Assembly: GCA_963833145.1 (NCBI GenBank)
Contig: CAWHWT010000006.1
Span: forward strand, 33,221-97,220
Source: an uncultured Acidimicrobiia bacterium
GTDB taxonomy: Bacteria > Actinomycetota > Acidimicrobiia > Acidimicrobiales > Ilumatobacteraceae
Length of the DNA stretch: 64,000 nucleotides
Reading direction: 5' to 3'
Position numbers and translations under genes: made by a program. Numbering within the stretch: the first letter of the stretch is position 1; every line of letters starts with the position of its first letter. Of this stretch, positions 1 through 64,000 are shown piece after piece. The notes under the pieces were generated by a model. The model was not told the DNA's origin and did not search any database. It saw only the letters and a program-made list of their open reading frames with translations.

Positions 1-1206
1 TCGGAGCAGCGGCTGCTGCTGCTCGGCGCCACGTTCACCCAGGAGTACGCGGTCGAAGCGACGTCTGTGTGCAATCCGAGCGCGGTCGCGGCCATCGACC
101 AGAGTGGTCTCGAACCGGGGGAGCTGCGCTTCGTGCTGAGTGTTCGTCAGATCGGCGAGGGCCACACCTCGTCGATCGGTTTTCGCCAGGGCGTGATCGG
201 GCCGGCCGGCGGTTTGTCGATCGAGGACCGAACACCGTTCTCGACCGCGGGCACGATCGAGGACGTCACGCTCGACGCCGAGCTGTTCCGAGATCTGACG
301 ACTGACGTCGACGCGGACTCCGTCCGCTGGGTCCTCGACCACCTCGGTTCGCACTTCACATCAGGCCGACTCCTCGAGCGCCTGCATCAGCTCGAGGCGC
401 AGCAGGACACTCGTCGCGATGTCCCCCAGACCGTGTCCAGGTTCGTCGAGCGGGCGTCACGGTGTTACGCCGTCAGCTTCCCGGAGTCGTCCCAGGTCGA
501 CGAGCGCGTCCTCACCCCGTCCGCCGCCGCCGAGTCGAATGGCCTCGAGGACGCCCGGTTCGTGCGCTTCGTCGACGACGACGCAACGATCACCTACTAC
601 GCGACCTACACCGCGTACGACGGATCGGCGATCGCCCAGCAGCTGCTGACCACGACGGACTTCGAGACCTTCACGTCCTCACCCATGGTGGGCGCCGCGG
701 CCGCCAACAAGGGCCTCGCGCTGTTCCCGCGTCGCATCGGAGGCGATCTCTACGCACTGTCCCGTCACGACGGCGCGAGGAACGCCGTCGCCAGGTCGAA
801 CGACGTGTGGCACTGGCCGGAGGCGGTGCCCCTCGCCGTGGCCGGCACCATGTGGAGCTCGGTCCAGGCCGGCAACTGTGGCTCGCCCATCGAGCTCGAC
901 GAGGGCTGGCTCGTCCTCACCCATGGCGTCGGCCCGATGCGCACGTACTCGATCGGTGCGCTGCTCCTCGACCTCGATGACCCGACCGTCGTCATCGGCC
1001 AGACCGAGCAGCCACTGATCGCTCCGCTGCCGAACGAACGGGACGGCTACGTACCCAACGTCGTCTACAGCTGTGGCGCGCTCCGCCACGACGACACGAT
1101 CCTCATCCCCTTCGGCATCGCCGACGCCCGGATCGGGTTCGCCACCATCACCACCGCCGACGTCCTCGCCGCGATGACCAACCGCGGAGCCGCCGCCCAC
1201 CCTTAG
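1..1206 (+). CDS. GH130-family glycoside phosphorylase/hydrolase-like protein, 5' end outside window
   Basis: Track ORF 67..1206. The same frame stays open back to nt 1 (SEQRLLLLGATFTQEYAVEA..). The C-terminal half shows GH130-like propeller motifs by eye (DARFVRFVDDD..YYATYTAYDG, NKGLALFPRRIGG, GSPIELDEGWLVLTHGVG, YSIGALLLDLDDP, YVPNVVYSCG). Memory-based, no search. Confidence 0.8.
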   Translation, partial: SEQRLLLLGATFTQEYAVEATSVCNPSAVAAIDQSGLEPGELRFVLSVRQIGEGHTSSIGFRQGVIGPAGGLSIEDRTPFSTAGTIEDVTLDAELFRDLTTDVDADSVRWVLDHLGSHFTSGRLLERLHQLEAQQDTRRDVPQTVSRFVERASRCYAVSFPESSQVDERVLTPSAAAESNGLEDARFVRFVDDDATITYYATYTAYDGSAIAQQLLTTTDFETFTSSPMVGAAAANKGLALFPRRIGGDLYALSRHDGARNAVARSNDVWHWPEAVPLAVAGTMWSSVQAGNCGSPIELDEGWLVLTHGVGPMRTYSIGALLLDLDDPTVVIGQTEQPLIAPLPNERDGYVPNVVYSCGALRHDDTILIPFGIADARIGFATITTADVLAAMTNRGAAAHP

Positions 1207-1235
1207 ACACACGTCCCCGACGAGAGGAGCAGCAG

Positions 1236-1346
1236 ATGGCCGATAAGTCGCCACGCCAACACCAATCGAAGAAGTCAGGCAAGTCCTTGAAGGAGAAGCG
1301 AGGAGAGAAGAAGGCGAAGCAGGCCAGCAAGCGAGCGGGGTCATGA
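1236..1346 (+). CDS. 36-aa Lys/Arg-rich micro-protein, copy A (MADKSPRQHQSKKSGKSLKEKRGEKKAKQASKRAGS)
   Basis: Below the 60-aa cut-off of the ORF track; found by reading. GAGGAG lies 6 nt upstream of ATG 1236. The stop TGA 1344-1346 overlaps ATG 1343 of the next ORF (ATGA). The paralogue at 20977..21087 differs only synonymously over codons 1-30. Confidence 0.65.
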   Translation: MADKSPRQHQSKKSGKSLKEKRGEKKAKQASKRAGS

Positions 1347-1624
1347 CCGTGCAGCCGTCGGTCGACGAGCCTGAAGCCGATGACCAGCTGGTGGCGATGC
1401 TGCGTACGATCGGCGCCGGCGACCCCATCGGCGGGCAGCTTGACAGCGCGACGCTCGCCCGGCGGCTCGGTTGGCCGGCCGCGAGGACCGCGGCCGCGCT
1501 CGGTGCCGCCAAGGGCCGCCTGCTGATCTGGGGCATCCGCGTCGGAGGCACGCCCGCGCCCTGCTTCGAGGAGATCGAACTCACCGTGCAGGGTCGCCGC
1601 CTTCTCACCGCCGCCGACAGCTGA
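1343..1624 (+). CDS. Small (93 aa) conserved protein, possible winged-helix fold, copy A
   Basis: Track ORF 1343..1624. It is translationally coupled to the micro-protein. About three quarters of residues are identical by eye to ORF 21084..21374 (LDSAxLARRLGWxAARTAAxLGxAK..LLIWGIRVGGxPAPxFEEIELTVQGRRLL). The fold guess is inference only. Confidence 0.65.
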   Translation: MTVQPSVDEPEADDQLVAMLRTIGAGDPIGGQLDSATLARRLGWPAARTAAALGAAKGRLLIWGIRVGGTPAPCFEEIELTVQGRRLLTAADS

Positions 1625-1642
1625 GATCGGACCCCGCCGACT

Positions 1643-1669
1643 CGCCGCCGAGGTCACGGCCCGGCGGCG
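1643..1669. terminator. GC-rich hairpin between convergent genes (candidate bidirectional terminator)
   Basis: CGCCGCCG (1643-1650) and CGGCGGCG (1662-1669) are perfect complements with an 11-nt loop. The hairpin sits between stop 1622-1624 (+) and stop 1670-1672 (-). No U-tract. Confidence 0.35.
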
Positions 1670-3721
1670 TCAGGAGCTGCGCACGACGGCGAACCCACCC
1701 GCGGGGACCCTGACGACCACGTCCTCGGCAGGCGCCGAAGTGCGACGCACCAGGCGGCCCGTCTCGTCGTAGGTCTCCACGTGGGCAGTCGAGCCCACCG
1801 GCAGACTCATCTCGACCCGCTCGGTGTGGCGGGCGAAGCTGCGGAGCAGGGCGGTGGCGTTCGAGTCGTTGACGAGCACGACGTGTTCGATCTCGGGCTG
1901 CACGAGCAGCGCATCGACGACGCTGTCGCGTCGGCTTCCCCGGACGACCACCGTTTTCACGTCGTTGACCGACTTCGGGAGCGTCTCGACCGCCAGCAGA
2001 CCGGGCGCCGGTGAGTCGCCCTGCCGCCCGACACGTGAGTGCCTGAGGACGCCCGCCAACCGGCGGGGTGTCGTCCACGTCGTCGTTCCCGCGGACGGGT
2101 CGAGTAGCACGACCGGCATCAGCAGGTTCCGTCCGGCCGCGAGGCCACCGACGTCGATCGTCAACTTGCCACCCGGCGAAAGGAGGACACCGGCACCACC
2201 ACTCCACAGGCTCTCGCCGGTCCAATCCTCGGGATCGTAGACGTCGGCTCCGTCTGGCCCGAACTCGCCCGACTCGGCTTCCACCAGCGTCCAGGTCCGA
2301 CGATCTCTGACGTCGGCGACCTGGGCGAGATCGGCGATGTCGCGGTTGCCGTCGAGGATGAGCATGGCGAGCAGCCCGTGGATCGTCGACTCGGCACCGG
2401 AGTTGCGGTTCACCACGCCGTCCCCGGCGACGCCGTCGTACGTCCGGCCGGTGGCAGGGTCGTACATCGCCTCTCCGGCCGGGTTGTTGCCGAAGAACCA
2501 GGCCGCGGCGATGCCGGCGACGTGGCGGAGGCCCGGTCGATTGCCGGCCTCGGCCGCCGCCAGCAGCGACTCCACACGGGAGTGGGCGCCGTAGGCGATC
2601 TGGACGCGGTCGGTTGGAGAGGGCAGCCACCCGTTCTCGGGCCCGGCCGCGATGAGCAGATGCGTGGTGAAGGCGGCGGCGTCCGACAGGGCAGCGCGGC
2701 GCATGGCGCTGTCTCCGGTGACCTCGTACGCCTGGGCCAATCCGGCCGGCGCGAGACCGCCCCATGCGTGCCAGACCGCTTGGGAGAGTCCCCACGGGAG
2801 CACAGCACCGAACGGCCAGTCGCGTGCGTCGCCGGATCGCATCGCCGCCACCCCGGCACCGAGCTTCTGCAGCACGCGCTGCGCCCGACGATCGTCGGTG
2901 GCCGCCACGTACGGGGCCAGTCCGAGGAGCGCCTCACCCGTAGCGTCGGCGCCGTCCACGATGAGCCACGCCGGTACGGCGACACCGTCGATGTCGAGCC
3001 ACTCGCGATAGCGAACGAGGACCTGACGTTCGACCGCCCCGAGCGCGAGATCGAGGCGGTCACGGAGGAAGCGGGCGAACGCCGGGTCGCGGTGGCGAAA
3101 GGCTGGGTAGGCCTCGCCGAGCGCCCAGATCGTCCGCGCCAGCCAGTACGACGGTCCGCTGTCGGATGGGTCGGGCAGCTCGACCGGATCGGCGCTCGGG
3201 TTCAGACTGCCGTCGGGCTGCATCCACAACACCACGTTGCCGGCGTTGGGCCCACTGATGGTCTGCAGGTAGGTCAGCCCCCGCAGCAACTGGTAGGCCA
3301 ACTGCCGGCTGGACTCTGCACCTGTCGCTCGCCAGTGGCGCACGTAGACCACGGCCGCTCGCGAGATGTCATCGGCGTTGAAGGCGCCTTGTCCCCAGGT
3401 GTCGGTGGCCGGGTCGTAGACCCCGCCGCCGATCCGTCGATAGCTTCCGTCGGCCTGGCGGTCGGCGTACGTCCACAGCACGCCGATCTCGGGCTCCGAG
3501 CCCAGCCGGTAGGTGGTGTGACCGACCTGGGGAGGAGGGGAGACCTCAGCGCCCAGCCAGTCGAGGTGGGCAAGGTTGGTCAGCCGGACCGCTTGGGCGG
3601 TCTGGTCTCGGCGGGTCGTCAGCCCGGTGGCCGGTGCCACCAGACCGGACGAGGCGATGAGGGCGGCGACGGCGCCAACGGTGAACCGCCTGAGCCGCCG
3701 AGGTGCTGAGGTGCGGATCAT
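1670..3721 (-). CDS. Secreted large protein with twin-arginine-type signal, probably glycan-active; family not identified
   Basis: 683-aa ORF. The N-terminus is MIRTSAPRRLRRFTVGAVAALIASSG (RR motif plus hydrophobic stretch). It is the last gene of the minus-strand sugar operon, 58 nt after the GH130 gene. The enzyme-class guess rests on context only. Confidence 0.7.
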   Translation of the reverse strand: MIRTSAPRRLRRFTVGAVAALIASSGLVAPATGLTTRRDQTAQAVRLTNLAHLDWLGAEVSPPPQVGHTTYRLGSEPEIGVLWTYADRQADGSYRRIGGGVYDPATDTWGQGAFNADDISRAAVVYVRHWRATGAESSRQLAYQLLRGLTYLQTISGPNAGNVVLWMQPDGSLNPSADPVELPDPSDSGPSYWLARTIWALGEAYPAFRHRDPAFARFLRDRLDLALGAVERQVLVRYREWLDIDGVAVPAWLIVDGADATGEALLGLAPYVAATDDRRAQRVLQKLGAGVAAMRSGDARDWPFGAVLPWGLSQAVWHAWGGLAPAGLAQAYEVTGDSAMRRAALSDAAAFTTHLLIAAGPENGWLPSPTDRVQIAYGAHSRVESLLAAAEAGNRPGLRHVAGIAAAWFFGNNPAGEAMYDPATGRTYDGVAGDGVVNRNSGAESTIHGLLAMLILDGNRDIADLAQVADVRDRRTWTLVEAESGEFGPDGADVYDPEDWTGESLWSGGAGVLLSPGGKLTIDVGGLAAGRNLLMPVVLLDPSAGTTTWTTPRRLAGVLRHSRVGRQGDSPAPGLLAVETLPKSVNDVKTVVVRGSRRDSVVDALLVQPEIEHVVLVNDSNATALLRSFARHTERVEMSLPVGSTAHVETYDETGRLVRRTSAPAEDVVVRVPAGGFAVVRSS

Positions 3722-3779
3722 GGGATCCCCCTGTCTGCAGGTATCAGTGTCCGGATCGAGTGCAATGTGCGGCCCGTGC

Positions 3780-4859
3780 TCACGTGCGCGTCCGCTCGAG
3801 GAGCGCCGCCCCGATGCTGCTGTCGGCCATGCCGTAGAACACGAAGTCGCGGCCGTCGATCGTCGCCATGGCGGTCGGGAAGACGACGTTGGGCACCGTG
3901 CCGACCCGTTCGTCGACGGTCGCGGGTTCGAGGAGCGGCTCCGCGGTGCGGGCGATGACGCGGGACGGATCGCCCGCGTCGAGCAACATCGCCCCGGCGC
4001 GGTAGACGAGCGAGCCCTGCTGCGACGGGTCGAAGCCGGGCACGACCTCGCCTTCGACTCCGTGGTGGATGAGGAGCCAGCCTTCTGGGACCCGCACGGG
4101 TGGCGGACCGGCGCCGATCTTGGCGCTCTCGTACGGGCGCTCGGGCAGGGCGACGCAGCGGTGGGCGTGGACGAGCGTCAGCGCGCGGATGTCGGCCTCG
4201 ACGTGTTCGGCCGGGACGTACGAGATCCAGATGCCGGGCCGGTCGTCGGTGAGACCGGCGGGCAGCCGCGTCGCGGCCGGCTCGAGTCCTGACATGGTCT
4301 GGTCCCACATCGGGCGGTGCAACATGGCGTAGCTCGGTACGCCGTCGGGGCCGGGGATCGGCTCCGGGAAGATCACGGCATCTTTGTTGGGGTACAGGTT
4401 GAGGTCGATGTCCATCCCGGGCTGGTAGGCGAACAGCACGGGGCCGAGTCGCTCCCACGCCTCGAGATCGCGAGAGACCGCCAGCGCGATGCGTGGACCG
4501 AGGGGGCCGAACGCGACATACGTCATCAGGTGAGCGTCGAGCCGCTCGACGAAGGTCACTCGGGGGTCTTCGACCCCGCCATGATTGGCGCCGCGTTCCC
4601 ATCCTTCGTCGGGCGCCAACACGACACCACGGCGATGGACCCGGGTCGGGACGCCGTCGTCGGTCACGACCTCGGCCAGGCCGATCCGGGACACATTGCC
4701 GGCGGCGACCAGCCGGGGCAAGAGGTGCAGCCGGCCGTCAGGCGTGTGCCCGGTCGCGGGATTGAGGACCCCCTCGACCTCCCACGGCTCGCCGGGCTCG
4801 GGAGACATGACGGTGCCGACGCGCGTCAAGCGGTACGGGATGTCGCCGTCGTCCGTCAC
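3780..4859 (-). CDS. GH130-family mannoside phosphorylase/beta-mannosidase-like protein
   Basis: 359-aa ORF with a GTG start 3 nt after the permease stop. Motifs seen: PWEVEGVLNPA, GGVEDPRVTF, MTYVAFGP, GWLLIHHGV, YRAGAMLLDAGDP, VPNVVFPT. Confidence 0.85.
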   Translation of the reverse strand: MTDDGDIPYRLTRVGTVMSPEPGEPWEVEGVLNPATGHTPDGRLHLLPRLVAAGNVSRIGLAEVVTDDGVPTRVHRRGVVLAPDEGWERGANHGGVEDPRVTFVERLDAHLMTYVAFGPLGPRIALAVSRDLEAWERLGPVLFAYQPGMDIDLNLYPNKDAVIFPEPIPGPDGVPSYAMLHRPMWDQTMSGLEPAATRLPAGLTDDRPGIWISYVPAEHVEADIRALTLVHAHRCVALPERPYESAKIGAGPPPVRVPEGWLLIHHGVEGEVVPGFDPSQQGSLVYRAGAMLLDAGDPSRVIARTAEPLLEPATVDERVGTVPNVVFPTAMATIDGRDFVFYGMADSSIGAALLERTRT

Positions 4860-4862
4860 TCG

Positions 4863-5762
4863 TCAACCCTTGACGGCGGAGCCGATGTCGCTCGTCCTGA
4901 AATGGCGCTGGAAGACGACGAACAGCACGATCACCGGTGCCGCCAACACACACGCCCCGGCGAGGATGGCTCCGAACGGGTTGGCCGCCCGGGATGCGAG
5001 GTTGGAGATGTAGTTGGCCAGCGAGACGGCGAGCGGCTGCATGTCGGCGTCCTTGGTGACGAGGAACGGCCACAGGAACTCGTTCCAGGGGCCGATGAAG
5101 GTGACCAGGGTGACCGTGAGGATCACCGGGCGGGCCAGTGGGATGGCGATGCGCCGGAGGATGGCGAACTCGCCGGCGCCGTCGATGCGGGCCGCCTCGA
5201 ACAGCTCGACGGGCAACTGGAGGAAGAACTGGCGGAAGATGAACACTGCGACCGCGCTGATGGCGAACGGCAGGATCATCCCCAAGTAGGTGTCACCGAG
5301 CCCGTAGTCCCGGACCAGCAGCACGTACAGCGGGATGATCAACAGCTGGAACGGGATGGTCTGCACGAGCAGCACGGTGGCGAACGCGACGCCGCGGCCC
5401 CGGTAGTGCAGGACGGCCAGCGAGTACCCGGCCAGCAGCCCGAAGAACAGGGTGCTGAAGACGACCGCGGCGGTGAAGATCCCCGAGTTGACCAACGATT
5501 GGAGCAGACCGATGCTTCCGTTGATGTCGCTGTAGTTCTTGGTGGTGAGGTTGGCCGGGTCCGGGAAGGCGCCGCCCACGCTGGTGTCGGGCTCCTCCTG
5601 GAGCGACCCGACGAGCATGTAATAGAACGGGAAGAGGAAAACGAAGGCGCCGATCGTGAGCGCCACCAGCCGCACGACCGAACGTTGGTGGCGAGGCTGT
5701 CGTGGTGCTGGTCTGGCTGTGGCGGCCGGGTCCACCACCACAGCGTCGATGGTGTCTGTCAC
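4863..5762 (-). CDS. Carbohydrate ABC transporter permease (MalG-like)
   Basis: 299-aa multi-TM ORF with an EAA-type loop (FEAARIDGAGEFAILRRIAIP). The GTG start overlaps the upstream permease stop (GTGA). Confidence 0.9.
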   Translation of the reverse strand: MTDTIDAVVVDPAATARPAPRQPRHQRSVVRLVALTIGAFVFLFPFYYMLVGSLQEEPDTSVGGAFPDPANLTTKNYSDINGSIGLLQSLVNSGIFTAAVVFSTLFFGLLAGYSLAVLHYRGRGVAFATVLLVQTIPFQLLIIPLYVLLVRDYGLGDTYLGMILPFAISAVAVFIFRQFFLQLPVELFEAARIDGAGEFAILRRIAIPLARPVILTVTLVTFIGPWNEFLWPFLVTKDADMQPLAVSLANYISNLASRAANPFGAILAGACVLAAPVIVLFVVFQRHFRTSDIGSAVKG

Positions 5763-6709
5763 TTCGTCCCCCTCTCAGTCACCCACTTGGCCAGGAGACT
5801 GACGATGGCCACGAAGATCACGAGGAGCACGCCGACCGCTGCCGCGAACCCGGCGTCGCCCTGTTCGATGCCTCGTTGGTACAGCACGAACACCGGTGTC
5901 GCGGACGCACCGTTGGGTCCTCCGCCACCGGTGAGCAGGTAGGGCTCGGTGAACAAGTTGGATCCGGTGATGACGGAGATGATGACGATCAGCGTGGTCG
6001 CCGGGCGGACGCCGGGCCAGGTCACGTTGCGGAACTTGCCCCAGCGGCCGGCCCCATCGATGCCGGCCGCCTCGTAGAGCTCTTTGGGGACGTTCTGCAG
6101 CGCGGCGAGGTAGAGCAGCACGTAGAACCCGAGCTGCTTCCAGGCGACGTACACCGCGATGGTCGGCATCGCCAACCTCTCGTTGATGAGGAACGCCGGG
6201 TCGGGGGCCAGCGGGCCGAGGACCCTGTTCACCAGGCCGTTGCTGCTGAACAGCCACAGCCATACCGCGATGGTCGCCACGCTCGCGGTGACGTAGGGCA
6301 CGAAGTAGGCCGTGCGGAAGAACGTGCGGAACGGGATCGCGGCGTTGAGCGCGACCGCCAGACCGATCGCCACGACCACGGTGAGCGGCACGTTGATGAC
6401 AAGGAACACGATGACGTTGCCGAAGGACTCGATCACTTGATCGTCGGTCAGCGCGGCCGTGTAGTTGTCGAACCCGACGAACGGCCGGTCGACGTCGGCA
6501 CCCGGTGCGGCGAAGAAGTACTCGTAGAACGACATCCAGACGGCGAAGCACAGCGGGAACGCGTAGATCCCCACGAAGAAGAGCGCCCACGGCGACACGA
6601 ACAGGTACCCGGTGAGTTGGCGGCGCCGCGGGTTGCGGCCACCGGTCGGCGCCGGCGTCGCCTCGACGACGCCAGCGTCCGGCCTGGGGATGTTCGCAGT
6701 GACGGCCAT
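5759..6709 (-). CDS. Carbohydrate ABC transporter permease (MalF-like)
   Basis: 316-aa multi-TM ORF with an EAA loop (YEAAGIDGAGRWGKFRNVTWP). Confidence 0.9.
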   Translation of the reverse strand: MAVTANIPRPDAGVVEATPAPTGGRNPRRRQLTGYLFVSPWALFFVGIYAFPLCFAVWMSFYEYFFAAPGADVDRPFVGFDNYTAALTDDQVIESFGNVIVFLVINVPLTVVVAIGLAVALNAAIPFRTFFRTAYFVPYVTASVATIAVWLWLFSSNGLVNRVLGPLAPDPAFLINERLAMPTIAVYVAWKQLGFYVLLYLAALQNVPKELYEAAGIDGAGRWGKFRNVTWPGVRPATTLIVIISVITGSNLFTEPYLLTGGGGPNGASATPVFVLYQRGIEQGDAGFAAAVGVLLVIFVAIVSLLAKWVTERGTK

Positions 6710-6720
6710 CTGCTCTGCGC

Positions 6721-8100
6721 TCAGCTCTCGGCGGCGAGCGTGTTGATCTCCTCGGCGGCTGCGGTCAGCGCCTCCTCAGGATCGCCTTCGCCGAAGATCA
6801 CCGACTCCGACCAGGCGTCGCGAAGGGTCTGCCAGATCTCGATCGAGTTCGCCACGTTCGGCACTTCGACGGTCCGGTCCGCCTGCTCGGCGAACGCCAC
6901 GTAGTTGGGGTTGGCCGTGAAGTAGTCGGCGTAGGTGTCCACAAGGTTGGTGCGCATCGGCATCTGACCGGTGGCCTCGAGCAGGGCCCCGTCCTGGGCC
7001 TCGCTGGTGGCGAACTTCATCACGTCCCACGCCGTGGCCTGGTTGTCACACGCGGTGAACATGCCGATCGACTTCTCGTCGCTGAACGTCTGGATCTCTT
7101 CGGGCGGCGTGCCTGTGGGGGTGGGTACGGGGACGACGCCCCAGTCGACCTTGTCCCCGTACACGGCGACCGCCCACGGCCCCACCGTGGCCATCGCCGA
7201 CAAGCCGTCGGCGAAGGCGTCCCCCGTGTGCTCCTCTCGGGGCGCGAGCCCTTCGTCGTAGATCGTCCGCCAGAGGTTGGCGACGCCGAAGCCCTCCTCG
7301 GTGGTGAAGGTGGCCTCACCATCCTCCACCAGCTGCTTCCCGCTGGCCGCGATGTACATGGGATAGAAGTCGAACCAGTTCTGGAAGAACTGGCTCGTCG
7401 GCGCGGGCCAGATCGCCGCTTGGGCGCCGCCGTCGGACACCAGCGTCCGGGACGTGGCGAGGAACTCGTCATAGGTGCTCAGCGGCGGGTTCTCGGGGTC
7501 GAGTCCGGCCTCTGTGAACATCTCCTTGTTGTAGAAGATCATCACCGGGTTGGCCTTCCAGGGCATCTGGTAGAGGTTCCCGTCGGGCGAGCGGTACTGC
7601 TCGGCCCCCTCGCCGGACCGGTCCGTCACGTAAGCGGCGCTGTCCTCGAAGCCGTCCAACGCCACTAGCCCGCCCGCCTTCTGGAACTGCGGCACCGCCG
7701 CTGGGGCGGTGTTGAAGATCAGGCACGGCGCATTCCCGGCAGTGATCGACGCGGCGATCACCGCTTCGCTGGTCTCGCCGGCCGGGATCTCCTGGGCGGA
7801 GATCTGCTCGTCGGGGTTGTCGGCGTTCCAGGCGTCCACCATCGCCTCACCCCACGCCTTCTCCTCGGTGTTGTTCGACAACCAGACGTCGATCGACCCG
7901 CGGGCGCCCAACGCACCCTCGGCCTCACCGCCACCACCATCGTCACCGGTACCGGGCGCGGTGCTACCACCAGTACCGGGTGCAGTACCACCAGTACCGG
8001 TCGCGGTAGTTCCACCACCACCTTCGTCATCGTCGTCGCCGCACGAAGCGGCGATCAACAGGATCACGGTCACCAGCGCTGCGGACTTTGAACGTCTCAT
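6721..8100 (-). CDS. Extracellular sugar-binding lipoprotein of ABC importer
   Basis: The track ORF 6721..8121 starts at TTG. I prefer ATG 8100, which follows AAGGAGGAGGA. The product starts with MRRSKSAALVTVILLIAASCG (lipoprotein-type signal), followed by a Gly/Thr/Asp-rich linker and a family-1 solute-binding-like body. Confidence 0.9.
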   Translation of the reverse strand: MRRSKSAALVTVILLIAASCGDDDDEGGGGTTATGTGGTAPGTGGSTAPGTGDDGGGGEAEGALGARGSIDVWLSNNTEEKAWGEAMVDAWNADNPDEQISAQEIPAGETSEAVIAASITAGNAPCLIFNTAPAAVPQFQKAGGLVALDGFEDSAAYVTDRSGEGAEQYRSPDGNLYQMPWKANPVMIFYNKEMFTEAGLDPENPPLSTYDEFLATSRTLVSDGGAQAAIWPAPTSQFFQNWFDFYPMYIAASGKQLVEDGEATFTTEEGFGVANLWRTIYDEGLAPREEHTGDAFADGLSAMATVGPWAVAVYGDKVDWGVVPVPTPTGTPPEEIQTFSDEKSIGMFTACDNQATAWDVMKFATSEAQDGALLEATGQMPMRTNLVDTYADYFTANPNYVAFAEQADRTVEVPNVANSIEIWQTLRDAWSESVIFGEGDPEEALTAAAEEINTLAAES

Positions 8101-8117
8101 CCGTTCCTCCTCCTTGC

Positions 8118-8561
8118 TCAATCAGTTGCTCGGTTGCCGGACGGCACCAACGTCGAGTCGTCTGCGAGCGCGAGCGTCGAACGCCGCTCGTCACCCGCGC
8201 CGCGCCAACGGGGGTGGCGATCGAAGTGATCGTCGAGGCCACATACGTCGAGGAGGTGGCGAGCGCGCCTCGAGGGCGATCGCAGCGTCAACGTCCGCGA
8301 TCGCAGGGCGAGGAATTCGCGCGCCCGGATGAACAGACGGACTGTCGCCGCGTCCATGAACTCCACCGCGCTCAGGTCGACGACGAGGTCGGCGTCATCG
8401 AGCGCGATTGCGCGCGCCATTTGCTCCGACAGGGCGGTGACCGTGGAGGCGTCGTGCTCGCCACGGAGCAGAACGACTCGATCGGCGCCGCGGCCCGCGA
8501 ACGCCGCGGGAACTACACGAGAGACGTCGCCCGACGAGTATTCGGTCAGAGCCAAGCGCAC
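8118..8561 (-). CDS. STAS-domain protein (anti-sigma-factor antagonist-like)
   Basis: 147-aa ORF. The stretch VVLLRGEHDASTVTALSEQM..LVVDLSAVEFMDAATVRLFIRAREFL is typical of SpoIIAA/RsbV-like STAS proteins. The start is uncertain (GTG 8561 or TTG 8555). Confidence 0.75.
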   Translation of the reverse strand: MRLALTEYSSGDVSRVVPAAFAGRGADRVVLLRGEHDASTVTALSEQMARAIALDDADLVVDLSAVEFMDAATVRLFIRAREFLALRSRTLTLRSPSRRARHLLDVCGLDDHFDRHPRWRGAGDERRSTLALADDSTLVPSGNRATD

Positions 8562-8944
8562 CCTCCCGGCACCAGTCGCTTCGAATTGCGCGGTACCGGG
8601 GTCTCGAGCATCGCTCCCGAGCCGGCGGGTCGCCGGCTCAACACGTCAGGGCGCTTGCCCTGTCATTGTCACCATACACCCATGACCCTGCAGCGGATAG
8701 GGGCGCCGAGAGGGCGACGCGCGACTTAGCTGACTCGGCCGCGATCGCGGCATTCCCCGCCACTTTGCTAGCGGATCGACGCCTTCGTCGACGGTCGGCG
8801 TCCGTGGTTTGTCGCACTGGCGTCCGACATTGGGCGGGCCGGGTGTGCCGGACTGCGGGTTGGGGCATACTGGTTGTCCCGGGCATGCGTTTGACCTGGT
8901 CCCTGCTGAGCGCCTTCCCCGACGTTCGGAGGTGACCATGCGGA

Positions 8945-9712
8945 GTGCCCTTCACTCAGACCGAGCCGTCCGGTCGCGCGCTTCGGGTCATGCCTGATCG
9001 CCGGCTGTTGCGTCTGCTGGCCCGTTTGTCGGCTGATGACGGTCATCCGGCCGGTACGACCCGGCTGTGCGTGGCGTGTGCGGCGGTCACGGAGATGACC
9101 GGGGCGGGGATCATGTTGATGGTTGGTGACGGGCCCCGTGGCTCGATCTGCACGACCGACGCGGTGAGCACGTTGATCGAGGACCTGCAGTTCACGCTCG
9201 GGGAGGGCCCGTGTGTGGACGCCCACCGCGAGCAACGTCCTGTGGTCGAGCCCGATCTGGCCAACCCCGACGTCGGCCGCTGGGGTTCGTTCACGCCGCC
9301 GGTGCTGGCGTCGGGGGCACGAGCGGTGTTCGGATTCCCAGTTTCGGTCGGAGAGGTGCGGGTGGGCGCCCTGAACTTGTATCGCGACCGTCCGGGCCCG
9401 CTCACCGACGACCAGCACGCCGACGCGGTCTTGATCGCCGGCATCGCGGCCCGGGCGATCGTCGAGATGCAAGCCGACGCCGAGCCTGGCGTCCTGGGCG
9501 CCGCACTGGAGGTGGGCACGAACTTCCAGTTCGTTGTCCACCAAGCGGCCGGGATGGTCGCCGTTCAACTCGGTATCGACGTCGCCGAGGCGACACTGCG
9601 ACTCCGCGCTCACGCCTTCAGCACCGATCGCCTCGTCGCCGACGTGGCCCGGGACGTCGTCGCCCGCCGGCTGCGGTTCGACCCCTCCGACGGCGAACCC
9701 GCCAACTCGTAA
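8945..9712 (+). CDS. GAF + ANTAR domain RNA-binding regulator (paralogue 1)
   Basis: 255-aa ORF. The GAF-like part contains GAGIMLM, LGEGPCVDA, GFPVSVGEVRVGALNLY. The ANTAR-like tail is VVHQAAGMVAVQLGIDVAEATLRLRAHAF. The start is uncertain (8945 GTG or ATG 8990). Confidence 0.8.
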   Translation: MPFTQTEPSGRALRVMPDRRLLRLLARLSADDGHPAGTTRLCVACAAVTEMTGAGIMLMVGDGPRGSICTTDAVSTLIEDLQFTLGEGPCVDAHREQRPVVEPDLANPDVGRWGSFTPPVLASGARAVFGFPVSVGEVRVGALNLYRDRPGPLTDDQHADAVLIAGIAARAIVEMQADAEPGVLGAALEVGTNFQFVVHQAAGMVAVQLGIDVAEATLRLRAHAFSTDRLVADVARDVVARRLRFDPSDGEPANS

Positions 9713-9754
9713 CGGGCACGCTTCCCGCCACGGTCGGTCCCGTGGTTGGATCGG
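9602..9754 (+). repeat. 153-bp direct repeat, copy 1 (last 37 codons of the GAF-ANTAR gene plus 42 nt of 3' flank)
   Basis: Hand alignment with 18952..19104 at a constant offset of 9350 nt gives 8 mismatches and no indels. Weaker similarity continues for about 10 nt further upstream. Confidence 0.9.
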
Positions 9755-9779
9755 TCGGGCTCCGCGGCGGGTCTGGTCG

Positions 9780-10448
9780 TCAGCGGGGTAGGGCGAGGAT
9801 CATCAGCGTCGACCACGTCAGGTGGGTCACCATGGGGGCGAAGACTCCGCGGGTCGCCAAGCGTTCGAGGCTGAACAGGGCGCCGATCACGGCGGCGGCG
9901 ATGACGAGAGCGACGTTGCCGGTGGCTGCGGTGACGACGGCGTACAGGATGGTCGTGGCGACGGCGGGACGGTGCCGCTCGAGGGTGGCATGGAGCGCGC
10001 CGCGAAAGAACAGTTCCTCGCCCGCGCCGTTGACGAGCGCGACGAACAGCACGAGGGCGGTTGGTCCGGCATCGGCGGTGGACAGCACGCCGTCGAGGGC
10101 GGGGCCGACGACGGGCAGATGGCGGGCGACCAGGTACGCGGCGAGGAACGCTCCGAATGCTGCTCCGCCGGCCATGACGGGTCCGACGAACGTGCGCCAC
10201 GCGATGCGGTGGTTGGGTTGGAACGGGATCGGTCCGGAGGCGAACGATCCGACTGTCCACGTGGCCGCGACCAGCAGGCCGAAGACGGTGAACCACGCCG
10301 AGCCGTCGGGCACGCGCAAGGTGGCTGCCAGTAGTGCCGTCCCGACCACGATCGCGACCCCGGTGACAACGCGGCGTCGTCGGCGCGCTGCCGGCGCGTC
10401 GAAGGTCGGTGGTTCGGTGGCGGGGACCAGGAGGTCAGGGATGCGCAC
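9780..10448 (-). CDS. CPBP-family (CAAX-type) intramembrane protease-like protein
   Basis: 222-aa multi-TM ORF with a GAGEELFFRG motif and downstream His residues in TM segments. Confidence 0.8.
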   Translation of the reverse strand: MRIPDLLVPATEPPTFDAPAARRRRRVVTGVAIVVGTALLAATLRVPDGSAWFTVFGLLVAATWTVGSFASGPIPFQPNHRIAWRTFVGPVMAGGAAFGAFLAAYLVARHLPVVGPALDGVLSTADAGPTALVLFVALVNGAGEELFFRGALHATLERHRPAVATTILYAVVTAATGNVALVIAAAVIGALFSLERLATRGVFAPMVTHLTWSTLMILALPR

Positions 10449-11346
10449 GGACCTCGGCGGCCGCCCGACGCTCCACTCTTGCCGCCAAGGCCTTGGCCGC
10501 GGCTTCGGCGAACGTCATCGGCGTGTGGCCCAGCAACTCGTCGAGCCGGCGGTCGCGCACCACGACCTCGTTCGTCATCGAGTCGACCAGAGCCCGGGCC
10601 GTGGTCAGGTCGACGTCGGTGATGAGCCGCAACCAGTGCGACGACAGTCTGGGCGTCAGCAGCGGCACGGGAGCGATGACACGGTGGCGGTCCATGACCC
10701 GGCTGGTGATCACCATCATGTCGCGGTAGGTGAGGGCCTCAGGTCCGCCGATGTCGTAGACCTCGCCGATCGCGTCCGGTCGCCCGAGGACGCCCACGAG
10801 GTCGATCACGGCGTCGGCGAGGGCGATCGGCTGTGTCTTGGTCTGGACCCAGCGCGGCGTGATCATGACTGGGAGCCGCTCGACGAGTTGGCGCAGGATC
10901 TCCCAGCTGATGCTCCCGTCACCGATGACGATGCCGGCTCGCAAGGCGGTCGTCGGGGCTCCGTCGCGGAGGATCGATTCCACCTCGCGCCGGCTCTGCA
11001 GGTGCTCGGAGAGGTCATCGCGATCGTCACCGAGACCGCCGAGGTAGACCACCTGGCTCAGCCCGGCACCGGTCGCCGCGGCGGCAAAGGCGCTCGCACC
11101 CTCCCGGTCCCTGACCGCGAAGTCTTCGACAGCCAGGGAGTGCACGAGGTAGTAGGCAGCCTCCTGGCCGTCCAGCGCCTGGCGCAAGCTCTGCGCATCG
11201 CCGATGTCGGCGTGCACCGCTCGTCCGGCGCCGCTGTAGTCGTCGGGATGGCGCGTCAGCGCCGTCACCTCGTGGCCGTCATCCCGCAGCGCCTCGGCGA
11301 CGGCGGCACCGATGAACCCGGTCGCCCCCGTGACGGCGATCCTCAT
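10435..11346 (-). CDS. NAD(P)-binding NmrA/atypical-SDR-like protein
   Basis: The track ORF runs to 11595, but its first 83 codons are Arg/Pro-rich. I start at ATG 11346 (MRIAVTGATGFIGAAVAEAL, a Rossmann GxxGxxG motif). Confidence 0.8.
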   Translation of the reverse strand: MRIAVTGATGFIGAAVAEALRDDGHEVTALTRHPDDYSGAGRAVHADIGDAQSLRQALDGQEAAYYLVHSLAVEDFAVRDREGASAFAAAATGAGLSQVVYLGGLGDDRDDLSEHLQSRREVESILRDGAPTTALRAGIVIGDGSISWEILRQLVERLPVMITPRWVQTKTQPIALADAVIDLVGVLGRPDAIGEVYDIGGPEALTYRDMMVITSRVMDRHRVIAPVPLLTPRLSSHWLRLITDVDLTTARALVDSMTNEVVVRDRRLDELLGHTPMTFAEAAAKALAARVERRAAAEVRAHP

Positions 11347-11593
11347 CGCGCGCCGCCACAGCCCGGGGTCGGCGGACGACGTCTGGACACGGCGCATCAC
11401 GTACCCAATCGGGTCGGGGCGGGAACCCCGACGAGAGGCACTCGACGAGCGCGTGGCAGCCGTTGCTCGTGGCGCCGGTGACTTCCTCTTCCCACCGCTT
11501 GCACGCCCGGCGCGGCCGTGGTCGAGCCGTGGTTGACGCCGTCGGGTAGAGGGTACGGGGGGGCAAGTCATGACAGCGGTTGAAGGAGGTCGC

Positions 11594-12226
11594 ATGACTG
11601 TTCAACACGACCACAGCGGTGCGACCCGGGGTGCGTCCGATCAATCCACTGCCGGCCGGGTGGCCGAGACGGCGATGAGCGAAGTGTCGAACGTGGCCTC
11701 GACCGCCACCGGGGGAGCCCGCGATGTGGCGAGTGAGGCTGGTGCGCAGGCCAAGGCGGTGGCGGGTGAGGCCAAGCAGCAGCTCGACCGGCTGATCAGC
11801 CAGGGACGCGACGAGGTCCGCGAGCAGGCCGAGCAGCGCAGCTCGCAAGCGGCGGGACAGCTCCGCACGCTGTCTGAGCAGGTCAGTGCCCTCGTCGCGG
11901 GCCGGCCCGAGGAGGCGGGGCCGCTGGTGGGGTACGCGAGCGATCTGCAGGGCCAGCTCCGCCGGCTCGCGTCCCGGGTGGAGCAGGGTGGAGCGCAGGG
12001 CGTGATGGACGACGTCACCCGGTTCGCCCGGCGCCGCCCGGGTGCGTTTCTCGTCGGCGCGGCCGGCGTCGGCTTTCTCGTCGGCCGGCTGGTGCGGGCA
12101 GGTGTGGCGAACCAGCGGGAGAACGACCCGTCGACCGGCGAGGCGCTGCCGACTCCGCCGAACGGCCCGGCGTTCGAGGAGTCGAGCTTGCCACCGCCGG
12201 TGGGCTCCGCCGGGGCGGCGCGATGA
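11594..12226 (+). CDS. Hypothetical helical protein with C-terminal TM anchor
   Basis: ATG 11594 follows GAAGGAGG. The product is Ala/Gln/Glu-rich helical sequence, followed by RRRPGAFLVGAAGVGFLVGRLV. It is the first gene of a three-gene plus-strand operon, and its stop overlaps the next start. Confidence 0.65.
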   Translation: MTVQHDHSGATRGASDQSTAGRVAETAMSEVSNVASTATGGARDVASEAGAQAKAVAGEAKQQLDRLISQGRDEVREQAEQRSSQAAGQLRTLSEQVSALVAGRPEEAGPLVGYASDLQGQLRRLASRVEQGGAQGVMDDVTRFARRRPGAFLVGAAGVGFLVGRLVRAGVANQRENDPSTGEALPTPPNGPAFEESSLPPPVGSAGAAR

Positions 12227-12669
12227 GCAGCACCCCAACGTCCGACCGGATGAACGCCGGGAGTGGCTACGACCCGGCAACGGAGCCGAGGCGGCCGGAG
12301 GCGTCGCTCGGCGAGCTGGTGGCGGAGATGACCTCGGACCTCAGCACCCTGTTCCGCAAGGAGATCGATCTCGCCAAGACCGAGGCCCACGAGGAGCTCA
12401 AACAGGCCGGCAAGGCCGGCGGGATGCTCGGCGGCGCGGCGGTCGCCGGCTGGTTGGCGCTGTTGCTGTTGTCCCTCGCGCTGGCCTGGTTGCTCGACGA
12501 GGTGATGCACATCGCCTTGGCCTTGGCCATTGTCGGCGTGGTGTGGGGGGTGGCGGCCTTCGTCCTTCAGCGCACGGGCCGGGCGGCGCTTGGCCGGGTG
12601 CGGGGACTACCGACGACGAGAGACACCCTCAAGGAGGACGTGGAATGGGCCAAAGCGCAGAAGAGCTGA
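12223..12669 (+). CDS. Holin-X-like (Phage_holin_3_6 family) small membrane protein
   Basis: 148 aa. The stretch LGELVAEMTSDLSTLFRKEIDLAKTEA is followed by two TM helices, a pattern I associate with the actinobacterial Holin-X family. Confidence 0.7.
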   Translation: MSSTPTSDRMNAGSGYDPATEPRRPEASLGELVAEMTSDLSTLFRKEIDLAKTEAHEELKQAGKAGGMLGGAAVAGWLALLLLSLALAWLLDEVMHIALALAIVGVVWGVAAFVLQRTGRAALGRVRGLPTTRDTLKEDVEWAKAQKS

Positions 12670-13229
12670 GGCGGGAGATCGAAGACACCCGCGGAGATCT
12701 CGGGCAGACGCTCGACGCCATCGGGGACCGGGTCAGCCCGGGCCGGATCGTGGAGCGACGCAAGAACCGGGTGATGAACGGGTTGACGAGCGTTCGCGAT
12801 CGGGTCATGGGCACGGCGTCAGACACTGGCCACGCCGTCGGGGACACCGCAACTGGCGCGGTCGACACGCTCAAAGGGACGCCGGACGCGGTGATGAAGC
12901 AGACCCAGGGCAGTCCGCTCGTCGCCGGGGCGCTCGCGTTCGGTGTCGGGGTCCTGGTGGCCTCCGTCTTTCCGCCGAGCGCCAAGGAGCAAGAGGTCGC
13001 CGACCAACTGAAGGAGAAGGCGCAGCCGTTGGCGGACGACCTGAAGCAGACCGGCCAAGAGATTGCCGAGCAGCTGAAGGAACCGGCGCGAGAAGCCGTC
13101 GAGAGTGTCAAACAGGCGGCGACGGAGGGCCAGCAGGCCGTCACCGACACCGCCAAGGGCGCCGCCGACTCGACCCGCGACGCGGCGCGCGACGGGACCG
13201 AGACCGTCCGCTGCCGAGGGCACGAGTGA
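12645..13229 (+). CDS. DUF3618-like protein
   Basis: ATG 12645 follows AAGGAGGA. The N-terminus MGQSAEELRREIEDTRGDLGQTLDAIGDRV is typical of DUF3618. One TM helix lies in the middle. The track only shows a longer, Arg-rich 12042..13229 version. Confidence 0.7.
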   Translation: MGQSAEELRREIEDTRGDLGQTLDAIGDRVSPGRIVERRKNRVMNGLTSVRDRVMGTASDTGHAVGDTATGAVDTLKGTPDAVMKQTQGSPLVAGALAFGVGVLVASVFPPSAKEQEVADQLKEKAQPLADDLKQTGQEIAEQLKEPAREAVESVKQAATEGQQAVTDTAKGAADSTRDAARDGTETVRCRGHE

Positions 13230-13351
13230 CCGCGACCAGCACACCTCCTGAGCGAAACGGCAGCGGCGGTTGAGGACGGGCGTGGCCGGGACGCCGAGGC
13301 GCCCCGAGTGGGCGCCTCAGGTGAGCGCGGTCGGGGAGCAAGGCGAGTCGC

Positions 13352-14719
13352 ATGGGTAGCTCAGCGAGCTTGTCCAGCGTTCGTTCGAGCCTGTGGTTCA
13401 TTCCGGTGTTGTGTGTGCTGGCCGGCGTGCTCGTGTCGATTGGCACGATCGCGGTGGATCGGGCCGCGGGATTCGAGCTCATTCCGCGCTGGTTGACCGG
13501 AGGACCGGATGCGGCGATGGGCATCCTGACGACCATCGCGGTGTCGATGGTGTCGTTGGCCACGTTGGTGCTGACCATCACGATGGTCGTGGTGCAGTTG
13601 GCGATGGGCCAGTTCTCCCCGCGGATCGTGCAGACGTTCCTGCGGGACAAGCCCAGCCAGTTGGCGATCGGGCTGTTCGTGGCGACGTTCGCGCATGCCA
13701 TGTTGGCGATGCGGGAGGTGCAGTTCGACGGGGAGGGCCAGGTTCCGGGGATCGCCATCGCCGTCGGGTATGTGCTCGTCTTGACCAGCATCGCCATGTT
13801 GGTGATGTACGTCCATCACATCGGCCGGTCGCTGCGAGTTTCGGCATTGATCGAGTTGGTCGGGAACGACACCCGCCGCCTGCTCGACGAGGTCTACCCC
13901 GACATCCTGGCCGCTCGAGAGCCTGACCAGCACGAGATCGTCGCGCCCCGCTCGGGCGTGTTGATCTCAGTCGACCGGCAGCGTCTCGTCGACATCGCGA
14001 CGGCGGCGGATTGCGTCCTGCACGTGGTGCCGGCCGTCGGTGGCTTCGTGCCGGCCGGGGCGGCGCTGATCCGAGTCGAGGGCGACCCGCATGACCTGGA
14101 TCGGGACGGCGCGACAGCGGCGCTGCAGTCGGGTCTGGAACGCACACTCGACGAGGACGTGGCCTACGGGTTCAGGATGCTCGTCGACATGGGCGAGCGC
14201 TCCCTGTCCGAGTCCGCCTTCCTCGACCCGACGACCGCCGTGCAGTGCATCGACCGGCTCCACGACGGGCTACGACAGTTGGCTGGACGCCGCCTCCCCG
14301 ACGGCCGCCTGCATGATGCCGACGGCCGCCTGCGGGTGACAGTTCCAGCGATGAGCTGGGACGCCTACGTCCACCTCGCCTTCGATGAGATCCGCCTCGC
14401 CGGGGGCAGCTCCCCCCAGGTCAGCCGCCGACTGATCGCAGCACTTGACGACCTCCTCGAGATCGCACCGGCGGAGCGACGACCGGTGCTCGCCGAACAA
14501 CTCCGACTTCTCACCGACGCGGTCCGAAACACCGATCGCGGCGCCGAGGATCGTGAGATGGCCACCCAACCCGACAGCCAAGGGATCGGAGTGGCCATCA
14601 ACGGCGCCGCCGCCCGCCAATCCCTCACACACCGCGTCGCGGACGCTGGGGAAGACGGCGTGGGACTCATCGCCGACCGACTCTTGGAACCGCCCCGGCC
14701 GGTCACTCGACGCCGTTGA
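13352..14719 (+). CDS. DUF2254-like membrane protein
   Basis: 455 aa. The N-terminal TM region contains the MGQFSPRIVQTFLRDKPSQ motif, followed by a soluble C-terminal domain. Confidence 0.8.
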   Translation: MGSSASLSSVRSSLWFIPVLCVLAGVLVSIGTIAVDRAAGFELIPRWLTGGPDAAMGILTTIAVSMVSLATLVLTITMVVVQLAMGQFSPRIVQTFLRDKPSQLAIGLFVATFAHAMLAMREVQFDGEGQVPGIAIAVGYVLVLTSIAMLVMYVHHIGRSLRVSALIELVGNDTRRLLDEVYPDILAAREPDQHEIVAPRSGVLISVDRQRLVDIATAADCVLHVVPAVGGFVPAGAALIRVEGDPHDLDRDGATAALQSGLERTLDEDVAYGFRMLVDMGERSLSESAFLDPTTAVQCIDRLHDGLRQLAGRRLPDGRLHDADGRLRVTVPAMSWDAYVHLAFDEIRLAGGSSPQVSRRLIAALDDLLEIAPAERRPVLAEQLRLLTDAVRNTDRGAEDREMATQPDSQGIGVAINGAAARQSLTHRVADAGEDGVGLIADRLLEPPRPVTRRR

Positions 14720-14786
14720 CCGAGGCGCGTCCGCGCAGGAGCCGGCTGCTCTGGTCAGTCGTCCCGCGGCTGCGGGCCGAACGGGT

Positions 14787-15680
14787 TCACGATGAGACCT
14801 TCGGGCCTCCCTGCCGTTGGAGATTGGCGTGCTCGACGAGGGCGTCGATCTCTGCCGTTCGGCTGGCGTACCGCTCGAAGATGCGCCTGCTGTTAGCGAC
14901 ACGGTTGCGCTCTCGTACGTGGGGGGCGAAGATCATCGTTCCGCCGTCCATGGCGTAGTGCCCCGCTGCGCCTTTGAGCGGCACGAAGCTGTAGCCCACC
15001 CGGTACCCCTTGGTCCACGCGCGCAGGCACAGTTCGCTCTCGAAGCAGATGCCGGGATCACCGGGGGCTGAGAAGCTGTGGTCCCAGCCGCCCAGCTCTT
15101 GATAACTGGTGCGACGGACGAAATAGGGCCCGATGTTCACATGGTGCACGTAGCGAAATTCGCTCCGACCCCAGAACGGCACGGCCACCGCCGGATCGGG
15201 GTCGAAACTCTCGAACCCCATGAATCCACCGATGATCGCCAGCGCGGGATCGGCCGAGAAGTGGTCGAGGGCGGTCTGGACCCAGGTGGGCTCGTCGGGG
15301 ATGACGTCGTCATCCTGCACAAGGCACACGATCTCGGAGCGGGCCCAGCTGATCGCTCGGTCGGTGACTCGAATCTCATGGAGGTCGTTTGAGTGGATGA
15401 GGAAGTCGTTCGGTCGGTCGAGGTGTCCCAACCACCGGTCGCGGGAGCCGTCGACGGACCCGTCGTCGCACACGATGAGCTCGTGCGCGCCGGCGGCTCG
15501 CAGACCGTCGACGATCTGATCGATGTTGGAGACCCGGTTGAACGAGTGGACGATGAAGGCCAGCCTCGGTCGTTCTTGGTAGACGAAGCCCGATGCTCGA
15601 CGCGCCGCCTTGGCTGCCCGGACCCGCTCGACCACCTCGGGTTCGACGGGCTCAGGTGAGGCGTCCATGGGTGTTGACAT
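14787..15680 (-). CDS. Family-2 glycosyltransferase
   Basis: 297 aa. The stretch FIVHSFNRVSNIDQIVDGL..ELIVCDDGSVDGS, with a later DDD, fits a GT-A fold. It is the third gene of a minus-strand operon and overlaps the upstream gene by 29 nt. Confidence 0.8.
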   Translation of the reverse strand: MSTPMDASPEPVEPEVVERVRAAKAARRASGFVYQERPRLAFIVHSFNRVSNIDQIVDGLRAAGAHELIVCDDGSVDGSRDRWLGHLDRPNDFLIHSNDLHEIRVTDRAISWARSEIVCLVQDDDVIPDEPTWVQTALDHFSADPALAIIGGFMGFESFDPDPAVAVPFWGRSEFRYVHHVNIGPYFVRRTSYQELGGWDHSFSAPGDPGICFESELCLRAWTKGYRVGYSFVPLKGAAGHYAMDGGTMIFAPHVRERNRVANSRRIFERYASRTAEIDALVEHANLQRQGGPKVSS

Positions 15681-16605
15681 GGGGAAGATCGGGAGCGTTC
15701 AGCAGTACGGTCCGGGCGAGGCTCGAGCCGTTGTGGACAAGATCGTCGCATCGGCTGAGTAGGAGGTACTCGAGGACGGCCTCCTCGCCGTTGCGGGCGG
15801 CCAGATCGCGATCGCCGGCAATGTATGCAGGCATCAGCCAACCGGTGGGGCCGTGCCCAGCCGCGTCGCCGCCCCGGTGGCGCACGCTGTCGTAGGCGAT
15901 CACACGTCCGGGGAACTCGCCGCGAAGGAATGCCACGGAGGATTCGTCGTCGGACGCCACGAAGACCTTGGCGGTCGGGGTCACGTCGAGCCGCCGCTGA
16001 ATCTCGACCACGTACCGGTCGAGAAGAAGTGAGTTCTGCCGGTGCGGCCGCACCTCATGACTCGAGACAGCATCGGTCCCCCGGACGTGGACGCCGATGA
16101 CGTGATGGCCGGCCATGTACTTGGCGCCGAACCGCAGCACCTCGCGCTTGATGTGCGGTCGAGGACGGACGTATCGGTCGAGCACCTGCTTCGCTTGTCT
16201 GCGGACGAGTTCGTCGGGATCGTCCCACTCGTACGGGATCGCGAGTGCGGCTCCGCTCAGCTCGGCGTGATCGCCGAAGTGACACGAGACGAACGAACCG
16301 CCTCGCGTCGCATATCCGAGCTCGAACGCGGAGGGCGGCTCCACCGCGATCCGTGCCCGCAGTTCCGCAGGAACTCGGTCGGCGGGATGCGTAGGGATCA
16401 GGGGCTCGAAGTAGTACTCCCACACCGTGCTCCGGCCGCGATGCCCGTTAGGCGTCCAGTAGCAGGTTCGCGAGCGGAAATCGACGACCGGTACGCGCCC
16501 TTCGGCCAGCGCCCACGGGATGTTGGCGATCACCTGCTGGAGCAGCGAGAAGAGCCCGACGTCTCGCTCGGAGATGACGTGCAGACGGCCCGGCGCAGGT
16601 CTCAA
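15652..16605 (-). CDS. NodZ-like / GT23-superfamily (alpha-1,6-fucosyltransferase-type) glycosyltransferase
   Basis: 317 aa. It is collinear with my recollection of rhizobial NodZ: VISERDVGLFSLL..VVDFRSRTCYW..YFEPL, IGVHVRGTD, VFVASDDESS, EEAVLEYLLLSRCDDLVHNGSSLARTV. Confidence 0.7.
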   Translation of the reverse strand: MRPAPGRLHVISERDVGLFSLLQQVIANIPWALAEGRVPVVDFRSRTCYWTPNGHRGRSTVWEYYFEPLIPTHPADRVPAELRARIAVEPPSAFELGYATRGGSFVSCHFGDHAELSGAALAIPYEWDDPDELVRRQAKQVLDRYVRPRPHIKREVLRFGAKYMAGHHVIGVHVRGTDAVSSHEVRPHRQNSLLLDRYVVEIQRRLDVTPTAKVFVASDDESSVAFLRGEFPGRVIAYDSVRHRGGDAAGHGPTGWLMPAYIAGDRDLAARNGEEAVLEYLLLSRCDDLVHNGSSLARTVLLNAPDLPHVNTHGRLT

Positions 16606-16642
16606 CGTCCGGCTGCGGGGACGGGCCGCCTACCGCGGCTCC

Positions 16643-17674
16643 TCATGAGACGAACTCCTCTGACACCGGTCCGGTGAGCATTGGCGAGGGGACTGACCCG
16701 CCGAGCCGGCGGGCATGGCACACACGGTCGGCGATCCACCGGTACGTGGGTTGCAGTCCCTGACGGATCGTGGTCGACGGCTCCCAGCCGAGCACGGCGC
16801 GCAGCCTCCGGTTGTCCGAGTTGCGGCCGCGTACGCCTTGCGGGCCGTTGACATGGCGGAGCGTGATGCCCGGCTTGCCGGACACCTCGATGACCGCTCG
16901 GGCGAGCTCGTTGATCGTCATGACCTCCTCGGTGCCGAGGTTCAGCGGTTCCTGGTGGTCGGATCGCATCAGCCGGTGGATCCCCTCCACGCAGTCGTCC
17001 ACGTAGCAGAACGATCTCGTTTGCTCGCCGTCGCCCCAAATCTCGATTTCGCCACCCGGCTCCACCGCCGCCACCTTGCGGCACAGCGCAGCCGGCACCT
17101 TCTCCCGACCGCCGTCGTACGTGCCACGCGGGCCGTAGATGTTGTGGAAGCGGACGATACGAGTCGGCAAACCAAACTCGGCCGTGTAATACAGGCAGAG
17201 GCGCTCGCCCATCAGCTTCTCCCACCCGTAGGCGTCCTGCGGGTTGGCGGGATAGGCATCCTCCTCGGCCAACGCGATGTCGCCCGCCTCGGACTGCAAG
17301 TGCTCGGGGTAGACGCACGCCGAGGAGCTATAGAGGTACCGCCGCACTCCGTTGCCACGGGCCGCCTCGAGCGTGTTGATGTCGATTAGCGCATTGTTCC
17401 GCAGGATCGTGCCGTGGTGCCCGGAGATGAACCCCATGCCTCCCATGTCGGCGGCCAGCGCGTACACCTCGTCAATGCCAGCCGTCGCCCGGAGGCACTC
17501 GTCGCGGCTGCGGAGGTCACGCAGCTCGAACTCGTCCGAATCAGATTCGGTGAACTCCGGTGGGTGGACGTCGACTCCGCGCACCCAGTAGCCATTTCGC
17601 TTGAGGTAGCTGACGAGGTGGTGACCGATGAACCCGCCGGCTCCGGTCACCAACACCCGCGTGCGCGTCGTCAC
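16643..17674 (-). CDS. GDP-mannose 3,5-epimerase-like NAD-dependent epimerase
   Basis: Start taken at GTG 17674, 5 nt after GGAGG. Motifs match remembered plant GME almost block for block: VTGAGGFIG, LAADMGGMGFI, SSACVYPE, PQDAYGWEKL, RFHNIYGPRGTYDGGREKVPAALCRK, WGDGEQTRSF, GVRGRNSDN. Confidence 0.8.
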   Translation of the reverse strand: MTTRTRVLVTGAGGFIGHHLVSYLKRNGYWVRGVDVHPPEFTESDSDEFELRDLRSRDECLRATAGIDEVYALAADMGGMGFISGHHGTILRNNALIDINTLEAARGNGVRRYLYSSSACVYPEHLQSEAGDIALAEEDAYPANPQDAYGWEKLMGERLCLYYTAEFGLPTRIVRFHNIYGPRGTYDGGREKVPAALCRKVAAVEPGGEIEIWGDGEQTRSFCYVDDCVEGIHRLMRSDHQEPLNLGTEEVMTINELARAVIEVSGKPGITLRHVNGPQGVRGRNSDNRRLRAVLGWEPSTTIRQGLQPTYRWIADRVCHARRLGGSVPSPMLTGPVSEEFVS

Positions 17675-18180
17675 GCCCGCCTCCGTCCGTGCCGTCGGGC
17701 ACTCAGGCCGGTGAGGCGAACGAGGGATTGTGCGCCGCCGCGACCGACGCTCTCGCCGGCCCGGGAGGTACCCGACGGCTGATCGTCGGACCAAACGCGT
17801 ACGGCTCGTGCCGTCGACGGCGTCCGGTGCCGGCGGATCATGCCCCCACAAGCGACGACGTCGGCCTTGGCTCGGTAGCGCTGCTTCTTACGTGGGAGGC
17901 GTGTAGCGGTCTGGCGCACAGCGTCACTCGTCACTGGCGCGGCGGCGGCGCATCCCCGGCTCGGACCAGGCGCAGGGCAGGTGATGTGAAGACGCTGCAC
18001 CCGCCGGTACCGACACGGACGCCGACGATGAGGACGATTCCATCGAGAACGTGCCACCGAGATCGCCGCGGCGATGACGAGAGAGATGGCGAGAATCCAA
18101 AGCAGCGTGGCCACGAGGCCTCCTGAAGTCACCGATCGCACCGTTGCGACCTCGTTCCAGGTAGCCACCTCTCCGGGCGG

Positions 18181-18882
18181 TTGTGTACCCCCCTAAGGGT
18201 GACTACCGTCGGCCATGTGAACGCCGCAGCCCGGCCGATTCGCGTGGCGCTCGTCGACGACTACGACGTCGTCGTCATCGGTCTGGCGCACCTGTTCGAT
18301 CCGTACCGGGACCGCATCGTCATCGCCGAGCTCGACACCAACCGGCCCGTCGTCGACGAGGTCGATGTCGTCCTGTACGACTCCTTCGCCCAGCCCGAGG
18401 CTGATCACGACGACCTCGCGGTCCTCGTCGACAACCCCCACGCCCGTCACGTCGTCGTCTACACGTGGAACTTCCACCCGGCGCTCATCGAGAGCGCCCT
18501 CGCCAAGGGCGCCAGCGGATACCTGTCCAAGACACTCCCCGCCCGCGACCTCGTGACGGCGATCGAGTCGATCGCAGACGGTGAGGTCATCCTCAGCGAC
18601 GCGCCCAGACGCTCCCGATCGCCGGCCGGACTCGACTGGCCGGGACGCAGCGAGGGCCTCACCGACCGCGAAGCCGAGGTCCTCGCCCTCATCACCCAAG
18701 GCAAGACCAACGTCGAGATCGCAGCGGTGATGTACCTCAGCGTCAACACCATCAAGTCCTACATCCGCTCGGCGTACCACAAGATCGGCGTGACGACGCG
18801 ACCCCACGCCATTCTGTGGGGCATCAAGCACGGCTTTCAGCCGGACTACCACCGCATCGACCACTGGCGCGGCGGGCCCTGA
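18181..18882 (+). CDS. NarL/LuxR-family response regulator (no adjacent kinase)
   Basis: The receiver-like N-terminus is IRVALVDDYDVV..VDVVLYDSF..VVVYTW..YLSK. The C-terminal HTH is LTDREAEVLALITQGKTNVEIAAVMYLSVNTIKSYIRSAYHKIG. The exact start is uncertain (TTG 18181, GTG 18199 or GTG 18217). Confidence 0.85.
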   Translation: MCTPLRVTTVGHVNAAARPIRVALVDDYDVVVIGLAHLFDPYRDRIVIAELDTNRPVVDEVDVVLYDSFAQPEADHDDLAVLVDNPHARHVVVYTWNFHPALIESALAKGASGYLSKTLPARDLVTAIESIADGEVILSDAPRRSRSPAGLDWPGRSEGLTDREAEVLALITQGKTNVEIAAVMYLSVNTIKSYIRSAYHKIGVTTRPHAILWGIKHGFQPDYHRIDHWRGGP

Positions 18883-18930
18883 GGTGCGCGCGTTCGTGCT
18901 GTCGGCTGCGTCCGGGAGACCGGCTCGTAG

Positions 18931-19062
18931 GTGTGTCTCTCGGCGCTGCCGCTCCGCGCTCACGCCTTCAGCACCGATCGCCTCGTCGCCGACGTGGGCC
19001 GGGACGTCGTCGCCCGCCGGCTGTGGCTCGACCCGTCCGACGGCGAGCCCACCAGCTCGTAA
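18931..19062 (+). pseudogene. Remnant of a GAF-ANTAR gene 3' end (inside repeat copy 2)
   Basis: The frame opens just after an in-frame TAG (18928-18930) and reads ..LRAHAFSTDRLVADVGRDVVARRLWLDPSDGEPTSS*, matching the C-terminus of ORF 8945..9712. There is no upstream GAF/ANTAR coding sequence. Confidence 0.7.
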
Positions 19063-19104
19063 CGGGCACGCTTCCCGCCACGGTCGGTCCCGTGGTTAGA
19101 TCGG
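18952..19104 (+). repeat. 153-bp direct repeat, copy 2
   Basis: See 9602..9754. It lies between the response-regulator stop (18882) and the start of the second GAF-ANTAR gene (19163). Confidence 0.9.
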
Positions 19105-19162
19105 AGTGTCGGCGCCACCAGCGACCACGGGGCACGGGGCGGCCGGCGACGGGAGGTCGAAC

Positions 19163-19891
19163 ATGACACGAGAGACGGTCTTAGCCCGCACGATGGTCGA
19201 GCTCGCCGACAACCTGGTCGACGACTTCGACGTCGTCGAACTGCTCACCACGCTGGCCGATCGCTGCGTCGAGGTGCTCGACGTCGATGCCGCCGGCATC
19301 ATGCTCGTGGGACCCAACGGTGAACTCCACCTGATGGCCTCCTCGAGCGAGACGATGCGGCTCGTCGAGCTGTTCGAACTGCAATCCCGGCAGGGACCCT
19401 GCCAGGACTGTTTCCGCACCGGCCGACCGGTCGTCAACCGGGACCTCACCAGCGACGACCTGCGCTGGCCCCGCTTCGCCGCCGTCGCGGTCAGCGAAGG
19501 ATTCCGCGCCGCCGACGCGCTCCCGATGCGGCTGCGCACCACCACCATCGGCGCCCTCAATCTGTTCCGCTCCACCACCGGCTCCCTCAACGACGACGAC
19601 GTCACCGCCGCCCAAGCGCTCGCCGACATCGCCACCATCGCGATCGTCCAACACCGCGCCGCGATCGACGCCCAAGTCCTCAACCAACAGCTCACCGAGG
19701 CGCTCACCAGCCGCATCGTCATCGAACAAGCCAAAGGAATGGTCGGCGAACGACGCCACCTGCCCATGGACGAGGCCTTCACCGTGCTCCGCCACCACGC
19801 CCGCCGCAACAACCTGCGCCTCGCCGACGTCGCCCGCCGCATCGTCGACAGCACCATCGACCCCGACACCCTCGACCTTCCACCCCACTGA
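19163..19891 (+). CDS. GAF + ANTAR domain RNA-binding regulator (paralogue 2)
   Basis: ATG 19163 lies 6 nt after GGGAGG. The GAF-like part contains AAGIMLVGPNGEL, SRQGPCQDC, LPMRLRTTTIGALNLF. The ANTAR motif is RIVIEQAKGMVGERRHLPMDEAFTVLRHHARRNNLRLADVA. Confidence 0.85.
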   Translation: MTRETVLARTMVELADNLVDDFDVVELLTTLADRCVEVLDVDAAGIMLVGPNGELHLMASSSETMRLVELFELQSRQGPCQDCFRTGRPVVNRDLTSDDLRWPRFAAVAVSEGFRAADALPMRLRTTTIGALNLFRSTTGSLNDDDVTAAQALADIATIAIVQHRAAIDAQVLNQQLTEALTSRIVIEQAKGMVGERRHLPMDEAFTVLRHHARRNNLRLADVARRIVDSTIDPDTLDLPPH

Positions 19892-20165
19892 CCACCCGAC
19901 CAGCGGGCGCGCGCCCAGCGGGCGCGCAGGCGGGGGTCAGGTCGGTACACCGAGTCGATCGTCCGGGAGCGCATCATGGGTGACGCTCTGGCCCTGCTCG
20001 TCGATGATTCCGTCGATCGGGGTGCGAGGAACGATGGACGGTGTAGTGTGACGCCCGACACGGCGACGCCCGTCGTGTCCGGGAACTGCCGCTCGAGGCA
20101 GCTTCGCTGAGCGTTGCTCGAGACCCTGGTAGCGCGTCATTGACGGCCGGGCGACCAGGAGACTC

Positions 20166-20882
20166 ATGTCGACAGCGATCATCACCGAGGGATCCGCCGA
20201 CCCGTCGTGGCGGCTTTCTCCTTCGAAGCTGTCCGTGGTGGGCGCGGTGACGAGGCGTCTCGTGCCCTACTTGATCGAGGCGACACTCATCCCCACCCTG
20301 CTGTTCTACGGCTTCTTGATCACCTTGGACTTGTGGTGGGGGATCGTCGCCGCGCTGGGGTGGTGCTACGCCGCCCTGGCTCGTCGGCTCATCGGCCGCC
20401 GGCCGATCCCCGGTCTGTTGGTGCTGGGTTGTCTCGGAATCACCGTGCGGACGGTCATCTATTTGTTGAGCGGGAACGCGTTCGTGTACTTCGCGCAACC
20501 GATCCTGCGCACGCTCGCCACTGCGGCGACGTTCGGCATCTCGGTCGTGATCGGGCGGCCGCTCATCGCCCGGTTCGCCAGCGACTTCTGCCCGCTCACC
20601 GCCGACGTTCGGGAGAGGCCGGCGATCGAGCGTCTCTTTCGGCGGCTCACCTATCTGTGGGCCGGGGTCAACGCAACTGCCGCGGCAGTCAGCCTGACGC
20701 TCCTCTTGACGGTGCCGACGGCCGTGTTCGTCGGCACGGCGACGGTCGCCGCTTGGGCCATCACCTGTACCGGAGTCATCCTCACGGTGTCGGACTCGGT
20801 TCGCACCGCTCGCTCCGAAGGACTCGCGACAGCGATCGAACCGAACGGCTCCTTACGCGCGTACGTCGCCCAACGGGCCTGA
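20166..20882 (+). CDS. Multi-pass membrane protein, function unknown
   Basis: 238 aa with about six hydrophobic segments. AGGAGA precedes ATG 20166. Confidence 0.7.
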   Translation: MSTAIITEGSADPSWRLSPSKLSVVGAVTRRLVPYLIEATLIPTLLFYGFLITLDLWWGIVAALGWCYAALARRLIGRRPIPGLLVLGCLGITVRTVIYLLSGNAFVYFAQPILRTLATAATFGISVVIGRPLIARFASDFCPLTADVRERPAIERLFRRLTYLWAGVNATAAAVSLTLLLTVPTAVFVGTATVAAWAITCTGVILTVSDSVRTARSEGLATAIEPNGSLRAYVAQRA

Positions 20883-20976
20883 CCTCGGCCGCGGCGATGG
20901 GACCGTCGGCGCGCCGCGACGCGAATCGCTCGTTTCCTCTCGACACAAGGTTTACCGATCGGATGAGGAGCAGCAG

Positions 20977-21087
20977 ATGGCCGACAAGTCGCCACGCCAG
21001 CACCAGTCGAAGAAGTCGGGCAAGAGCCTGAAGGAAAAGCGGGGGGAGAAGAAGGCGAAGCAGGCCAAGAAGCGAGGGGTGTTGTGA
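20977..21087 (+). CDS. 36-aa Lys/Arg-rich micro-protein, copy B (MADKSPRQHQSKKSGKSLKEKRGEKKAKQAKKRGVL)
   Basis: Not in the ORF track (too short). It has the same GAGGAGCAGCAG-ATG leader as copy A. The stop TGA 21085-21087 overlaps GTG 21084 of the next ORF (GTGA). Confidence 0.65.
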   Translation: MADKSPRQHQSKKSGKSLKEKRGEKKAKQAKKRGVL

Positions 21088-21374
21088 CGGGCGATCGAAC
21101 GGTCGTCGATTCCGAGGCCGATGACCAGCTCGTGATGTTGCGCACGATCGGTGACGGCGACTCCGCTGCCGGCCAGCTCGACAGCGCGGCACTCGCGCGG
21201 CGCCTCGGCTGGACAGCCGCCCGGACGGCGGCAGTGCTCGGTACCGCCAAGAGCAGCCTGCTCATCTGGGGCATCCGCGTTGGCGGCGCGCCCGCGCCGG
21301 TCTTCGAGGAGATCGAGTTGACCGTGCAAGGCCGCCGCCTCCTCACCGCCACCGACGGCCGACATCGCCGGTAG
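21084..21374 (+). CDS. Small (96 aa) conserved protein, possible winged-helix fold, copy B
   Basis: Track ORF 21084..21374, a paralogue of 1343..1624. Confidence 0.65.
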   Translation: MTGDRTVVDSEADDQLVMLRTIGDGDSAAGQLDSAALARRLGWTAARTAAVLGTAKSSLLIWGIRVGGAPAPVFEEIELTVQGRRLLTATDGRHRR

Positions 21375-21598
21375 AGTGCTTGAACACTCTTGGACGAGTC
21401 GCCTCGCTTGGGCAGGACGGCCGAAGTTGCTGTCGCCCCGTGCAGGCTCGACGCCTCTTCCGAGCCGCCAGGTCGAGGAGGCCGGATGCCTATTCCTTGG
21501 TTCCGACTTTTTGTCGGGATCGATCGAGGGCGGCTGCAGTGCGGAAGGATCCCGTCTCCTCGCCTGCTTGTGCACAACGAGCTAGTCGACACCTGGCG

Positions 21599-22738
21599 AT
21601 GACGGGCCGCCGCCGGTTGCGCTACGGCATCGTCAGCGCATGGCAGGCCGAAGACACGGCCCCGGCGCGCTTCGCCACCGCCCTTGCCGATTCGCTGGGC
21701 GGCCGGAACGACATCGCGCGAATCGCGTCCTCGACGCCCGCACCGCTCGATGCGCATCCGAGCCTCTCGATGGCGTCGCCCCGTTCCCTCGCAACGATGG
21801 CGAGCGAGTTGAACGGGTGCGACCTCGCGATCATCCACCACGGCATCGACGAGCTCTCGAGCGGTGACGGTGCGACAGTCCTCAGCTCCCGCCTGATCGA
21901 AGTCATCGACCTCGTGCACGTTCCCACGATCGTCGTGCTCCACCACGTGCCGGCCGACCCGACCGACGATCAACGCAGCATGCTCGCTCACGCGGGTCGG
22001 TCGGCCGACGCTGTCGTCGTCACCACCGCGCCGGCCGGTATCAGGTTGACCAGCGTCTACGACGTCGACCCGACCGCGCTGTGGCTGATTCGATGCAATA
22101 CGCGACAACGTCAAGGCGTCTCGCCGGAATCGCGACGAGCAGTCGTGGTCACGTGGGGGGTCGTCGGTCCGGGTAGCGGCATCGAGTGGATGATCGATGC
22201 GATGGAGCACTTGTCGGCCCTCGACGTTCGATACGTGGTCGCGGGTCCGTCACCGGACGACATGGCTGACGACGAAGCTGAGAGCTACCGCGACACGCTC
22301 GTCCGGCGATGCTGGAGTCACCGCGTCCCCGCGTACGTCTCGCTCGGGGACGACGCCGACCAGACAGCGATGGGGGAGACGTTGCGCAGCGCTGTCGCTG
22401 TGGTCATGCCACAGGACACCGCCGTGAACTACATGGACGGCCTGCTCGAGGAACTCGTTGCGGCGGAGGTCCCCATCGTGGCCACCGAGGATGCAGTGGT
22501 GTCGGCGGGTCTGCCCGCTGACGCCGTGGTGCTCGTTCCGCCGCAGGATCCCAGTGCGCTCGCCGACGCCGTTCTGCGCCTCATGATCGATCCGCATCTC
22601 GCCGAGTCGATCGTGCACCGTGCGGCGCGCATGTCGCAACCGGCCACGCCGGGAGGTATGGCGGGTCGCTTCGCTCGCGTGACCCATGCTGCGATGCGTT
22701 CGTCCTTGACCACCAGTCCGATATCCGCGTCCAGTTGA
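21599..22738 (+). CDS. GT4-like (GT-B fold) glycosyltransferase, divergent
   Basis: The track ORF starts at 21380. I prefer ATG 21599 (MTGRRRLRYGIVSAW). The C-terminal half has a GT-B-like layout (VVVTWGVVGPGSGIEW.., VPIVATED.., LVPPQDPSALADAVLRL), but the usual EX7E motif is not obvious. Confidence 0.65.
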   Translation: MTGRRRLRYGIVSAWQAEDTAPARFATALADSLGGRNDIARIASSTPAPLDAHPSLSMASPRSLATMASELNGCDLAIIHHGIDELSSGDGATVLSSRLIEVIDLVHVPTIVVLHHVPADPTDDQRSMLAHAGRSADAVVVTTAPAGIRLTSVYDVDPTALWLIRCNTRQRQGVSPESRRAVVVTWGVVGPGSGIEWMIDAMEHLSALDVRYVVAGPSPDDMADDEAESYRDTLVRRCWSHRVPAYVSLGDDADQTAMGETLRSAVAVVMPQDTAVNYMDGLLEELVAAEVPIVATEDAVVSAGLPADAVVLVPPQDPSALADAVLRLMIDPHLAESIVHRAARMSQPATPGGMAGRFARVTHAAMRSSLTTSPISASS

Positions 22739-22756
22739 TCCGAGGAGCAAGCGACG

Positions 22757-23038
22757 ATGATGAAGAAAAAGCCACGGAAGGTGACGCCGGACCCGTATCG
22801 GACGACGGCCTCACCGGACGACCTCAACCCAACCGATCGGATCGCGTTCGACATCATGGCGGGGCGTCCAGACCTCCTGCCTTCGATCGAGCGGATCATG
22901 ACGGCTGGGCTCGACAGTGATGCCACGTATCGCGCGATCAGCCTGTTCCGTGAGTCTCTGGAGAGCGGCAGCGATCCGAACCGCGACCCGCGAGTCGCGA
23001 TCGTCAATGGCACGTTGCCTCCAACCGCGCTCGGGTGA
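22757..23038 (+). CDS. Hypothetical small protein
   Basis: 93-aa ORF 18 nt after the GT4-like stop. GAGGAG lies 9 nt upstream. GC3 bias is moderate and I recognised no motif. Confidence 0.45.
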   Translation: MMKKKPRKVTPDPYRTTASPDDLNPTDRIAFDIMAGRPDLLPSIERIMTAGLDSDATYRAISLFRESLESGSDPNRDPRVAIVNGTLPPTALG

Positions 23039-23128
23039 ACTGAGAACCATCACATTGGTCGCGATGATGCGGAACACCCAAGTGAAGCGCAGCGAGGATC
23101 ACGGGCGCGATGGTCGTACCGTCTGGTG

Positions 23129-23151
23129 CGGCAGATCAGTTCGATCTGCCG
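23129..23151 (+). promoter_or_regulatory. Perfect 9-bp stem / 5-nt loop hairpin in the cold-shock gene leader
   Basis: CGGCAGATC-AGTTC-GATCTGCCG, ending 22 nt before GTG 23174, in a locally AT-richer stretch. Confidence 0.35.
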
Positions 23152-23173
23152 AGAAAGACAAAGTTGGTTCCTT

Positions 23174-23368
23174 GTGCAAGGCAAAGTGAAGTTCTTCGAT
23201 CAGAACCGTGGATTCGGTTTCATCTCCCGGGAGGACGGCGAGGACGTGTTCGTGCACGTGTCCAATCTCCAGTCCGCCGGCGCCTCGCTGGCGGAGGGTC
23301 AGACGGTTGAGTTCGAGGTCGGCCCCGGTCGCAAGAGCGAGGAAGCCAAGAACGTCCGGGCCGTCTGA
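23174..23368 (+). CDS. cspA: Cold-shock protein (CspA family)
   Basis: VQGKVKFFDQNRGFGFISREDGEDVFVHVSNL.. carries the RNP1/RNP2-like motifs KGFGFI and VFVH. The product is 64 aa from GTG 23174. Confidence 0.9.
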   Translation: MQGKVKFFDQNRGFGFISREDGEDVFVHVSNLQSAGASLAEGQTVEFEVGPGRKSEEAKNVRAV

Positions 23369-23557
23369 GCCGATCGCCCTGGAGGAGCTGCCGGATCCGT
23401 CTCGTCGGCCCGTCGGCTCCTCCGGGCCGGGCTCGACTGCCGTGACATCCCACTCTGCCCGACGCCTGTTCTGACCTGCTCGATCGAGGTGATCCTGGCG
23501 ATCAGTCGTCGCGGGAGTGCACGCGAGCGGTAGGGTGATCATGCCGTTGTACTGCCG

Positions 23558-23953
23558 TTGCTCCAGTCCTTGGTGACACACCGTCGGGCGACCAGGGAGG
23601 CACCCGTGCAGAACGATCCGGCCGAGGCTGCCAGTGATTTTCTGGCGGTGTGGAAGATCACCGATGGACGACGCTCACTATCGGTGTCGGGGGAATTGGA
23701 CCTCGCAACCGCGCCGCTGTTGGAGTCGGCGCTCGAGGGTGAGATCGAGTCCGGCAGGGACGTCACCTTCGACGTCACTGGTCTCCGGTTCATGGACGCG
23801 GCCGGCCTTGGAGTGTTCGTGAGGGCACGGCGGTCCATCGGGCGTCATGGCCGCGTCCTGTTACGTGATCCCGGTCCGATCGTGCGGCGGGTGCTCTCGC
23901 TCACGGGCCTCGACGGCGCCGCGGGCTTCCATCAGTCACCGGCTCTGAGTTGA
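23558..23953 (+). CDS. STAS-domain protein (anti-sigma-factor antagonist-like)
   Basis: The stretch LSVSGELDLATAPLLESAL..VTFDVTGLRFMDAAGLGVFVRARR..VLLRDPGPIVRRVLSLTGL is typical of STAS proteins. The start may instead be GTG 23606. Confidence 0.75.
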   Translation: MLQSLVTHRRATREAPVQNDPAEAASDFLAVWKITDGRRSLSVSGELDLATAPLLESALEGEIESGRDVTFDVTGLRFMDAAGLGVFVRARRSIGRHGRVLLRDPGPIVRRVLSLTGLDGAAGFHQSPALS

Positions 23954-24057
23954 CCTGACACTGCGGTACCGGGCACTCGCCGGCGAGCGGGCGACGACCA
24001 CGTCGCTCCAGTCGGTACAGTGCCCAGCCCGCCCGTGAGGAAGGACCGGTCAGCCCG

Positions 24058-25080
24058 ATGGGCAACAAGCCACGGCGGCGGCCGTCCGAGAGGCGTCCTC
24101 TGAAGACACGGCGGCTCGTCCTGCCGGCGGTGCTCACAGGAACTGCCGTTGCGGTCGCGATCTACGAACGACACGTCCTGTCACAGCTCGACGGCACGGC
24201 GGATCCGGAGGTCGACGACGACTTCGCGTTCCCGGCCCAGCACGTGCATGCCGTCGTCATGGCTGATGGCGGCCACCTCCACGTCGAGGAGTGCGGATCT
24301 GGGCGGCCGGTCGTCCTCCTGCACGGTCACGGTGCCAACCTCCGGATCTTCGCCCCGTTGGCGACCCGGTTGGCCGCCGGCGGGCGGCACGTCGTCGCCG
24401 TGGACCACCGTGGATTCGGGCTCTCGTCGGCGGTGCCGCCGTCGTTCGGGTTCCACGGACTGGTCGATGACCTCGCCACCCTCCTGGAAGTGCTCGACCT
24501 TCGGGACGCCGTCGTCGTCGGACACTCGATGGGCGGCGCCGTGGCACTCGGGCTCGCCGTCGAGCGCCCGGAACTCGTCGCCCGGCGCGTCGGGGCGGTG
24601 GTGTTGATCAACAGTTCGGCACGGGGTCCGGCCGACCGTCCGCTACCTCGAGCAAAGGCCGCGGCGCTGGACTGGAGCCTCACGGAGCGGGTCGGGCGCC
24701 ATGGACGCCACGGACTCGTGCTGACCCGCGCGAACTTCGGCGTCGACGCCCGACGCAGAGATGTCGAGGCCGCGCGGGCGATCGGGCTCGCCAGCCCGGC
24801 GGCACGTCGACAAGGACTCACCCGCCGCCTGCTCGGCATCGACTTCAGTGACCGCCTCGGGGAGGTGCGCGTCCCGGTCCTCGTCGTGGCGGGTGCCAAC
24901 GACCGCGTGGTCCCGGCGAGCGAGTCAGAACGGATCGTCGACTCGCTGCCCGACGCTCGGCTGGAGGTGTTCAGTGGCGCCGGCCACATGGTGCCGATCG
25001 AGCGCAGCGCCCAGGTGGCCGAGATGATCCTCCAACTCGCACCGACGCGGGGCGCCCCTAGGGCGTCGTCGGGTGCGTGA
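24058..25080 (+). CDS. Alpha/beta-fold hydrolase
   Basis: 340 aa with VVLLHGHG, the nucleophile elbow GHSMGG, and a C-terminal GAGHMVPIE. Confidence 0.85.
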   Translation: MGNKPRRRPSERRPLKTRRLVLPAVLTGTAVAVAIYERHVLSQLDGTADPEVDDDFAFPAQHVHAVVMADGGHLHVEECGSGRPVVLLHGHGANLRIFAPLATRLAAGGRHVVAVDHRGFGLSSAVPPSFGFHGLVDDLATLLEVLDLRDAVVVGHSMGGAVALGLAVERPELVARRVGAVVLINSSARGPADRPLPRAKAAALDWSLTERVGRHGRHGLVLTRANFGVDARRRDVEAARAIGLASPAARRQGLTRRLLGIDFSDRLGEVRVPVLVVAGANDRVVPASESERIVDSLPDARLEVFSGAGHMVPIERSAQVAEMILQLAPTRGAPRASSGA

Positions 25081-26020
25081 CCAGGCGACGCCTGATCGCC
25101 TCCGGCGTCGGTGAGTGGACGTCAGTCGCCCACGACAGTCGTTCGAAGACGGCGATGAGCCGGGCCGAGGTGTCCCACTGGCCGCGCAACAGGCCGTGGC
25201 GAGCGGAGCGCGGGAAGGCGTGGTGTCCGTTGTGCCATGACTCGCCCATGGTGACGATCGCGAGGGCACCGATGTTGCTGCTGCGGTCCTTCGACGCAAA
25301 CGGGCGTCGACCGAACATGTGGCAGAGCGAGTTGACGCTCCACGTCGCGTGATGCAGCACGAAGACCCGGACGAGACCGGCCCACAGCAGCGCGCTGATC
25401 GCAGCGCCCACACTTCCACCGAGCAACCAGCCGACTCCGAAGGGGAGGGCGAGGGACAGCACGCACCACATCGGGAACGTCGCGTTGACCACCACGATGT
25501 CACGATCAGCCAGCAGGTCCGCGGCGTGACGACGCAACGAGGCGCCGCGGGCGGTGAACATCCAGCCCACGTGGGCGTGCCACAGACCCTTCAGCTGACC
25601 GCCCGGGCCCCCGCCGTGGTGCTGCGGAGAGTGCGGATCCGCGGCCGAGTCGGCGAAGACATGGTGCTGACGGTGATTGGCCACCCAACTGATCGGCCCT
25701 CCCTCGAAGGCCATCGACCCCAGCGCGACGAGGGCGAATTTCAGCGGCCGGCAGGCTTTGAACGCCTTGTGGGCGAGAAGGCGATGGAAGCCGATCGTCA
25801 CGCCGTGACCGACGAGCCCGTACAGGACCACCGCCAACAGCACGTCACGAAGCTCGAGCCCGTCGCCCCAGAAGCGGATCACGCCGAGCACGAGGGCGAC
25901 GAACGGAATCCCAACGATCAGGAGGGTGATCGTGCGCGCCTTGCCGTCCGGTCGCCCCTCGTCCTCCTCGACCGGAGGCGGCGTCGATGAGGCTGAAGAG
26001 ATCTGGTCCAGCGACATCAT
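25058..26020 (-). CDS. Membrane acyl-CoA/fatty-acid desaturase
   Basis: Three His boxes are present: HRLLAHKAF, HRQHHVFAD, HNGHHAFP. GAAGGAG precedes ATG 26020. Confidence 0.9.
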   Translation of the reverse strand: MMSLDQISSASSTPPPVEEDEGRPDGKARTITLLIVGIPFVALVLGVIRFWGDGLELRDVLLAVVLYGLVGHGVTIGFHRLLAHKAFKACRPLKFALVALGSMAFEGGPISWVANHRQHHVFADSAADPHSPQHHGGGPGGQLKGLWHAHVGWMFTARGASLRRHAADLLADRDIVVVNATFPMWCVLSLALPFGVGWLLGGSVGAAISALLWAGLVRVFVLHHATWSVNSLCHMFGRRPFASKDRSSNIGALAIVTMGESWHNGHHAFPRSARHGLLRGQWDTSARLIAVFERLSWATDVHSPTPEAIRRRLVTHPTTP

Positions 26021-26248
26021 GGCTCCTTCGCGACAGATCTGCGCGTCCCGGCGGGACGAACGCCCGACCAGGGTCTGGAGCCGGCGTCATCGCGCCGATG
26101 TCACGACGCGAGGCGCTCGTCAACCTACCTGATCAGTCAGCGCCTCCGCGCGGCGCGCCGGCGTCGGCGAAGAGACCCACCCATCCGCCGTCGACGAAAC
26201 TGTGACCGGAGCGGGCGGATGTCGGTACCGAGCGGTCTCAGTTCACCG

Positions 26249-27979
26249 TCAGCTCGCGTACCGGGCCGTCTCACCGCGGTCGACCGTCACTGGCGTGGGC
26301 GGCCGATGGAGGGCGAGGCGGGCGGGGGTGGACGTGAGCTGTGCCTTGGTGACGAAGGCGCGGCGGGCGTCGGCGAAGCCGTTGCGATCGTCGAAGATGT
26401 CCCGACTCATCTCGGCGAGTTCTTCGACGCGGTATGCCTCGAGGGGCTTCCGGCGCTCGGCGGCCGCACGGGCCGCACGCTTCTGCTCGAGCAGTCGCTC
26501 GTACTGGTCGCGACCGGCGAGGTGGGCGGCGTGGTCGAGCACCCACTCCTCGAAGTCGACGGGCGAGCCCGGTCGCACCTTGTCGACGAGGCCGATCCGC
26601 CCGGCGTGCGACGCGCTGATCGGCAGGCACTGTTGGGTGAGTCTCGCCGCCTCGATGTCACCGACCCGACGGGGCAACACGTACGTCCAGTACTCCGAGC
26701 CGTACAAGCCCATCGTCTTGTAGTGGGGGTTGAGGACGACACCGTCACGGACGATCACCCGGTCGGCGCCGAGGGCGAGCATCACGCCTCCCGCTCCGGC
26801 GTTGCCGCTCACGGACGTCACGACGAGCTGGCCGGTGCATGTGATGATCTGGCGGCACACGTCGTCGATGGCGTTGATGTTGCGCCACGCCTCGAACGCC
26901 GGCGAGGGCGCGGCGTCGATGAGGTTGAGGTGGATGCCGTTGGAGAAGACGTCTCCGCCGCGGATCACCAGTACTTTGGTCGGCTGGGTGGTGGCGTGAC
27001 GGAGTGCGGCGTCCAGTCGCCGGCATTGCTCGGTCGACATCGCACCGTTGTAGAAGGCGAAGCTCAGCACTCCGACCTCGCCTCGTCGGTCGTACCGGAT
27101 CTCCCGGCGGCCGCCCGAGTCATCCGGCTCGTCGAGCGGATGCAACGCGTCTGGCACACCCTTGAGGAAGGGAGCGAGGGCGAGCGTCGCGGGCAGTTTG
27201 ATCGCCCCTTTGGTTCGGACCTGGCCGATCCACACGCCGCCGTCGCCGGTTCGGACGAGCACGGCGCCATGGTGTCGCAGCAGGATCGTGCCGGGCAGGC
27301 CCGGCAGCGTCGGTCCCCGGTGGGCGTCGAACACCGACATCGGCACGTTGCAGATCGTGGTCGGGGCGCCGGGTGATCCGTCGGCAGCACGGATCCGGCG
27401 CAGGATCTCATTGGTGGGGTCGGACCACGAGAACTGACGGTCTGACGCGCGCATCGCCGGGCGGAGCCGGCCGATCACGTCGGGATTCGTGTAGTCCAAC
27501 GGTTCCGGGGTGAACGAAGGATCGGCGGCTTTGGCGACGACTTCGCTGATCAGGTCGATCGCGGCGTCGGCGATCGGACCGTTGTAGACCGCGCTCTTGC
27601 GCAGCTCGCCGGGCTCGAGCGGGAACGTCCGTGATCCCCAGATCGGCCCGGCGTCCATCTCCTCGACGGCCTGGAGAGCGGTGACACCCCATCGGGACTC
27701 ACCGGTGGTGATCGCCCAGTCCAACGAGGACGGTCCGCGGTCCCCTTTGGGTCCCGGGTGGACGATGATCGTCCGGTAGCGCGTCCACACCTCCGCCGGG
27801 ACGCGCTCCCTGAGGAACGGGCAGATGATGAGATCGGGGCCGAACCGGTCGGTTGCGGAGATGACGACGTCCGCGCTGACGGCGAGCTCGACGGTCACGT
27901 CGTGACCAGCGGCGCGCAACTCCAGCCAGGCGCGTTGGGTGAGCCCGTTGAATGCCGAACAGAGCAAGAGGATCTTCAT
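26249..27979 (-). CDS. hypX: HypX/HoxX-like fusion protein (formyltransferase-like N-domain + crotonase-like C-domain)
   Basis: The N-terminus MKILLLCSAFNGLTQRAWLELRAAGHDV..IICPFLRERVPAEVW..IVHPGPKGDRGPSSLDWAI matches remembered HypX. The C-half has an enoyl-CoA-hydratase-like core (VLVIRGG..FSNGIHLN, GNAGAGGVMLALGAD). Confidence 0.85.
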   Translation of the reverse strand: MKILLLCSAFNGLTQRAWLELRAAGHDVTVELAVSADVVISATDRFGPDLIICPFLRERVPAEVWTRYRTIIVHPGPKGDRGPSSLDWAITTGESRWGVTALQAVEEMDAGPIWGSRTFPLEPGELRKSAVYNGPIADAAIDLISEVVAKAADPSFTPEPLDYTNPDVIGRLRPAMRASDRQFSWSDPTNEILRRIRAADGSPGAPTTICNVPMSVFDAHRGPTLPGLPGTILLRHHGAVLVRTGDGGVWIGQVRTKGAIKLPATLALAPFLKGVPDALHPLDEPDDSGGRREIRYDRRGEVGVLSFAFYNGAMSTEQCRRLDAALRHATTQPTKVLVIRGGDVFSNGIHLNLIDAAPSPAFEAWRNINAIDDVCRQIITCTGQLVVTSVSGNAGAGGVMLALGADRVIVRDGVVLNPHYKTMGLYGSEYWTYVLPRRVGDIEAARLTQQCLPISASHAGRIGLVDKVRPGSPVDFEEWVLDHAAHLAGRDQYERLLEQKRAARAAAERRKPLEAYRVEELAEMSRDIFDDRNGFADARRAFVTKAQLTSTPARLALHRPPTPVTVDRGETARYAS

Positions 27980-28007
27980 CTGACTGCGCTCCAGCAAGGT
28001 CGGCTCA

Positions 28008-28310
28008 TCAGCCGTCGTCCTCGACGCGGGTGAACGTCACCGACAGCCAGTCGGGATCAGCGCTCGACTCGACGGTCATCGCGTAGCCGCACGCCATGGC
28101 CAGGAGATCGGCCTGGAGGCGCTCGCCGGGACGGATCGACTCGGCGAGTGCACCGATCCCAGGCCCGGCGAGGGTGGCGCCGATCGCCCCCAGGCGCCAA
28201 CCACTCTCGAAGGCGTCGTCGTCGAACGGACCGCCCCTGCTCCGACACAGGACCAGCGGCATCCCCGGGTCGCCGTGGACCTCGTCGATCTCCAACCTGT
28301 CGTGGTTCAT
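28008..28310 (-). CDS. Hypothetical acidic 100-aa protein upstream of the HypX-like gene
   Basis: ATG 28310 (MNHDRLEIDEVHGDPG..) follows AGGGA. Its stop lies 10-28 nt before the HypX-like start. I recognised no motif. Confidence 0.5.
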   Translation of the reverse strand: MNHDRLEIDEVHGDPGMPLVLCRSRGGPFDDDAFESGWRLGAIGATLAGPGIGALAESIRPGERLQADLLAMACGYAMTVESSADPDWLSVTFTRVEDDG

Positions 28311-28514
28311 GTCGCGTTCCCTTCGAGTGGATCCCGCCGGCGCTTCTGGCGGGGTCGTCCAGGTGATGCCCGGGCGACGCTGCCAATACGGACCGACCAC
28401 TGGCATCGGGTTGCAGAACGTCGAGGTTTCGGGAAAACCCGTAGGCGCGGGGGCCTCCCAGCACGGCCGCACCGGCTAGAAAGGGACGACGGGACGACTC
28501 GGCGGGAGGCACAG

Positions 28515-29915
28515 ATGGCCAACGTGATCGTGGTCGGGGGCGGGATCGCCGGACTATGCGGCTCGATGCTGCTCGCCCGTGACGGTCATCAAGTCCGCCT
28601 GCTCGAACGCGATCCGGAGTCGCCGACGACACCCGAAGGGGCGTGGGACGCTTGGCGGCGCCGCGGCGTCAACCAGTTCAACATGCTCCACTACTTCCTG
28701 CCTCGGTTCCGAGAGATGGTGGAGACGGAGCTCCCCGACGTGGCGAGAACGTTGGAAGCGAACGGTGCCTTACGCCTCAACTTCGTGAACGCCGCCCCGG
28801 ACGAGCTCACCGGCGGGCCTCGGCCGGGCGACGAGCGGTTCACGGTGTTGACCGGGCGTCGACCGTTCGTCGAGGCCGTCATCGCCGGAATGGCGGCCGC
28901 CGAACCGAACGTCGAGGTCACGCGCGGCGCCGCCGTGCGCGGCCTGCTCGCCGAGGGATCGAACGGTGTGCCTCATGTCGCCGGGGTCGTCACCGACGCC
29001 GGCGAGGAGCTGCGGGCGGATCTCGTGGTGGACGCAAGCGGCCGCCGGTCGCAGCTGCCGGCCTGGCTGGCGGCGCTCGGTGCCCGTGCCGCCTACGAGG
29101 AGCTCGACGACTGCGGCTTCGTCTACTACGGACGCCACTTTCGCTCGGACGACGGCTCGGTCCCGGCCGCGTTGGGTCCTCCGCTGCAGCACTACGAATC
29201 GATCTCGCTGTTGCTCCTGCCGGCGGACAACGGGACGTGGGGCGTCGGTGTCGTCGCGAGCGCGGCCGACGCGCCGATGCGCGCGGCGCGTCACCTCGAT
29301 GTCTGGACGCGGATCGTGTCGAGCTATCCGCTGGCGGCGCACTGGCTCGATGGCGAGCCGATCTCCGACGTCGCCGTGATGGCAAAGATCGAGGATCGCT
29401 ACCGCCGCTACTCCGACGCCGATGGTCCCGTCGCCACCGGCGTCGTGGCGGTGGCCGACTCGTGGGCCTGCACCAACCCATCGGTCGGTCGAGGGGCGTC
29501 GATCGGCCTGCTCCATGCGGTGTGCCTTCGCGACCTGCTGCGCGAGATCCCGCCGGGCGACGCTGCGTTCGCCACGCGGTGGGACGAGGTCACCGCCGAA
29601 GTCGTCGAGCCGTTCTACCGCGACACACTCGCCTTCGACCGCCACCGGCTCGCCGAGATCGACGCCCAGATCGCCGGCATCCCGTACGAAACCCAGGACC
29701 CGGGATGGCTGCTCGGTCAGGCCCTCGCGCGGGCGTCCGGCAAGGACCCGGACCTCTTGCGCGCCTTTGCCGATATCGCGTCACTGCACGAGCGCGGCGT
29801 GGACGTGATGGCCCGACCGGGCATCGCCGACAAGGCGATCGCACTCGGAGGGCGAGACGACACCCCGCCGCTGGGGCCGAACCGCCAGGAGCTGCTCGCC
29901 ATCGTCGGCGGCTGA
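28515..29915 (+). CDS. FAD-dependent oxidoreductase/monooxygenase-like protein
   Basis: ATG 28515 follows GGGAGG. The product has MANVIVVGGGIAGLCGSMLLARDGHQVRLLER (a dinucleotide-binding motif) and a later DASGRRS. Confidence 0.8.
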   Translation: MANVIVVGGGIAGLCGSMLLARDGHQVRLLERDPESPTTPEGAWDAWRRRGVNQFNMLHYFLPRFREMVETELPDVARTLEANGALRLNFVNAAPDELTGGPRPGDERFTVLTGRRPFVEAVIAGMAAAEPNVEVTRGAAVRGLLAEGSNGVPHVAGVVTDAGEELRADLVVDASGRRSQLPAWLAALGARAAYEELDDCGFVYYGRHFRSDDGSVPAALGPPLQHYESISLLLLPADNGTWGVGVVASAADAPMRAARHLDVWTRIVSSYPLAAHWLDGEPISDVAVMAKIEDRYRRYSDADGPVATGVVAVADSWACTNPSVGRGASIGLLHAVCLRDLLREIPPGDAAFATRWDEVTAEVVEPFYRDTLAFDRHRLAEIDAQIAGIPYETQDPGWLLGQALARASGKDPDLLRAFADIASLHERGVDVMARPGIADKAIALGGRDDTPPLGPNRQELLAIVGG

Positions 29916-29997
29916 TCGACGTCGCGCTCGTCAGCCGGACTCGTGAAGCGACGGCGTTGGCCGCGATTCAGCTCGCCGATCGCGGTGCGGTCGGCGA

Positions 29998-32149
29998 TCA
30001 GGTCAGGGGCAGGTTGCTTGCGGTGGCAGGCGTCGTGGCGATGGCGATGTCGGTGACCGTCACGGGTGGCGTGGTCGACGTCGGCACGAGGGCGACGATG
30101 GAGTGGTTGGTGGTGTGGCGCCATTGCACGGCGTCGTTGACGGTGTCGAAGCCGCTGGCCGGGTCGAAGTGCAGCATGCCGTCCCGGTTGGTTCGCACCA
30201 GCCAGAGGTCGTTGAAGCCGTTGCCGGCGGGGTTGGTCGTCTCGGTGTGGCCGATGGCGGCCAGGCCGGAACCGACCGTGACCACTCCGGTGAGTTCGTC
30301 CTCGTCCGCACCGACGTAGCTCTTCGACCACAGTGGCATTCCGGTCTTGTCGATGCGGATCATCCAGGCGTCCTCGTCGGAATTGCCGGTGGTGCCGGAC
30401 AGGACGTAGTCGTCGCCGGCGACGGTGGTGATGTCGGTTGCGCGGGAGGAGGGGGCGTCGGGTCGGTCGGCGTAGAGCGACGACCACAGGAGGCTGTCGT
30501 GTTCGTCGAACGCGGTGATCCACGGTTGGGCGCAGTTGCATGCGGTGTCGATCGTGTGTCCGCTGATCGCGTAGGTTCCGTCGGGCTGGATGGCGATCCC
30601 GGTTGCGACATCGGAGAAGGGGCCACCGAGGACCTGTGCCGTGAAGGGCGTGCCGTCAGGCCGGAGTCGCATGATCAGCACGTTGCCCTGATCGATGGAG
30701 CGGTCAGGGAGCGCATAGGCGACGTTGCCGACGGCCACCAGGTTGCCGTCGGGCGCCTCGACCAGGTCGACGATGGTGGCGTCACCCGCGCCCGGACCGG
30801 GATCGATCTCGGTGACCGAGATGTCGCCGTCATCGTCGACCGCGACGAGGGTCGGCCGTTCCACCGCGGCGGTCCCGCGCCGGACGCTGCCGGCGACGAT
30901 CGCCCCGCCGGTCGTCGGCATGACAGCTGACCAGACCGCGGAGGTGGCGCCGTCGACGACGACTTGCTTGGACCAGTCCTGCGAGCCGGACTCGGGGTCG
31001 AAACTGCCGGTGCGCAACCGGCCGCTGCCGCTGACCGCGGCGGTCACCAGGTTGCCGGTGCCGGTGCGGCCGACGGCCTGGCTCCCGGACGACTGCGAGT
31101 TCGTGTGCTGCCAGATCCGGGTTGCCGTTTCCGTCGAGTGTCGCCATCCACGGGTTGGCGGCGTCCTCGACCACGACCAGCCGGTCGCCGATCGGGAGCA
31201 CGGCGCCGGCGACGTCGCTGTTGAAGATGTCGAAGGCCCGTGACCAGCGGGTGGAGACGTCCGCCACGGGGCCGTCGTCGGGGGCGTGCGCGATGGGGAA
31301 GTGGGCCGCCGGGAACAATGACGGTGGCCGGCGGGGCAGCCGCGGGAGGCCGGCGGGATCGGGTGTGGCCCACGCGTACTTCAGGCCGGCCGTGCCGTCG
31401 AGGGACCACCACGGATCGGCGGTGAGGTCGACGTCGAGCGCGGCGCCGAGCGCGGCGATCAGTGCCGGACCGCCGATCGGGACACCGTTCAGCAGCATCA
31501 TGAACGTCACCGAGATGTTCAGCTCGACCTCGGCGTTGAACGCCAGCGCGTTGGCGGCGTCGGGGAGCCCGATCTCGGGCCGGAAGCTTGGTCGCTGCTC
31601 GGCGGTCGCCGTGGGCCGTCCGCCGAGCTTGGCGATGGCGGCGCTGACGTTGAACGGAGCGACCAGACTGAGCTGGGCGCCGGCCTCGGCGTGACCGGAG
31701 AACTGCACGTCAATGCCGAGGTACGGGATGACGGTCACGGGCCCGGCGGGGAACTCGCCCACCGGCACGCTGAGCACCTCGAGGATGCCGTCGAGGTCGC
31801 CTGACGTCTCGGCCGCCAACTCGAGGGTCAGCGCACCGCGCAGCCCGAGATCGGAATCGAACTCCGTCAGCGCGTCGTCCTCGAGGGTCGGCCTGAGGTC
31901 GGTGCCCGCCCACGTGACCGCGAGGTTGCCGTTGGCGACCACGCTGGCATCGCCGGACTCACCGAGGACCACGTCGTCGATCGGCACGTACAAACCGTCC
32001 TGGAAGCCCTCGATGTTCACGGGCAACGGCACGGCCGCGGCGGGCTGGGCGTCGACGGCGGTCGTGGCCGCGACGACGGCGACGAGTGAGGTGAGCACCA
32101 GTGCGCGTCGGCGGCGAACTCGACGGCCCGGGGAGGTCGTGGTCGGCAT
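29998..32149 (-). pseudogene. Secreted protein (unknown N-domain + SBBP/delta-60-like beta-propeller repeats) split by one frame disruption
   Basis: Track ORFs 30830..32221 and 29998..31047 form one gene. Sensible sequence switches frame at CCGGG 31107-31111 (..WMATLDGNGNP / IWQHTNSQSSGS..). The signal peptide is MPTTTSPGRRVRRRRALVLTSLVAVVAATTAVDA, from ATG 32149. This could be an assembly error rather than a true pseudogene. Confidence 0.7.
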
Positions 32150-32357
32150 GTCGGGTGGTCCCTTCGGTCGGATCCGCCGGTCGTTCCGGCGGGGGATGCC
32201 GAGATCGCAATCCAGCACCACTGCCGTTACGGCGCGTCGGTGCCGATCGGGTCGCGATATGCGCCCGATGTAGGGAAAACCCGTAGGCGTACGTCCCCGG
32301 TGTGTCGATGTGCGTGATCCGCCCTACGCTCGGGGGCGTACGGGAGGGAGACAGCGG

Positions 32358-35300
32358 GTGAGCGGGTGCGGGTCGTGTGGTGCGTCGGTGGCGTCGCGCC
32401 AGAAGTTCTGTGGCGAGTGCGGTTCGGCACTCACGTCGGCGTGTCCCGCCTGCGGGGCGTCGGCGGCACCCGGTCAGCGCTTCTGTGTGGAGTGCGGTCG
32501 CGTGCTCGGCGAGGCCTCGCCGTCGACGACGCCGTCGCCCCTCGACGACACCGCCGAGTTGCGAATCGTGTCGGTCCTCTTCTGCGACCTCGTCGGGTAC
32601 ACCCCACGGTCGGAGCGGCTGGACGCGGACGAGGTGCGGGAGCTGCTGTCGGGCTATTTCGACGTCGCCCGTGACGTCATCGCCCGACATGGCGGCACGA
32701 TCGAGAAGTTCGTCGGGGACGCCGTGATGGCGGTGTGGGGGATGCCGGCCGCCCATGAAGACGACGCCGAGCGAGCGGTCCGGGCGGGGCTCGAGCTCGT
32801 CGACGCCGTGGCGGCCTACGGCGAACGGCATCACACCGACGGGTTGGCCGCCCGCGTCGGCATCGTCACCGGCCGGGCGGCGGCGATGGCGTCGGTCGAC
32901 GAGGGAATCGTGGTCGGTGATCGGGTCAACACAGCGGCACGGATCCAGTCGATCGCCGAGCCCGGCGCGGTGCTGGTGGACGACACGACGAAAGACGCGA
33001 CCACGTCGGTGATCGCCTACCGCGACGGTGGTCTGCACGCTCTGAAGGGCAAGGTCGAACCGGTCCAGGTGTGGTGCGCCGAGCGGGCCATCGCCGGCGC
33101 CCAGGGAATCAACCGCGGATCGGGACTCGAGTCGGAGATGGTCGGGCGGGACCGCGAACTGCGCCTGCTCAAGGACCTGTTCCACGAGAGCGTCGACCGG
33201 GGGACGGCCCGGCTCGTGTCGATCGTGGGCGCGGCCGGGGTCGGGAAGTCGCGCCTGTTGTGGGAGTTCGACAAGTACGTCGACGGCCTCGTGGCGCCGA
33301 CGATGTGGCACCAGGGTCGGTGCCTGTCCTACGGCGACGGGGTGGCCTTCTGGGCGCTGGCCCAGATGGTCCGCCAGCGTCTCGCCATCGGCGAGCAGGA
33401 GCCGTCCGACGTCGTCCGCCAGCGCCTCCGTGACGGCCTCGCCGGATGGGAGCCGGCCGACCGGGACTTCGTCGAGCCGCGCCTCGCCCTGCTGTTGGGG
33501 GTCGGCGAGGGCAATGCGTCACGCGACGAGCTGTTCGGTGCTTGGCGCGCCTTCTTCGAGCGGCTCGCCGCCGAGGCGCCGGTGGTTCTCATCGTCGAGG
33601 ACCTGCACTGGGCCGACGACGGTCTTCTCGACTTCCTCGACAGCCTGCTGGCGTGGTCGGCGCAGCACCCGATCCTCATCGTCACGTTGAGCCGGCCCGA
33701 GCTGCTCGAGCAGCGGCCTGGCTGGGGCCACGGCCGCCACGCCACCACCATCGCGCTGGAGCCGTTGGACCCGCCGTTGATGCGCCGGCTGCTCGACGAC
33801 CTCGTCGATCTCCCGCCGGCGTCGGTCGACCGGGTGGTGGCGCAGGCTGAGGGCATCCCGCTCTTCGCCGTCGAGATTGCCCGCTCGGTGCTCGACGGGG
33901 GCGACCTCGACGACATCGTGGTGCCCGCCTCGCTCACCGCGCTGCTGGCGGCGCGGCTCGACGCCCTGCCGCCTGACGAGCGCTCGCTCGTACGCGACAT
34001 GGCGGTGCTCGGGACGAGCTTCCCGCGGCCGGCGGTCGCCGCCGTCGCCACGCCGACGGCGACGCCGCTCGAGGTGATGCTGTCGAGTCTGCTGCGCCGA
34101 GAGATCCTGTCCGTCGTTGCCGATCCCCTGTCGCCAGAGCGCGGGCACCTGCAGTTCACCCACGGACTCATGCGCGCCGTCGTCTACGACAACCTGACCC
34201 GTCGCGAGCGCAAGGCCCGCCACCTCGCTGTTGCCGGGCACCTGCGCCGAGCCTTCGCCGACGAAGGGGCGGAGGTCGCCGAAGTGATCGCCGACCACTA
34301 CCGCCAGGCGCTGGACGCGGCGACGGACGACGACGAGGTCACCGTGCTGCGGGCCGAGGCCTCGGCCGCGTACCGCCGCGCGGGCGACCGAGCAGCCGGA
34401 CTCGGCGCGGCGTCCGTCGCAGCCAAGACCTACGGGACTGCGATCGATCTCGCCGACGACCCGACCACACGGACCGAGCTGTGCCGCCGGGCCGGGGTGG
34501 CGGCGGGGTACGCCGGACAGTTCGAGGTGGCCGTGCCGCTCCTCGAGCGGGCGATCGCCGAGCTCGGCGCGGCCGGCCGTCACGAAGAGGCCCGCTCGGC
34601 GACCTCCGAGCTGGCGTATGCGCTCTCCGACGCCGGTCGAATGAGCGAACAGCGGGCCCTGTTGGAGTCGGCGATCGCGAGCACCGATGACGCGGCTGAT
34701 CGCGGCACGGGCGCGTTGATCCTCGCCCTCGCCAGCGCGGATGTGCTCGGCGGGCGGAGCGGCGAGGACACGCGACGCCTCATCGACCGATCGATCGCCA
34801 TCGCCGAGGGCCTCGGCGACCGGTATCAACTGGCCCGGGCGTTCAACATCGAAGGTCTGCGCCACTTGCTCCTCGACAACCCGATCAGCGCCCGGGCGCA
34901 GCTGGCCGCCGCGGTCGAACTGGCCCGCCCGCTCGGCGACCTCCATCTCCTCATGACCGCCGTCGCGAACTACAGCCAAGTGCTGGTGGACAACGACGAC
35001 GACGCGGCCGATGAAGCGGTCGCCGAGTCGATGACGATCGCCCTTCGCCTCGGCCGCACTTCCTCCATCGCCCTCACGATCGGCAACCGCATGCGGTTTC
35101 TGATCCTCCGGGGTGACTGGGACGGCGCCGAGGCGATCGGCGCCACGGCCGGCACGCTCGAACTGGCGGCCTTCAGCGGCGAACCCCGCCGGTGGCTCGC
35201 GGTCCTGGCCGCGTGGCGAGGCGACCACACCCGCGCTCGCCGGCTGTTCGACGAGTCGCCGCCGACAGACGATCCGCAGGATCGATCTGTCGCCGAGTGT

Positions 35301-35804
35301 CAGGACGTGATCCTGCGCCACGCTGCCGGCACGCACGACGGTCTGGCGGGGCGCGCACGCGACCTGCTCGTACGTGACATCGGCGAGCAGGGATGGCGCT
35401 TCGACACGATCTCGTTCCTCTGGTCGATCGGCGTCGACGCCGCGCTGAGGACCGGTGAGCTCGGCGTTGCCCACGAGCTCGTCGAGCGCCTCGCGCGGCA
35501 GGCGCCGGCGCGTCGACCGCCGCACCTCACCGCCGAGTTGCTCCGGGCGCAAGCCCGTCTGGCCGTGGCGCGCGGGCAACCTGCGGACGTCGAGGGCCTG
35601 CTGAGCGAGGCGATCGATCGGCTGGAACAGATCCCCCGGCCGGTTCCTGCCGGGCACGCCCGCCTCGATCTGCGCGACTGGCTGTCGGCCGACGGGAGGG
35701 AGGAGGAAGCGGCGGATGTCGCCGAGCCGGCCATCGCGACGGCCCGGCGCCTCGGCGCGATCGCCCTGCTGCAGCGCCTCGACGCCAGCGCCGTGCCGCG
35801 GTGA
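32358..35804 (+). CDS. Double zinc-ribbon + class III adenylate/guanylate cyclase + STAND ATPase + TPR-like protein
   Basis: GTG 32358 lies 7 nt after GGGAGGGAG. Domains by eye: CGSCGAS..CGECG..CPACGAS..CVECG (zinc ribbons); VSVLFCDLVGYT..GGTIEKFVGDAVMAVWG (cyclase); VSIVGAAGVGKSRLL (Walker A); and a long helical repeat tail. Confidence 0.85.
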   Translation: MSGCGSCGASVASRQKFCGECGSALTSACPACGASAAPGQRFCVECGRVLGEASPSTTPSPLDDTAELRIVSVLFCDLVGYTPRSERLDADEVRELLSGYFDVARDVIARHGGTIEKFVGDAVMAVWGMPAAHEDDAERAVRAGLELVDAVAAYGERHHTDGLAARVGIVTGRAAAMASVDEGIVVGDRVNTAARIQSIAEPGAVLVDDTTKDATTSVIAYRDGGLHALKGKVEPVQVWCAERAIAGAQGINRGSGLESEMVGRDRELRLLKDLFHESVDRGTARLVSIVGAAGVGKSRLLWEFDKYVDGLVAPTMWHQGRCLSYGDGVAFWALAQMVRQRLAIGEQEPSDVVRQRLRDGLAGWEPADRDFVEPRLALLLGVGEGNASRDELFGAWRAFFERLAAEAPVVLIVEDLHWADDGLLDFLDSLLAWSAQHPILIVTLSRPELLEQRPGWGHGRHATTIALEPLDPPLMRRLLDDLVDLPPASVDRVVAQAEGIPLFAVEIARSVLDGGDLDDIVVPASLTALLAARLDALPPDERSLVRDMAVLGTSFPRPAVAAVATPTATPLEVMLSSLLRREILSVVADPLSPERGHLQFTHGLMRAVVYDNLTRRERKARHLAVAGHLRRAFADEGAEVAEVIADHYRQALDAATDDDEVTVLRAEASAAYRRAGDRAAGLGAASVAAKTYGTAIDLADDPTTRTELCRRAGVAAGYAGQFEVAVPLLERAIAELGAAGRHEEARSATSELAYALSDAGRMSEQRALLESAIASTDDAADRGTGALILALASADVLGGRSGEDTRRLIDRSIAIAEGLGDRYQLARAFNIEGLRHLLLDNPISARAQLAAAVELARPLGDLHLLMTAVANYSQVLVDNDDDAADEAVAESMTIALRLGRTSSIALTIGNRMRFLILRGDWDGAEAIGATAGTLELAAFSGEPRRWLAVLAAWRGDHTRARRLFDESPPTDDPQDRSVAECQDVILRHAAGTHDGLAGRARDLLVRDIGEQGWRFDTISFLWSIGVDAALRTGELGVAHELVERLARQAPARRPPHLTAELLRAQARLAVARGQPADVEGLLSEAIDRLEQIPRPVPAGHARLDLRDWLSADGREEEAADVAEPAIATARRLGAIALLQRLDASAVPR

Positions 35805-35815
35805 CGGCTCGGCGC

Positions 35816-37207
35816 TCAGTTCGGGACCGAGACCGGCGGTCGCCGCCGGGCGCGCTTGCGCCGGCGGATGAGGTACATGACCAGGCCGGTCGTGCCGAGC
35901 GCGAGCGGGGTCAGGGCCAGCACCGTCCAGACGGTCCGCGTCGACGTGCTGCCGAAGTCGCCGGTGTGCAATGGGTATGACCAGTCGTCCCACAACTGGT
36001 CGAACGTGTTGCCTTCCTCCGGCGTGCCGTCGTACACGACCTCGCCGGTGAACTGATCGAGGGCCACGAACGCGTTGCCGGCGCCTGCTTCCCGGGTCCA
36101 CGGATCGAAGCCGCGCGTGACCCACGCCGAATAGGTCGCGGTCTCCTCGTCCCAGGGGGGCATGAGTGACCGGACGGTGCGGTCCGGGTAGCGCGCCTCG
36201 ATCGTCGCCAGCACCTCGTCGAGGTCGAGGCGCTCCGTGTCGGGCGCCGGTTGCGATATTGCTTCTTCCGGCTGGGTCCACAGGAAGAAGTCGCGCCGTG
36301 CCGGCGTGGCGTTCTCGAACCACGAGTTCAGGTTGGGGAAGGCAAACGCGATCCCGGTGAACGCGACGATCAGCAACGGCACCCACACGACGAACCCGAT
36401 CACCTTGTGCAGCGACAGGTTGAACGCGAACGGGCCCCGACCGCGCTTGATCACGAACGCCGTCGCCCAGCGCCGCACGCCGGGCCAGTACCACACGTAG
36501 AAGCCGCTGAGCAGCACGACGATGAACAGGACGCCGAGCCAGCCGACCATGTCCATGCCGTCGGGGAGCACGTCGCACACGGCACCCTGCAGGCCCCCGG
36601 GCTCGACTCCGTCGGCGTCGGCCGTGCACCAGCCGGTCTCGGGGTCGAAGCCACCGAAGGGCCCCCAGTCCTGCCACAGGTACAGGTGACCGCGATAGAG
36701 CCACCAGCTGACACCCTCGGTCTCGCTCGCCCGGTCCGTGATCGTTCCACTGCCGGGGTCGACGAAGTAGACGAAGTGCTCATGGGGCGCCTCCTCGCCC
36801 TCCGCCGGCGCGGGGGCGCCGGCGATCGGGACTTCGACGTAGACCTGATAGACGCCGCGTCCGTTGTTCGGCAGCGTGAGGAAGGTCATCTCGGCGTCCG
36901 CGCCGGCGACCGCGACCGCAGTGTCGACCGCGGCCTGTGGCCCGACGTCGCCGGGCGTGGTGTCGTAGCGGCCAGGGTTGAGCCACGACTCGAAGACGTT
37001 GTGGAAGACGAGCCAGGCGCCGGTGAGGGAGACGATCACCAGCCAGGCGAGCAGCGCGATGGACGTCCAGCGGTGGACCTTGACCACCATCCGGCGGGGT
37101 CGCATGAAGCAGCGACGGATCAGCCGCGTGCGGCGGGATGAAGGGGCCGGGCTGGGAGTGGGAGCGTCGACCGGAGCGACATCGAGCTCTTCGTCGATCA
37201 TCGTCAT
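35816..37207 (-). CDS. PepSY-associated TM-helix membrane protein
   Basis: ATG 37207 lies 8 nt after AAGGAG. The stretch KVHRWTSIALLAWLVIVSLTGAWLVF and the C-terminal YPLHTGDFGS..TVWTVLALTPLALGTTGLVMY are typical of the PepSY_TM family. Confidence 0.8.
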   Translation of the reverse strand: MTMIDEELDVAPVDAPTPSPAPSSRRTRLIRRCFMRPRRMVVKVHRWTSIALLAWLVIVSLTGAWLVFHNVFESWLNPGRYDTTPGDVGPQAAVDTAVAVAGADAEMTFLTLPNNGRGVYQVYVEVPIAGAPAPAEGEEAPHEHFVYFVDPGSGTITDRASETEGVSWWLYRGHLYLWQDWGPFGGFDPETGWCTADADGVEPGGLQGAVCDVLPDGMDMVGWLGVLFIVVLLSGFYVWYWPGVRRWATAFVIKRGRGPFAFNLSLHKVIGFVVWVPLLIVAFTGIAFAFPNLNSWFENATPARRDFFLWTQPEEAISQPAPDTERLDLDEVLATIEARYPDRTVRSLMPPWDEETATYSAWVTRGFDPWTREAGAGNAFVALDQFTGEVVYDGTPEEGNTFDQLWDDWSYPLHTGDFGSTSTRTVWTVLALTPLALGTTGLVMYLIRRRKRARRRPPVSVPN

Positions 37208-37303
37208 GCGCACAACTCCTTGTATTAGGTTGCCCTAACATCGCGCGTCTGGCCAGGTTGCCGCAAATGGTGGTCCGCGGCAACGACACGACATCGACGA
37301 AAT

Positions 37304-37323
37304 TCTCTGACTAGAGTCAGAGA
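37304..37323. promoter_or_regulatory. Palindromic operator candidate abutting the MarR-GNAT start codon
   Basis: TCTCTGACT-AG-AGTCAGAGA has perfect 9-bp arms and ends 1 nt before ATG 37325. There is also a direct repeat AGGTTGCC at 37227-37234 and 37255-37262. Confidence 0.5.
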
Positions 37324-37324
37324 C

Positions 37325-38254
37325 ATGGACCAGATGGTCCCGATCGTGCGGTCGTTCAACCGGACCGTGACCGAACGAGTGGGCGCCCTCAGCGATCACT
37401 ACCTGGGCCGTGACCGCTCACTCGGTGAGGCGCGGCTGCTGTGGGAGATCGGCGAGGACGGGTGCGAGCTGCGTGAGCTGCGGGCCCGGTTGGGACTCGA
37501 CTCCGGGTACCTGAGCCGACTGCTGCGCTCGCTCGGGGCGTCCGGGCTCGTGACGGTCTCGGCCGCGGAACGCGACGGACGGGTCCGCGCCGCCCGGCTC
37601 ACCGCCAAGGGTCGCGCCGAGCGGGACCTGCTCGATCGTCGCAGCGACGACCTCGCCCGCTCGATGCTGACGCCGATCACCGACGCCCAACGCACCCGGC
37701 TGGTCGCCGCAATGGCCGAGGTGGAGCACCTCCTGACCGCCGCCCTGATCGACGTGGCGGTCGCCGACCCCGACCACCCAATGGCGCAGTTCTGCTTGAG
37801 TCAGTACTTCGCCGAGCTCGACGGCCGTTTCGACACCGGGTTCGACCCGACCGCCAGCATGCCCGCCGATCCCGACGAGATGCGCCTCCCAGCGGGATTG
37901 TTCCTGCTCGCCACGCTGCGCGGTGAACCGATCGGCTGCGGCGCCCTCAAGTTCCACGGTCGCCAACCGACCGAGCTGAAGCGGATGTGGGTAGCACCGA
38001 ACAGCCGCGGGCTCGGTGTCGGGCGGCGACTGCTCACCGAGCTCGAGCGGCACGCCGTCGAACACGGCACCCGCACCGTCCGGCTGGAGACCAACCGGTC
38101 GCTGGTCGAGGCGGTCGCGATGTATCGATCCGCGGGCTACCGCGAAGTCGAGGCCTTCAACGACGAGCCCTATGCCCACCACTGGTTCGAGAAGGACCTC
38201 GCCGGCGCACGCCGTCGGCGATCGGCGTCGAGGTTGGACGTCAGCAACGACTGA
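37325..38254 (+). CDS. MarR-type HTH regulator fused to GNAT N-acetyltransferase
   Basis: The N-terminal wHTH is LRELRARLGLDSGYLSRLLRSLGASGLVTV. The C-terminal GNAT motif A is RMWVAPNSRGLGVGRRLLTELE. Confidence 0.85.
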   Translation: MDQMVPIVRSFNRTVTERVGALSDHYLGRDRSLGEARLLWEIGEDGCELRELRARLGLDSGYLSRLLRSLGASGLVTVSAAERDGRVRAARLTAKGRAERDLLDRRSDDLARSMLTPITDAQRTRLVAAMAEVEHLLTAALIDVAVADPDHPMAQFCLSQYFAELDGRFDTGFDPTASMPADPDEMRLPAGLFLLATLRGEPIGCGALKFHGRQPTELKRMWVAPNSRGLGVGRRLLTELERHAVEHGTRTVRLETNRSLVEAVAMYRSAGYREVEAFNDEPYAHHWFEKDLAGARRRRSASRLDVSND

Positions 38255-38257
38255 TCG

Positions 38258-38734
38258 TCAGGGCGAAGCGTCGCGCCAGTGCTCCGCGGTGGCCGAGAGG
38301 GCGTCGTCGACGGGAACGTCGCCCACGGGCTGGGAGATCTCGAGCAGGTAGCCGAACGGGTCCAGGCACTCGAAGACCCGATCGCCCCACGGCTCCTCGG
38401 TGGGCTCGGAACGGATCGCGCAGCCGTTGGTCCGGCAGTACTCGTAGCTGGCGTCGAGGTCGTCGACCCCGATGCCGATGGCGACGCCGAGTCCCCGCGG
38501 GCCCGCCCGCGTCCGAGCCTCGCGCTCGTCGTCGGCAAACGGCATGCCCTCGAGCGCATCGAGGATGAGAAGCGCACCGTCGCGCTCCAGGATCGTCATC
38601 AGCGGTGAACCGTCGGTGGCCGGGACGGTCCCGACGTCGGAGAACCCGAAGCCGCGGTAGAACTCGGCAGCGGCGGCCACATCGGCGACGCGCAGTCCGA
38701 CCCGAAAGCGTCCTGGATCCACCGGACGACACAC
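38258..38734 (-). CDS. VOC/glyoxalase-bleomycin-resistance family protein
   Basis: 158 aa, with VADVAAAAEFYRGFGF.. and a C-terminal FECLDPFGYLLEI. The start is uncertain. Confidence 0.7.
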   Translation of the reverse strand: MCRPVDPGRFRVGLRVADVAAAAEFYRGFGFSDVGTVPATDGSPLMTILERDGALLILDALEGMPFADDEREARTRAGPRGLGVAIGIGVDDLDASYEYCRTNGCAIRSEPTEEPWGDRVFECLDPFGYLLEISQPVGDVPVDDALSATAEHWRDASP

Positions 38735-38799
38735 GCTAGTCGGTCCGGTTGCGGGGCCGCACCGAGCGTGGGTAGAAGTATTACTGGTAGGATTCCAAC

Positions 38800-39027
38800 A
38801 TGAGGGTGACGGAGAAGGGCCAGGTCACGATTCCCAAACCCCTGCGTGACGCGCTCGGGATCGGGGCCGGAACGGAGGTCGAGTTCGAGCGAAACGACGA
38901 TGCGATCATCGTGCGCAAGGTGAACGGCGGACATTCCCGCGGTCGCCGGCTCGCCGAGCGGCTGCGCGGTCACGGTGACGTCAGGATGACGACGGACGAG
39001 ATCATGGCGCTCACCCGAGGGCAGTGA
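38800..39027 (+). CDS. vapB: AbrB/SpoVT-type antitoxin (VapB-like)
   Basis: MRVTEKGQVTIPKPLRDALGIGAGTEVEF is the classic swapped-hairpin motif. The stop overlaps the start of the PIN gene. Confidence 0.85.
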   Translation: MRVTEKGQVTIPKPLRDALGIGAGTEVEFERNDDAIIVRKVNGGHSRGRRLAERLRGHGDVRMTTDEIMALTRGQ

Positions 39028-39440
39028 GGGTGGCCCACGGCACGCTCGTCGACAGCAACGTATTGCTCGACATCCTCACCGACGACGAGACATGGCGCGA
39101 GTGGTCGACGGCAGCGCTCGCCGCCGCGGCTGACGCCGGCCCGCTGTTCATCAATCCGATCATCTACGCCGAGGTTTCGGTGCGCTTCTCGCTGATCGAG
39201 GAGCTCGACGAGGTCTTGCCTCGTCAGGTCTATCGACGGCTGCCGCTGCCCTGGGAGGCCGCGTTCCTGGCGGACAAGGCGTTCCTCCGTTACCGCCGAC
39301 GCGGCGGGAGGCGTACGTCCACCCTGCCCGACTTCTTCGTCGGTGCCCACGCGGCTGTCGAGGAGATCGTCCTCCTCACCCGTGACGCCACCCGGTACCG
39401 GACCTACTTCCCCACGCTTCACCTGATCGCTCCTGGATAG
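39024..39440 (+). CDS. vapC: PIN-domain toxin (VapC-like)
   Basis: TLVDSNVLLDIL (first acidic residue), IIYAEVS, and DFFVGAHAAVEEIVLLTRD fit a PIN-domain layout. There is a 4-nt overlap with vapB. Confidence 0.85.
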   Translation: MRVAHGTLVDSNVLLDILTDDETWREWSTAALAAAADAGPLFINPIIYAEVSVRFSLIEELDEVLPRQVYRRLPLPWEAAFLADKAFLRYRRRGGRRTSTLPDFFVGAHAAVEEIVLLTRDATRYRTYFPTLHLIAPG

Positions 39441-39466
39441 ACAAGCGGCCCTGGGGGCGTGGTGGC

Positions 39467-42106
39467 CTAACCGCCGACGAGACCGGTCCGCAGGGCGTGG
39501 GCCACGGCTTCGGCGCGGCCCCGCACGGCGAGCTTGCGGTACACGCTGATGGTGTGGTGGATGACGGTCGTCTGGCTGATCGCGAGCGCAGCAGCGATCT
39601 CCTCGTTGGTGCGCCCGGCGACGAGCTGGCGGAGAACCGCGAGCTCGCGTTCGGTGAGCTCGAGGCTGCGCCGATGGCGAGGCCGGCCGTGCGACGGGTG
39701 CGTCGCGTGCCTTGTGTCGCCGGCCAGTTCGACTGCAATCCGACGGGCCTCGTCGATGGTCACGGTCCAGGCGCGCTCGTTGCCCGTGCGGCACTCGTTC
39801 TCGAAGGTCTCGCCGAGTCCCTCGCGGAGAACGTCGATCAATCGGTGGTACGCGGTGAGCTGGACCTCCGGCGTCTCCTTGCTGATCTGATCGAGGCTGG
39901 GACCGATCGCGCCGTGGAGGCGGGCGCCGTCGACGAGGCGGCCAGCGTGCGCGGCCATCCCGGCGACACCCATCACCGACCAGGCGAGGCCGTGCCAGTA
40001 TCCGATCGCCACGCTGATGTCGAGGCTGCGCACGAACCAGCCGGCAGCGCCCGCCCGATCTTGGTCGGCGAGGGCGACCACGGCAGCGACGACGGCGCTC
40101 CTCGCTGCGTTGCGCCGGTCGCCGACTTCCTGACTGAGGAGGAATGCTTGCTCGATCTCGGTCCTCGCCTCCGTCGCGACCGCGGTTTGACGGGGGAGGG
40201 TGATGCGCATCCGGCCGATCGCCTGGGCGCGGGCCCGGTCGTGGCCGGCGAGCTGGGCGGCCTCGATCGCCTCTTCGAACAGCGCGACAACGCGCTCGCG
40301 GGTGAACTCCCCGCTGTCCTGCGCGTTCACGGCCCGGGAGAGCGTGAGCTCGGCGCGGAGCCACGCGGTCTCGGGGGATCGACATCGCCGAACGGCCTCG
40401 GCAAGCAGCTCGTCCGCCTCCGCGAACCGTCCCTGGAGGTGAAGCGAATTGCTCAAATGGTCGGTGAGGCGCAGCCAGTCGGAGCCGTCGCCGGTGTGGG
40501 CGAGCATTTCGCGTGCGTGCCACAGCTGCTCGTCCCGGTCCTCACCGGCAGGCATCGCTCCGACGCCGTGCTGCTCGAGGGTCAGCCTCGCGCTCCAGCC
40601 CTCGCCGACGGCGCGCACGTGTGGCGGTCCGCTGGCCGACGGCAGGAAGCGGTCGAGCCAGTCCCGACCTTCCTGCATCGAGCCCCGGTCGAGCCAGTAG
40701 GGACCGAGGGCGGCGGAGGCCTCCAGTCCCTTGGTCATCCGTCCGCTCGCCGCCAAGTGCTGCAGCGCGGCCCGCACGTTGGGCAGTTCTCGGTCGACCC
40801 GTACGGCCCACCGGTGGTCGTCCGTGCTCTGGAGCGCAGCGCCAGCGCGAAGGGCGAACGACACGTAGTAGTTGGCGTGGTCGAGCAGCAACGCGTCAGC
40901 CTCGCCGGAGCCAGCAAGCGCTTCGGCGGCGAAGCGGCGGATGGTCTCGAGGAGACGGAACCGCGGATCGTCCCCGGGCTCGTTGACCGGCTCGACCAGG
41001 TGGAGATCCACGAGCTCGATGAGCGCCTCGAAGGCCTCTCCGTTGGCGATGTCCCGGCAGCAGAGGTCCTCCATCGCGTCCAGCGTCCAACCCTCGCGGA
41101 ATACCGAGAGACGGGGTAGCAGGCGCGCCGGCGCGGCGCTGAGCAGATCGACGCTCCACCCGATGGTGTCGCGGAGGTCGCGATGGCGGGCATGGGCGTC
41201 GACGGCCCCTCCTCGCAGCAGCCGCAAGCCGTGCTCGGTGTCGTGCATGCGCGCCAGCAGGGCCTCGGGTCGCAGCCACCGTACGTGCGACGCGACCAAC
41301 TCGATCGCCAACGGCAAACCATCGACGAGGCGGCACAACTCTTCGACCGCCTCCAGTGCGGCGAGGTCGGGGTGGAACTGCGAGTTCACTGCCGAGGCCC
41401 GATCACAGAACAACGCGACCGAGGCGGCTTCGTTGGGATGTGACTGGCTCCTCGTCGCCGGTACCGGTAGCGGCGCGAGCTGGAAGAGGCGCTCGGCGGT
41501 GACGCCCAGTCGTCGCCGGCTCGTCACCAGCAGCGTGATCTCCGGGCACTCGGCGGTGAGTGAGGCAAGGAGGGGTGCCGCCATGGCAAGTTGCTCGAAG
41601 TTGTCGATGACGAGCAGCATGCGCAGGCTGCGGAGAGCGGCCCGCAGCGCTTCTGCGGGGTCGGGTCCCGAGACGTCGACGAGGTCGAGGCTGCGGGCGA
41701 TCTCCGTCGCCACCAGCAGCGAATCGTCCAAGTCGGCGAGGTCGACGAACGCCGCCCCGTGGGTGAACGACGGGGCCATCCGCCGAGCGACCTCGAGCGC
41801 CAGCCGCGTCTTGCCGACACCGCCGGGGCCGACCACGGTCACGAGGCGGGCGCGGCTGAACACGTCGATCAACTCGACGATGTCGGCGTCCCGGCCGATC
41901 AGCGACGACGCCGGCGGTGGCAGTCCCCGACGCGGGGTCGGCTGACCGGCCACGCCGTCCGCAGCCGCGCCCGTCCGTTCGTCGTGTCGTGCGGCGGACC
42001 CGCTGCTGCTCCCTGCGGTCGCGGACAAACAGCCGTCCTCGTGGTCGCTGAGGCTGGGCGAAATCGTAGTGTCCCGCCACGGCCGGCGCCGCTCGTCGCG
42101 ACCCAT
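39467..42106 (-). CDS. LuxR-family transcriptional regulator with STAND (NB-ARC-like) ATPase and TPR-like region
   Basis: Walker A is VTVVGPGGVGKTRLA. A long helical middle follows. The C-terminal HTH is LTERELAVLRQLVAGRTNEEIAAALAISQTTVIHHTISVYRKL. I placed the start at ATG 42106, because the track start 42157 would leave only 8 nt to the divergent gene. Confidence 0.8.
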   Translation of the reverse strand: MGRDERRRPWRDTTISPSLSDHEDGCLSATAGSSSGSAARHDERTGAAADGVAGQPTPRRGLPPPASSLIGRDADIVELIDVFSRARLVTVVGPGGVGKTRLALEVARRMAPSFTHGAAFVDLADLDDSLLVATEIARSLDLVDVSGPDPAEALRAALRSLRMLLVIDNFEQLAMAAPLLASLTAECPEITLLVTSRRRLGVTAERLFQLAPLPVPATRSQSHPNEAASVALFCDRASAVNSQFHPDLAALEAVEELCRLVDGLPLAIELVASHVRWLRPEALLARMHDTEHGLRLLRGGAVDAHARHRDLRDTIGWSVDLLSAAPARLLPRLSVFREGWTLDAMEDLCCRDIANGEAFEALIELVDLHLVEPVNEPGDDPRFRLLETIRRFAAEALAGSGEADALLLDHANYYVSFALRAGAALQSTDDHRWAVRVDRELPNVRAALQHLAASGRMTKGLEASAALGPYWLDRGSMQEGRDWLDRFLPSASGPPHVRAVGEGWSARLTLEQHGVGAMPAGEDRDEQLWHAREMLAHTGDGSDWLRLTDHLSNSLHLQGRFAEADELLAEAVRRCRSPETAWLRAELTLSRAVNAQDSGEFTRERVVALFEEAIEAAQLAGHDRARAQAIGRMRITLPRQTAVATEARTEIEQAFLLSQEVGDRRNAARSAVVAAVVALADQDRAGAAGWFVRSLDISVAIGYWHGLAWSVMGVAGMAAHAGRLVDGARLHGAIGPSLDQISKETPEVQLTAYHRLIDVLREGLGETFENECRTGNERAWTVTIDEARRIAVELAGDTRHATHPSHGRPRHRRSLELTERELAVLRQLVAGRTNEEIAAALAISQTTVIHHTISVYRKLAVRGRAEAVAHALRTGLVGG

Positions 42107-42165
42107 CCCCGGCGCCCGGTGCAACGCCCCGCCTGGCCCACGGACGACGCGTAACATCCCGGTCG

Positions 42166-43512
42166 GTGCGACCCGAAGTCCGCTACGCCCGGAACGGTGA
42201 CGTCGCGATCGGGTACGCGGTGGTGGGATCGGGCACCGACGACCTCGTGTTCCTGTCGACCTACAACAACCTGGACATCGCCTGGGAGAACCCGCTGTAC
42301 GAGCGGTTCCTCCGGCGGTTGTCGTCCTTCGCTCGACTGATCGTGATCGACCGGCGGGGGACTGGGGTCTCCGACCGCTACTCGCCGCGTGACCTGCCCC
42401 CGCTCGAGGATCTCGTCGACGACCTCGTCGCGGTGCTCGACAAGGTCGGCTCGGAGCGCGCCGTGTTGCTCGGGTTCTCCGATGCCGGGGCCCTGTGCGC
42501 GATGTTCGCGGCGACCCATCCGGAGCGCACGTCGGGTCTCATCCTGTACGCGACGGCTGCCCGCGGCCGCCAGGCACCCGACTATCCCTGGCAGTGGTCG
42601 GAAGGGGAGTGGCAGGACTACCTGAGCGCGGTCCGCGCCGGATGGGGGACTCGGGAGTACGCCGAGGCGTCACTCGCCTTCGTCAATCCGAGTCTGGCCG
42701 GCGACGAGGACATGCTCGCGTGGTGGGAGCGGTTCCAGCGGCTGTCGGCGAGTCCGAGCGCGATCTACGCCCAGGAACAGGTCTTCCGCGAGATGGACAT
42801 TCGTCAGCTGCTCCCGGCGATCGGCGTTCCCACGCTCGTCCTGCATCGGGCCGAGGACGTCATCGAACCGGTGGGCGCCGGCCGCTACCTGGCCAGGGTG
42901 ATCACCGGTGCCGAGTACGTCGAGTTGGCGGGCGCTGACCACTTCCCGTGGGCAGGAGACCAGAGTGCGTTGGTCAAGGAGGTGGAGCGGTTCGTCGGCA
43001 TCGTCGTCCGCGACGAACAGGAGACGTTCGATCGCGTCCTGGCGACGATCTTGTTCACGGACATCGTCGACTCCACCGCCCAGGCCGCGGCGATGGGCGA
43101 CCATCGGTGGCGCGACCTGAGGACACAGCACGACCGCGTGACCCGTGCGCAGCTGGCCAGGTTCCGGGGGCGCGAGATCCAGAGCCTGGGCGACGGCTAC
43201 CTCGCCGTATTCGACGGACCGGCCCGGGCGGTGCGCTGCGCGCAGGCGATTTGCGAGGCGATGGGCCGCCAGGGAGTCGAGCTTCGGGCGGGGCTGCACA
43301 CGGGCGAGGTCGAGCCGCACGGGGACGAGCTCACCGGGCTCGCCGTCACGATCGGATCGCGCATCACCGCGCTGGCCGGCGCCGGCGAGGTCCTCGTCTC
43401 GTCCACCGTCAAGGATCTCGTCGTCGGCTCCGCGCTCACGTTCGCCGATCGGGGTGTCCACAACCTCAAGGGAGTCCCGGACTCCTGGCACCTCTACGCC
43501 CTGGCGGAGTGA
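42166..43512 (+). CDS. Alpha/beta-hydrolase domain fused to class III adenylate/guanylate cyclase
   Basis: The N-half is hydrolase-like (RLIVIDRRGTGVSD, GFSDAG). The C-half is cyclase-like (VLATILFTDIVDST.., GDGYLAVFDGP, GLHTGEVE, GLAVTIGSRI). Confidence 0.85.
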   Translation: MRPEVRYARNGDVAIGYAVVGSGTDDLVFLSTYNNLDIAWENPLYERFLRRLSSFARLIVIDRRGTGVSDRYSPRDLPPLEDLVDDLVAVLDKVGSERAVLLGFSDAGALCAMFAATHPERTSGLILYATAARGRQAPDYPWQWSEGEWQDYLSAVRAGWGTREYAEASLAFVNPSLAGDEDMLAWWERFQRLSASPSAIYAQEQVFREMDIRQLLPAIGVPTLVLHRAEDVIEPVGAGRYLARVITGAEYVELAGADHFPWAGDQSALVKEVERFVGIVVRDEQETFDRVLATILFTDIVDSTAQAAAMGDHRWRDLRTQHDRVTRAQLARFRGREIQSLGDGYLAVFDGPARAVRCAQAICEAMGRQGVELRAGLHTGEVEPHGDELTGLAVTIGSRITALAGAGEVLVSSTVKDLVVGSALTFADRGVHNLKGVPDSWHLYALAE

Positions 43513-43592
43513 CCGAGCGACCGCCACCGACACAGGCGGCGCGTCCGGCCCGCGAAGCGGTCCAACGAAGCCGAGCGCGCCAGGGTGGAGCG

Positions 43593-45149
43593 CTACTGCG
43601 TGGGTTGGTCGCGCAGAACGCGACGCAGGATCTTGCCCGAGGGCGACTTCGGGATCGCGTCGACGAAGGTCAGCTTCCGGATCTGCTTGTAGTTCGCGAC
43701 GTTGTCCGCCACGAACCGTTGGATGTCGGCGGCGGCGGTGTCGAGCCCGTGCTTGAGCACGACGTACGCGGCGGGGATCTCACCCGCCTCCTCGTCGGGG
43801 AGGCCGATCACGGCGGCGTCCGTGATGTCCGGATGCGTGAGTAGCAGCGCCTCGAGCTCGGCGGGCGGGACCTGGAAGCCCTTGTACTTGATCAGCTCCT
43901 TGAGCCTGTCGACGATGAAGAGGTGCCCGTCGGTGTCGATGTGGCCGATGTCGCCGGTGTGCAACCAGCCATCGTCATCGATCGTGTCCTTCGTGGCGGC
44001 CTCGTTGTTGAGGTAGCCCTTCATCACCTGCGGGCCGCGCACCCACACCTCACCGTCGGCATCGACCCCGAGCGACGACCCCGTCGCGGGATCGACGATC
44101 TGGACCTCGGTGTTGGGGACCGTCACGCCGACCGACCCGGGCTTGAACCCACCCGACGGCGTGGCGTGGCTCACCGGTGACAGTTCGGTCATGCCGTAGC
44201 CCTGCACGACCTCGCATCCCAGCCGCCGCCCGCACTCGATGGCGAGGTCGGCCGAGAGCGGCGCCGCGCCGGAGAGGATCCACTGCAACGCCGACAGGTC
44301 GTAGTTGTCGACGACCGGATGCTTCGCCAGCGCGACGACCATCGGTGGGGCGACGAAGGCGCGCGTGAGGCGATGCTCCTGATGCAACGACAGGAACTGT
44401 TCGAGGTCGAAGCGCGGCATCGTGACGATCGTGGCCCCGGCCCGCAGGCCCAGGTTCATCAGCACCTGCATCCCGTAGATGTGGAAGAACGGCAGCACCG
44501 CCACGAAGGCGTCGTCGCCGGACACCCCGACCGTGGCGAGGGCTTGCTCGATGTTCGAGACGAGGTTGCGGTGGGTGAGCATGACGCCCTTCGCCAGGCC
44601 GGTCGTGCCCGACGAGTACGGCAGCACGACCACGTCGTCGAGATCGACCGGCACCTGCTCGGCGAGTGGTGCGCCGGCCAGCGAGGCGATCGAGGCGTGG
44701 CCCTCGGCCTCACCGATGACGTACACCTCCTTGACGCCCGAGTCGGCGATGGCGGCTGTCGCCGTCTCGAGGAACATCGGGATCGTCACCAGACGGGTCG
44801 CGCCCGAGTCGACGAGTTGGTGATGGACCTCGCCCGCGGTGTACGTCGGATTGACCGTGGTGACGACGCCACCGGCCAGTGCTACGGCGTGGAAGACGAC
44901 GCCGTAGTCGGGGCAGTTGGGTGCCATCACCGCGACGACTTGACCCTTCGTCAGCCCGGCCTCGAGCCAGCCACCCGCTTGACGTCGCACGGCCGCTTCG
45001 AACTCGCCGTACGTCATCGTCCCGCCGGTCGCCCCATCGACGAACGCCGCCTTGTCGACCCACCGGGCGGCACGGTCGAGGATGTAGGGCGTCAACGGCG
45101 ACGTCGGAACGCTCACCGAAGGCACCGGACTGGTGAACACGAAGGTCAT
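43593..45149 (-). CDS. AMP-dependent acyl-CoA/4-coumarate-CoA ligase family protein
   Basis: AMP-binding motifs are present: LPYSSGTTGLAKGVMLTH, GYGMTE, WLHTGDIG, PKSPSGKILRR. I chose ATG 45149 (MTFVFTSPV). Confidence 0.9.
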   Translation of the reverse strand: MTFVFTSPVPSVSVPTSPLTPYILDRAARWVDKAAFVDGATGGTMTYGEFEAAVRRQAGGWLEAGLTKGQVVAVMAPNCPDYGVVFHAVALAGGVVTTVNPTYTAGEVHHQLVDSGATRLVTIPMFLETATAAIADSGVKEVYVIGEAEGHASIASLAGAPLAEQVPVDLDDVVVLPYSSGTTGLAKGVMLTHRNLVSNIEQALATVGVSGDDAFVAVLPFFHIYGMQVLMNLGLRAGATIVTMPRFDLEQFLSLHQEHRLTRAFVAPPMVVALAKHPVVDNYDLSALQWILSGAAPLSADLAIECGRRLGCEVVQGYGMTELSPVSHATPSGGFKPGSVGVTVPNTEVQIVDPATGSSLGVDADGEVWVRGPQVMKGYLNNEAATKDTIDDDGWLHTGDIGHIDTDGHLFIVDRLKELIKYKGFQVPPAELEALLLTHPDITDAAVIGLPDEEAGEIPAAYVVLKHGLDTAAADIQRFVADNVANYKQIRKLTFVDAIPKSPSGKILRRVLRDQPTQ

Positions 45150-45239
45150 CGTTCGTCTCCCTCTCACGACGTCGATCCTGCACGAGACGGGCCCGCCCTT
45201 CTCGCCAACGCGACGGGATCGTAGTGCCGCGTCGGTGCG

Positions 45240-45863
45240 TCAGCTGACGGTGACGGCGCGGACGTCGGGCTTGATGTGGGCGAACGTGCTGCGGCCGTTC
45301 CACGTTGGGAACGCCCGCACGAGCCAGGTCGGCCCGTCGAGCCGGATCCGGGAGTCGCGGGTTGCGTCCGCCCAGCTCAGCTGGCCGGCGTGCCACTTCA
45401 CGAACGCTTCGGCGTCGGCGGTGACGAAGAGGTCCTCGTCCAGTCCGGCATAGGTCTTGCACAGCTCGACCTCGCCGTGCTCGAGGAGCAGCCAGTACCG
45501 CTCGTGGGGCCGGAACCCGGTGAAGTCCAGCCGGACGACCACGCGCCGTTCCGGGAGTCGGTCCCGGCGGAGCGCGTTGCACATCGACCACAGGGCGACG
45601 AAGGGATCGAGGTCCTCCGGAGCGATCTCGAGCCACCGCGCTCCCCACTCGCCGAGCGTCTCGCAGACCTTGAACAGGTCGTTGCCCGAGCTCGTGAGCC
45701 GGTAGCGGTGTCCGCGCCCGTGAGCCTTCGGGGCCGATTCGATGATGCCGAAGCGTTCGAGCTGCTTGAGCCGTTGCGTGAGGAGGGTGCGGGAGAGTCC
45801 GGGTGCACCCTCGAGGATCTCGCCGAACGTCGCACAGCCGAGGTGCACGTTGCGGATGATCAC
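45240..45863 (-). CDS. HxlR-type winged-helix regulator with extra C-terminal domain; start codon problematic
   Basis: The product reads ..IIRNVHLGCATFGEILEGAPGLSRTLLTQRLKQLERFGIIE.. The conserved N-terminal YCPIARGAEIFAERWTP is encoded in-frame upstream of GTG 45863. No ATG/GTG/TTG lies there, back to the in-frame TGA at 46005-46007. Confidence 0.7.
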   Translation of the reverse strand: MIIRNVHLGCATFGEILEGAPGLSRTLLTQRLKQLERFGIIESAPKAHGRGHRYRLTSSGNDLFKVCETLGEWGARWLEIAPEDLDPFVALWSMCNALRRDRLPERRVVVRLDFTGFRPHERYWLLLEHGEVELCKTYAGLDEDLFVTADAEAFVKWHAGQLSWADATRDSRIRLDGPTWLVRAFPTWNGRSTFAHIKPDVRAVTVS

Positions 45864-45961
45864 CGGCGTCCAACGCTCCGCGAAGATCTCCGCTCCCCGG
45901 GCGATCGGGCAGTACTGGCCGTAGGTCCTCGTGTAGGAAGTGTCGCGCTCCCGTCGACCGC

Positions 45962-46009
45962 GGTGAAGTCCAGATTCCTTACTTCGAAGTCCAGCAGGCT
46001 GACTTCACC
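45962..46009. promoter_or_regulatory. Repeat cluster in the HxlR / FAD-oxidase divergent region (operator candidate)
   Basis: GGTGAAGTC (45962-45970) is the exact inverse of GACTTCACC (46001-46009). GAAGTCCAG is directly repeated at 45965-45973 and 45986-45994, 21 nt apart. Confidence 0.45.
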
Positions 46010-46057
46010 TCGGTGCCATCCGCTGTTGCGATGACCCCATCGACCACGGGAGGAACG

Positions 46058-47446
46058 ATGACAGCACCAACCACGATGCGGCTCGCCGGGTTCCGCGGTG
46101 ACCTGATTGCTCCCGACCACGATGGTTACGACGACGCGCGCCTCGTGTGGAACGGCACCGTCGATCGGCGGCCTCGACTGATCGCCCGGTGCCGCCGCGC
46201 TGCGGACGTGGCCGCCGCGGTGCGCTTCGCCCGAACTCGCGATCTCGAGATCGCCGTACGAGGGGGAGGTCACAACGTCGCCGGCACCGCGGTCTGTGAC
46301 GACGGCATCGTGATCGACCTCTCGGCGATGCGCGCCGTCACCGTCGATCCGGCGGCGCGCACGGCCCGCGTCCAGGGCGGTGCGCTGTGGGGCGACGTCG
46401 ACCACGCGACCCAGCGACTCGGTCTGGCCACCACGGGTGGCATCGTCAGCCACACCGGTGTCGGTGGCGTCAGCCTGGGCGGCGGCATCGGCTGGCTGAT
46501 GCGCAAGCACGGGCTCGTCGTCGACAACCTGGTGGAAGCCGAGGTGGTCACCGCCGAGGGCGACGTCATCCGGGCATCGACCGACGATCATCCCGACCTG
46601 TTCTGGGCGTTGCGGGGCGGGGGCGGCAACTTCGGCGTGGTCACCTCCTTCCGGTTCAGGCTGCATCCCGTCGGACCCACCGTCCTGGCCGGTCCGGTGT
46701 TCTGGGCGGCCGAGGACACCGCCGACGTCCTGCGCTTCTACCGCGAGTTCGTCACCGACGCGCCGGACGAGCTCGGCACCATCGTTCGGCTGGGCACGAT
46801 CCCACCGATGGCTGTGGTCCGCGACGAGCTGCACTTCCGGCCGGCGATCGCGGTGGCGAGCTGCTATGCCGGGCCTGTCGGAGACGGTGAGCGCGCCGTC
46901 CGTCCACTTCGCGAGTTCGGTTCGCCGCTGGTCGACCTCGTCGGACCCACCCGGTACGTCGACCACCAGGGCAGCATCGACGACACCGTGCCTCACGGCT
47001 GGCACTACTACTGGAAGGGCACGAGCCTCACCCGCCTCACCGACGAGGTCGTCGACGTCGTCGCCGAGCACGCCTACGACGCCACGTCACCGAGGTCGTA
47101 CGCGGCGATCTTCCACATGGGTGGCGCCGTCGCCCGGGTCCCGCGGGACGCCACCGCCTACCCGGGCCGCGACGTCGAGCACAACGTCGTCATCGACGCG
47201 GCATGGCTCCCGGAGCAGGCTGACCTCGTCCGCGGAGCAGAGACGGCGTGGGCACGAGCGTTCCACGGCGCGCTCGAACCCCACCGTGCCGGCGTCTACG
47301 TGAACTTCCTCGACGGCGACGACGACCCGAGCCGCGTCCGCGAGGCCTACGGCGCCGCCACCTACTCGCGGCTCGCCGCGGTGAAGGCCAGGTACGACCC
47401 CGAGAACGTGTTCCACCACAACAAGAACATCCCGCCCGCGCCCTGA
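46058..47446 (+). CDS. FAD-linked oxidase (PCMH-type FAD-binding + BBE-like C-terminus)
   Basis: Motifs seen: RGGGHNVAG, GIGWLMRKHG, and a C-terminal YVNFLDGDD..RLAAVKARYDPENVFHHNKNI. ATG 46058 follows GGGAGGA. Confidence 0.85.
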   Translation: MTAPTTMRLAGFRGDLIAPDHDGYDDARLVWNGTVDRRPRLIARCRRAADVAAAVRFARTRDLEIAVRGGGHNVAGTAVCDDGIVIDLSAMRAVTVDPAARTARVQGGALWGDVDHATQRLGLATTGGIVSHTGVGGVSLGGGIGWLMRKHGLVVDNLVEAEVVTAEGDVIRASTDDHPDLFWALRGGGGNFGVVTSFRFRLHPVGPTVLAGPVFWAAEDTADVLRFYREFVTDAPDELGTIVRLGTIPPMAVVRDELHFRPAIAVASCYAGPVGDGERAVRPLREFGSPLVDLVGPTRYVDHQGSIDDTVPHGWHYYWKGTSLTRLTDEVVDVVAEHAYDATSPRSYAAIFHMGGAVARVPRDATAYPGRDVEHNVVIDAAWLPEQADLVRGAETAWARAFHGALEPHRAGVYVNFLDGDDDPSRVREAYGAATYSRLAAVKARYDPENVFHHNKNIPPAP

Positions 47447-47457
47447 GCCCCACCGCC

Positions 47458-47501
47458 TTGGTCACGATTCTGGTTGGACGGTCAACCATTTTCGTGACCA
47501 A
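47458..47501. promoter_or_regulatory. 44-bp nested palindrome between the FAD-oxidase stop and the pckG start (terminator and/or operator)
   Basis: TTGGTCACGA (47458-47467) pairs with TCGTGACCAA (47492-47501), perfect 10-bp arms. Inner arms are TGGTTG (47471-47476) and CAACCA (47483-47488). It lies in a locally AT-richer island. Confidence 0.45.
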
Positions 47502-47555
47502 AGCGAGCTCTGAGGGCCGTGGACGGGGGGCGTGGGGTGCGCCAGGATACGCGTC

Positions 47556-49403
47556 ATGGACGTTCCCGAATATGTACGCCACGAGGGATTGAAGCGGTGG
47601 GTCGCCGAGATGGTCGACCTGTGCAATCCCGCCGCCGTGCACTGGTGCGACGGGTCCGACGAGGAGTACGACCGGCTCTGCCAGGAGCTCGTCGACGCCG
47701 GGACGTTCATCCGGTTGAACGAGCAGCGCCGCCCGAGCAGCTTCCTCGCCCGGTCCGACCCGAGCGACGTGGCACGGGTCGAGGATCGCACGTTCATCTG
47801 CTCGAAGAACCGGGACGACGCCGGACCGACCAACAACTGGATGGACCCGGCGGAGATGAAGGCGACCCTGGCCGGCCTCTTCGACGAGTGCATGGCCGGG
47901 CGCACGATGTACGTGGTCCCGTTCAGCATGGGCCCGCTCGGCTCGCCGATCGCCCAGCTCGGCGTCGAGATCACCGACTCGGCCTACGTCGCCGTGAACA
48001 TGAAGATCATGACGCGTATGGGTCGCGACGCAGTCGAGGTCCTCGGCGCGGACCAGCCGTTCGTCCCGTGCATGCACACCGTGGGCGCGCCGCTGCCCAA
48101 CGGCGCGGCCGATGTGCCGTGGCCCTGCAACCCCGACGTCAAGTACATCGTGCACTTCCCCGAGGAGCGGTCGATCTGGAGCTACGGGAGCGGCTACGGC
48201 GGCAACGCCCTGCTCGGCAAGAAGTGCCTGGCCCTGCGCATCGCGTCCGTGATGGCACGAGACGAGGGATGGCTCGCCGAGCACATGCTGATCATGGGCG
48301 TCACCGACCCGCAGGGCGAGAAGACGTACGTGGCGGCGGCGTTCCCGAGTGCCTGCGGCAAGACGAACTTCGCCATGCTCGTGCCGCCGCCTGCGTTTGC
48401 CGACGAGGGTTGGCGGGTCACGACGGTCGGCGACGACATCGCCTGGATCAAGCCGGGGACCGACGGAAGGCTCTTTGCGATCAACCCCGAGGCCGGGTAC
48501 TTCGGCGTCGCGCCGGGCACGTCGTACTCGACGAACCCGTCGGCGATGGAGTCGATCCGAGCCAACACCATCTTCACCAACGTCGCCCTCACCGACGACG
48601 GCGACGTCTGGTGGGAGGGCATGGACGGCGACCCACCGGCGCACGCGATCGACTGGCAGGGCCACGACTGGACGCCCGACTCCGGCACCAAGGCGTCGCA
48701 TCCCAACGCCAGGTTCACCGCCCCGGCGAGCCAGAACCCGGCGCTCGACCCGGATTGGGACGACCCCCAAGGCGTGCCGATCAACGCCTTCATCTTCGGC
48801 GGTCGCCGCTCCGGCACGATCCCCCTCGTCGGCCAGAGCTTCAACTGGGCCTACGGCGTGTACATGGCGGCCACGATGGGCTCGGAGACCACGGCCGCGG
48901 CGTTCGGCGAGCAGGGAGTCGTTCGCCGCGACCCCTTCGCCATGCTCCCGTTCGCCGGCTACCACATGGCGAGCTACATCAACCACTGGCTGTCGTTCGG
49001 TCGCAACATCCCCAACCCTCCGCGGATCTTCCAGGTCAACTGGTTCCGCCGCGACAGCGACGGCAAGTTCGCCTGGCCGGGCTTCGGCGAGAACATGCGG
49101 GTCCTGCAGTGGATCGTCGAACGGTCACACGGCCGGGCCTTCGGGCTCGAGAGTCCGCTCGGTTGGATGCCTCGGTACCAGGACCTCAACTGGAAGGGTC
49201 TGGAGGACTTCTCCGAGAGCGAGTTCCGCGACTGCATGTCGATCGACCGCAGCGACTGGGATGCCGAGCTGCTCGAGGTCGAGGAGCTGTTCATGAAGCT
49301 GCACACGCGGCTGCCCAACGAGATGCACTGGATCCGCTCGCTCACCGCCAGTGCCCTGTGGCGGTCCCCCGAGCGTTGGGAGATGAACCCCGATCCGACG
49401 TGA
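47556..49403 (+). CDS. pckG: Phosphoenolpyruvate carboxykinase (GTP)
   Basis: Unmistakable GTP-PEPCK sequence: [80 protein letters not shown] chose ATG 47556. Confidence 0.95.
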
Positions 49404-49416
49404 GTGTCGGACGCCG

Positions 49417-49809
49417 TCAGCCGTTGACCGCTTCGACGGTGCTGATGTCGGTGAGCGTCGGAAGCGGGGAGCGCGCCGCCATCGCCGTGTCCTCCGTCGC
49501 CCCCGGCACGTAGAGGTGACCGGAAGCTTCGACGACCTTGCCCTCGAGGTCCGCCAACTCGTCGTCGGGGCGCGCGCCGAGCTCGACGAAGCCGCCGTCG
49601 GTGAGCCGGACGTGGGCGATCTGTTTCACCGAGCGCCACCCGCCGTCCCCGTCGGGGACCTTCATGGTGTGGCCGCCGAGGTCCTGGACGGTGTACGTGC
49701 CCTGCACCGTGACGTCCTCGTCGACGTGTTCGGCGACCTCCTGCGAGGAACTGAGCACGCCGTCGCGCACCGGCACCTCTTCCGCGTCGGAGGAGCGGCG
49801 CTTCCTCAC
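49417..49809 (-). CDS. Small acidic protein translationally coupled to the DUF4157-type gene (candidate immunity protein)
   Basis: 130 aa. GTG 49809-49807 overlaps the upstream TGA 49808-49806. GC3 bias is strong throughout. I recognised no motif. Confidence 0.65.
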   Translation of the reverse strand: MRKRRSSDAEEVPVRDGVLSSSQEVAEHVDEDVTVQGTYTVQDLGGHTMKVPDGDGGWRSVKQIAHVRLTDGGFVELGARPDDELADLEGKVVEASGHLYVPGATEDTAMAARSPLPTLTDISTVEAVNG

Positions 49810-51410
49810 GCCTTGACTCCGAACGTCGAGCCCCGGGTGCCGTGGGTCCCGCTGGCGAGGTGCTCCTCGTGGAACGTCTGGTCCTTCTTCTCGGTGCCGT
49901 ACATCTGGTAGACGTACTTGCGGTTGACCTCGTCGTAGGCCTGCTGTTGGAGCTGCTTGTTGATCACCGGGTCGGGGTCGCTGCCGTAGCTGACGGCGTA
50001 GTTCTCCAGGGTGATGTTGTTCGGGCCGTCCTTCATGACGACGCCCGCCCAGTGGAAGTTCCAGGTGCTCCCCGAGCTCGTGAAGCCGGGCATGTTCTCC
50101 TCGGTGACGAGCGTGTAGGCCCCGCCGATCTCCGGGTTGGCGGCGAGGTTGATGCCGGTGAACGCGTCGAAGGCCTTGCGGCCCGCCTTGCCCAGCTCCC
50201 AGTACTGCCGCTTGGCCTCGTCGTCGGTCGCGGCGGTGATCAGCTGGCGCTTGCCGAAGAGTCCGCCGCCGGTGTAGTGGATGCCCTTCTTGAGGTGCTT
50301 CCCGTTCGCCTTCACGGCCATGAACTGGGGTATCGCCTGCTTGTAGAGGCTGGTGAAGTCCTCCGGATTGGTCGACGAACCCGACTTGACGTCCGTGGTG
50401 CCGATCCTGGCGTGGGCGCGGGGGCCGATGGCGGTTCCCATCACCGCCCGCGACGAGCGGCCGCAGTCGGCCCAGAGGGCGAACTCGGCGGCCTTGGTGC
50501 CGTCGTCGTCCTTGAGCTTGCCCTTGTTGATCCGCTTCAGCTTCTCGTCGCCGGGGTCAGGGCCGACCGTGACGAGCCGGGGGGTGACGGGGCTGACGTT
50601 GTTCGCCACGCCCTTCAGGAGGCCACCCTTGAGCGTCTTCGTGTCGTCGATCGCCAGCCGCACGAAGGAGCCGTTGGTGCCGGCCTGCTTCAGTCCCTTG
50701 TTGGCTTGTTTGATGAGGTCAGGCGGGGCGAACAGCGTCTGACCGCCTTCTTTCTGGGTCACGCACAACGCCGTCTTCCCGCTCTCGGACACCCGCCACG
50801 TGTCGCCGTCGGTGTCGGTACGGACCTTGTAGCGACGCACGACGCGCCGAGCCCGCTCGGCGCCGCCCTGCTGCACGACGTGGGCCAGCTCGTGGCCGAG
50901 CAGCCACTGCCCGCCGCGGGTCGCCGGGCGGTACTGGCCCGGAGCGAAGTGGATGTCCGTGCCGAGGGTGAACGCCGAGGCCTGGATCCTCGACGGGACG
51001 TCGCTGTCGGGGTGGACGCGTACCGCAGCCAGGTCGACGCCCGTGGCCGACTCCATCGTCGCCCGTGTCGTCGGGTCGAGCGGCGCACCTGTGCTCGCCC
51101 GGATGCGGCGGGCGACATCGTCGGACACGTCGCCGCCATCCAACCCGACCGCGGTCGGGGCGGCGGAGCGGACGATGCGCGTGGACTCGGTCGCGAACAG
51201 CGACGCAGCGGGGTCGGTGTCCGGCGGCGATCGGAGCGCTCCCAGGACCTGGTCGGCGAAGCGGTCGGCGGACCGCTCGGCCGGGTCGTTCGCGGCGCCG
51301 ACGAGCAGCTTCTTCTGCAGCACCGGCTTCGCCGTCAACGGTTCGGGCCGCTCGCGGCGCCGTGACGCCGCTTCGGGCCGCTGCTCGGCCACCTTCGCAC
51401 GATCGAACAT
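49806..51410 (-). CDS. DUF4157-type (zincin-like HExxH) protein with uncharacterised Lys-rich C-terminal domain; polymorphic-toxin-like
   Basis: ATG 51410 follows GGAGGGA. The N-terminal box is LLVGAANDPAERSADRFADQVL. It is followed by LDPTTRATMESATGVDLAAVRVHPDS..AFTLGTDIHFAPGQY..WLLGHELAHVVQQ (HExxH codons at 50880-50894) and about 340 unassigned residues. Confidence 0.8.
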   Translation of the reverse strand: MFDRAKVAEQRPEAASRRRERPEPLTAKPVLQKKLLVGAANDPAERSADRFADQVLGALRSPPDTDPAASLFATESTRIVRSAAPTAVGLDGGDVSDDVARRIRASTGAPLDPTTRATMESATGVDLAAVRVHPDSDVPSRIQASAFTLGTDIHFAPGQYRPATRGGQWLLGHELAHVVQQGGAERARRVVRRYKVRTDTDGDTWRVSESGKTALCVTQKEGGQTLFAPPDLIKQANKGLKQAGTNGSFVRLAIDDTKTLKGGLLKGVANNVSPVTPRLVTVGPDPGDEKLKRINKGKLKDDDGTKAAEFALWADCGRSSRAVMGTAIGPRAHARIGTTDVKSGSSTNPEDFTSLYKQAIPQFMAVKANGKHLKKGIHYTGGGLFGKRQLITAATDDEAKRQYWELGKAGRKAFDAFTGINLAANPEIGGAYTLVTEENMPGFTSSGSTWNFHWAGVVMKDGPNNITLENYAVSYGSDPDPVINKQLQQQAYDEVNRKYVYQMYGTEKKDQTFHEEHLASGTHGTRGSTFGVKA

Positions 51411-51511
51411 CGCTTCCCTCCGGGACTCGTCCCCGACGCTCGGGTTCGACAGTACCCGGCCGCGGTGGGCCGAGTCCATGGTGCGGTCGGGAAGATCCGG
51501 CCCACGCTCGC

Positions 51512-51757
51512 TCAGTCCGCCGGCCGCAGGTGAGTCCGGTAGACGTGGGTCGTCCACTGGCGTCGGTACTCGCTCGAGGTGAGGAGCGACCGCACCTGGT
51601 CGAGCAGCGGGGAGTCGCTCCTCGTCGGCGAGCCCGTGCCCGCACCGAGGTCGAGCACCGTCGCCGCCGGCGGAAGGTCCGCGAGCACGCCACGGGGCCA
51701 GCCCGGACGCCCGCGTTCATAGTCGTCGGGCCACCGATCGCCGCTGCCGGCGGGCAT
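51512..51757 (-). pseudogene. Class I SAM-methyltransferase remnant (internal deletion)
   Basis: The 81-aa ORF joins an N-terminal YERGRPGWP..VLDLGAGTG (motif I) directly to a C-terminal-looking PLLDQVRSLL..THVYRT tail. The roughly 140-170 residues normally in between are absent, and the locus has no room for them. Confidence 0.5.
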
Positions 51758-51840
51758 GTTCCAAGTCGTCGTCGTCAGACGCCCTGACCGTACGGCTGCC
51801 TACCGCCGGCCTCCTGGCCCGTTTCCGCGTTTCGAACCCG

Positions 51841-52128
51841 TTAGAGACCCTGGACCAAGACGCCGAAGCCGGTGGTTGACGCTTGACGCATGCCGAGGAT
51901 CGCCTGATACTCCGGCGACTCGTACCAGATGTGGAAGTCCTCTTCGTTCTCGAACTCGAGGATCACGGTGCGAGGCCCCGGCGGCTCTCCTTCGATGGTC
52001 TTGCACTCGGTGTCCACGGCGAGCACCTTGACCGGCACGACGCCGAGCGTCGGACCGGCCGCCTGCACGTACTCGCTGAGCAATTCGGGATTGTCGATGG
52101 TCGAGTTGACAACCAGGTAGGTGGGCAT
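51841..52128 (-). CDS. DUF1330-like protein
   Basis: ATG 52128. MPTYLVVNSTIDNPELLSEYVQ..VILEFENEEDFHIWYESPEYQAI is typical of DUF1330. Confidence 0.75.
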   Translation of the reverse strand: MPTYLVVNSTIDNPELLSEYVQAAGPTLGVVPVKVLAVDTECKTIEGEPPGPRTVILEFENEEDFHIWYESPEYQAILGMRQASTTGFGVLVQGL

Positions 52129-52258
52129 GGTGGCCGGTGCTAGCACAATCCGCTCAACACCTGTGACATGGCCCGTGCCTCGGTGGGAGGGCGTGGTCTG
52201 CCGAGATCGGCGGAGATGTGGAAGGATCCGGCCCGCGCTCACGAACGGGAGGTCGGGC

Positions 52259-52867
52259 ATGTCCGATGACCATGCGCTCATCGACGTTCACGCCGGGGAT
52301 GACCTGACCCCGCTGGCCGGAACGTGGGACGTCGATCCGACGCACTCGGCGCTCGAGTTCGTCGCCCGGTACGCGGTGTTCACGCTCGTGCGCGGCCGCT
52401 TCACGTCGTTCTCCGGCACCGTCGTGCTCGATCCACTGCACCCCGAAGCGACCGCGGTCGACGTCGAAATCGACGCGGCCTCCGTGGACACGGCGATGGG
52501 GGTGCGCGACGGCCACCTGCGAGGCGATGAGTTCTTCGACGTCGAGCGCCACCCGACGATCTCGTTCCACTCCCAGGGGGTGACGGTCCTGGCGGCTGGG
52601 CGCTACACCGTGCGCGGCGACCTCACGATCCGCGGCATCACCCAGCCGGTCCGGCTGGTCGTGGACGTGTTCGGGCGCGCCCCGGACGTGCTGGGCAACC
52701 CCCGGATCGGCTTGCGAGCGACGGCGAAGGTGCAACGGGCCGTCTGGGACATCAAGTGGAACTCCACCGTCCCCGGCGGTGGCGTCGCCTTGGCGGACGA
52801 CGTCGACCTCGAGCTCGACGTCTCGCTGGTGCCGGCCGGCTCGGCGGGGGACGGCCCGGCGGGTTGA
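52259..52867 (+). CDS. YceI-family polyisoprenoid-binding-like protein
   Basis: ATG 52259 follows GGGAGG. Motifs seen: GTWDVDPTHSALEF..RGRFTSFSGTV, HLRGDEFFDVERHPTISF. Confidence 0.85.
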   Translation: MSDDHALIDVHAGDDLTPLAGTWDVDPTHSALEFVARYAVFTLVRGRFTSFSGTVVLDPLHPEATAVDVEIDAASVDTAMGVRDGHLRGDEFFDVERHPTISFHSQGVTVLAAGRYTVRGDLTIRGITQPVRLVVDVFGRAPDVLGNPRIGLRATAKVQRAVWDIKWNSTVPGGGVALADDVDLELDVSLVPAGSAGDGPAG

Positions 52868-53734
52868 TCAGTGGTCGCTGGCCGCTCGTCCCGGTTTGTG
52901 CCCAACGGCGAGCTTGACTGAGACCGGCAGCTCGAACCGGTCGCCGTGCCGGTACTCGAGCACCCGCCGGTCGAACGCCTCCCGGATGCGCTGGCGGGTG
53001 GGTTCCGGTTGCCCCAGGAACAGCGCCGACGTACGCACGGTGGCGGTGAGCATCCCGCTCCAGAGATCGTCGGCGTTGCTGAGGCTGTGGTCGAACGCGA
53101 CGGTCCGCACCTCGACGCCGCTCAGTCCGCCCGCTGTGAGCAGGGCGGCGAACTCCTCGTCGATCGCGAACCGGAAGAAGGGTGGACCGATCGGAAGGTC
53201 TTCGGGAGGCGTCGCCCCGGCTTCGTTGAAGGCGTCGAGGAGCACGCCGAGGAGGCGCATCCGGTCGGGGAGATCCCAGGTAGTGAGGGCGAGCCGCCCG
53301 CCGTCCTGGAGCACCCGGACGAGCTCGCCGACGGCGCGCTCCGGGCGTCCCAGGTGAGGGACGACGAAGTTGCTCACGACGGCATCGAACGAGCGGTCGT
53401 CGAAAGGCAGTGCCTCGGCGTCGGCCTCGCGGAAGTCGATGTCGGGGTGAAGTTGTCGAGCGAGCTGGACCATCGCCGGTGCGACGTCCACACCGATCAC
53501 CGAGGCGCCCCGCTCGCTCGCTCCCGCGGCGACGTAGCCAGGTCCGGTCGCGAGGTCGAGGACCCGCGAACCCGGGCCCACGGCAGCTGCGTCCAGCAGC
53601 GGACCGACCAGTCGACCCGTGATCGGCCCGAAGAACTGGCCGTAGGTCGGGGCCCGGTGCTCCCAGCCGGCCTTCTCGAACTCGTTGAACGCGTCGAGCG
53701 TCTCTTCGGGCACTGACTGGTCGGCGCTCGTCAT
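52868..53734 (-). CDS. Class I SAM-dependent methyltransferase
   Basis: ATG 53734 follows AAGGAGA. Motifs seen: VLDLATGPGYVA (motif I), FDAVVSNFVVPH, LQDGGRLALTTW. Confidence 0.85.
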   Translation of the reverse strand: MTSADQSVPEETLDAFNEFEKAGWEHRAPTYGQFFGPITGRLVGPLLDAAAVGPGSRVLDLATGPGYVAAGASERGASVIGVDVAPAMVQLARQLHPDIDFREADAEALPFDDRSFDAVVSNFVVPHLGRPERAVGELVRVLQDGGRLALTTWDLPDRMRLLGVLLDAFNEAGATPPEDLPIGPPFFRFAIDEEFAALLTAGGLSGVEVRTVAFDHSLSNADDLWSGMLTATVRTSALFLGQPEPTRQRIREAFDRRVLEYRHGDRFELPVSVKLAVGHKPGRAASDH

Positions 53735-53895
53735 GCGCTCTCCTTTCCGTCGCGCGGCCGGACCCGCCGACGCAGATTCTGTGTCAGCGTCCCACTGTCG
53801 GCGGCGAGATTTCACTCGACGGAACGATCCGCGCCCAGATCGAGGCGGCAGCGCGGCGCCCCGTTCCCCTGAACCCGAACTGAGGTGACAGGAGG

Positions 53896-55971
53896 GTGGT
53901 TGTACGTTACGTGCCGGTGGCCGGGACGCGAAGTCGAGAAGAACGACTGGTGACGCGCTCGTTGGTGATCCTCGGACTGAGTGGGCTCGCGGTGGCCCAG
54001 CCGCTGCTCGACCTGTTCGGGAGGAACCCGGACTTCTTCGTCGGCGAGGACTACAGCCGAGTGCAGATCATCGCCTTCGCCGCGCTGATCGCGCTGGTCC
54101 CGCCAGTGATCGGGATCGCCCTCATGGCCGTGGCCACTCTGGTCGATCGACGGGCGGGCACGGTCGTGTTCTGGGTCGTGACGGCGGCGCTGGCGGCGGC
54201 GTTCGTGCTCGCTCTGCTGCGCACGCTCGACGTCGACTCGGCCGTGCTCGCCTTCACTGTCGCTCTCGCCGGTGGCGTCGGCGCGACCGTGCTGATCCTG
54301 CGGACCCGGGCCGGGTGGCTCTTCACTTCCTACCTCGCCGCCGCCAACTTGCTGTTCGTCGGCCTCTTCGTCTTCGTCAGCCCGACGTCCGATCTCCTCG
54401 CCGGCGCCGCGCCGGGCGAGCTCGCTCCGACGCGCGAGCGCGCTCCCACGGAGATCGCTCCGATCGAGGGCCCGGTGGTGGTGGTCGTGCTCGACGAGTT
54501 CCCGGCGGCGACGATCATGCGCGCCGACGGCTCACTGAACTCGGACCGGTACCCGGGCTTCGCCGAGCTGGCGTCGGTCAGCACGTGGTTCCGCAATGCC
54601 TCGAGCCACTACAACCTGACCTATCGCGCCGTTCCCCAGCTGCTCAGCGGCGTGATCGGCAAAGGCGACTTCCTGCCGACGTACGAGGCCTATCCCCGGA
54701 CCCTGTTCACGCTCCCGGTGGGCGACCCTCCGGTACGCCGCTACGAGCCGGTCACCGACCTGTGCCCACCAGCGGTGTGCGCGATCGGAGATGCCTCGCC
54801 CGTGTACTGCTCCCACGTCCTGCCGACGTCCGTACGCGACGAGGTCCCCGACCTCGACGACTCGTCGGGCAGCAGTGGCGAGGGCGCGGCTGACGAGTCG
54901 TTCATCGACCAGGCGTATCGCAAGTACCGCCGACTCAAACGGGAGGGCGAGATCACCCCCCAGCGGCAAGCCGCGATCATGGCGGACGAGATCGCGGCCA
55001 TCGACGCGTCACCAGCGGTGCACTTCCTCCACCTCGTCCTGCCGCACCGCCCCTACCTGCTGTCGCGTTCGGGCAAGCAAGCGTCCGTTCACCCGACCTC
55101 GATCACCGACCCGGCGCAGCCGGGAGCCGAGTTCATGGCCCGATTCGACTACCAGCGGCACAGCATGCAGGTCGGTGCCGTCGACGTTCTGATCGGCGAT
55201 CTGCTCGATCAGCTTCGCGCCCTTCCGACGTGGGAGGACACTCTGCTCGTGGTGACCTCCGACCACGGCACCAACTTCACCCTCCCCAACATCGGCCGGA
55301 TGAAGGTCACCGACGCCAACCGCGACGAGGTCCTGCGCATCCCGCTGTTCATCAAGGCGCCGGGCCAGCTCGACGGCGAGGTGCGCGACGACAGCGCCCA
55401 GACGATCGACCTCCTGCCGTCGATCGTCGACCTCCTGGACATCGAGGTCGACTGGGAGTTCGACGGGCACTCGTTGTACGACGGCAGCACGGCCCGCACC
55501 GAGCCCCAGGTGTCGACCGGCGTCGACGACTTGGTGGAGCTCGTCCAGCGACGGGCCGAGGACTTCCCGTACGGCGACGACTGGCTCGCACTCGCCGCGG
55601 TGGGGGACAACGGGGATCTCGTCGGCCGGCGGGTGGACGAGCTCCGCGTCGGCGGGCCGAGCCGGTTCCACGCGACCCTCCGTCAGCAGAACATCCTGCG
55701 CGATCTGCCGACTCCGCGAGGAACGATGCCGTACGTGCTCGTCGGCACCGCCACCGCCGGCGACGGGTCGAAGGTCGAGCCTCCTGAGCTCCTCGCCGCC
55801 GTCAACGGGACGCTCGCCGGGGTGGTGGGCGGCTACAAGCCCGAGGGCGACGGATGGGCATTCGCGGGGTACGTGGCCGACTTCTACCGTCCGGGCGCCA
55901 ACGAGGTGGCCCTCTACGAGGTGACCCGTGACAGCTCGTCGGTCACGCTCCACCCCGTCCGTCGGCGCTGA
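53896..55971 (+). CDS. Membrane-anchored alkaline-phosphatase-superfamily (sulfatase/phosphoglycerol-transferase-like) protein
   Basis: About five N-terminal TM helices are followed by VVVVLDEFPAAT.. and LLVVTSDHGTNF. The exact start is uncertain. Confidence 0.8.
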   Translation: MVVRYVPVAGTRSREERLVTRSLVILGLSGLAVAQPLLDLFGRNPDFFVGEDYSRVQIIAFAALIALVPPVIGIALMAVATLVDRRAGTVVFWVVTAALAAAFVLALLRTLDVDSAVLAFTVALAGGVGATVLILRTRAGWLFTSYLAAANLLFVGLFVFVSPTSDLLAGAAPGELAPTRERAPTEIAPIEGPVVVVVLDEFPAATIMRADGSLNSDRYPGFAELASVSTWFRNASSHYNLTYRAVPQLLSGVIGKGDFLPTYEAYPRTLFTLPVGDPPVRRYEPVTDLCPPAVCAIGDASPVYCSHVLPTSVRDEVPDLDDSSGSSGEGAADESFIDQAYRKYRRLKREGEITPQRQAAIMADEIAAIDASPAVHFLHLVLPHRPYLLSRSGKQASVHPTSITDPAQPGAEFMARFDYQRHSMQVGAVDVLIGDLLDQLRALPTWEDTLLVVTSDHGTNFTLPNIGRMKVTDANRDEVLRIPLFIKAPGQLDGEVRDDSAQTIDLLPSIVDLLDIEVDWEFDGHSLYDGSTARTEPQVSTGVDDLVELVQRRAEDFPYGDDWLALAAVGDNGDLVGRRVDELRVGGPSRFHATLRQQNILRDLPTPRGTMPYVLVGTATAGDGSKVEPPELLAAVNGTLAGVVGGYKPEGDGWAFAGYVADFYRPGANEVALYEVTRDSSSVTLHPVRRR

Positions 55972-56046
55972 CGCGCGCGGCCGATGAGTTCGAGCGACCC
56001 GACCGGTCAAATGTTCTGACCGAGCCCGTGAGAGATGGAGAATCCG

Positions 56047-56466
56047 ATGGCCTTTCGTCCGTACCTGTTCTTCGGTGGCAACTGCCGCGCCGCCTTCACC
56101 CGCTACCAGGAGATCTTCGGGGGCGAACTGACGCTGCTGACGATGAAGGACGTTCCGGGTGAGGACGCGCCGCCGGCCGACAAGGCCGACCTGATCATCC
56201 ACGCCGCCCTGACCATCGGGCCGGAGCTGTTGATGGCATCCGACGACCCGATGAGCGACGACTTCGGTCCGGTGCAGGGGATGATGGTGAGCTACGACGC
56301 TGCCGACGCTGGCGACGCCAAGCGGGTCTTCGACGCCCTCGCCGAGGGTGGCAGCGTCACCCAGGAGCTGGTGCCGACGTTCTTCTCCGAGGCGTTCGGC
56401 ATGTGCGTCGACCGGTTCGGCACGCCGTGGATGGTCGTCACCCCAGGATCCGAGCAGCCGTCCTGA
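56047..56466 (+). CDS. VOC-superfamily (PhnB-like) protein
   Basis: MAFRPYLFFGGNCRAAFTRYQEIFGG.. with a C-terminal DRFGTPWMV. ATG 56047 lies 6 nt after GGAG. The track start is 56035. Confidence 0.75.
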   Translation: MAFRPYLFFGGNCRAAFTRYQEIFGGELTLLTMKDVPGEDAPPADKADLIIHAALTIGPELLMASDDPMSDDFGPVQGMMVSYDAADAGDAKRVFDALAEGGSVTQELVPTFFSEAFGMCVDRFGTPWMVVTPGSEQPS

Positions 56467-56508
56467 CACCGGCGGCCGACCGCCGCCACGTGCAACGATG
56501 GCCCGACG

Positions 56509-57435
56509 ATGCCTTGGTCGCCGGATCCTGACGCCCTTCGCGGAAAGATCGCCGTGGTCGCCGGGGCCACACGCGGCGCCGGACGAGGAATCGCCTGCGG
56601 CCTCGGCGAAGCCGGGGCCACGGTCATCTGCACCGGTCGGACCACGCGGGCCGACGGCTCGGTCCGATCCGACTACGACCGCCCCGAGACCATCGACGAG
56701 ACCGCCGAACTGGTGAGCGCGCTCGGCGGTACGGGCGTCGCCGTCCCCGTCGACCACCTCGCTGCCGATGAGGTCGGCGCGCTCGCCGAACGGCTGCGGC
56801 GCGACTACGGCCGCATCGACGTGCTCGTCAACGACATCTGGGGGGCGGAGGTGCTCAAGGGCGGCCCCGCCGACTGGAACACGCCTATCTGGGAGCACGA
56901 CGTCGACGCCGGACTACGGATCCTGCGGCTCGCCCTCGACACCCACCTGATCACGTCGCACCACTTGCTACCGCTGCTCATCGAGCGCCACGGAGGCCTG
57001 CTCGTCGAGGTCACCGACGGGACGAGCGAGTACAACGCCTCGGAGTACCGGATCAGCGTCTACTACGACCTGGCCAAGGTCGCCGTCAACCGGCTGGCCT
57101 TCTCGCAGGGTCACGAGCTCGCCCCCCACGGCGGGACCGCGGTGGCGGTCACGCCGGGCTGGCTGCGCTCGGAAATGATGCTCGAGGCCTTCGGTGTCAC
57201 CGAGGACAACTGGCGGGACGCGCTCGACCGCCCGCCGGGCAGCGACCGGCCGGGCGCCCCGCCCGGCTTCGCCGAGTCCGAGACCCCTCGCTTCGTCGGT
57301 CGCGCGATCGCCGCGCTGGCGGCGGACGGGGACCGCGCCCGCTGGAACCAGAGCTCGGTGACTGCCGGCGAGCTGGCCCGCGAGTACGGCTTCACCGATC
57401 TCGACGGCACCCAGCCCGACGCCTGGCGGCGCTAG
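56509..57435 (+). CDS. Short-chain dehydrogenase/reductase family protein
   Basis: LRGKIAVVAGATRGAGRGIACGLGEAGATVICTGR (a TGxxxGxG-like motif), plus YYDLAKVAV (YxxxK). Confidence 0.85.
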   Translation: MPWSPDPDALRGKIAVVAGATRGAGRGIACGLGEAGATVICTGRTTRADGSVRSDYDRPETIDETAELVSALGGTGVAVPVDHLAADEVGALAERLRRDYGRIDVLVNDIWGAEVLKGGPADWNTPIWEHDVDAGLRILRLALDTHLITSHHLLPLLIERHGGLLVEVTDGTSEYNASEYRISVYYDLAKVAVNRLAFSQGHELAPHGGTAVAVTPGWLRSEMMLEAFGVTEDNWRDALDRPPGSDRPGAPPGFAESETPRFVGRAIAALAADGDRARWNQSSVTAGELAREYGFTDLDGTQPDAWRR

Positions 57436-57455
57436 TGGGCCGACGCGGCCTCGGC

Positions 57456-57562
57456 AGATCTGGGCGCGGATGGTCTCATCGAGGTTTCTGGGCGCGGACC
57501 GTCTCGGATCCGAGACGCAGCGCGCCCAGATCGTCGTTGGAGACGCTCCGCGCCCAGATCGT
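57456..57562. repeat. 107-bp nested imperfect palindrome made of four copies of a 12-mer around a perfect 18-bp core
   Basis: TCTGGGCGCGGA occurs at 57459-57470 and 57487-57498. Its complement TCCGCGCCCAGA is at 57547-57558, and the near copy GCGCGCCCAGA at 57520-57530. The core CGTCTCGGATCCGAGACG is at 57500-57517. All elements are mirror-symmetric about 57508/57509. Confidence 0.85.
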
Positions 57563-57655
57563 CGGTGACTCGTGACCGAGGACGACGCGGCGAGGTCGTC
57601 GCCCACCCCCGCTGGCGACGACCCCGCTCGGCGTCTTGTCACCATCGTGCCGGAA

Positions 57656-58033
57656 TCACTCGTCCACGTCTGCGCCAGATGACGCTGAGCGTCCGGCGAT
57701 CTTGACGCAGAGTGGACCACACCCAGAACGGGAATTGCGGAGGGAGTCCGTTGTGCCGCCGTCGCCGGTGCGGATCGCACCGGCGATGGTGCGCGTAGAT
57801 GGGCTCAGTGACCGCCCGGGTGCGAACACGCCGACAGCGAGGACGTAGCCGCCGATTCGCTCGCTGCGCAGGTCGACGAGGCGGTCCCGTTCGTCGTAGG
57901 CGGCGGTGTGGGCGATCTCGCGCTCCGGCGAGCCGGCGACCACGCCGAGCACGAGAGCGAAGTACCAGCCGAAGACCAGGGTGGCACGGCTTCTCCGGGG
58001 CGTACCGTGGACGTCGTGGACGTGACGTTCCAT
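57656..58033 (-). CDS. Hypothetical small membrane protein; 3' end uncertain
   Basis: ATG 58033 (MERHVHDVHGTPRRSRATLVFGWYFALVLGVVAG..). GC3 bias is strong for about 75 codons, then decays after CCCGGG near 57810. The true stop may therefore be earlier, or the frame may be disturbed. Confidence 0.4.
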   Translation of the reverse strand: MERHVHDVHGTPRRSRATLVFGWYFALVLGVVAGSPEREIAHTAAYDERDRLVDLRSERIGGYVLAVGVFAPGRSLSPSTRTIAGAIRTGDGGTTDSLRNSRSGCGPLCVKIAGRSASSGADVDE

Positions 58034-58084
58034 CGCTCGGTCGACGCTAAGGACCGGCGCCCGTGGGTGGCGCAGGTCGGGAAG

Positions 58085-58468
58085 ATGCGCGTCCACGGGT
58101 CGATCCTCGGCTCCGCCGTCGGGGACGACCTGCCGCACGACCTCGTCACGTTCGTGGTCGAGCGCGAGCTCGGGATGACCGACGGGTTCTTCGGCACCGT
58201 CGCCGCCGGCGGCACGTTCCGCTCGATGGCGAAGAAGCGCCACCGCGACGGCAAGGCGGCGATCGCCCGCAACCGCCCGGCACTCGACCGTGCCGAGCGC
58301 GTCGTCCACGAGCACTGGGACGCCTGGCGGCAGGGGCGGCCGACGCCGTGCGCCGCTGCGTTCGAGCGCGTGCAGGCCGATTGGCGGGCGTGCCCGCCGG
58401 GCACGGACCTCACGCTGTCGTGGGACCTGGTCGTGTCCGGCGCACCGAAGAAGCGCCGGCAGCCCTAG
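58085..58468 (+). CDS. Hypothetical protein
   Basis: ATG 58085 (MRVHGSILGSAVGDDLPHDLVTFVVERELGMTDGFFG..). GC3 bias is very strong. I recognised no motif. Confidence 0.6.
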   Translation: MRVHGSILGSAVGDDLPHDLVTFVVERELGMTDGFFGTVAAGGTFRSMAKKRHRDGKAAIARNRPALDRAERVVHEHWDAWRQGRPTPCAAAFERVQADWRACPPGTDLTLSWDLVVSGAPKKRRQP

Positions 58469-58510
58469 CCGGACTCACCGGGTGGGTGCCGCCGCGGCCA
58501 GACTGGCGAC

Positions 58511-59417
58511 GTGACTTCGGGGGACCTCGAGCTCGTCCACTCCATGGCCGACGCGGCCGATCGGGTCTCGACCTCGCACTACCTGTCGGAGGAACTGCGC
58601 ACGACGACCAAGGGCGACGGCACGCCGGTGTCGGCGGTCGACTTCGAGGTCGAGCGGACGGTGCTCGACCTGGTGCACACCGAGCGCCCCGGCGACGCCG
58701 TCGTGGGGGAGGAGGTGGGCCCGCACCCTGGCTCCTCCGATCGCCGGTGGATCGTCGACGGGATCGACGGAACCCACAAGTACGCCGCCGGACGGCCCGG
58801 GTGGGGCACGAGCATCGCCCTCGAGGTCGGCGGCGAGATCACGGTCGGGGTTGTCTCCGTCGCCGCGGTTCGGTCGGCGCTGGTGGGCGACGCGCGGCGG
58901 CGGTGCGTGGTCGGCGCCGTACCGGGCCGACGGCACCCTCGACCGCGACGAGGCAACGCCGATGCGGTGCGGGTCGGCGAGCGTGCTCGGCGACGCGTCG
59001 GTGATCGTCATCCCGCACGAGAGCGCGTTGATCGGTTGGCGCGACGAACTCGCCCACCGCTTCCCTCGGCCGGCCTCACCGCGCAGCCAGTGCCTCGCCA
59101 TCGACGCCGCGATGGTGGCCGCAGGCGAGCTCGACGTAGCGATTCTGACCTTCGGTGGAGTGTGGGACTTCGCCGCGACCAGCCTGCTCGTCACCGAGGC
59201 CGGCGGCGTGTTCCGTGATGCCTGGGGTGGTACGCGACTCGACACCACGACGGCCGTGTTCACCAACGGCGCCCTCGTCGACGACGTGCTCGCCGAGCTG
59301 GCCGCGTTCCGTCCGGCGGAGCCCGACGCCCCGCGGCTGGCGAAGACGGTGACCTCGCCGATCGGGACCGAGGAGGAGCAGGCGATCGACGAGTGGCGGG
59401 GCTTCGGGATCCGGTCG
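58511..59417 (+). pseudogene. Inositol-monophosphatase/HisN-family gene with frame disruption
   Basis: Frame A reads ..WIVDGIDGTHKYAAGRPGWGTSIALEVGGEITVGVVS and then becomes Arg-rich noise. Frame B (track ORF 58851..) continues with ..PRFGRRWWATRGGGAW..VWDFAATSLLVTEAGGVFRD. The switch lies around 58846-58860. No stop separates it from the next gene in frame B. Confidence 0.7.
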
Positions 59418-60642
59418 ATGCCGTCGATGTCGGCCCGGGTGCTCGTCGAGAACCCGCCGCCGTTCGTATTCGAGATCGTGGAGGAGCGGGCCGCCGAGCT
59501 GGAGCGCCCCTTCGTCGGCGTGACCACGGACGGCGTCGTGCGCACCGGGTTGCGGTCGCTCGACGGTCCGTTCGTCAGCACCGAGCCGATCCTCGATGCC
59601 GCACTCGCCTTCCTGCAGGCGCTCACCCCTGAGCAGCGACGACGGGCGTGCGTTCGCGATGGATGCCACCGAGTGGCGGACGTGGATCAACGTCCACATG
59701 AACCACTTCCGTCACGGCGTGATGCTCGAGGACCTCGCCCCGGCCGGTGCGCGAGCTCGCCCTCGACATCCTGCGGGCGACGTTGTCGGCCCGGGGCTTC
59801 CACTACGCACGGTCGATCATGCGGCTCAACGAGTTGATCGCCGAGCTGACCGGCGACCACGAGGCGTTCGGCGAGTGGCCGTACTTCGTGTCGATCTTCG
59901 GCGAACCCGGGCGCGGGGGAGCCGTGGGGCTGGCAGATCGACGGGCACCACGTCTGCATCAACGCCGTCGTGTTCGACGGGCGGGTGGTGATGACGCCGA
60001 CGTTCCTGGGTGCCGAGCCCCGGCGCGTGCAGCACGGGCCGTACGCCCCGATCTCGCTCTTCGACCCCGAGGAGCGCCTCGGCCTCGACCTCATCCGGTC
60101 GTTCGACGCCGCCCAGCGCGAGCGGGCGGTCCGCTACCCGTCGATCCACCCGGACGAGATCCCCGTCCACCTGCAGAACCCGTTCGACGGCCGGATGCAG
60201 GCCGGCGCCTTCCACGACAACCTCGTCGCGCCCGTACCAGGGGGTCGCCGGGAGCGACATGACCGACGCCCAGCGACGCGTCCTCCTCGCCCTCGCCGGC
60301 ACGTACGTCGGCTGGATGGGGGACGGCCACGCGGAGGTGAGGTCGGCCGAGGTCGTTTCCCACCTCGACGAGACCTGGTTCTCGTGGTACGGCGGGACCG
60401 GGGACGACTCGCCCTTCTACTACCGGGTCCACAGCCCGGTGATCCTCATCGAGTTCGACCATCACCCCGGGGTCGCCTTCGACAACGAGGTACCGACGCG
60501 CAACCACGTGCACACGGTCGTGCGCACGCCGCACGGCGGCGACTACGGCGCCGACCTCCTGCGCCAGCACTACGAGCGGTTCGACCACCGCTCTGAGCAT
60601 CGGTCGGTCAGCGGCGACTCCACACCGGCGGCGCCCCGGTGA
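59418..60642 (+). pseudogene. DUF3500-like gene broken by at least four frame disruptions
   Basis: Sensible DUF3500-like sequence hops through four track ORFs (58851.., 59596.., 59747.., 59970.., 60010..): FVGVTTDG..FLQALTPEQR / RAFAMDATEWRTWIN / RELALDILRATLSARG..FGEPG / EPWGWQIDGHHVCIN..FHDNLVAP / YQGVAG..HVHTVVRTPHGGDYGADLL. The switches lie near 59634-59643, 59737-59748, 59915-59919 and 60231-60233. Confidence 0.7.
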
Positions 60643-61528
60643 CCGTCAGCATGATCGAGTAGACCGAGGTCGTGGCGCTGACGAACAGCCGGTTCCGCTT
60701 CGGGCCGCCGAACACGAGATTGGATGCCCGCTCGGGCAGGCGGAGGGTGCCGATGAGCGTGCCGTCGGGGTCGTAGCAGCGCACGCCCTCGGCGGTGGCG
60801 GCCCAGACCCGACCCTGGTCGTCGAACCGGATGCCGTCGAACTGGCCGCCGTCGGCGAACACGGTCCCGCCGGTGAGCGTCCCGCCGTCGTCGACGTCGA
60901 ACACCCGGATGTGGTTGACCTGGCTGTCGACGATGTACAGCTTCGTCTCGTCCCGGGAGAAGGCGAGGCCGTTGGGGCGCTCGAAGTCGTCGGCCACCAC
61001 CGTGCAGCTCCCGGTCTCCGGGTCGACCCGGTACACGTGGCACCCGCCGATCTCGCTCTCCGACCGGTGGCCCTCGTAGTCGCTGTCGATCCCGTAGGCC
61101 GGATCGGTGAACCAGACCGACCCGTCGGACCGGACGACGGCGTCGTTGGGGCTGTTCAGCCGCCGGCCGTCGTGGCGATCGGCGAGCACGGTGACCGAGC
61201 CGTCGTGCTCGGTCCGCGTCACGCGACGCGACCCGTGCTCGCAGGTGATCAGCCGGCCCTGGGCGTCGAGGGTGTTGCCGTTGGCGTAGCCGGACGGGCA
61301 ACGGAACACGCCCGTGTCGCCGGTCGTCTCGTCCCACCGGAGGATGCGGTCGTTGGGGATGTCGCTGACCAGCAGGTAGCGGCCCGCCGCCACGTACACC
61401 GGACCCTCGGCCCAGCGACAGCCGAGCTCGAACCGTTCGACGCGACGATCGCCTCGGCACCCGCGGAACCGTTCGTCGTGGACCTCGAGCTCGGTCGGGA
61501 TCGTGGACGTCACGGTTCGGGGCGACAC
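60608..61528 (-). CDS. SMP-30/gluconolactonase/LRE-family protein
   Basis: Motifs seen: EGPVYVAAGRYLLVSDIPNDRILRWD, NGNTLDAQGRLITCEH, LNSPNDAVVRSDGSVWFTDP, PNGLAFSRDETKLYIVDS. Confidence 0.85.
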   Translation of the reverse strand: MSPRTVTSTIPTELEVHDERFRGCRGDRRVERFELGCRWAEGPVYVAAGRYLLVSDIPNDRILRWDETTGDTGVFRCPSGYANGNTLDAQGRLITCEHGSRRVTRTEHDGSVTVLADRHDGRRLNSPNDAVVRSDGSVWFTDPAYGIDSDYEGHRSESEIGGCHVYRVDPETGSCTVVADDFERPNGLAFSRDETKLYIVDSQVNHIRVFDVDDGGTLTGGTVFADGGQFDGIRFDDQGRVWAATAEGVRCYDPDGTLIGTLRLPERASNLVFGGPKRNRLFVSATTSVYSIMLTVTGAPPVWSRR

Positions 61529-61559
61529 GGTCCCGGCAGACTACGCGCCCTGGTCCGGA

Positions 61560-62096
61560 TCAGCCGCCGTAGCCGGGGTACCCACCGTCGGTCGAGCTGC
61601 CGGCAGCAGGGGTCGTGCCGCCGTCGACCCGGAGGGCGTGCCACGTCAGATGTTGGCTGCCGAAGTCGTCCTCGAAGCCGTCGCCGCTGACGTCGCCCGG
61701 CGAGTCCTCGGAGAAGGTGTAAAGCAGCCGGCCGCCGGCGGTGACCTGCTCGGTACCGTCGGGACGGTCGACCACGCCGAGCTCGGGGACGCCGGGCGCG
61801 GCGGTCGGCGCGTCCGACCCGGGCTCGAGCGGCTGCCAGAAGGAGGTGCAGCCGTCGACGCACCGGACCTGACCGTCGGCCTCCTCGTCGGCGAAGTAGA
61901 GGGCACGGCCGGACGCGTCGACGAGGATCTCGCCGACGCCCTCGACGTCGGCGACGGACACGGTGTCGTTGCTCGCGCCGGCGGTGCCGGCGGTGGTCGT
62001 ATTGCTCGCGCCGTCGTCGTCGGAGCCACCGCACGCGGCGAGGGCGAGGGCGGCCGCGACGGCGGCGACCGACACGGATTTGAGTCCGAGTTTCAT
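61560..62096 (-). CDS. Lipoprotein with two COG4315/Lipoprotein_15-like repeats
   Basis: ATG 62096 follows AAGGAGA. The signal plus Cys is MKLGLKSVSVAAVAAALALAACGG. Repeats: ILVDASGRALYFADEE..C..GCTSFWQPL and VTAGGRLLYTFSED. Confidence 0.75.
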   Translation of the reverse strand: MKLGLKSVSVAAVAAALALAACGGSDDDGASNTTTAGTAGASNDTVSVADVEGVGEILVDASGRALYFADEEADGQVRCVDGCTSFWQPLEPGSDAPTAAPGVPELGVVDRPDGTEQVTAGGRLLYTFSEDSPGDVSGDGFEDDFGSQHLTWHALRVDGGTTPAAGSSTDGGYPGYGG

Positions 62097-62110
62097 GGGG
62101 GGTTCTCCTT

Positions 62111-62597
62111 TCACCACCGGTGTTTCGGTGTCTTGCCGGCGAAGCGGGCAACGAGCGAGGCGCTCAGCAGCACCACGGCGGCGATCTCGGACCGCCGGGT
62201 CAGACGCGATCGCGGCGGGGTCGTATCCGGGCTCCTGGAACCCGAACAGCGGGGTGTGCTCGCTGATCGTCAGCATCACGAGCGAGCCGGCGGCGAGGGC
62301 GATGCCGGCCGCGGTCACGATCGCCACGGTCGCGCCGGCCCAGCGGCCGGTGAGGTGCTCGATCGGTGCGAGCAAAGCGATCCCGATGGCGATCGCGGCG
62401 GCGAAGTCGAGGAGGAACAGCACGCCGATCGTCGGGATCGCCTGGTAGGGGCCGAAGTACTGCTGGAGGTGGACGACGCCGGAGACCACGAGGGCGACGG
62501 CTCCGAGGCCTCGCCCCAGGAGCCAGCCCCAGCGTCGTCGCGCCGGCTGGAGGCGAGACGACGAATCGGCCGCCGGCACCCGAACGTGTTGTTGCAC
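62111..62597 (-). pseudogene. Four-TM small membrane protein with one frame disruption
   Basis: In track ORF 61560..62822 the membrane protein reads straight into the lipoprotein with no stop. After a +1 shift somewhere in 62194-62220, the sequence becomes ..SEIAAVVLLSASLVARFAGKTPKHRW* and ends at TGA 62113-62111, just before the lipoprotein RBS. This may be an assembly error. Confidence 0.55.
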
Positions 62598-62638
62598 GCT
62601 CCTTAGTACCGGCCGGGGCGGCCGTGCGGATTCGTCGA

Positions 62639-64000
62639 CTACTGCGGCTCGAGCTCGATGAGCGACACGCCCGGCATCGGCAGGCGGAACCGAAGCTCGA
62701 CGATGCCGTCCTGCGGCTCGACCGCCCGGGCCGGTTCGAAGTCGTCGAGGTCGTCCTGCTGCTGTAGCGTCCGCCACTCGGCCCCGTTCGGCCACGCCCG
62801 GCCGTCGGCGATGTCCGCCCACCTCGCGTTCAGGTTGGAGTGACCCTCGTCGAGGCGGCGGTGGCGGAGCCGGTACCGCCCGGCGGGGAGCTCCCCGACG
62901 ACGAGGTCGACGTCGCGGTCGAGGAGGGGATCACCGCCCGCCTTGGTCACGTCGACGGTCGCGTTCCAGACCACGATCGCCACTCGGCCGTCGCCGTCCG
63001 TGCTGGCGATGGAATTGATCATGTCACCTGCGCCGTCGCCGTCGACGGTGAGCGCGACCCGCTGGGGAAGCAGTTGTTCGAGCATCCACAACGCCCACCA
63101 CCGCGGCTTGCGCAGGTTGCCGAGGCTCAGCAGGCCGAAGCCGCCATGGAACAAGGCGGACGGCCGGCCGAGCTCCTCGAAGTGGTCCGAGACCGTCCAG
63201 TAGGCGACGGCGTCGGTGCGCCCCATCGCGCTCACCATGCCGCGCACGAGGTAGGCACCGCTCCAGACCGAGTCGTGGACACCGTCGAAGTGGGACGCGT
63301 GGGCGCCCCACTCGGTCCACCACAACGCCAGGTCGGGGCGGCCGTGGCGAGCGGCGATCGGCCGCAGGTCCAGGGGCGCGTTGCCGTACGTGTGGGTGGA
63401 CAGGAAGTCGATCGGCGCACCCGTGTCGGCCACGGCGTCGAGGAGCTCGTCGATCCACGCCGCCGCGGCCGACGCCGGACCGCCGACCGGCATGGTCACG
63501 TCGACGGACTTCACGGCGCGGGCGCTGACGTCGTAGAGCTGGAGGTACTCGGCTCGCGTGCCCGACCAGAACACGTCGAGGTTGGCCTCGTTCCAGATCT
63601 CGAAGCCCCATCCCCGGACCTCGTCCCGTCCGTAGCGCTCGACGAGGTGGGCGGTGAGATCGGCGACGAGCGACGCCCATCGTTCCCAGTCCTTCGGTGG
63701 GGAGACGATTGCCTCGTAGGCGAACACGGTCGCGTCGGGGTCGCGCGCGAGGTCGCGCGGCATGAAGCTGACCTCGACGATCGGGCGCAGCCCGAGCCCG
63801 ACCACGCGGTCGTAGATGCGGTCGATCCCGGTGAAGTCGTGGATCGCGCGACCGTCGACCTCGCGGTACGTGCCGAGCTCGTCGTGCAGGATGGCATGAG
63901 CCCGGACGCCCTCGACGCCGAGCTCGTCGTGAGCCAGCCGCAGCGCCTCGGCGAACTCGTCGCCGATGTTGCGGCCGCCGGGTCCGTCCCCGTACTCCAG
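62639..64000 (-). CDS. GH39-family beta-xylosidase-like glycoside hydrolase, 5' end outside window
   Basis: The frame is open from nt 64000 (LEYGDGPGGRNIGDEF..). Motifs: WGFEIWNEANL (acid/base region) and LWWTEWGA (nucleophile region), followed by a C-terminal beta-sandwich-like tail. Confidence 0.85.
   Translation of the reverse strand: MEYGDGPGGRNIGDEFAEALRLAHDELGVEGVRAHAILHDELGTYREVDGRAIHDFTGIDRIYDRVVGLGLRPIVEVSFMPRDLARDPDATVFAYEAIVSPPKDWERWASLVADLTAHLVERYGRDEVRGWGFEIWNEANLDVFWSGTRAEYLQLYDVSARAVKSVDVTMPVGGPASAAAAWIDELLDAVADTGAPIDFLSTHTYGNAPLDLRPIAARHGRPDLALWWTEWGAHASHFDGVHDSVWSGAYLVRGMVSAMGRTDAVAYWTVSDHFEELGRPSALFHGGFGLLSLGNLRKPRWWALWMLEQLLPQRVALTVDGDGAGDMINSIASTDGDGRVAIVVWNATVDVTKAGGDPLLDRDVDLVVGELPAGRYRLRHRRLDEGHSNLNARWADIADGRAWPNGAEWRTLQQQDDLDDFEPARAVEPQDGIVELRFRLPMPGVSLIELEPQ

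Follow-up and report, generated by a model that had tools for sequence, protein, structure and literature searches.

A twice-occurring lysine-rich microprotein gene in an Acidimicrobiia bacterium, its actinobacterial relatives and a proposed role in binding nucleic acid

The two copies and their surroundings

We analysed a stretch of 64,000 nucleotides (69% GC) from an uncultured Acidimicrobiia bacterium of the Ilumatobacteraceae, which we call the window. A very small gene, the peptide gene, occurs in it twice, each time overlapping the gene for a small winged-helix protein that we call the partner (Table 1).

Table 1. Features of the window, in positions counted from its first letter
Feature	Position	Strand	Details
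GH130-family gene, runs off window start	67..1206	+	Pfam PF04041, E = 3.5e-29; ends 30 nt 5' of peptide copy 1
Antisense ORF opposite peptide copy 1	1148..1657	-	rival frame
Shine-Dalgarno (SD) leader of peptide copy 1	1224..1235	+	GAGGAGCAGCAG; read directly
Peptide gene copy 1, ATG..TGA	1236..1346	+	36 aa, net charge about +10, product MADKSPRQHQSKKSGKSLKEKRGEKKAKQASKRAGS
Partner gene copy 1, small winged-helix protein	1343..1624	+	93 aa; ATG overlaps peptide stop (ATGA)
Inverted repeat	1643..1669		CGCCGCCG-N11-CGGCGGCG; between partner 1 and convergent gene 1670..3721 (-); read directly
Antisense ORF opposite peptide copy 2	20952..21575	-	rival frame
SD leader of peptide copy 2	20965..20976	+	GAGGAGCAGCAG; read directly
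Peptide gene copy 2, ATG..TGA	20977..21087	+	36 aa, product MADKSPRQHQSKKSGKSLKEKRGEKKAKQAKKRGVL
Partner gene copy 2	21084..21374	+	96 aa; GTG overlaps peptide stop (GTGA)
Conserved non-coding leader	21370..21491	+	-10-like GGTAGAGT, CTCTTGGACGAGTCGCCTCGCTTGGG..., long imperfect hairpin, SD at end; contig comparison
GT4-type glycosyltransferase gene, downstream of cassette 2	21599..22738	+	Pfam PF13692/PF00534
93-aa ORF travelling with the cassette	22757..23038	+	homologues in L001-4 and in L009, L086-89, L134, L139, L140
Cold-shock-domain (CSD) gene	23171..23368	+	tblastn with a CspA sequence, 48% identity

An earlier sequence-only reading had described both peptide ORFs, and every detail of it was correct when the DNA was read again, from the coordinates to the nine synonymous codons, the shared leader and the overlaps. 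The synonymous differences stand at codons 3, 8, 10, 14, 17, 18, 20, 22 and 23 of the first 30, and amino acids do change within the last six codons alone, as it had said (codons 31, 34, 35 and 36). Its count of 13 lysines and arginines in 36 residues also held (10 K and 3 R), as did the absence of Cys; there is no F. Over codons 1-30 dS is 0.65 and dN 0.028, the sole "non-synonymous" path being a serine switch between TCC and AGC. When ten random substitutions were placed in the first 90 nt, none of 200,000 simulations left the peptide unchanged.

Apart from GAGGAGCAGCAG the upstream DNA of the two copies is unrelated. This leader has the same letters at both copies and at loci L001-L007, and it puts GAGGAG six nt 5' of the ATG in both copies. 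In the lineage of the window the peptide gene opens a two-gene cassette in which the winged-helix partner follows by translational coupling, and two copies of this cassette, produced by duplication, stand within 20 kb of each other (dS about 0.6). The last six codons of the peptide, which vary, also serve as the ribosome-binding site and start of the partner. The inverted repeat behind the first cassette may be a bidirectional terminator; scans for consensus intrinsic terminators and sigma-70 promoters around both copies found none.

The sense frame is a gene

The sequence-only reading had claimed purifying selection on a translated peptide. The pairwise pattern alone cannot identify the reading frame, because the antisense frame that shares its wobble positions is almost equally conserved between the two window copies (...ACFAFFSPRFSF.LPDFFDWCWRGDLSA). 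One could argue from this near identity that there is no gene here and that what is conserved is the antisense ORF or an element of RNA or DNA. The family-wide data settle the matter. None of the 85 distinct DNA copies of the family has a stop within the sense frame, and each of the five other frames is interrupted by stops in 34-67 of the 85 (40-79%), the wobble-matched antisense frame in 34. Codon-position entropy is 0.47, 0.26 and 1.00 at positions 1, 2 and 3 (68 distinct copies). Four synonymous codons are used at each of the invariant residues S5, P6, G15 and R22, which also counts against the alternative. The dN/dS that the earlier reading had proposed to estimate has a median of 0.15 over 2010 pairs of family copies. 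Neither sense-frame stops nor an even spread of substitutions over the codon positions, which it had named among the signs against itself, was found. The length of the sense frame is conserved, as is its ATG, 6-8 nt 3' of GGAG-type SDs, and no Rfam model matches. Both window ORFs are genuine protein-coding genes. The antisense or element alternative is already refuted at the level of the family, and we give it practically no weight.

A large family of the Actinomycetota

Similarity searches place both window ORFs in a very large, uncharacterised family that is specific to the Actinomycetota. A profile search in which E-values reached 1e-19 returned 2996 clusters at 90% identity, and another search 5123; the family has 398 representatives at 50% identity. 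It is spread over the Acidimicrobiia, Mycobacteriales, Nocardioidaceae, Micrococcales and other Actinomycetota, and is very numerous in soil metagenomes. The genome matches are all from Actinomycetota, the nearest loci being in Ilumatobacteraceae and Acidimicrobiia MAGs. Among culturable and genetically tractable species the carriers include Rhodococcus jostii, Mycolicibacterium houstonense, M. thermoresistibile and Arthrobacter.

The family core reads M[AS]DKSPRQxxSKKSGK[ST][LI]KEKRx[ED]KKxK, and over residues 1-28 neither window peptide departs from the consensus at any column that is invariant or close to it. They also have the other marks of the family: a length within 32-47 aa, the conserved ATG, an SD 6-8 nt upstream and a host in the Actinomycetota. 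There are two length forms, 36 aa in the Acidimicrobiia and 43-45 aa, ending KK[RH], in the class Actinomycetes. Between Acidimicrobiia and Mycobacteriales residues 1-28 retain about 75-85% identity, and the residues conserved across classes include ones that are not lysine (D3, S5, P6, R7, G15, L/I18, E20 and R22). The C-terminus is the least conserved part of the 36-aa form. The AF2 model predicts a coil N-terminus and a single helix at residues 18-33 (pLDDT 73).

The same earlier reading had called the ORF unannotatable and likely to be missed by gene callers, which was not borne out. Thousands of homologues have already been called by JGI, ENA and NCBI as "hypothetical protein", so the family is not unannotatable, and the exact peptide of copy 2 is among them under that name. 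The exact peptide of copy 1 has no entry in the public protein collection searched and was missed there. Scans of the 36-aa and 44-aa forms with Pfam, NCBIfam, PHROGs and PADLOC gave nothing above threshold. Full-text literature searches for motif strings of the family (DKSPRQ, SGKSLKEKR and others) found no match, and no family sequence was found in the supplements of a mycobacterial small-protein paper (PMC4633059).

The winged-helix partner

The two partner copies are 76% identical (dN/dS = 0.142/0.574). The AF2 model of copy 1 (pLDDT 86.8) has an H-H-H-beta-beta-H topology, a winged helix-turn-helix (wHTH) fold. Its best Foldseek matches are of the MepR/MarR/ArsR kind (TM 0.6-0.66), and those to MepR, PcaV, ArsR and MexR span TM 0.57-0.68 at E about 1e-3. 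The modelled fold is like that of MarR and ArsR regulators; the 93-aa protein has no MarR dimerisation helices. No Pfam model of the MarR or HTH_20 type matched above threshold; DUF7343 (E = 0.17) and wHTH-PRTase_assc (E = 0.28) matched below it.

The close association of the two genes could mean that the peptide is an obligate subunit of the partner, binding the wHTH protein at its acidic N-terminus or its DNA-binding face and supplying a histone-like lysine tail to a two-chain DNA-binding regulator. Translational coupling would give co-expression in a fixed ratio, the whole two-gene unit was duplicated with purifying selection kept on both halves, the composition of the partner is acidic while the peptide carries about +10, and a partner homologue also sits inside the peptide-83aa-wHTH operon described below. 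But the distribution argues against it. The coupling to a partner of about 95 aa, whose conservation the earlier reading had left to be checked, holds within a narrow Acidimicrobiia clade, and elsewhere the peptide mostly stands alone: its family is about 50 times larger (more than 5000 clusters against 92) and spans classes without the partner. Upstream of P0374 and P0363, two divergent homologues of the partner, there is no peptide gene. We consider an obligate subunit improbable.

Some long database proteins (P0307, P0324, P0337 and P0154) look like Rosetta-stone fusions of the two genes, but they are frameshifts from the peptide frame to the partner frame and not in-frame fusions. Across the peptide gene of copy 2 the partner frame has no stop, and in copy 1 it has an early TAA. 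These read-through proteins can plausibly be put down to indel errors in long-read MAGs or to pseudogenes; no canonical slippery heptamer for programmed frameshifting was seen. The N-terminal extensions of other partner homologues were also tried as relatives of the peptide and show no similarity (hhalign probability below 1%).

Two small overlapping genes with one DNA-binding member also resemble the architecture of type II toxin-antitoxin systems, so the peptide might be a small toxin, or act like an antimicrobial peptide, and the partner might be the matching antitoxin or immunity regulator. This fits poorly with vertical conservation throughout the phylum, mostly as a stand-alone gene, and with a peptide that has no hydrophobic or amphipathic membrane-active segment. 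PADLOC, PHROG, Pfam and NCBIfam match neither peptide nor partner, and no copies were found on plasmids or phages (tblastn) or on viral contigs (scan), with the reservation that the BLAST low-complexity filter may hide weak matches. There is very little chance, in our opinion, that this is the answer.

Conserved leaders

In the class Actinomycetes, and in that subgroup of the family alone, the peptide gene has a leader of its own. The motif GGCGTAnnnT stands about 48 nt 5' of the ATG, with its T, A and T invariant, and in 856 kb it occurs at that position alone. In the hairpin that follows, which shows covariation, 89% of cells are paired and there are 27 double-sided changes against 12.3 in shuffles, none of the 500 shuffles scoring as high. 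An alternative helix between the 3' arm and the SD, which would sequester the SD, is 70% paired, no better than shuffles, and has no covariation support. Neither window copy has this type of leader (GGCGTAnnnT plus a 6-bp hairpin) on its 5' side, nor do the other loci of the Acidimicrobiia type.

The Acidimicrobiia have a different leader of about 100 nt (the conserved non-coding leader of Table 1), which stands before the peptide gene at 11 loci and before a GT4 gene at 15 metagenome loci. The GT4 homologues behind it are 31-36% identical to the GT4 of the window. It resembles the cold-shock 5' leaders of RF01766 in being long, conserved and placed before an operon with a CSD gene, but it matched no Rfam model, RF01766 included, and its structure is a prediction.

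Gene neighbourhood

Across 78 genomes no overall neighbourhood is conserved, and what remains is local synteny with minor recurrences of GT4/GH130 and CSD genes. Immediate neighbours mostly change between genera, the largest neighbour cluster holding 4 of 151. GH130 homologues adjoin the peptide gene in distant Actinomycetota too, at L032, L033, L066 and L096-98 (Mycolicibacterium houstonense), and a GT4-339aa-GH130 cluster adjoins it in Mycolicibacterium, two Actinomycetes MAGs, one Ilumatobacteraceae MAG and at window copy 1. By raw count, 5 of 78 genome loci have a CSD gene within 3 kb, as does the window. One of the five is a Nocardia locus, where the Rfam cspA thermoregulator scores 46.4 bits, below its gathering score of 78. 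The orthologue of the window CSD gene in L001-3 and L086-89 carries PF00313. At L009, L086-89, L134, L139 and L140 the genes form an operon of leader, peptide, 83-aa ORF, wHTH, CSD and 93-aa ORF; for the 93-aa ORF of the window Pfam, PHROG and PADLOC gave no match.

Some of these arrangements suggest that the peptide ORF acts in cis as a leader, setting the translation of the overlapping gene by termination and reinitiation, whether as a sensor or arrest peptide rich in Lys codons or merely as a well-translated "starter" cistron. SpeFL is an amino-acid-sensing arrest peptide of this general kind. Polycysteine leaderless sORFs of mycobacteria are regulatory leader peptides or uORFs (bioRxiv 10.1101/834739). 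The peptide gene shares with such leaders a short ORF rich in one amino acid and, at some loci, an overlap with the next gene. The overlaps are not confined to the two in the window: the same -4 overlap is made with the unrelated, GvpG/SHOCT-like 83-aa ORF of the operon above, with an 80-aa ORF (L114) and with a wHTH partner (L123), and repeated overlap with varied downstream genes could itself indicate a cis role. An AlaDh_PNT-family enzyme starts 5-6 nt after the peptide ORF, or 17 nt inside it, at L062, L069 and L102-104, a pair that is kept while its flanks change. The AlaDh_PNT superfamily includes opine and saccharopine dehydrogenases that use lysine and ornithine, which would go well with a leader that carries 10-13 Lys codons.

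An attenuator or arrest leader always lies directly upstream of its regulated gene on the same transcript, and the peptide gene does not. Its downstream gene is on the same strand at 39 loci and on the opposite strand at 37, and starts within 40 nt in only 7 of 76; outside the narrow Acidimicrobiia clade it is mostly monocistronic, with a strong SD and no fixed downstream gene. At many loci a stable hairpin follows the stop directly: in 27 of 77 the predicted fold of the 60 nt behind it exceeds random 60-nt segments from that locus in stability by over 5 kcal/mol. Classical attenuator leaders would not be expected to keep non-lysine residues across classes, and the end of an arrest peptide that sits at the peptidyl-transferase centre is the C-terminus, the very part that varies most in the 36-aa form. 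Nor does the SD-sequestering helix in the Actinomycetes leader have support beyond composition. We think a cis role unlikely, if slightly less so than the subunit idea.

A trans-acting polycation

We favour, as somewhat more probable than its denial, the proposal that the peptide belongs to a stress regulon and binds, in trans, a conserved target made of nucleic acid, such as the ribosome. The product would be a polycation with little structure or with a single helix. We read it as a stand-alone agent because the strand and spacing of the downstream gene vary, a stable hairpin often follows the stop, the neighbours are mostly unconserved and the Actinomycetes gene has a leader of its own. It would dock in a sequence-specific way on a highly conserved polyanionic target; a specific target is suggested because residues 1-28 keep their identity across classes despite a predicted structure of coil and helix. 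The target would most likely be the ribosome or rRNA, with other RNA, DNA or RNA polymerase less likely. Nucleic-acid or ribosome binding had been proposed from composition in the first place, and as such it is a reasonable guess.

Expression may form part of a stress regulon, possibly one like cold shock, with the GT4/GH130 sugar module and cold-shock-domain proteins. We infer this from the gene neighbourhood and the shared leader, since the leader is common to peptide and GT4 genes, one operon contains a CSD gene, other CSD genes lie nearby and the GT4-339aa-GH130 cluster recurs. In a bolder version the family would be a new microprotein, present throughout the phylum, that binds ribosomes or RNA and serves in hibernation or cold adaptation or as a conditional ribosomal protein. 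Its expression would be set by two new 5' leaders, the Actinomycetes hairpin leader and the leader of about 100 nt that Acidimicrobiia peptide genes have in common with GT4 genes. We hold this version as a tentative and rather doubtful possibility.

A keyword search of the literature surfaced only two analogues, RTOF and bS22. RTOF (DUF5302) is likewise specific to Actinobacteria, tiny, highly charged, mostly unstructured with one short helix, long a "hypothetical protein" and associated with stress. There is no sequence relationship, however: the peptide lacks the C-terminal FRRKSG motif and has no DUF5302 match at E<=10. RTOF is about 60 aa against 36-45 for the peptide, its conserved end is C-terminal where that of the peptide family is N-terminal, and the ribosome, in whose exit tunnel RTOF lies, is a proposed target for the peptide family.

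Mycobacterial bS22 and bL37 and E. coli Sra are very small basic ribosomal or ribosome-associated proteins. Like the peptide they are 24-45 aa, rich in Lys and Arg, often overlooked by annotation and conserved in sequence without a fold. Mycobacterial bS22 is the subject of PMC10081302. The peptide differs from this group in having no relative among solved structures: a profile search of 177,635 PDB sequences gave 0 matches at E<=10, with mycobacterial ribosomes included, from species that possibly lack the gene. It differs also in gene position, as no translation gene or ribosomal-protein operon lies beside it in the loci examined, and this is a point against the ribosome.

Significance

Mycobacterium, Rhodococcus, Nocardia and Streptomyces-like lineages all belong to the Actinomycetota, a phylum in which several very small, basic proteins once listed as "hypothetical" (bS22, bL37 and RTOF) have recently been recognised as parts of the ribosome or as hibernation factors, with effects on how antibiotics act. 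The present family stands out for its conservation across classes, its abundance and its lack of any entry in Pfam, NCBIfam, the PDB or the searchable literature. Because it occurs in culturable and tractable species, its binding target is directly testable, and the conserved leaders and the links to GT4/GH130 and cold-shock genes suggest concrete conditions in which to study it.

The two copies of one peptide

In the window the Lys-rich 36-codon peptide ORF occurs twice (copies 1 and 2), and the sequence is exactly as the sequence-only reading described it. Within the first 30 codons, nine are different (3, 8, 10, 14, 17, 18, 20, 22 and 23), synonymously throughout, and amino-acid changes are confined to the last six codons, four of which are changed non-synonymously. 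It is also correct that GAGGAGCAGCAG lies directly 5' of the ATG in both copies and that each stop overlaps the next ORF, which we call the partner; no similarity between the copies was found further 5' of GAGGAGCAGCAG. When the same ten substitutions are placed randomly over the first 90 nt, the peptide is kept in 0 of 200,000 simulations. For codons 1-30 the Nei-Gojobori dS is 0.65 and dN 0.028, the sole 'non-synonymous' path being the TCC/AGC serine switch; for the two partners, which are 76% identical, dS is 0.57 and dN 0.14. We argue from these values that the duplication of the cassette (peptide plus partner) is old and that both genes were retained. The last six peptide codons are variable because they also hold the partner's start codon and its GGGG run, which resembles a Shine-Dalgarno (SD) sequence.

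Features of the window and of the collected loci (L numbers)
Feature	Position	Strand	Remarks
Peptide copy 1	1236..1346	+	encodes MADKSPRQHQSKKSGKSLKEKRGEKKAKQASKRAGS
Peptide copy 2	20977..21087	+	encodes MADKSPRQHQSKKSGKSLKEKRGEKKAKQAKKRGVL
Partner 1, 93 aa	1343..1624	+	start overlaps copy 1 TGA (ATGA)
Partner 2, 96 aa	21084..21374	+	start overlaps copy 2 TGA (GTGA)
Conserved non-coding element (Acidimicrobiia leader)	21370..~21491	+	begins at GGTAGAGT (21370..21377), overlaps partner 2 TAG stop
Acidimicrobiia leader, other loci	L001 4394..4515; L009 ~2812..2933; L086 ~4812..4930; L094 ~2205..2322; L105-L142		
Actinomycetes leader	about -55 to -1 from ATG, e.g. L032 2946..3000		L011-L085, L097
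GT4-339aa-GH130	1..1206 and 3780..4859; L096-98 888..4734	+ and - (window)	upstream of peptide in L032, L033, L066
93-aa ORF without family match	22757..23038	+	after cassette 2
Cold-shock-domain gene	23171..23368	+	after cassette 2
GAF-ANTAR regulator	19106..19891	+	upstream of cassette 2
DUF3159 membrane protein	20166..20882	+	upstream of cassette 2

Which frame is coding

In high-GC DNA, one antisense frame shares its wobble positions with the sense frame. Here that antisense frame lies inside long minus-strand ORFs (1148..1657 and 20952..21575) and is itself nearly identical between the window copies (...ACFAFFSPRFSF.LPDFFDWCWRGDLSA), so the fact that all differences are synonymous cannot by itself fix the reading frame. 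The claim of purifying selection on a translated peptide is insufficiently founded on two copies, but it holds when the whole family is used. In all of the 85 distinct DNA copies collected from genomic and metagenomic sources, the sense frame is free of stops and its ATG and SD are conserved; stops interrupt the wobble-matched antisense frame in 34 of the copies and the remaining four frames in 34-67. Entropy at codon positions 1, 2 and 3 is 0.47, 0.26 and 1.00 (68 ungapped copies), highest at the third, the invariant residues S5, P6, G15 and R22 each use four different codons, and for codons 2-28 the median omega between copies is 0.15 (2010 usable pairs). These data identify the sense frame as the coding one: the ORF is translated, and purifying selection on it is strong. 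The opposing idea that it is not a gene, for which the two-copy pattern alone left room, is next to impossible.

Family range and annotation

Profile searches give 2996 clusters of the 36-aa form and 5123 of a 44-aa form at 90% identity, and 398 family representatives at 50% identity. A search in which each GTDB species was represented by a single genome gave 78 loci, all Actinomycetota; carriers include Ilumatobacteraceae and other Acidimicrobiia, Nocardioidaceae, Phycicoccus, Rhodococcus jostii, Nocardia, Pseudonocardia, Arthrobacter, Microbacteriaceae and Nanopelagicales. Members named by NCBI include Mycolicibacterium thermoresistibile, M. houstonense, Mycobacterium gordonae, Rhodococcus and Serinicoccus. 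No copy was found on the plasmid, phage and viral contigs searched, no Pfam or NCBIfam model matches the peptide, no PDB chain is related to it, and its motif was not found in the literature searched.

The peptide had been called unannotatable and prone to be missed by gene callers. This is true of copy 1, whose exact product was not found in a collection of 15 billion proteins though the partner encoded on that 188-kb contig is there, but copy 2 and thousands of homologues have been called; the exact copy 2 peptide is present in NCBI, JGI and ENA as 'hypothetical protein'. Since only the copy 2 product is in the collection, this genome's gene caller took copy 2 and missed copy 1. The family is a 'known unknown', called by pipelines and never curated or studied. 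Copy 1 was missed despite having the same SD and start as copy 2, an inconsistency of small-ORF annotation within one genome.

Gene form in the class Actinomycetes

In the class Actinomycetes the protein has 43-45 aa: the first ~28 residues are shared, the linker after them varies, and the protein ends in a basic KK[RH]. The gene seems to form a transcription unit of its own. Its leader has an invariant TAnnnT ~48 nt 5' of the ATG with GGCG before it, and a -35 element is absent. In 856 kb of Actinomycetes loci there are 28 occurrences of GGCGTA[CA][TG]GT, all at the leader position. After GGCGTAnnnT come a 6-bp hairpin, GGAGCC-N5-GGCUUCC, and then the SD. The hairpin arms covary between genera, with AU, GC and GU at the central pairs and 89% of cells paired; double-sided changes number 27, where shuffles give 12.3 (0 of 500 as high), and the signal collapses in slid controls. 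The 5' arm mimics an SD. For a possible second helix between the 3' arm and the SD, the support is no better than composition. This leader is absent upstream of both window copies.

Of the 76 downstream genes, 39 share the strand of the peptide and 37 face the other way, and no more than 7 begin within 40 nt of the peptide stop; stable hairpins are frequent right after that stop, and adjoining genes are mostly not conserved from genus to genus. The overlapping stops of the window might suggest that the peptide is a cis-acting leader or coupling ORF. We think this unlikely; because the gene is for the most part monocistronic and has a leader to itself, and because its neighbours change, we infer that the peptide acts in trans.

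The partner and other coupled genes

In the window lineage the peptide gene opens a duplicated cassette whose two cistrons are translationally coupled. The partner family comprises 92 clusters, all at least 57% identical. Its AlphaFold model (79-sequence alignment, pLDDT 86.8) has the topology H-H-H-beta-beta-H, and the best Foldseek matches in the PDB are MepR, PcaV, MexR and ArsR-type repressors (TM 0.6-0.66), so by model the second cistron is a minimal winged-helix protein; at profile level it shows no membership in MarR. The coupling, with the identical 4-nt overlap, is conserved in L001-L007, which are close relatives, and in L123, but no peptide precedes the divergent partner homologues P0374 and P0363. 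An obligate basic subunit of the winged-helix partner would fit the former and not the latter, and we rate it as less probable still than a cis-acting role.

Other genes are coupled to the peptide elsewhere. Another Acidimicrobiia group has an operon of peptide, 83-aa GvpG/SHOCT-like ORF (ATGA overlap), partner homologue, cold-shock-domain (CSD) gene and homologue of the 93-aa ORF that follows cassette 2, and in L114 an 80-aa ORF overlaps or abuts the peptide stop. An AlaDh_PNT-family enzyme (~385-400 aa) adjoins or overlaps the peptide in L055, L062, L069 and L102-104, starting 5-6 nt past the peptide ORF or 17 nt inside it, and the pair is retained where flanks differ; a connection with lysine or ornithine metabolism is conceivable. 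Gene callers at times merge these two genes (P0205, P0246, P0258). The database 'fusions' P0307, P0324, P0337 and P0154 were rejected as true fusions, since the peptide frame switches into the partner frame and the joint is not in-frame; the partner frame is open across the entire copy 2 peptide gene. They are probably indel artefacts of long-read MAG assemblies or pseudogenes.

The Acidimicrobiia leader and gene neighbourhood

The element beside cassette 2 is a leader of ~100 nt, with a -10-like GGTAnnnT, CTCTTGGRNGAGTCGCCTCGCTTGGG..., a long imperfect hairpin predicted by RNAalifold, AGGAGC and a start codon. A metagenome scan using its 5' half, which is therefore fixed, gathered 38 loci. 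At 100-600 nt 3' of the leader, 15 loci have a homologue of the window's GT4-type glycosyltransferase (GT; 21599..22738) and 11 have a peptide-family gene, whose start in L114 and L135 sits exactly at the GT start position. A partner homologue follows the leader in L132 and in the separately fetched L094. Rfam has no match to this leader, which may be a new cis-regulatory RNA, or an operator, of Acidimicrobiia.

A GT4-339aa-GH130 cluster, with a beta-mannoside-phosphorylase-like GH130 of about 490 aa and a 339-aa ORF without family, adjoins the peptide gene in M. houstonense, two Actinomycetes MAGs, an Ilumatobacteraceae MAG and at window copy 1, where the GH130 gene ends upstream of the peptide. 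CSD genes lie within 3 kb of the peptide in 5 of 78 genome loci plus the window. With homologues of the 93-aa ORF they accompany the peptide operon in L001-3, L009, L086-89, L134, L139 and L140, and CSD genes are near the peptide in L010, L022, L034 and L052 too. The downstream csp of Nocardia scores 46.4 bits against the Rfam cspA thermoregulator, below the gathering score of 78. The recurrences of leader, GT4/GH130 and CSD hint at a stress or cold-type regulon.

GAF-ANTAR and DUF3159 genes precede cassette 2, and the order DUF3159-peptide-partner-GT is identical in L001-L007. Elsewhere in the window the overlapping small ORFs 38800..39027 (+) and 39024..39440 (+), judged from the ORF listing, resemble a VapBC-type toxin-antitoxin pair; the N-terminus of the first, MRVTEKGQVTIPKPLRDALGI, is typical of AbrB/SpoVT-like antitoxins and the second is a 138-aa PIN-like ORF.

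What the peptide may do

The peptide is a translated, strongly constrained, phylum-wide microprotein. Action in trans is argued further by its sequence, which beyond composition is ~75-85% conserved between classes over residues 1-28, even though AlphaFold (AF2) predicts just a coil N-terminus and one charged helix (residues 18-33). Such conservation in a +10 polycation would mean docking on a highly conserved polyanionic surface, with the ribosome or rRNA as first choice. We lean slightly towards this statement as a whole. The choice of target follows an analogy with bS22, bL37 and RTOF, and the ribosome specifically is a tentative suggestion.

The closest analogue in kind is RTOF/DUF5302, which is likewise confined to actinobacteria, tiny, charged, linked to stress and for long only 'hypothetical' (bioRxiv 10.1101/2024.11.25.625233). 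There is no homology; the FRRKSG motif and the Pfam match are both absent from the peptide, and conservation is N-terminal in the peptide family but C-terminal in RTOF. As RTOF, as a known small r-protein, as an attenuator leader and as a toxin-antitoxin system, the peptide fails at least one tested defining feature in each case, and a toxin-like role for this small basic protein seems very improbable. By analogy we rate the peptide as similar to the small basic actinobacterial proteins of ribosome-associated type, uncurated as yet. Its existence is already in the databases and its function is what we infer; the finding itself is real, clean and experimentally tractable.

Follow-up and report, generated by a model that had tools for sequence, protein, structure and literature searches.

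A widespread three-gene cassette of a GDP-mannose 3,5-epimerase homologue, a NodZ/FUT8-like transferase and a GT2 glycosyltransferase, with a predicted role in L-sugar transfer

The 64-kb stretch of actinobacterial DNA analysed here (hereafter, the window) carries a real, uncharacterised module of three co-oriented minus-strand genes which encode, in this order, a homologue of GDP-D-mannose 3,5-epimerase (GME, also GM35E, EC 5.1.3.18; 16643..17674, 343 aa), a GT23-related, NodZ/FUT8-like glycosyltransferase (15652..16605, 317 aa, TTG start) and a soluble glycosyltransferase of the GT2 family with a GT-A fold (14787..15668, 293 aa as the called gene). All three were found exactly where, and in the order in which, the preliminary description of this DNA had placed them. 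The codon-position GC content of each ORF is typical of coding DNA, with GC3 of 0.79-0.86. The gap between the epimerase gene and the NodZ-like gene is only 37 nt, and the 3' end of the latter overlaps the start of the GT2 gene; no terminator-like site was found between the cassette genes, and none of the three proteins contains predicted transmembrane segments. We consider it somewhat more probable than its opposite that the cassette is a self-contained cytoplasmic glycosylation module in which an L-sugar, probably L-galactose, is transferred.

The epimerase ORF starts with GTG, with a ribosome-binding site (GGAGG) ~6 nt upstream, and its translation contains all the motifs quoted earlier, namely, LAADMGGMGFI, SSACVYPE, PQDAYGWEKL, WGDGEQTRSF, GVRGRNSDN and RFHNIYGP..GGREKVPAALCRK. 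The N-terminal glycine-rich NAD+-binding motif, VLVTGAGGFIGHH, and the Pfam Epimerase match (175.7 bits, residues 7-247) identify an extended SDR fold. In a PDB search, the protein matched Arabidopsis GME (AtGME, 2c59) with 362 bits (E 3.5e-107, residues 5-327; 51% identity over 310 aligned residues), compared with 109 bits for Fcl, 106 for UXS and 97 for GalE-like enzymes; the best NCBIfam model is that of Fcl, with 137 bits against a cut-off of 500. The Ser...Tyr-x3-Lys triad is present (SSSAC and DAYGWEK, aligned with ASSAC and DAYGLEK of AtGME), and both the catalytic acid Cys (C145 in AtGME; SSACVYPE) and the catalytic base Lys (K217; GGREKVPAA) match column for column. The Arg that acidifies the Cys (R306) lies in the same GVRGRNSDN motif as in AtGME; GDP-fucose synthase has Lys at this position. 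The latter enzyme also carries His in place of the base Lys, which serves as a criterion for telling GME apart (PMC8787198). The closest homologue (P0271, 344 aa, 100% coverage) is named GDP-D-mannose 3',5'-epimerase by JGI. The protein thus groups with GME, as had been claimed, and not with 4-epimerases, decarboxylases or GDP-fucose synthase, and we strongly infer from its sequence that it is a genuine NAD+-dependent GDP-D-mannose 3,5-epimerase, with this activity predicted. The accompanying remark that few bacteria have GME is borne out by older isolate databases (43 GME versus 766 GMD homologues; PMC3220709); in public metagenome collections, close homologues are abundant.

For the next gene, which had been described as collinear with NodZ and of GT23 type, a GT23-type donor-binding fold and a His-x-Arg motif were indeed found. 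The Pfam NodZ match is marginal (29.3 bits versus a cut-off of 28.3), and that to FUT8_N_cat falls under the cut-off (18.4 versus 27.6 bits); PDB chains of FUT8 and NodZ are matched with E values of 7e-6 to 1e-4, and a profile of the family matches NodZ (2hhc) with E 3.3e-7. The AF2 model is confident over most of residues 130-317, but not in loops 177-192 and 246-262 (pLDDT <50), and its N-terminal half is unreliable (pLDDT <50). The C-terminal part is a Rossmann donor domain of the GT-B type, for which the top Foldseek match is NodZ (3six, E 4e-7); all of the top 50 matches are NodZ, FUT8, POFUT1 or POFUT2, that is, GDP-Fuc fucosyltransferases.

In the HMMER alignments, GVHVRGTD of the NodZ-like protein corresponds to GVHVRRTD of FUT8 and GVHVRHGN of NodZ (motif I, His-x-Arg), and H173 and R175, invariant in 21 homologues, align with FUT8 His363 and Arg365, which contact guanine and the beta-phosphate. 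Family-invariant residues further include D178, E184, D219, E279 and S294, and the VASDD segment aligns with NodZ and with LATDD of FUT8, whose acidic motif II residues are Asp409/410. E279 and S294/S295 vary little or not at all, and their spacing fits Asp453 and Ser469 of FUT8, an equivalence that we presume from Foldseek coverage and the FUT8 sequence. The catalytic base of FUT8 is Glu373, with a Lys369 relay; the invariant E184 sits in a loop, one residue past the aligned Glu373 position, and the Lys369 position is occupied by an invariant Ala179, NodZ itself also differing from FUT8 in this loop. According to a preprint (bioRxiv 10.1101/2020.02.14.949818), His363, Arg365, Asp453 and Ser469 bind GDP and are conserved throughout the fucosyltransferases. 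In the NodZ-like protein, the N-terminal half shows the same degree of conservation as the donor domain.

The GT2 assignment of the third gene, also made previously, is borne out by a Pfam GT2 domain (PF00535, 38.8 versus 23.3 bits). The called product is 100% identical to P0391; an alternative ATG start at 15680 would give 297 aa. The AF2 model (pTM 0.76) matches 6p61, SpsA, WrtF and K4CP in Foldseek with E values of 1e-7 to 1e-9, with TarS also among the matches, and the motifs D69-G-S (DGS) and Q118-D-D-D (QDDD) are invariant, providing the DxD signature. Given that GT-A fucosyltransferases exist, WrtF of Rhizobium tropici (PDB 9OMH and related entries; Foldseek E ~6e-8) being an example of a GT-A enzyme that can use a GDP-beta-L-sugar, the GT2 protein itself could use a GDP-L-sugar. 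However, it shares 15-18% identity with WrtF, which is not more than it shares with SpsA or K4CP.

Comparison of 56 species-level loci shows that the NodZ-like/GT2 pair is the stable core of the cassette. The two genes are adjacent in 43 loci from several phyla, always with the GT2 gene downstream, and have been fused into a single protein at least twice (P0122 and P0144). The canonical GME motif is found in 21 of the 56 loci, 17 of which have GME directly upstream of the pair, and a divergent GME-like SDR is present in at least 11. In three loci (L032, L038 and L045), which lack this GT2 family, GME is found with the NodZ-like gene and two paralogues of it, and in L060, it lies near weak NodZ-like matches only. 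Look-ups centred on GME retrieve the same cassette. Synteny in 21 loci and in two different cassette architectures strengthens the link between GME and the NodZ-like protein. In several long contigs (L011, L020, L036 and L050), no SDR lies next to the pair, and in a Pseudonocardiales MAG, its neighbour is a frameshifted, truncated GME pseudogene; GME is therefore not strictly needed in cis. None of the SDRs examined next to the cassette in related loci is a canonical Fcl, and in L052, the cassette adjoins a ManC gene (GDP-mannose supply). The Alteromonas locus (L045) is flanked by a weak Wzy_C-like gene and another GT2, and in Kribbella sancticallisti, an ABC-2 transporter follows the cassette.

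Dozens of unrelated contigs show this gene order, with flanks that are entirely different between the carriers, and the cassette extends to Acidobacteriota, Proteobacteria and Verrucomicrobiota; the GME/NodZ-like pairing is represented by hundreds of 90%-identity protein clusters. Soil-type samples are the main source of the carrier contigs and MAGs, and metagenomes of soil and fertilizer are the only ones in which the cassette DNA of the window itself was seen. Pfam scans of ~46 likely coding ORFs of the window yielded no gmd, fcl or manC, in agreement with the reported absence of the first two. The neighbourhood of the cassette within the window does not have the makeup of a surface-polysaccharide cluster, with no initiating transferase, flippase/polymerase or ABC exporter, nor that of a tailoring cassette, with no NRPS, PKS or nucleoside-antibiotic genes in the window or in the related loci inspected.

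Upstream of the cassette, a divergent intergenic region (17675..18180, 506 nt), the presumed promoter region of both the cassette and the neighbouring gene, separates GME from a plus-strand gene for a LuxR/GerE-type response regulator (18181..18882). The product of this gene matches Pfam GerE with 55.6 bits, with the receiver domain below the cut-off (20.4 bits) and NCBIfam MadR/MctR-like models far under theirs (70-75 bits); the window ORFs scanned included no histidine kinase. The intergenic region gave neither an Rfam match nor a sigma-70 consensus promoter, contains a remnant of a small membrane-protein ORF and is 72% identical over 216 nt to the matching region of L002. The LuxR product is a possible local regulator. 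Its position, previously put at ~500 nt upstream, stands with 506 nt between the two starts. The gene is lineage-specific, adjoining the cassette only in the close relatives L002, L043, L044 and L062.

In the mechanism that we propose, the epimerase would equilibrate GDP-D-mannose with GDP-beta-L-galactose and GDP-beta-L-gulose, as predicted from its sequence. The GT23-related enzyme would then bind the GDP-beta-L-hexose through the conserved His-x-Arg motif and the Ser and acidic residues and transfer the L-sugar with inversion, yielding an alpha-L-glycoside, a step suggested by its fold, its motifs and the gene linkage. The transferred sugar is most likely L-galactose (6-hydroxy-L-fucose), and an irreversible transfer would draw the epimerase reaction forward against its unfavourable equilibrium. 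The adjacency and natural fusions of the NodZ-like and GT2 genes suggest that the step directly before or after this transfer, on the same acceptor, is carried out by the soluble GT2. By analogy with other GT-B enzymes, the N-terminal half of the NodZ-like protein would bind the acceptor, and because it is conserved to the same extent as the donor domain, the acceptor is probably conserved across phyla. With no flippase, polymerase or initiating transferase attached, the product would be either a cytoplasmic or small-molecule glycoconjugate or, alternatively, a decoration on an envelope or lipid-linked glycan whose synthesis is encoded elsewhere.

As to the donor, FUT8 and other fucosyltransferases take GDP-L-Gal (PMC8787198), and the same review, citing Ohashi 2017, reports that mouse FUT8, a GT23 enzyme, transfers L-Gal from it. 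The gene context favours the GME product over GDP-fucose as the predicted donor of the NodZ-like enzyme; the original suggestion to this effect gains from the GME synteny in 21 loci and loses from the occurrence of the pair with another SDR or with none. A broader reading is more tentative, and we give its parts, taken jointly, somewhat less than an even chance: that a hitherto unrecognised GT23-related clade has switched its donor from GDP-L-fucose to GDP-L-galactose or GDP-L-gulose within a portable, cross-phylum cytoplasmic GT2 module; that in many uncultured soil bacteria, the product of the module is a conserved L-galactose-containing glycoconjugate, either a small molecule or a decoration of an envelope lipid or glycan; and that a second, His-based GME-like epimerase lineage serves it in other phyla.

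Which of the transferases, if either, uses the GME product can be read differently. All solved structural neighbours of the NodZ-like protein use GDP-L-fucose, so that it might be an ordinary L-fucosyltransferase fed by gmd and fcl encoded elsewhere, with the GT2 drawing on the GME product or with two L-sugars being added. The persistence of the pair without adjacent GME, the ability of GT-A enzymes such as WrtF, one of the GT2 Foldseek matches, to use GDP-beta-L-fucose, and the coincidence of two GME products with two transferases are all consistent with this assignment. We nevertheless regard it as unlikely, given that GME accompanies NodZ-like paralogues in the three loci without this GT2 family, that no gmd or fcl turned up among the window ORFs scanned and no canonical Fcl among the neighbouring SDRs examined in the other loci, and that the GT2 resembles WrtF no better than a generic GT-A enzyme, such as SpsA. 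Slightly less probable still is that the product is an L-gulose glycoside, the transferase drawing off the GDP-L-gulose side-product of GME, as has been proposed for bleomycin and for archaeal L-gulose lipids. Sequence cannot separate L-gulose from L-galactose, and the GME-derived sugar found in bleomycin, a product of actinobacteria, is L-gulose (PMC6678494). Yet GDP-L-Gal equals GDP-L-Fuc at every stereocentre, and L-gulose differs at C3; together with the documented use of GDP-L-Gal by fucosyltransferases, including the GT23 enzyme FUT8 (PMC8787198), this would by analogy favour L-galactose.

The actinobacterial host and the fact that, besides LPS, antibiotic biosynthesis is the only role discussed for bacterial GME (PMC6678494) could point to the tailoring of a secondary metabolite with an antibiotic-type sugar, as by BlmG (bleomycin) or the GME/mutase pair (A201A). 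This reading is already disfavoured, and we deem it very improbable: within the window, the cassette is not flanked by genes for NRPS, PKS or nucleoside-antibiotic synthesis, its three genes remain linked in carriers whose flanks differ completely, and it is present in three phyla beyond the actinobacteria. Chance adjacency of functionally unrelated genes, which we rate lowest by far, is refuted by the synteny data, since dozens of loci keep the order despite unrelated flanks, the genes are overlapping or nearly contiguous and two independent fusions exist.

The proposed glycosylation module resembles several known systems in part. The epimerase shares with AtGME (2C59) the glycine motif, the S/Y/K triad, the Cys acid, the Lys base and the Arg, but comes from a soil actinobacterium and is not linked to ascorbate synthesis. 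The NodZ-like protein shares with NodZ (2HHC/3SIX) and FUT8 the C-terminal Rossmann donor domain and the His-x-Arg motif I, has putative counterparts of the acidic motif II and the Ser-rich motif III and, like NodZ, is soluble, cytoplasmic and of similar size (317 versus 330 aa); however, it is only ~20% identical to these enzymes, lacks SH3 and coiled-coil domains and, by gene linkage, belongs with GME or a GME-like SDR and not with gmd/fcl or nod genes. In Nod-factor synthesis, NodC (GT2) and NodZ (GT23 L-sugar transferase) act cytoplasmically on one small acceptor, and the cassette may, by analogy, likewise combine a GT2 with a GT23-type L-sugar transferase. Unlike NodC, a membrane-embedded processive chitin-oligomer synthase, the window GT2 is a soluble 293-aa GT-A protein, with no other nod-type genes. 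Very few bacterial GMEs have been studied, the Methylacidiphilum enzyme being, in the literature consulted, the one characterised as such (PMC6678494). The context of this enzyme, M. fumariolicum MfGM35E, has been read as LPS-related, in contrast to the fixed three-gene cassette described here, and in the bleomycin (BlmG, L-gulose) and A201A (GME and GDP-L-galactose mutase) pathways of actinobacteria, GME supplies a GDP-L-sugar to a dedicated transferase (PMC6678494), whereas the cassette has no biosynthetic gene cluster, includes another transferase type and is spread across phyla.

Neither a description of the cassette nor a bacterial transferase dedicated to L-galactose or L-gulose came up in the literature searches. 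Should the L-sugar assignment be wrong, the cassette would consist of ordinary glycan genes; cultivable carriers, such as Kribbella sancticallisti JCM 14969, make the assignment directly testable. If true, this would be the first dedicated bacterial L-galactosyltransferase system, with a new donor specificity in the NodZ/FUT8 fold and a natural enzyme pair for making L-galactosides, a coupling of epimerase and transferase that has been highlighted as a way past the poor GME equilibrium (PMC8787198). It would also predict an L-hexose glycoconjugate in soil Actinomycetota, Acidobacteriota and others.

The cassette lies on the minus strand of the window (G+C content ~69%) as three head-to-tail ORFs, all with coding-type codon-position GC. 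The first, 17674..16643, encodes a 343-aa putative GDP-mannose 3,5-epimerase (GME) and has a GTG start with GGAGG 5' of it. The second, 16605..15652, encodes a 317-aa NodZ-like protein and begins with TTG, a longer form being excluded because an in-frame TAG is located immediately 5' of this codon. The third, 15668..14787, encodes a 293-aa GT2 glycosyltransferase; the called product (P0391) begins at 15668, and the ATG at 15680 is also a possible start. The GME and NodZ-like genes are separated by 37 nt, and the NodZ-like and GT2 genes overlap by 17 nt, or by 29 nt if the alternative ATG is used. Rfam and terminator scans revealed no terminator-like or Rfam element inside the three-gene block, and scanning of the 14.0-19.5 kb region with Rfam and for promoters and terminators yielded no signal above chance. 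Downstream, a gene for a DUF2254 membrane protein (13352..14719, plus strand) converges on the cassette; upstream, a LuxR/GerE response regulator gene (18181..18882, plus strand) is divergently oriented across a gap of 506 nt. None of the three cassette proteins contains a membrane-spanning hydrophobic segment (19-residue Kyte-Doolittle mean, maximum 1.4).

In a search against solved structures, the best match to the epimerase was the Arabidopsis enzyme AtGME (PDB 2c59; E 3.5e-107, 362 bits, residues 5-327), with 51% identity over 310 residues, followed by a second plant GME (8sg0, 360 bits). The next classes scored far lower, namely, GDP-fucose synthase (109 bits), UDP-glucuronate decarboxylase (106 bits) and GalE-like enzymes (<=97 bits). 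The features that set GME apart from GDP-fucose synthase (Fcl, or GMER) and from GalE are a Cys acid, a Lys base (His in GMER) and a Cys-acidifying Arg (Lys in GMER) (PMC8787198). All the epimerase motifs quoted in the preliminary description were found in the translation of 17674..16643, and SSACVYPE, GGREKVPAA and GVRGRNSDN are in register with AtGME. GME is not represented by a model in NCBIfam, where the highest-scoring model for this protein is Fcl, with 137 bits (cut-off 500). Judging from these comparisons, the protein is very probably a GME orthologue, and GDP-mannose 3,5-epimerase activity is predicted for it. Among bacteria in isolate-based databases, GME has been reported to be ~15-fold rarer than GMD or GER (43 versus 766 and 573; PMC3220709), and, in the literature consulted, only a single bacterial GME has been characterized as such (PMC6678494). 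Public metagenome collections contain very many close GME homologues, many of which JGI already labels GDP-D-mannose 3',5'-epimerase.

The NodZ-like protein shows a weak but specific sequence similarity to the GT23 family. It matches the Pfam NodZ model at 29.3 bits (cut-off 28.3) and, in the PDB, FUT8 chains (E ~7e-6) and NodZ (E 1e-4), and a profile of 21 sequences of its family matches NodZ (2hhc) with an E of 3.3e-7. The aligned segment equates GVHVRGTD of the window protein with GVHVRRTD of FUT8 and GVHVRHGN of NodZ and runs on to VASDD versus LATDD in FUT8. Residues H173, R175, D178, E184, D219, E279 and S294 are invariant in the family alignment, as is a long C-terminal block, EYLLLSxC..HNGSSLARTVLL. 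According to a structural study of FUT8 (10.1101/2020.02.14.949818), structural equivalents of its residues His363, Arg365, Asp453 and Ser469 are conserved throughout the fucosyltransferases; here, H173 and R175 align with the first two, and E279 and S294/295 suit Asp453 and Ser469 by pattern and spacing rather than by residue-level alignment. The GVHVR motif is common to NodZ, FUT8 and the window protein. At the position of FUT8 Lys369, the family of the window protein has an invariant Ala; E184, the candidate base, is offset by one residue and is situated in a loop in which FUT8 and NodZ also differ from each other. The C-terminal 77 aa had no match in the PDB.

In the AlphaFold model, the C-terminal domain (residues 130-317) is largely confident except for loops 177-192 and 246-262; the N-terminal half, modelled from a shallow alignment, is unreliable (pLDDT <50). 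The 50 top Foldseek matches are exclusively GDP-fucose-dependent fucosyltransferases (NodZ, FUT8, POFUT1 and POFUT2). Collectively, the GT23-type matches, motif residues, C-terminal model and Foldseek neighbours suggest that the protein acts as a NodZ/FUT8-fold GDP-beta-L-hexose transferase, its strict membership in GT23 being borderline.

The third protein matches the Pfam GT2 model with 38.8 bits and, by sequence, nothing in the PDB. Its AlphaFold model (pTM 0.76) has generic GT-A neighbours in Foldseek, including Leptospira 6p61, SpsA, K4CP, TarS, RmlT and WrtF, the last of which is a GT-A fucosyltransferase. Within this GT2 family, the motifs DGS and QDDD do not vary.

Relatives of the NodZ-like protein are numerous, with 704 at E <=1e-3 in a database clustered at 90% identity, nearly all of them unnamed or labelled 'hypothetical protein', and 1510 clusters among representatives at 50% identity. 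Two natural fusion proteins, P0124 (767 aa) and P0145 (1091 aa), contain tandem NodZ/FUT8-like domains in one protein, and P0145 also bears a GT11 domain (alpha-1,2-fucosyltransferase family). When one genome per GTDB species was scanned, 56 loci were identified, the majority in Actinomycetota (Kribbella, Pseudonocardiales, Geodermatophilaceae, Propionibacteriaceae, Acidimicrobiia, Solirubrobacterales and Thermoleophilia) and the rest in Acidobacteriota, Gemmatimonadota, Chloroflexota, Verrucomicrobiota, Alpha-, Beta- and Gammaproteobacteria and Myxococcota; binning errors may affect some of the short contigs, but the cross-phylum spread is confirmed by contigs that are several hundred kb long. 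Synteny was assessed by tblastn. In 43 of the 56 loci, the NodZ-like gene has a member of this GT2 family as its neighbour, immediately downstream in 41 of those, and this pair is the core of the cassette. The two are also fused into a single polypeptide in two independent cases, P0122 (606 aa) and P0144 (585 aa), the GT2 parts of which are 59% and 40% identical to the window GT2, respectively.

Canonical GME, counted by the motif GG[RK]EK.PAA, is encoded in 21 of the 56 loci and, in 17 of these, lies directly upstream of the pair (55-81% identity). The same cassette was recovered when look-ups started from GME homologues instead of NodZ-like proteins. In a second architecture (L032, L038 and L045), GME (47-48% identity) is accompanied by the NodZ-like gene and two distant NodZ/FUT8-like paralogues, without the GT2 family of the cassette. 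For instance, in Alteromonas sp. KUL42 (L045, 26-5991, at a contig end), a GME with 47% identity and a tandem array of three NodZ/FUT8-like genes adjoin another GT2 and a weakly Wzy_C-like gene; this locus looks like a surface-polysaccharide cluster, the product of which could carry several L-hexose residues. One further locus (L060) encodes a GME with 53% identity, near which only weak NodZ-like matches were found. On several long contigs, the pair has no SDR within 6 kb, and in a Pseudonocardiales MAG represented by three independent assemblies (L042, 5188-5831; same as L003-L005), GME is frameshifted and lacks its first ~96 codons, with the NodZ-like and GT2 partners apparently intact.

In at least 11 loci, from Solirubrobacterales, Thermoleophilia and some Proteobacteria, a different SDR adjoins the pair in place of canonical GME (for example, L031:4920-5996, L033:7872-8969, L039:7925-9076 and L052:4868-5950). 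This alternative SDR retains the Cys of ASSAC, YGWAK and, usually, the Arg, but has a 7-residue deletion and reads RENESHAVI where GME reads GGREK, that is, with His as in GMER. It reaches no NCBIfam cut-off and, by these cut-offs, is not Fcl, RmlB or GalE. Identity with Fcl, which would have meant a natural swap between fucose and galactose donors, was ruled out, given Fcl scores of 71-93 bits against the cut-off of 500 and GME as the best solved relative (119 bits). Furthermore, no alignment column cleanly separates GME-linked from alternative-SDR-linked NodZ-like proteins, so that a switch of donor between the two groups is not indicated. The alternative SDR may represent another class of GDP-hexose 3,5-epimerase.

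The flanking genes are mostly unrelated from carrier to carrier. A Methyltransf_24 gene follows GT2 in three non-actinobacterial loci (L020:8011-8868, L026:4616-5485 and L031:7984-8856), suggesting that the product may be O-methylated; a bifunctional ManC (GMP_PMI, 690 bits) adjoins the cassette in a single locus (L052, 8110-9597), and ABC-2 transporters occur near it in a few. No other recurrent neighbours were found in the related loci. The LuxR regulator falls outside the conserved module: its apparent membership in 16 loci, obtained by ORF clustering, was an artefact of shadow ORFs within the GT2 gene, and it is lineage-specific, since true adjacency is confined to the close relatives L002, L043, L044 and L062 (NodZ-like protein of L062 95% identical). 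In this lineage, it may control the cassette; no histidine kinase partner was found among the window ORFs scanned. Between the regulator and GME, a small ORF (17671-18168, minus strand, especially 18114-18040) has a GTG at 18114 with a perfect AGGAGG ribosome-binding site and starts with VATLLWILAISLVIAAAISVARS, matching a called 47-aa two-helix membrane protein of L002 (8682-8825). The second half of the latter is readable in the window only in another frame, as if frameshifted, and the in-frame continuation lacks coding GC3 bias and ends at a TGA overlapping the GME start codon.

Elsewhere in the window, positions 1-8121, ~7 kb from the cassette, are a mannoside-utilization locus with two GH130 (beta-mannoside phosphorylase family) genes and a three-component ABC sugar-uptake system; no link between this locus and the cassette was found. 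Two GAF-ANTAR RNA-binding antiterminator-type regulators (8936-9712 and 19100-19891) flank the cassette region, and a GT4 glycosyltransferase gene (21155-22738) lies 3.5 kb past the LuxR gene. Other genes encode a solitary protein of 636 aa that carries an eCIS core domain (49806-51716, minus strand; PF13699, 88.9 bits) and two large signalling proteins, one of 1176 aa with a double zinc ribbon, an adenylate/guanylate cyclase domain and an AAA_16 ATPase (32274-35804, plus strand) and one of 1023 aa with a STAND/NB-ARC ATPase and a C-terminal LuxR HTH (39467-42538, minus strand). By its nearest synteny matches, the window would come from a soil actinobacterium resembling Acidimicrobiia. A search of sequencing runs recovered DNA near-identical to the window from soil and fertilizer metagenomes only, and no RNA runs.

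Overall, the data are consistent with a compact module in the cytoplasm, in which GME would provide the donor, the NodZ/FUT8-fold enzyme would transfer the L-hexose with inversion and GT2 would act on the same acceptor in a neighbouring step. At every stereocentre, L-galactose is identical to L-fucose. Because of this match, and because GDP-L-Gal has been reported to be accepted by FUT8 and other fucosyltransferases (PMC8787198), L-galactose is favoured over L-gulose as the transferred sugar, albeit only by analogy. In the main alternative, GDP-fucose made elsewhere would be the donor for the NodZ-like enzyme, and the GME product that for GT2. The ~46 likely coding ORFs of the window include no gmd, fcl, manB or manC by Pfam, so that the earlier remark on the absence of GDP-mannose 4,6-dehydratase and GDP-fucose synthase holds for the ORFs scanned; the pairing of GME with NodZ-like paralogues in other loci weakens the GDP-fucose alternative. 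A role of the cassette in natural-product synthesis is unlikely, given that its flanks are variable and non-biosynthetic. Pfam scans of the window detected no flippase, polymerase, initiating transferase or exporter beside the cassette, the product of which would, under the favoured reading, carry L-galactose.

The folds and families of the cassette enzymes are known ones, and the window GME is an ordinary orthologue. Our searches of the literature on the cassette, bacterial L-galactosyltransferases, actinobacterial GT23 and Kribbella wall sugars found no description of the cassette. What appears new is a GT23-related clade whose genetic tie is with GME or a GME-like epimerase and not with gmd/fcl, its regular GT2 partner and the spread of the cassette, which has no characterized product in the literature, over several phyla. 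Given that the Kribbella carriers are cultivable, the function of the cassette is directly testable.

Follow-up and report, generated by a model that had tools for sequence, protein, structure and literature searches.

Among the effectors predicted for eCIS, proteins headed by a DUF4157 domain are the main class, and DUF4157 itself is an eCIS core domain that marks effectors and lies N-terminal to their toxin domains (PMC8213781, PMC11297309). In the cargo layout described for these systems, a disordered N-terminal domain is followed by DUF4157 and a C-terminal domain, and an AAA+ ATPase loads the protein via the N-terminal domain (PMC8894135; bioRxiv 10.64898/2026.05.27.728243). One DUF4157-headed protein, EAT14, is toxic to E. 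coli and yeast, and 983 of the 1,130 predicted DUF4157-headed effectors carry no other annotated domain (PMC11297309). Immunity genes are usually missing beside antibacterial eCIS toxins, which is a puzzle in the field (PMC8213781).

Here we analyse a stretch of 64 kb of DNA (the window) in which a DUF4157-headed gene (gene A) and a small acidic gene (gene B) had been put forward as a toxin/immunity pair. Our results support this interpretation, toxicity and immunity themselves being what we infer from them. On comparative sequence evidence, with a probability of roughly 0.6, genes A and B represent a copy of an eCIS-type antibacterial effector/immunity pair not described before; we call this copy an orphan because no injection machinery is encoded in the 64 kb.

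Genes A and B and their surroundings

Gene A starts at an ATG at 51410, 6 nt after a GGAGG (51421-51417); the longest open frame reaches a GTG at 51557 and would give 583 aa, and the identical 534-aa product is among the genes already called on an NCBI/ENA contig of 188 kb. A profile search confirmed the DUF4157 layout of the original prediction, PF13699 matching far over threshold (89.1 bits, cut-off 22, E 2e-25, model positions 1-78 of 79) over aa 159-233 of the 583-aa frame, equivalent to aa 110-184 of the 534-aa protein. The zinc-binding HExxH motif was found where it had been placed, as HELAH (aa 173-177, nt 50894-50880), and is kept in 162 (89%) of the 183 family members that are 430 aa or longer. 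The predicted N-terminal box, DPAERSADRFA, is likewise present at aa 42, within a leader that is, as judged by composition, rich in disorder-promoting residues (64% over aa 1-108) and poor in aromatics (2.8%). [quoted passage not shown]

Table 1 Features of the cassette in window coordinates, with residue conservation computed over 195 non-redundant members of the C-terminal domain (CTD) family.
Feature	Position	Strand	Description
Cassette upstream leader	51411..51462	(-)	Includes GGAGG 51421-51417; homology to the 89%-identical relative starts at 51462
Gene A	49806..51410	(-)	534-aa DUF4157-headed effector candidate: leader, eCIS_core and CTD; stop codon included
N-terminal leader, aa 1-109	51084..51410	(-)	Few aromatics, much Ala/Arg/Asp/Pro; holds box LLVGAANDPAERSADRFADQVL at aa 42
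eCIS_core/DUF4157 domain, aa 110-184	50859..51083	(-)	PF13699 match; HELAH at 50894-50880
CTD, 344 aa (aa 191-534)	49809..50840	(-)	Conserved; predicted Cys-His-Glu enzyme; no relative detected among known families
Asp125-Cys126 of CTD (aa 315-316)	50463..50468	(-)	Candidate nucleophile; Asp 98%, Cys 99% conserved
His263 of CTD (aa 453)	50052..50054	(-)	Candidate general base; 100% conserved
Glu279 of CTD (aa 469)	50004..50006	(-)	Candidate third triad residue; 99% conserved
Gene B	49417..49809	(-)	130-aa acidic OB-fold protein; candidate cognate immunity protein

The reported coupling of the two genes was also borne out, with the TGA of gene A (49808-49806) overlapping the GTG of gene B (49809-49807) and a GGAG lying 8 nt upstream of the gene B start. 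Gene B is strongly acidic (pI 4.5, net charge -12), compared with a pI of about 9.3-9.4 for gene A, and the strong coding bias ascribed to it was recovered, GC3 being 0.92-0.93 in the two genes (0.92 in gene A itself) and equal in pckG. Searches of PADLOC, Pfam and NCBIfam returned no match to gene B, and PDB sequence matches (ubiquitin variants, collagen, and histone H2A via an LLPP stretch) were dismissed as noise. The AlphaFold2 model of gene B (pLDDT 81.6) has the order b1-b2-b3-helix-b4-b5, in which the helix lies between strands 3 and 4 of a five-stranded barrel, the arrangement of an OB fold. Essentially all of its top 50 Foldseek matches were OB domains, among them the AspRS N-domain, MCM, RPA, SSB, RecG and the lipoprotein 3f1z, at probabilities of 0.8-1.0 and E-values of only 3e-3 to 7e-2. 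Four residues, G37, Y39, R80 and E84, are invariant in the gene B family.

The suggestion that the pair looks like an insertion found no support if a recent one is meant: a relative with 89% identity keeps the order DUF1330, cassette, pckG, the codon composition is native, and the flanks of the cassette contained no notable direct or inverted repeats, no tRNA gene and no Rfam match. The edge of homology in Table 1 was taken from BLASTN of the locus of this relative (L088) against the window; no consensus sigma-70 promoter was found on the minus strand of the upstream leader. The neighbouring frame at 51512..51757, described as a gutted methyltransferase, does contain a VLDLGAGTG motif, but it had no Pfam match and BLASTP against the neighbouring methyltransferase gave an E-value of only 0.12. 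Carriage by phages was rejected, as the family was not found among 2.9 million viral contigs, and so was carriage by plasmids, for which the sole matches were to a distant, partial and partner-less relative on the Streptomyces clavuligerus megaplasmid pSCL4. The window copy is an orphan that is vertically maintained.

A Pfam scan of ~50 candidate ORFs, custom HMMs and queries with AAA+ and tape-measure proteins detected no sheath, tube, baseplate, PAAR, tape-measure, Afp15-type AAA+, T6SS or T7SS gene in the window, in line with the earlier remark that it holds no secretion apparatus, and no second DUF4157 gene was found within the 64 kb.

A conserved domain and its partner across more than ten phyla

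The original prediction could not place the ~340 residues behind the DUF4157 head. No match to the CTD was found in Pfam, NCBIfam, PADLOC, PHROG or the PDB (phmmer and profile searches of PDB sequences included), and a Pfam search at E <= 1 over 71 members of the CTD alignment returned nothing, including no papain, NlpC-P60 or CHAP profile; however, these residues are not a variable tail and instead form a conserved domain family of ~1,068 representative clusters at 50% identity. The label "polymorphic" fits the head but not the CTD, which was preceded by either DUF4157 or a short leader in all members checked. In 10 of the longest among the top 150 of the 1,068 representatives, the extra sequence around the CTD contained only PF13699 or no Pfam domain, the remaining members examined had DUF4157 or a short LQRxxGNxAV leader, and fusion to another delivery head (Rhs, PAAR, LXG, CdiA and the like) was found in none of the representatives examined.

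The AlphaFold2 model of the CTD (pLDDT 93.9, pTM 0.92) places Cys126 at the opening of helix 126-134, His263 near the start of strand 262-271 and Glu279 at the end of the next strand, 274-279, so that His263 and Glu279 lie on consecutive strands, 16 residues apart. At the level of secondary structure, an invariant cysteine at a helix N-terminus with a histidine and an acidic residue on adjacent strands is the pattern of papain-like enzymes, and the predicted placement of these residues resembles that in papain/CHAP-type hydrolases. Foldseek of the model against PDB and BFVD gave nothing at E <= 0.001, with a best TM-score below 0.2, and the sole recurring weak matches, all non-significant, were CHAP, endolysin and papain proteins. 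A metal site of one cysteine and three histidines (C126, H263, H327, H333) was considered and rejected, given that H327 is conserved in less than 90% and H333 in only 92% of the wider family. Judged from the model and the conserved residues, the CTD is most likely a cysteine hydrolase acting through Cys126, His263 and Glu279, with Asp125 and Asn231 helping.

The CTD and its partner recur together in more than ten phyla without a name or a solved structure. In 73 of 80 species-level loci, the gene that immediately follows the CTD gene is a gene B homologue, and two of the seven loci without a downstream partner are contig ends; the co-occurrence that an immunity gene had been expected to show was therefore found. 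A 4-nt or 1-nt gene overlap, or a short gap, is frequently kept between the two genes, the partner also accompanies the CTD in ~12 loci in which DUF4157 is missing from the CTD gene, and the two proteins diverge in a correlated manner (r = 0.77). Since the genes flanking the pair differ between loci, the two genes appear to move as a unit.

Precedent for reading a toxin's site of action from the location of its immunity protein comes from VgrG2b and PA0261 (PMC6899460). Calling signal peptides by hydrophobicity and a lipobox pattern, we found a lipoprotein-type signal in ~38 of the 73 partners, all from double-membraned phyla (Myxococcota, delta-proteobacteria, an unclassified proteobacterial MAG, Cyanobacteria and Bacteroidota), and none among the partners from Actinomycetota or Chloroflexota. 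An export signal of this kind suggests a target in the envelope and bacterial prey. Partners without a signal also occur in double-membraned Burkholderiales, Thauera/Accumulibacter, Roseobacter and Nitrospirota, which is not in keeping with a purely periplasmic target.

The expectation that DUF4157 heads eCIS cargo was corroborated by homologues that adjoin CIS tape-measure and AAA+ genes, one of them 60% identical. Following Geller 2021, Danov 2024 and Xu 2022, an eCIS-associated toxin or cargo is expected no more than some ten genes away from an eCIS operon. Homologues are found in such positions, with a CIS tape-measure gene at most 10 kb from the pair, inside an eCIS cluster, in 8 of 80 loci and a gene of the same AAA+ family within that distance in ~24 of 80; the window copy is not, and ~two thirds of the loci, the window included, have no eCIS gene within 10 kb. 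One locus (L004) has CIS_TMP upstream of the pair and an AAA gene downstream, and that of the 60%-identical homologue from a Nitrospirota MAG (L008) reads fibre, large protein, CIS_TMP, AAA+, toxin, partner and second DUF4157 gene.

Proposed mechanism and alternative explanations

Gene A follows the eCIS-cargo layout, in which a low-complexity leader and, where present, the zincin-like DUF4157 module precede a candidate effector domain at the C-terminus. The target of this domain is probably part of the cell envelope, for instance peptidoglycan or a precursor of it. The acidic OB-fold protein encoded by gene B may bind and block the basic effector domain. Where cells have two membranes, the partner, usually a lipoprotein, would shield the periplasm from effector injected by kin; in single-membraned lineages, including the source of the window, the partner lacks a signal peptide and so would work at the site of effector synthesis, the cytoplasm. 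The orphan copy may depend for loading on a system whose genes lie in another part of the genome, or be kept as a self-contained toxin/antidote pair.

Several other explanations share parts of this evidence. Gene B could be a chaperone or adaptor that stabilises the gene A product or passes it to the loading ATPase, like the T6SS Eag, DUF1795 and DUF4123 adaptors, and not an immunity protein. The tight linkage and co-inheritance of the two genes would suit this role, as would the frequent position of the partner beside an AAA+ gene, and Danov et al. have speculated that eCIS effectors need chaperones (PMC11297309). We nevertheless regard it as unlikely, because eCIS loading is cytoplasmic, whereas roughly half of the partners bear a lipoprotein-type signal, which puts them outside the cytoplasm; in addition, a downstream and translationally coupled position is the usual one for immunity genes, and the pairing of acidic and basic charges is typical of inhibitors and their enzymes. 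Alternatively, the cassette may never be delivered, acting as an intracellular toxin-antitoxin, abortive-infection or addiction module in which the DUF4157 head is an evolutionary leftover. Neither PADLOC, Pfam nor NCBIfam gave a toxin-antitoxin or defence match for either protein, the viral contigs lack the family, the leader and HExxH are conserved, and the family is strongly enriched beside CIS tape-measure and AAA+ genes; moreover, lipoprotein partners could not neutralise a cytoplasmic toxin. These observations make an undelivered module improbable as well, even though delivery genes are absent from the window and from within 10 kb in most loci, the actinobacterial partner is cytoplasmic, the cassette occurs in changing genomic contexts, and Streptomyces CIS effectors work inside their own cell.

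The toxic activity might also reside in the DUF4157 metallopeptidase, with the Cys-His-Glu domain serving as a self-processing or maturation protease and gene B conferring immunity to DUF4157. A DUF4157-related zincin, the VgrG2b C-terminal domain, is a proven periplasmic toxin with an envelope-located immunity protein (PMC6899460), and HExxH is intact in gene A and most of its relatives; yet the partner is retained where the CTD gene has no DUF4157, DUF4157 genes with other C-termini in the same loci lack such a partner, and the toxicity of AlgoCIS Cgo1 is independent of its metalloprotease motifs (PMC8894135), making this arrangement quite improbable. Least credible, and in our view very improbable, is a lysis cassette that frees particles from the producer by means of a CHAP-like wall hydrolase and a spanin-like small outer-membrane lipoprotein. 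It is true that eCIS particles are released by cell lysis (PMC8213781), that the CTD shows weak CHAP/endolysin fold hints and that double-membraned bacteria have a lipoprotein partner. Spanins, however, have no part to play in single-membraned bacteria, which conserve the same OB-fold partner without a signal; endolysins have neither a DUF4157 head nor a long leader, and the family has no PHROG match and is missing from viral contigs.

Returning to the effector/immunity reading, we put forward a broader version tentatively and at less than even odds: the CTD may be a new or unrecognisably diverged Cys-His-Glu enzyme that, with its OB-fold inhibitor, constitutes an undescribed antibacterial pair found in over ten phyla and comprising about a thousand sequence clusters. 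Such a pair would be eCIS-linked and accompanied nearly everywhere by an immunity gene, in periplasmic lipoprotein or cytoplasmic form according to envelope type, and many copies, including that in the window, would work away from injection loci or by another export route.

Significance and comparison with known systems

For the window alone, the result is a modest one: an orphan copy in a genome of high GC content, probably that of an actinobacterium. Taken across genomes, the cassette gives an effector domain family that is large and has clear boundaries, with residues that stand out as catalytic candidates, and a candidate enzyme/inhibitor pair of this kind would enlarge the toolbox for engineered injection systems. 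Cultured carriers (Thauera sp. 2A1, Chryseobacterium defluvii, Kordia aestuariivivens, Roseobacter weihaiensis and Phytomonospora endophytica) make the reading testable.

In its predicted active site, the CTD resembles CHAP/NlpC-P60 enzymes, in which a cysteine stands at a helix N-terminus and a histidine and an acidic residue lie ~16-17 residues apart on adjacent strands, followed by an asparagine. The CHAP site of the phage K endolysin LysK consists of Cys54-His117-Glu134-Asn136, and the counterparts of the CHAP histidine, acidic residue and asparagine in the CTD are H263, E279 and N280. The CTD differs in having no sequence-profile or significant Foldseek match to these enzymes and in being about twice the size of CHAP, carrying an additional subdomain at the N-terminus (residues 1-105) as well as a ~110-residue insertion between the cysteine helix and the histidine strand.

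As a gene pair, the cassette is reminiscent of T6SS effectors and their inhibitors. The T6SS Tae/Tai amidase pairs combine an envelope-acting effector with a small neighbouring cognate inhibitor. Genes A and B likewise resemble the periplasmic T6SS pair VgrG2b C-ter/PA0261 (Tpe-Tpi), which consists of an envelope effector and a small adjacent inhibitor (PMC6899460), and T6SS immunity proteins also vary by lineage in their route to the periplasm, being soluble, lipoproteins or anchored by a membrane helix. The T6SS pairs differ from genes A and B in their delivery machine and in the folds of both effector and immunity protein, and some partners of the gene B type have no export signal at all, unlike periplasmic T6SS immunity proteins.

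[quoted passage not shown] At 498 aa, Cgo1 is near gene A in size (534 aa), and the genes for Cgo1 and Cgo2 lie beside an AAA+ loader, as in the L004 and L008 homologues. AlgoCIS cargo has its eCIS at hand, whereas the window copy of gene A has none nearby; the CTD of Cgo1 is a predicted metalloprotease, in contrast to the putative Cys-His-Glu domain of gene A; and no immunity partner has been reported for Cgo1, whereas gene A has a candidate in gene B. EAT14 of Chitinophaga rupis, an eCIS-associated toxin composed of DUF4157, LysM and a transglutaminase-like domain (PMC11297309), shares with gene A a DUF4157 head followed by a thiol-enzyme domain, which is predicted in gene A and is of the papain/transglutaminase type (Cys-His-Asp) in EAT14. 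The EAT14 domain is matched by Pfam PF09017 and the CTD of gene A by no model, and no cognate immunity gene has been described for EAT14, whereas the CTD family has its partner.

The gene pair and its surroundings

The candidate effector gene, gene A, encodes a DUF4157 head followed by a C-terminal domain (CTD; aa 191-534, with CTD residues numbered from its own start), and is followed by gene B, which encodes the candidate immunity protein, here called the partner. The original prediction had described this pair accurately, including the ORFs, the PF13699 match with its HExxH motif, the GTGA shared by the gene A stop and gene B start, and the acidic nature of gene B (pI 4.5, net charge −12; gene A has a pI of 9.4). 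Both products are on record as called genes on a 188-kb NCBI/ENA contig, and GC3 is 0.92-0.93 in both genes, equal to that of the neighbouring pckG. A longer reading of gene A from a GTG at 51557 is also possible.

Features of the gene pair and its immediate neighbours
Feature	Position	Strand	Evidence or remark
Gene A, 534 aa	ATG 51410 to TGA 49806	minus	ORF; GGAGG 6 nt 5′ of ATG
PF13699 (eCIS_core, formerly DUF4157)	aa 110-184 of gene A	minus	Pfam, 89 bits
HELAH (HExxH) of gene A	50894-50880	minus	inside PF13699 match
Gene B, 130 aa	49809..49417	minus	ORF; GGAG 8 nt 5′ of GTG start
pckG	47532..49403	plus	converges on gene B; 13 bp separate the stop codons
81-aa ORF, “gutted methyltransferase”	51512..51757	minus	sole support VLDLGAGTG motif

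Pfam searches of ~50 candidate ORFs over 64 kb, together with a six-frame translation of the window searched with CTD, N-terminal-part and partner HMMs and with AAA+, tape-measure and large-protein queries, returned no sheath, tube, baseplate, PAAR, tape-measure, Afp15-type AAA+, T6SS or T7SS gene, bearing out the earlier statement that the window holds no secretion apparatus; the Pfam and HMM searches likewise found no further DUF4157 gene in the 64 kb. Elsewhere, the window encodes an actinobacterial Holin-X family membrane protein (PF07332; 12223..12669, plus) in surroundings without phage genes, and two overlapping high-GC3 ORFs of 349 and 463 aa (29998..32221, minus) with no Pfam match.

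Upstream of gene A lie the 81-aa ORF, a DUF1330 gene, a YceI gene and an intact methyltransferase. The 81-aa ORF, earlier called a gutted methyltransferase, has the VLDLGAGTG motif as the sole support for that name and has no Pfam match. The pair had also been taken for an insertion, which does not hold as a recent event in the lineage of the window, because the 89%-identical relative L088 shares the order DUF1330, cassette, pckG. Homology between the two begins 52 bp 5′ of the gene A ATG, and a 373-bp stretch (51463-51835) containing the 81-aa ORF is missing in L088, with 69 unrelated bases in its place. No tRNA gene, Rfam match or repeat pair flanks the cassette in the window. Homologues 60-65% identical occupy unrelated genomic contexts, indicating that the cassette moved over longer times. 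L088 also carries a histone-deacetylase-family gene (PF00850; L088 157-1386) between the YceI side and DUF1330, absent from the window (52179-52215), an insertion/deletion difference adjoining the cassette. The longest DUF1330 (51841..52281, minus) and YceI (52121..52867, plus) ORFs overlap head to head by 160 bp; as the DUF1330 Pfam match starts at aa 54 and the L088 gene encodes 95 aa, the true start is probably internal and the overlap unreal.

A conserved C-terminal domain with a candidate active site

The 344-aa CTD, queried both singly and as a profile, had no match in Pfam, NCBIfam, PADLOC, PHROGs or PDB sequences. It is nevertheless a conserved unit: a word-indexed search retrieved 195 proteins, and a CTD-only profile matched 1,068 representative clusters at E <= 0.001, 549 of them at E <= 1e-10, in a library of 1.84 billion proteins. 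Nearly all members are 480-580 aa long with PF13699 in front, and ten longer variants showed PF13699 alone or no domain. About 14 genomic members lack DUF4157; there, a short leader bearing an LQRxxGNxAV motif precedes the usual (V/I)QRY junction (as at loci L007, L009, L025, L049, L064, L071, L072 and L082). The leader of the window protein has a DPxExxAD box instead, which precedes HExxH in 11 relatives and follows it in 26.

In a set of 195 members filtered for redundancy at 80% identity, conserved polar positions comprise Asp125 (98%), Cys126 (99%), Asn231 (96%), His263 (100%) and Glu279 (99%). In a confident AlphaFold2 model (pLDDT 93.9, pTM 0.92), Cys126 starts a helix, His263 opens a strand and Glu279 ends the next. 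Foldseek found no match to this model in PDB or BFVD at E <= 0.001, and the only recurrent theme among weak matches was CHAP, endolysin or papain proteins, at TM-scores < 0.2. We read the CTD as a predicted cysteine hydrolase that would act like papain, NlpC-P60 or CHAP enzymes, with a putative superfamily assignment.

Several relatives depart from the usual layout. In Paenibacillus aurantiacus (L071 6435-10900), a CTD gene without DUF4157 or a detectable partner lies directly 3′ of a 1,022-aa ORF with, by eye, cyclic-nucleotide-binding, C39-peptidase-like and ABC-exporter motifs, an arrangement suggestive of another export route in Firmicutes. A very distant relative on the Streptomyces clavuligerus megaplasmid pSCL4 (L089 5688-8312, where the record's gene table lists no gene) combines an LQRAIGNAAV leader with a long acidic linker and a WAYHFAGVVLKDG..VTLENY motif, and no partner homologue was found nearby. 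The 89-aa protein P0140, from a 633-kb NCBI/ENA contig, joins a fragment matching CTD 134-168 to the C-terminal 45% of the partner (81% identical) and looks like an internally deleted, decayed cassette copy in another genome.

The partner follows the C-terminal domain

Gene B has 20 close relatives, and 65 are detectable by profile; all are unnamed or misnamed (one a “histidine kinase”, another a “single-stranded DNA-binding protein”) and none has a Pfam domain. Gly37, Tyr39, Arg80 and Glu84 are invariant across a 32-sequence alignment spanning many phyla. The structural model (pLDDT 81.6) shows secondary-structure elements in the OB-fold order, b1-b2-b3-helix-b4-b5; its top Foldseek matches are all OB domains.

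We surveyed linkage in one genome per GTDB species, where 99 species had a CTD relative and 80 loci were kept. HMM searches of six-frame ORFs placed a partner homologue immediately 3′ of the CTD gene in 73 of these 80 loci, the co-occurrence on which the original prediction had staked the pairing; two of the other seven are contig ends. The partner start and the toxin stop often share 4 nt or 1 nt, and pairwise identities of CTD and partner are correlated (r = 0.77). Since the partner is present in ~12 loci whose CTD gene lacks DUF4157, it tracks the CTD, not the head.

With each partner read from the furthest-upstream in-frame start after the toxin stop, ~38 of the 73 have an N-terminal hydrophobic stretch and then a lipobox-like Cys. 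Such N-termini occur only in Myxococcota, delta-proteobacteria and an unclassified proteobacterial MAG, Cyanobacteria and Bacteroidota; partners from Actinomycetota (the window included), Chloroflexota, Burkholderiales, Thauera/Accumulibacter, Roseobacter and Nitrospirota have none. In public gene calls, the partner often starts at an internal Met, which cuts off the lipoprotein signal, whose own start overlaps the toxin stop codon (L005/L027 and many Bacteroidota proteins, P0156-P0183). For the T6SS effector VgrG2b, the requirement for an exported immunity protein was the main pointer to periplasmic action, and its immunity homologues differ among lineages in their route to the periplasm (PMC6899460), much as the export signal varies by lineage here. 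By this precedent, the lipoprotein-type partners suggest an envelope target for the CTD in many double-membraned lineages. This reading only partly accounts for the partners that lack a signal peptide; they may shield the cytoplasm, where the effector is synthesised, or the substrate, such as wall precursors, may occur on both sides of the membrane.

Injection-system contexts and overall reading

The pair of a Burkholderiaceae MAG is flanked by a tape-measure gene of a contractile injection system (CIS) and an AAA gene, and is 3′ of a fibre gene. A Nitrospirota MAG, with a CTD 60% identical to that of the window, has in order a fibre gene, a large protein, CIS_TMP (362 bits), AAA+, toxin, partner and a second DUF4157 gene. 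Overall, 8 of 80 loci have a tape-measure gene within 10 kb; the same AAA+ family occurs in ~24, often directly adjacent and including the divergently transcribed AAA+ gene of Myxococcota, and additional DUF4157 genes are found in 18. Because only ~1.9% of sequenced bacteria carry an extracellular contractile injection system (eCIS; PMC8213781), this association is strong. In most loci, the flanking 10 kb hold no eCIS gene; in Thauera and Accumulibacter, for instance, the pair adjoins nor/cox genes. The CTD family was not found among IMG/VR viral contigs. In Myxococcota loci L003, L010-L013, L016 and L022, a divergent 660-aa AAA+ gene of the eCIS-loader family adjoins the cassette with no tape-measure gene within 10 kb, which looks like a mini-module of loader, cargo and immunity gene apart from any visible injection locus.

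The window pair is best read as an orphan copy of a candidate eCIS-type effector/immunity cassette. The partner might instead be a chaperone, or the pair an intracellular toxin-antitoxin module or a lysis cassette, or DUF4157 itself the real toxin; all four are less consistent with the observations, fitting worse with the lipoprotein partners, the fidelity of the partner to the CTD and the eCIS contexts. On the preferred reading of an effector/immunity cassette, effector domain and candidate immunity protein both represent undescribed families, and the cassette offers an entry point to a large candidate effector/immunity family without introducing a new principle. Gene A resembles the cargo of AlgoCIS in its common layout of leader, DUF4157 and CTD, and loading of that cargo needs the leader and an AAA+ ATPase, with DUF4157 dispensable (PMC8894135; bioRxiv 10.64898/2026.05.27.728243).
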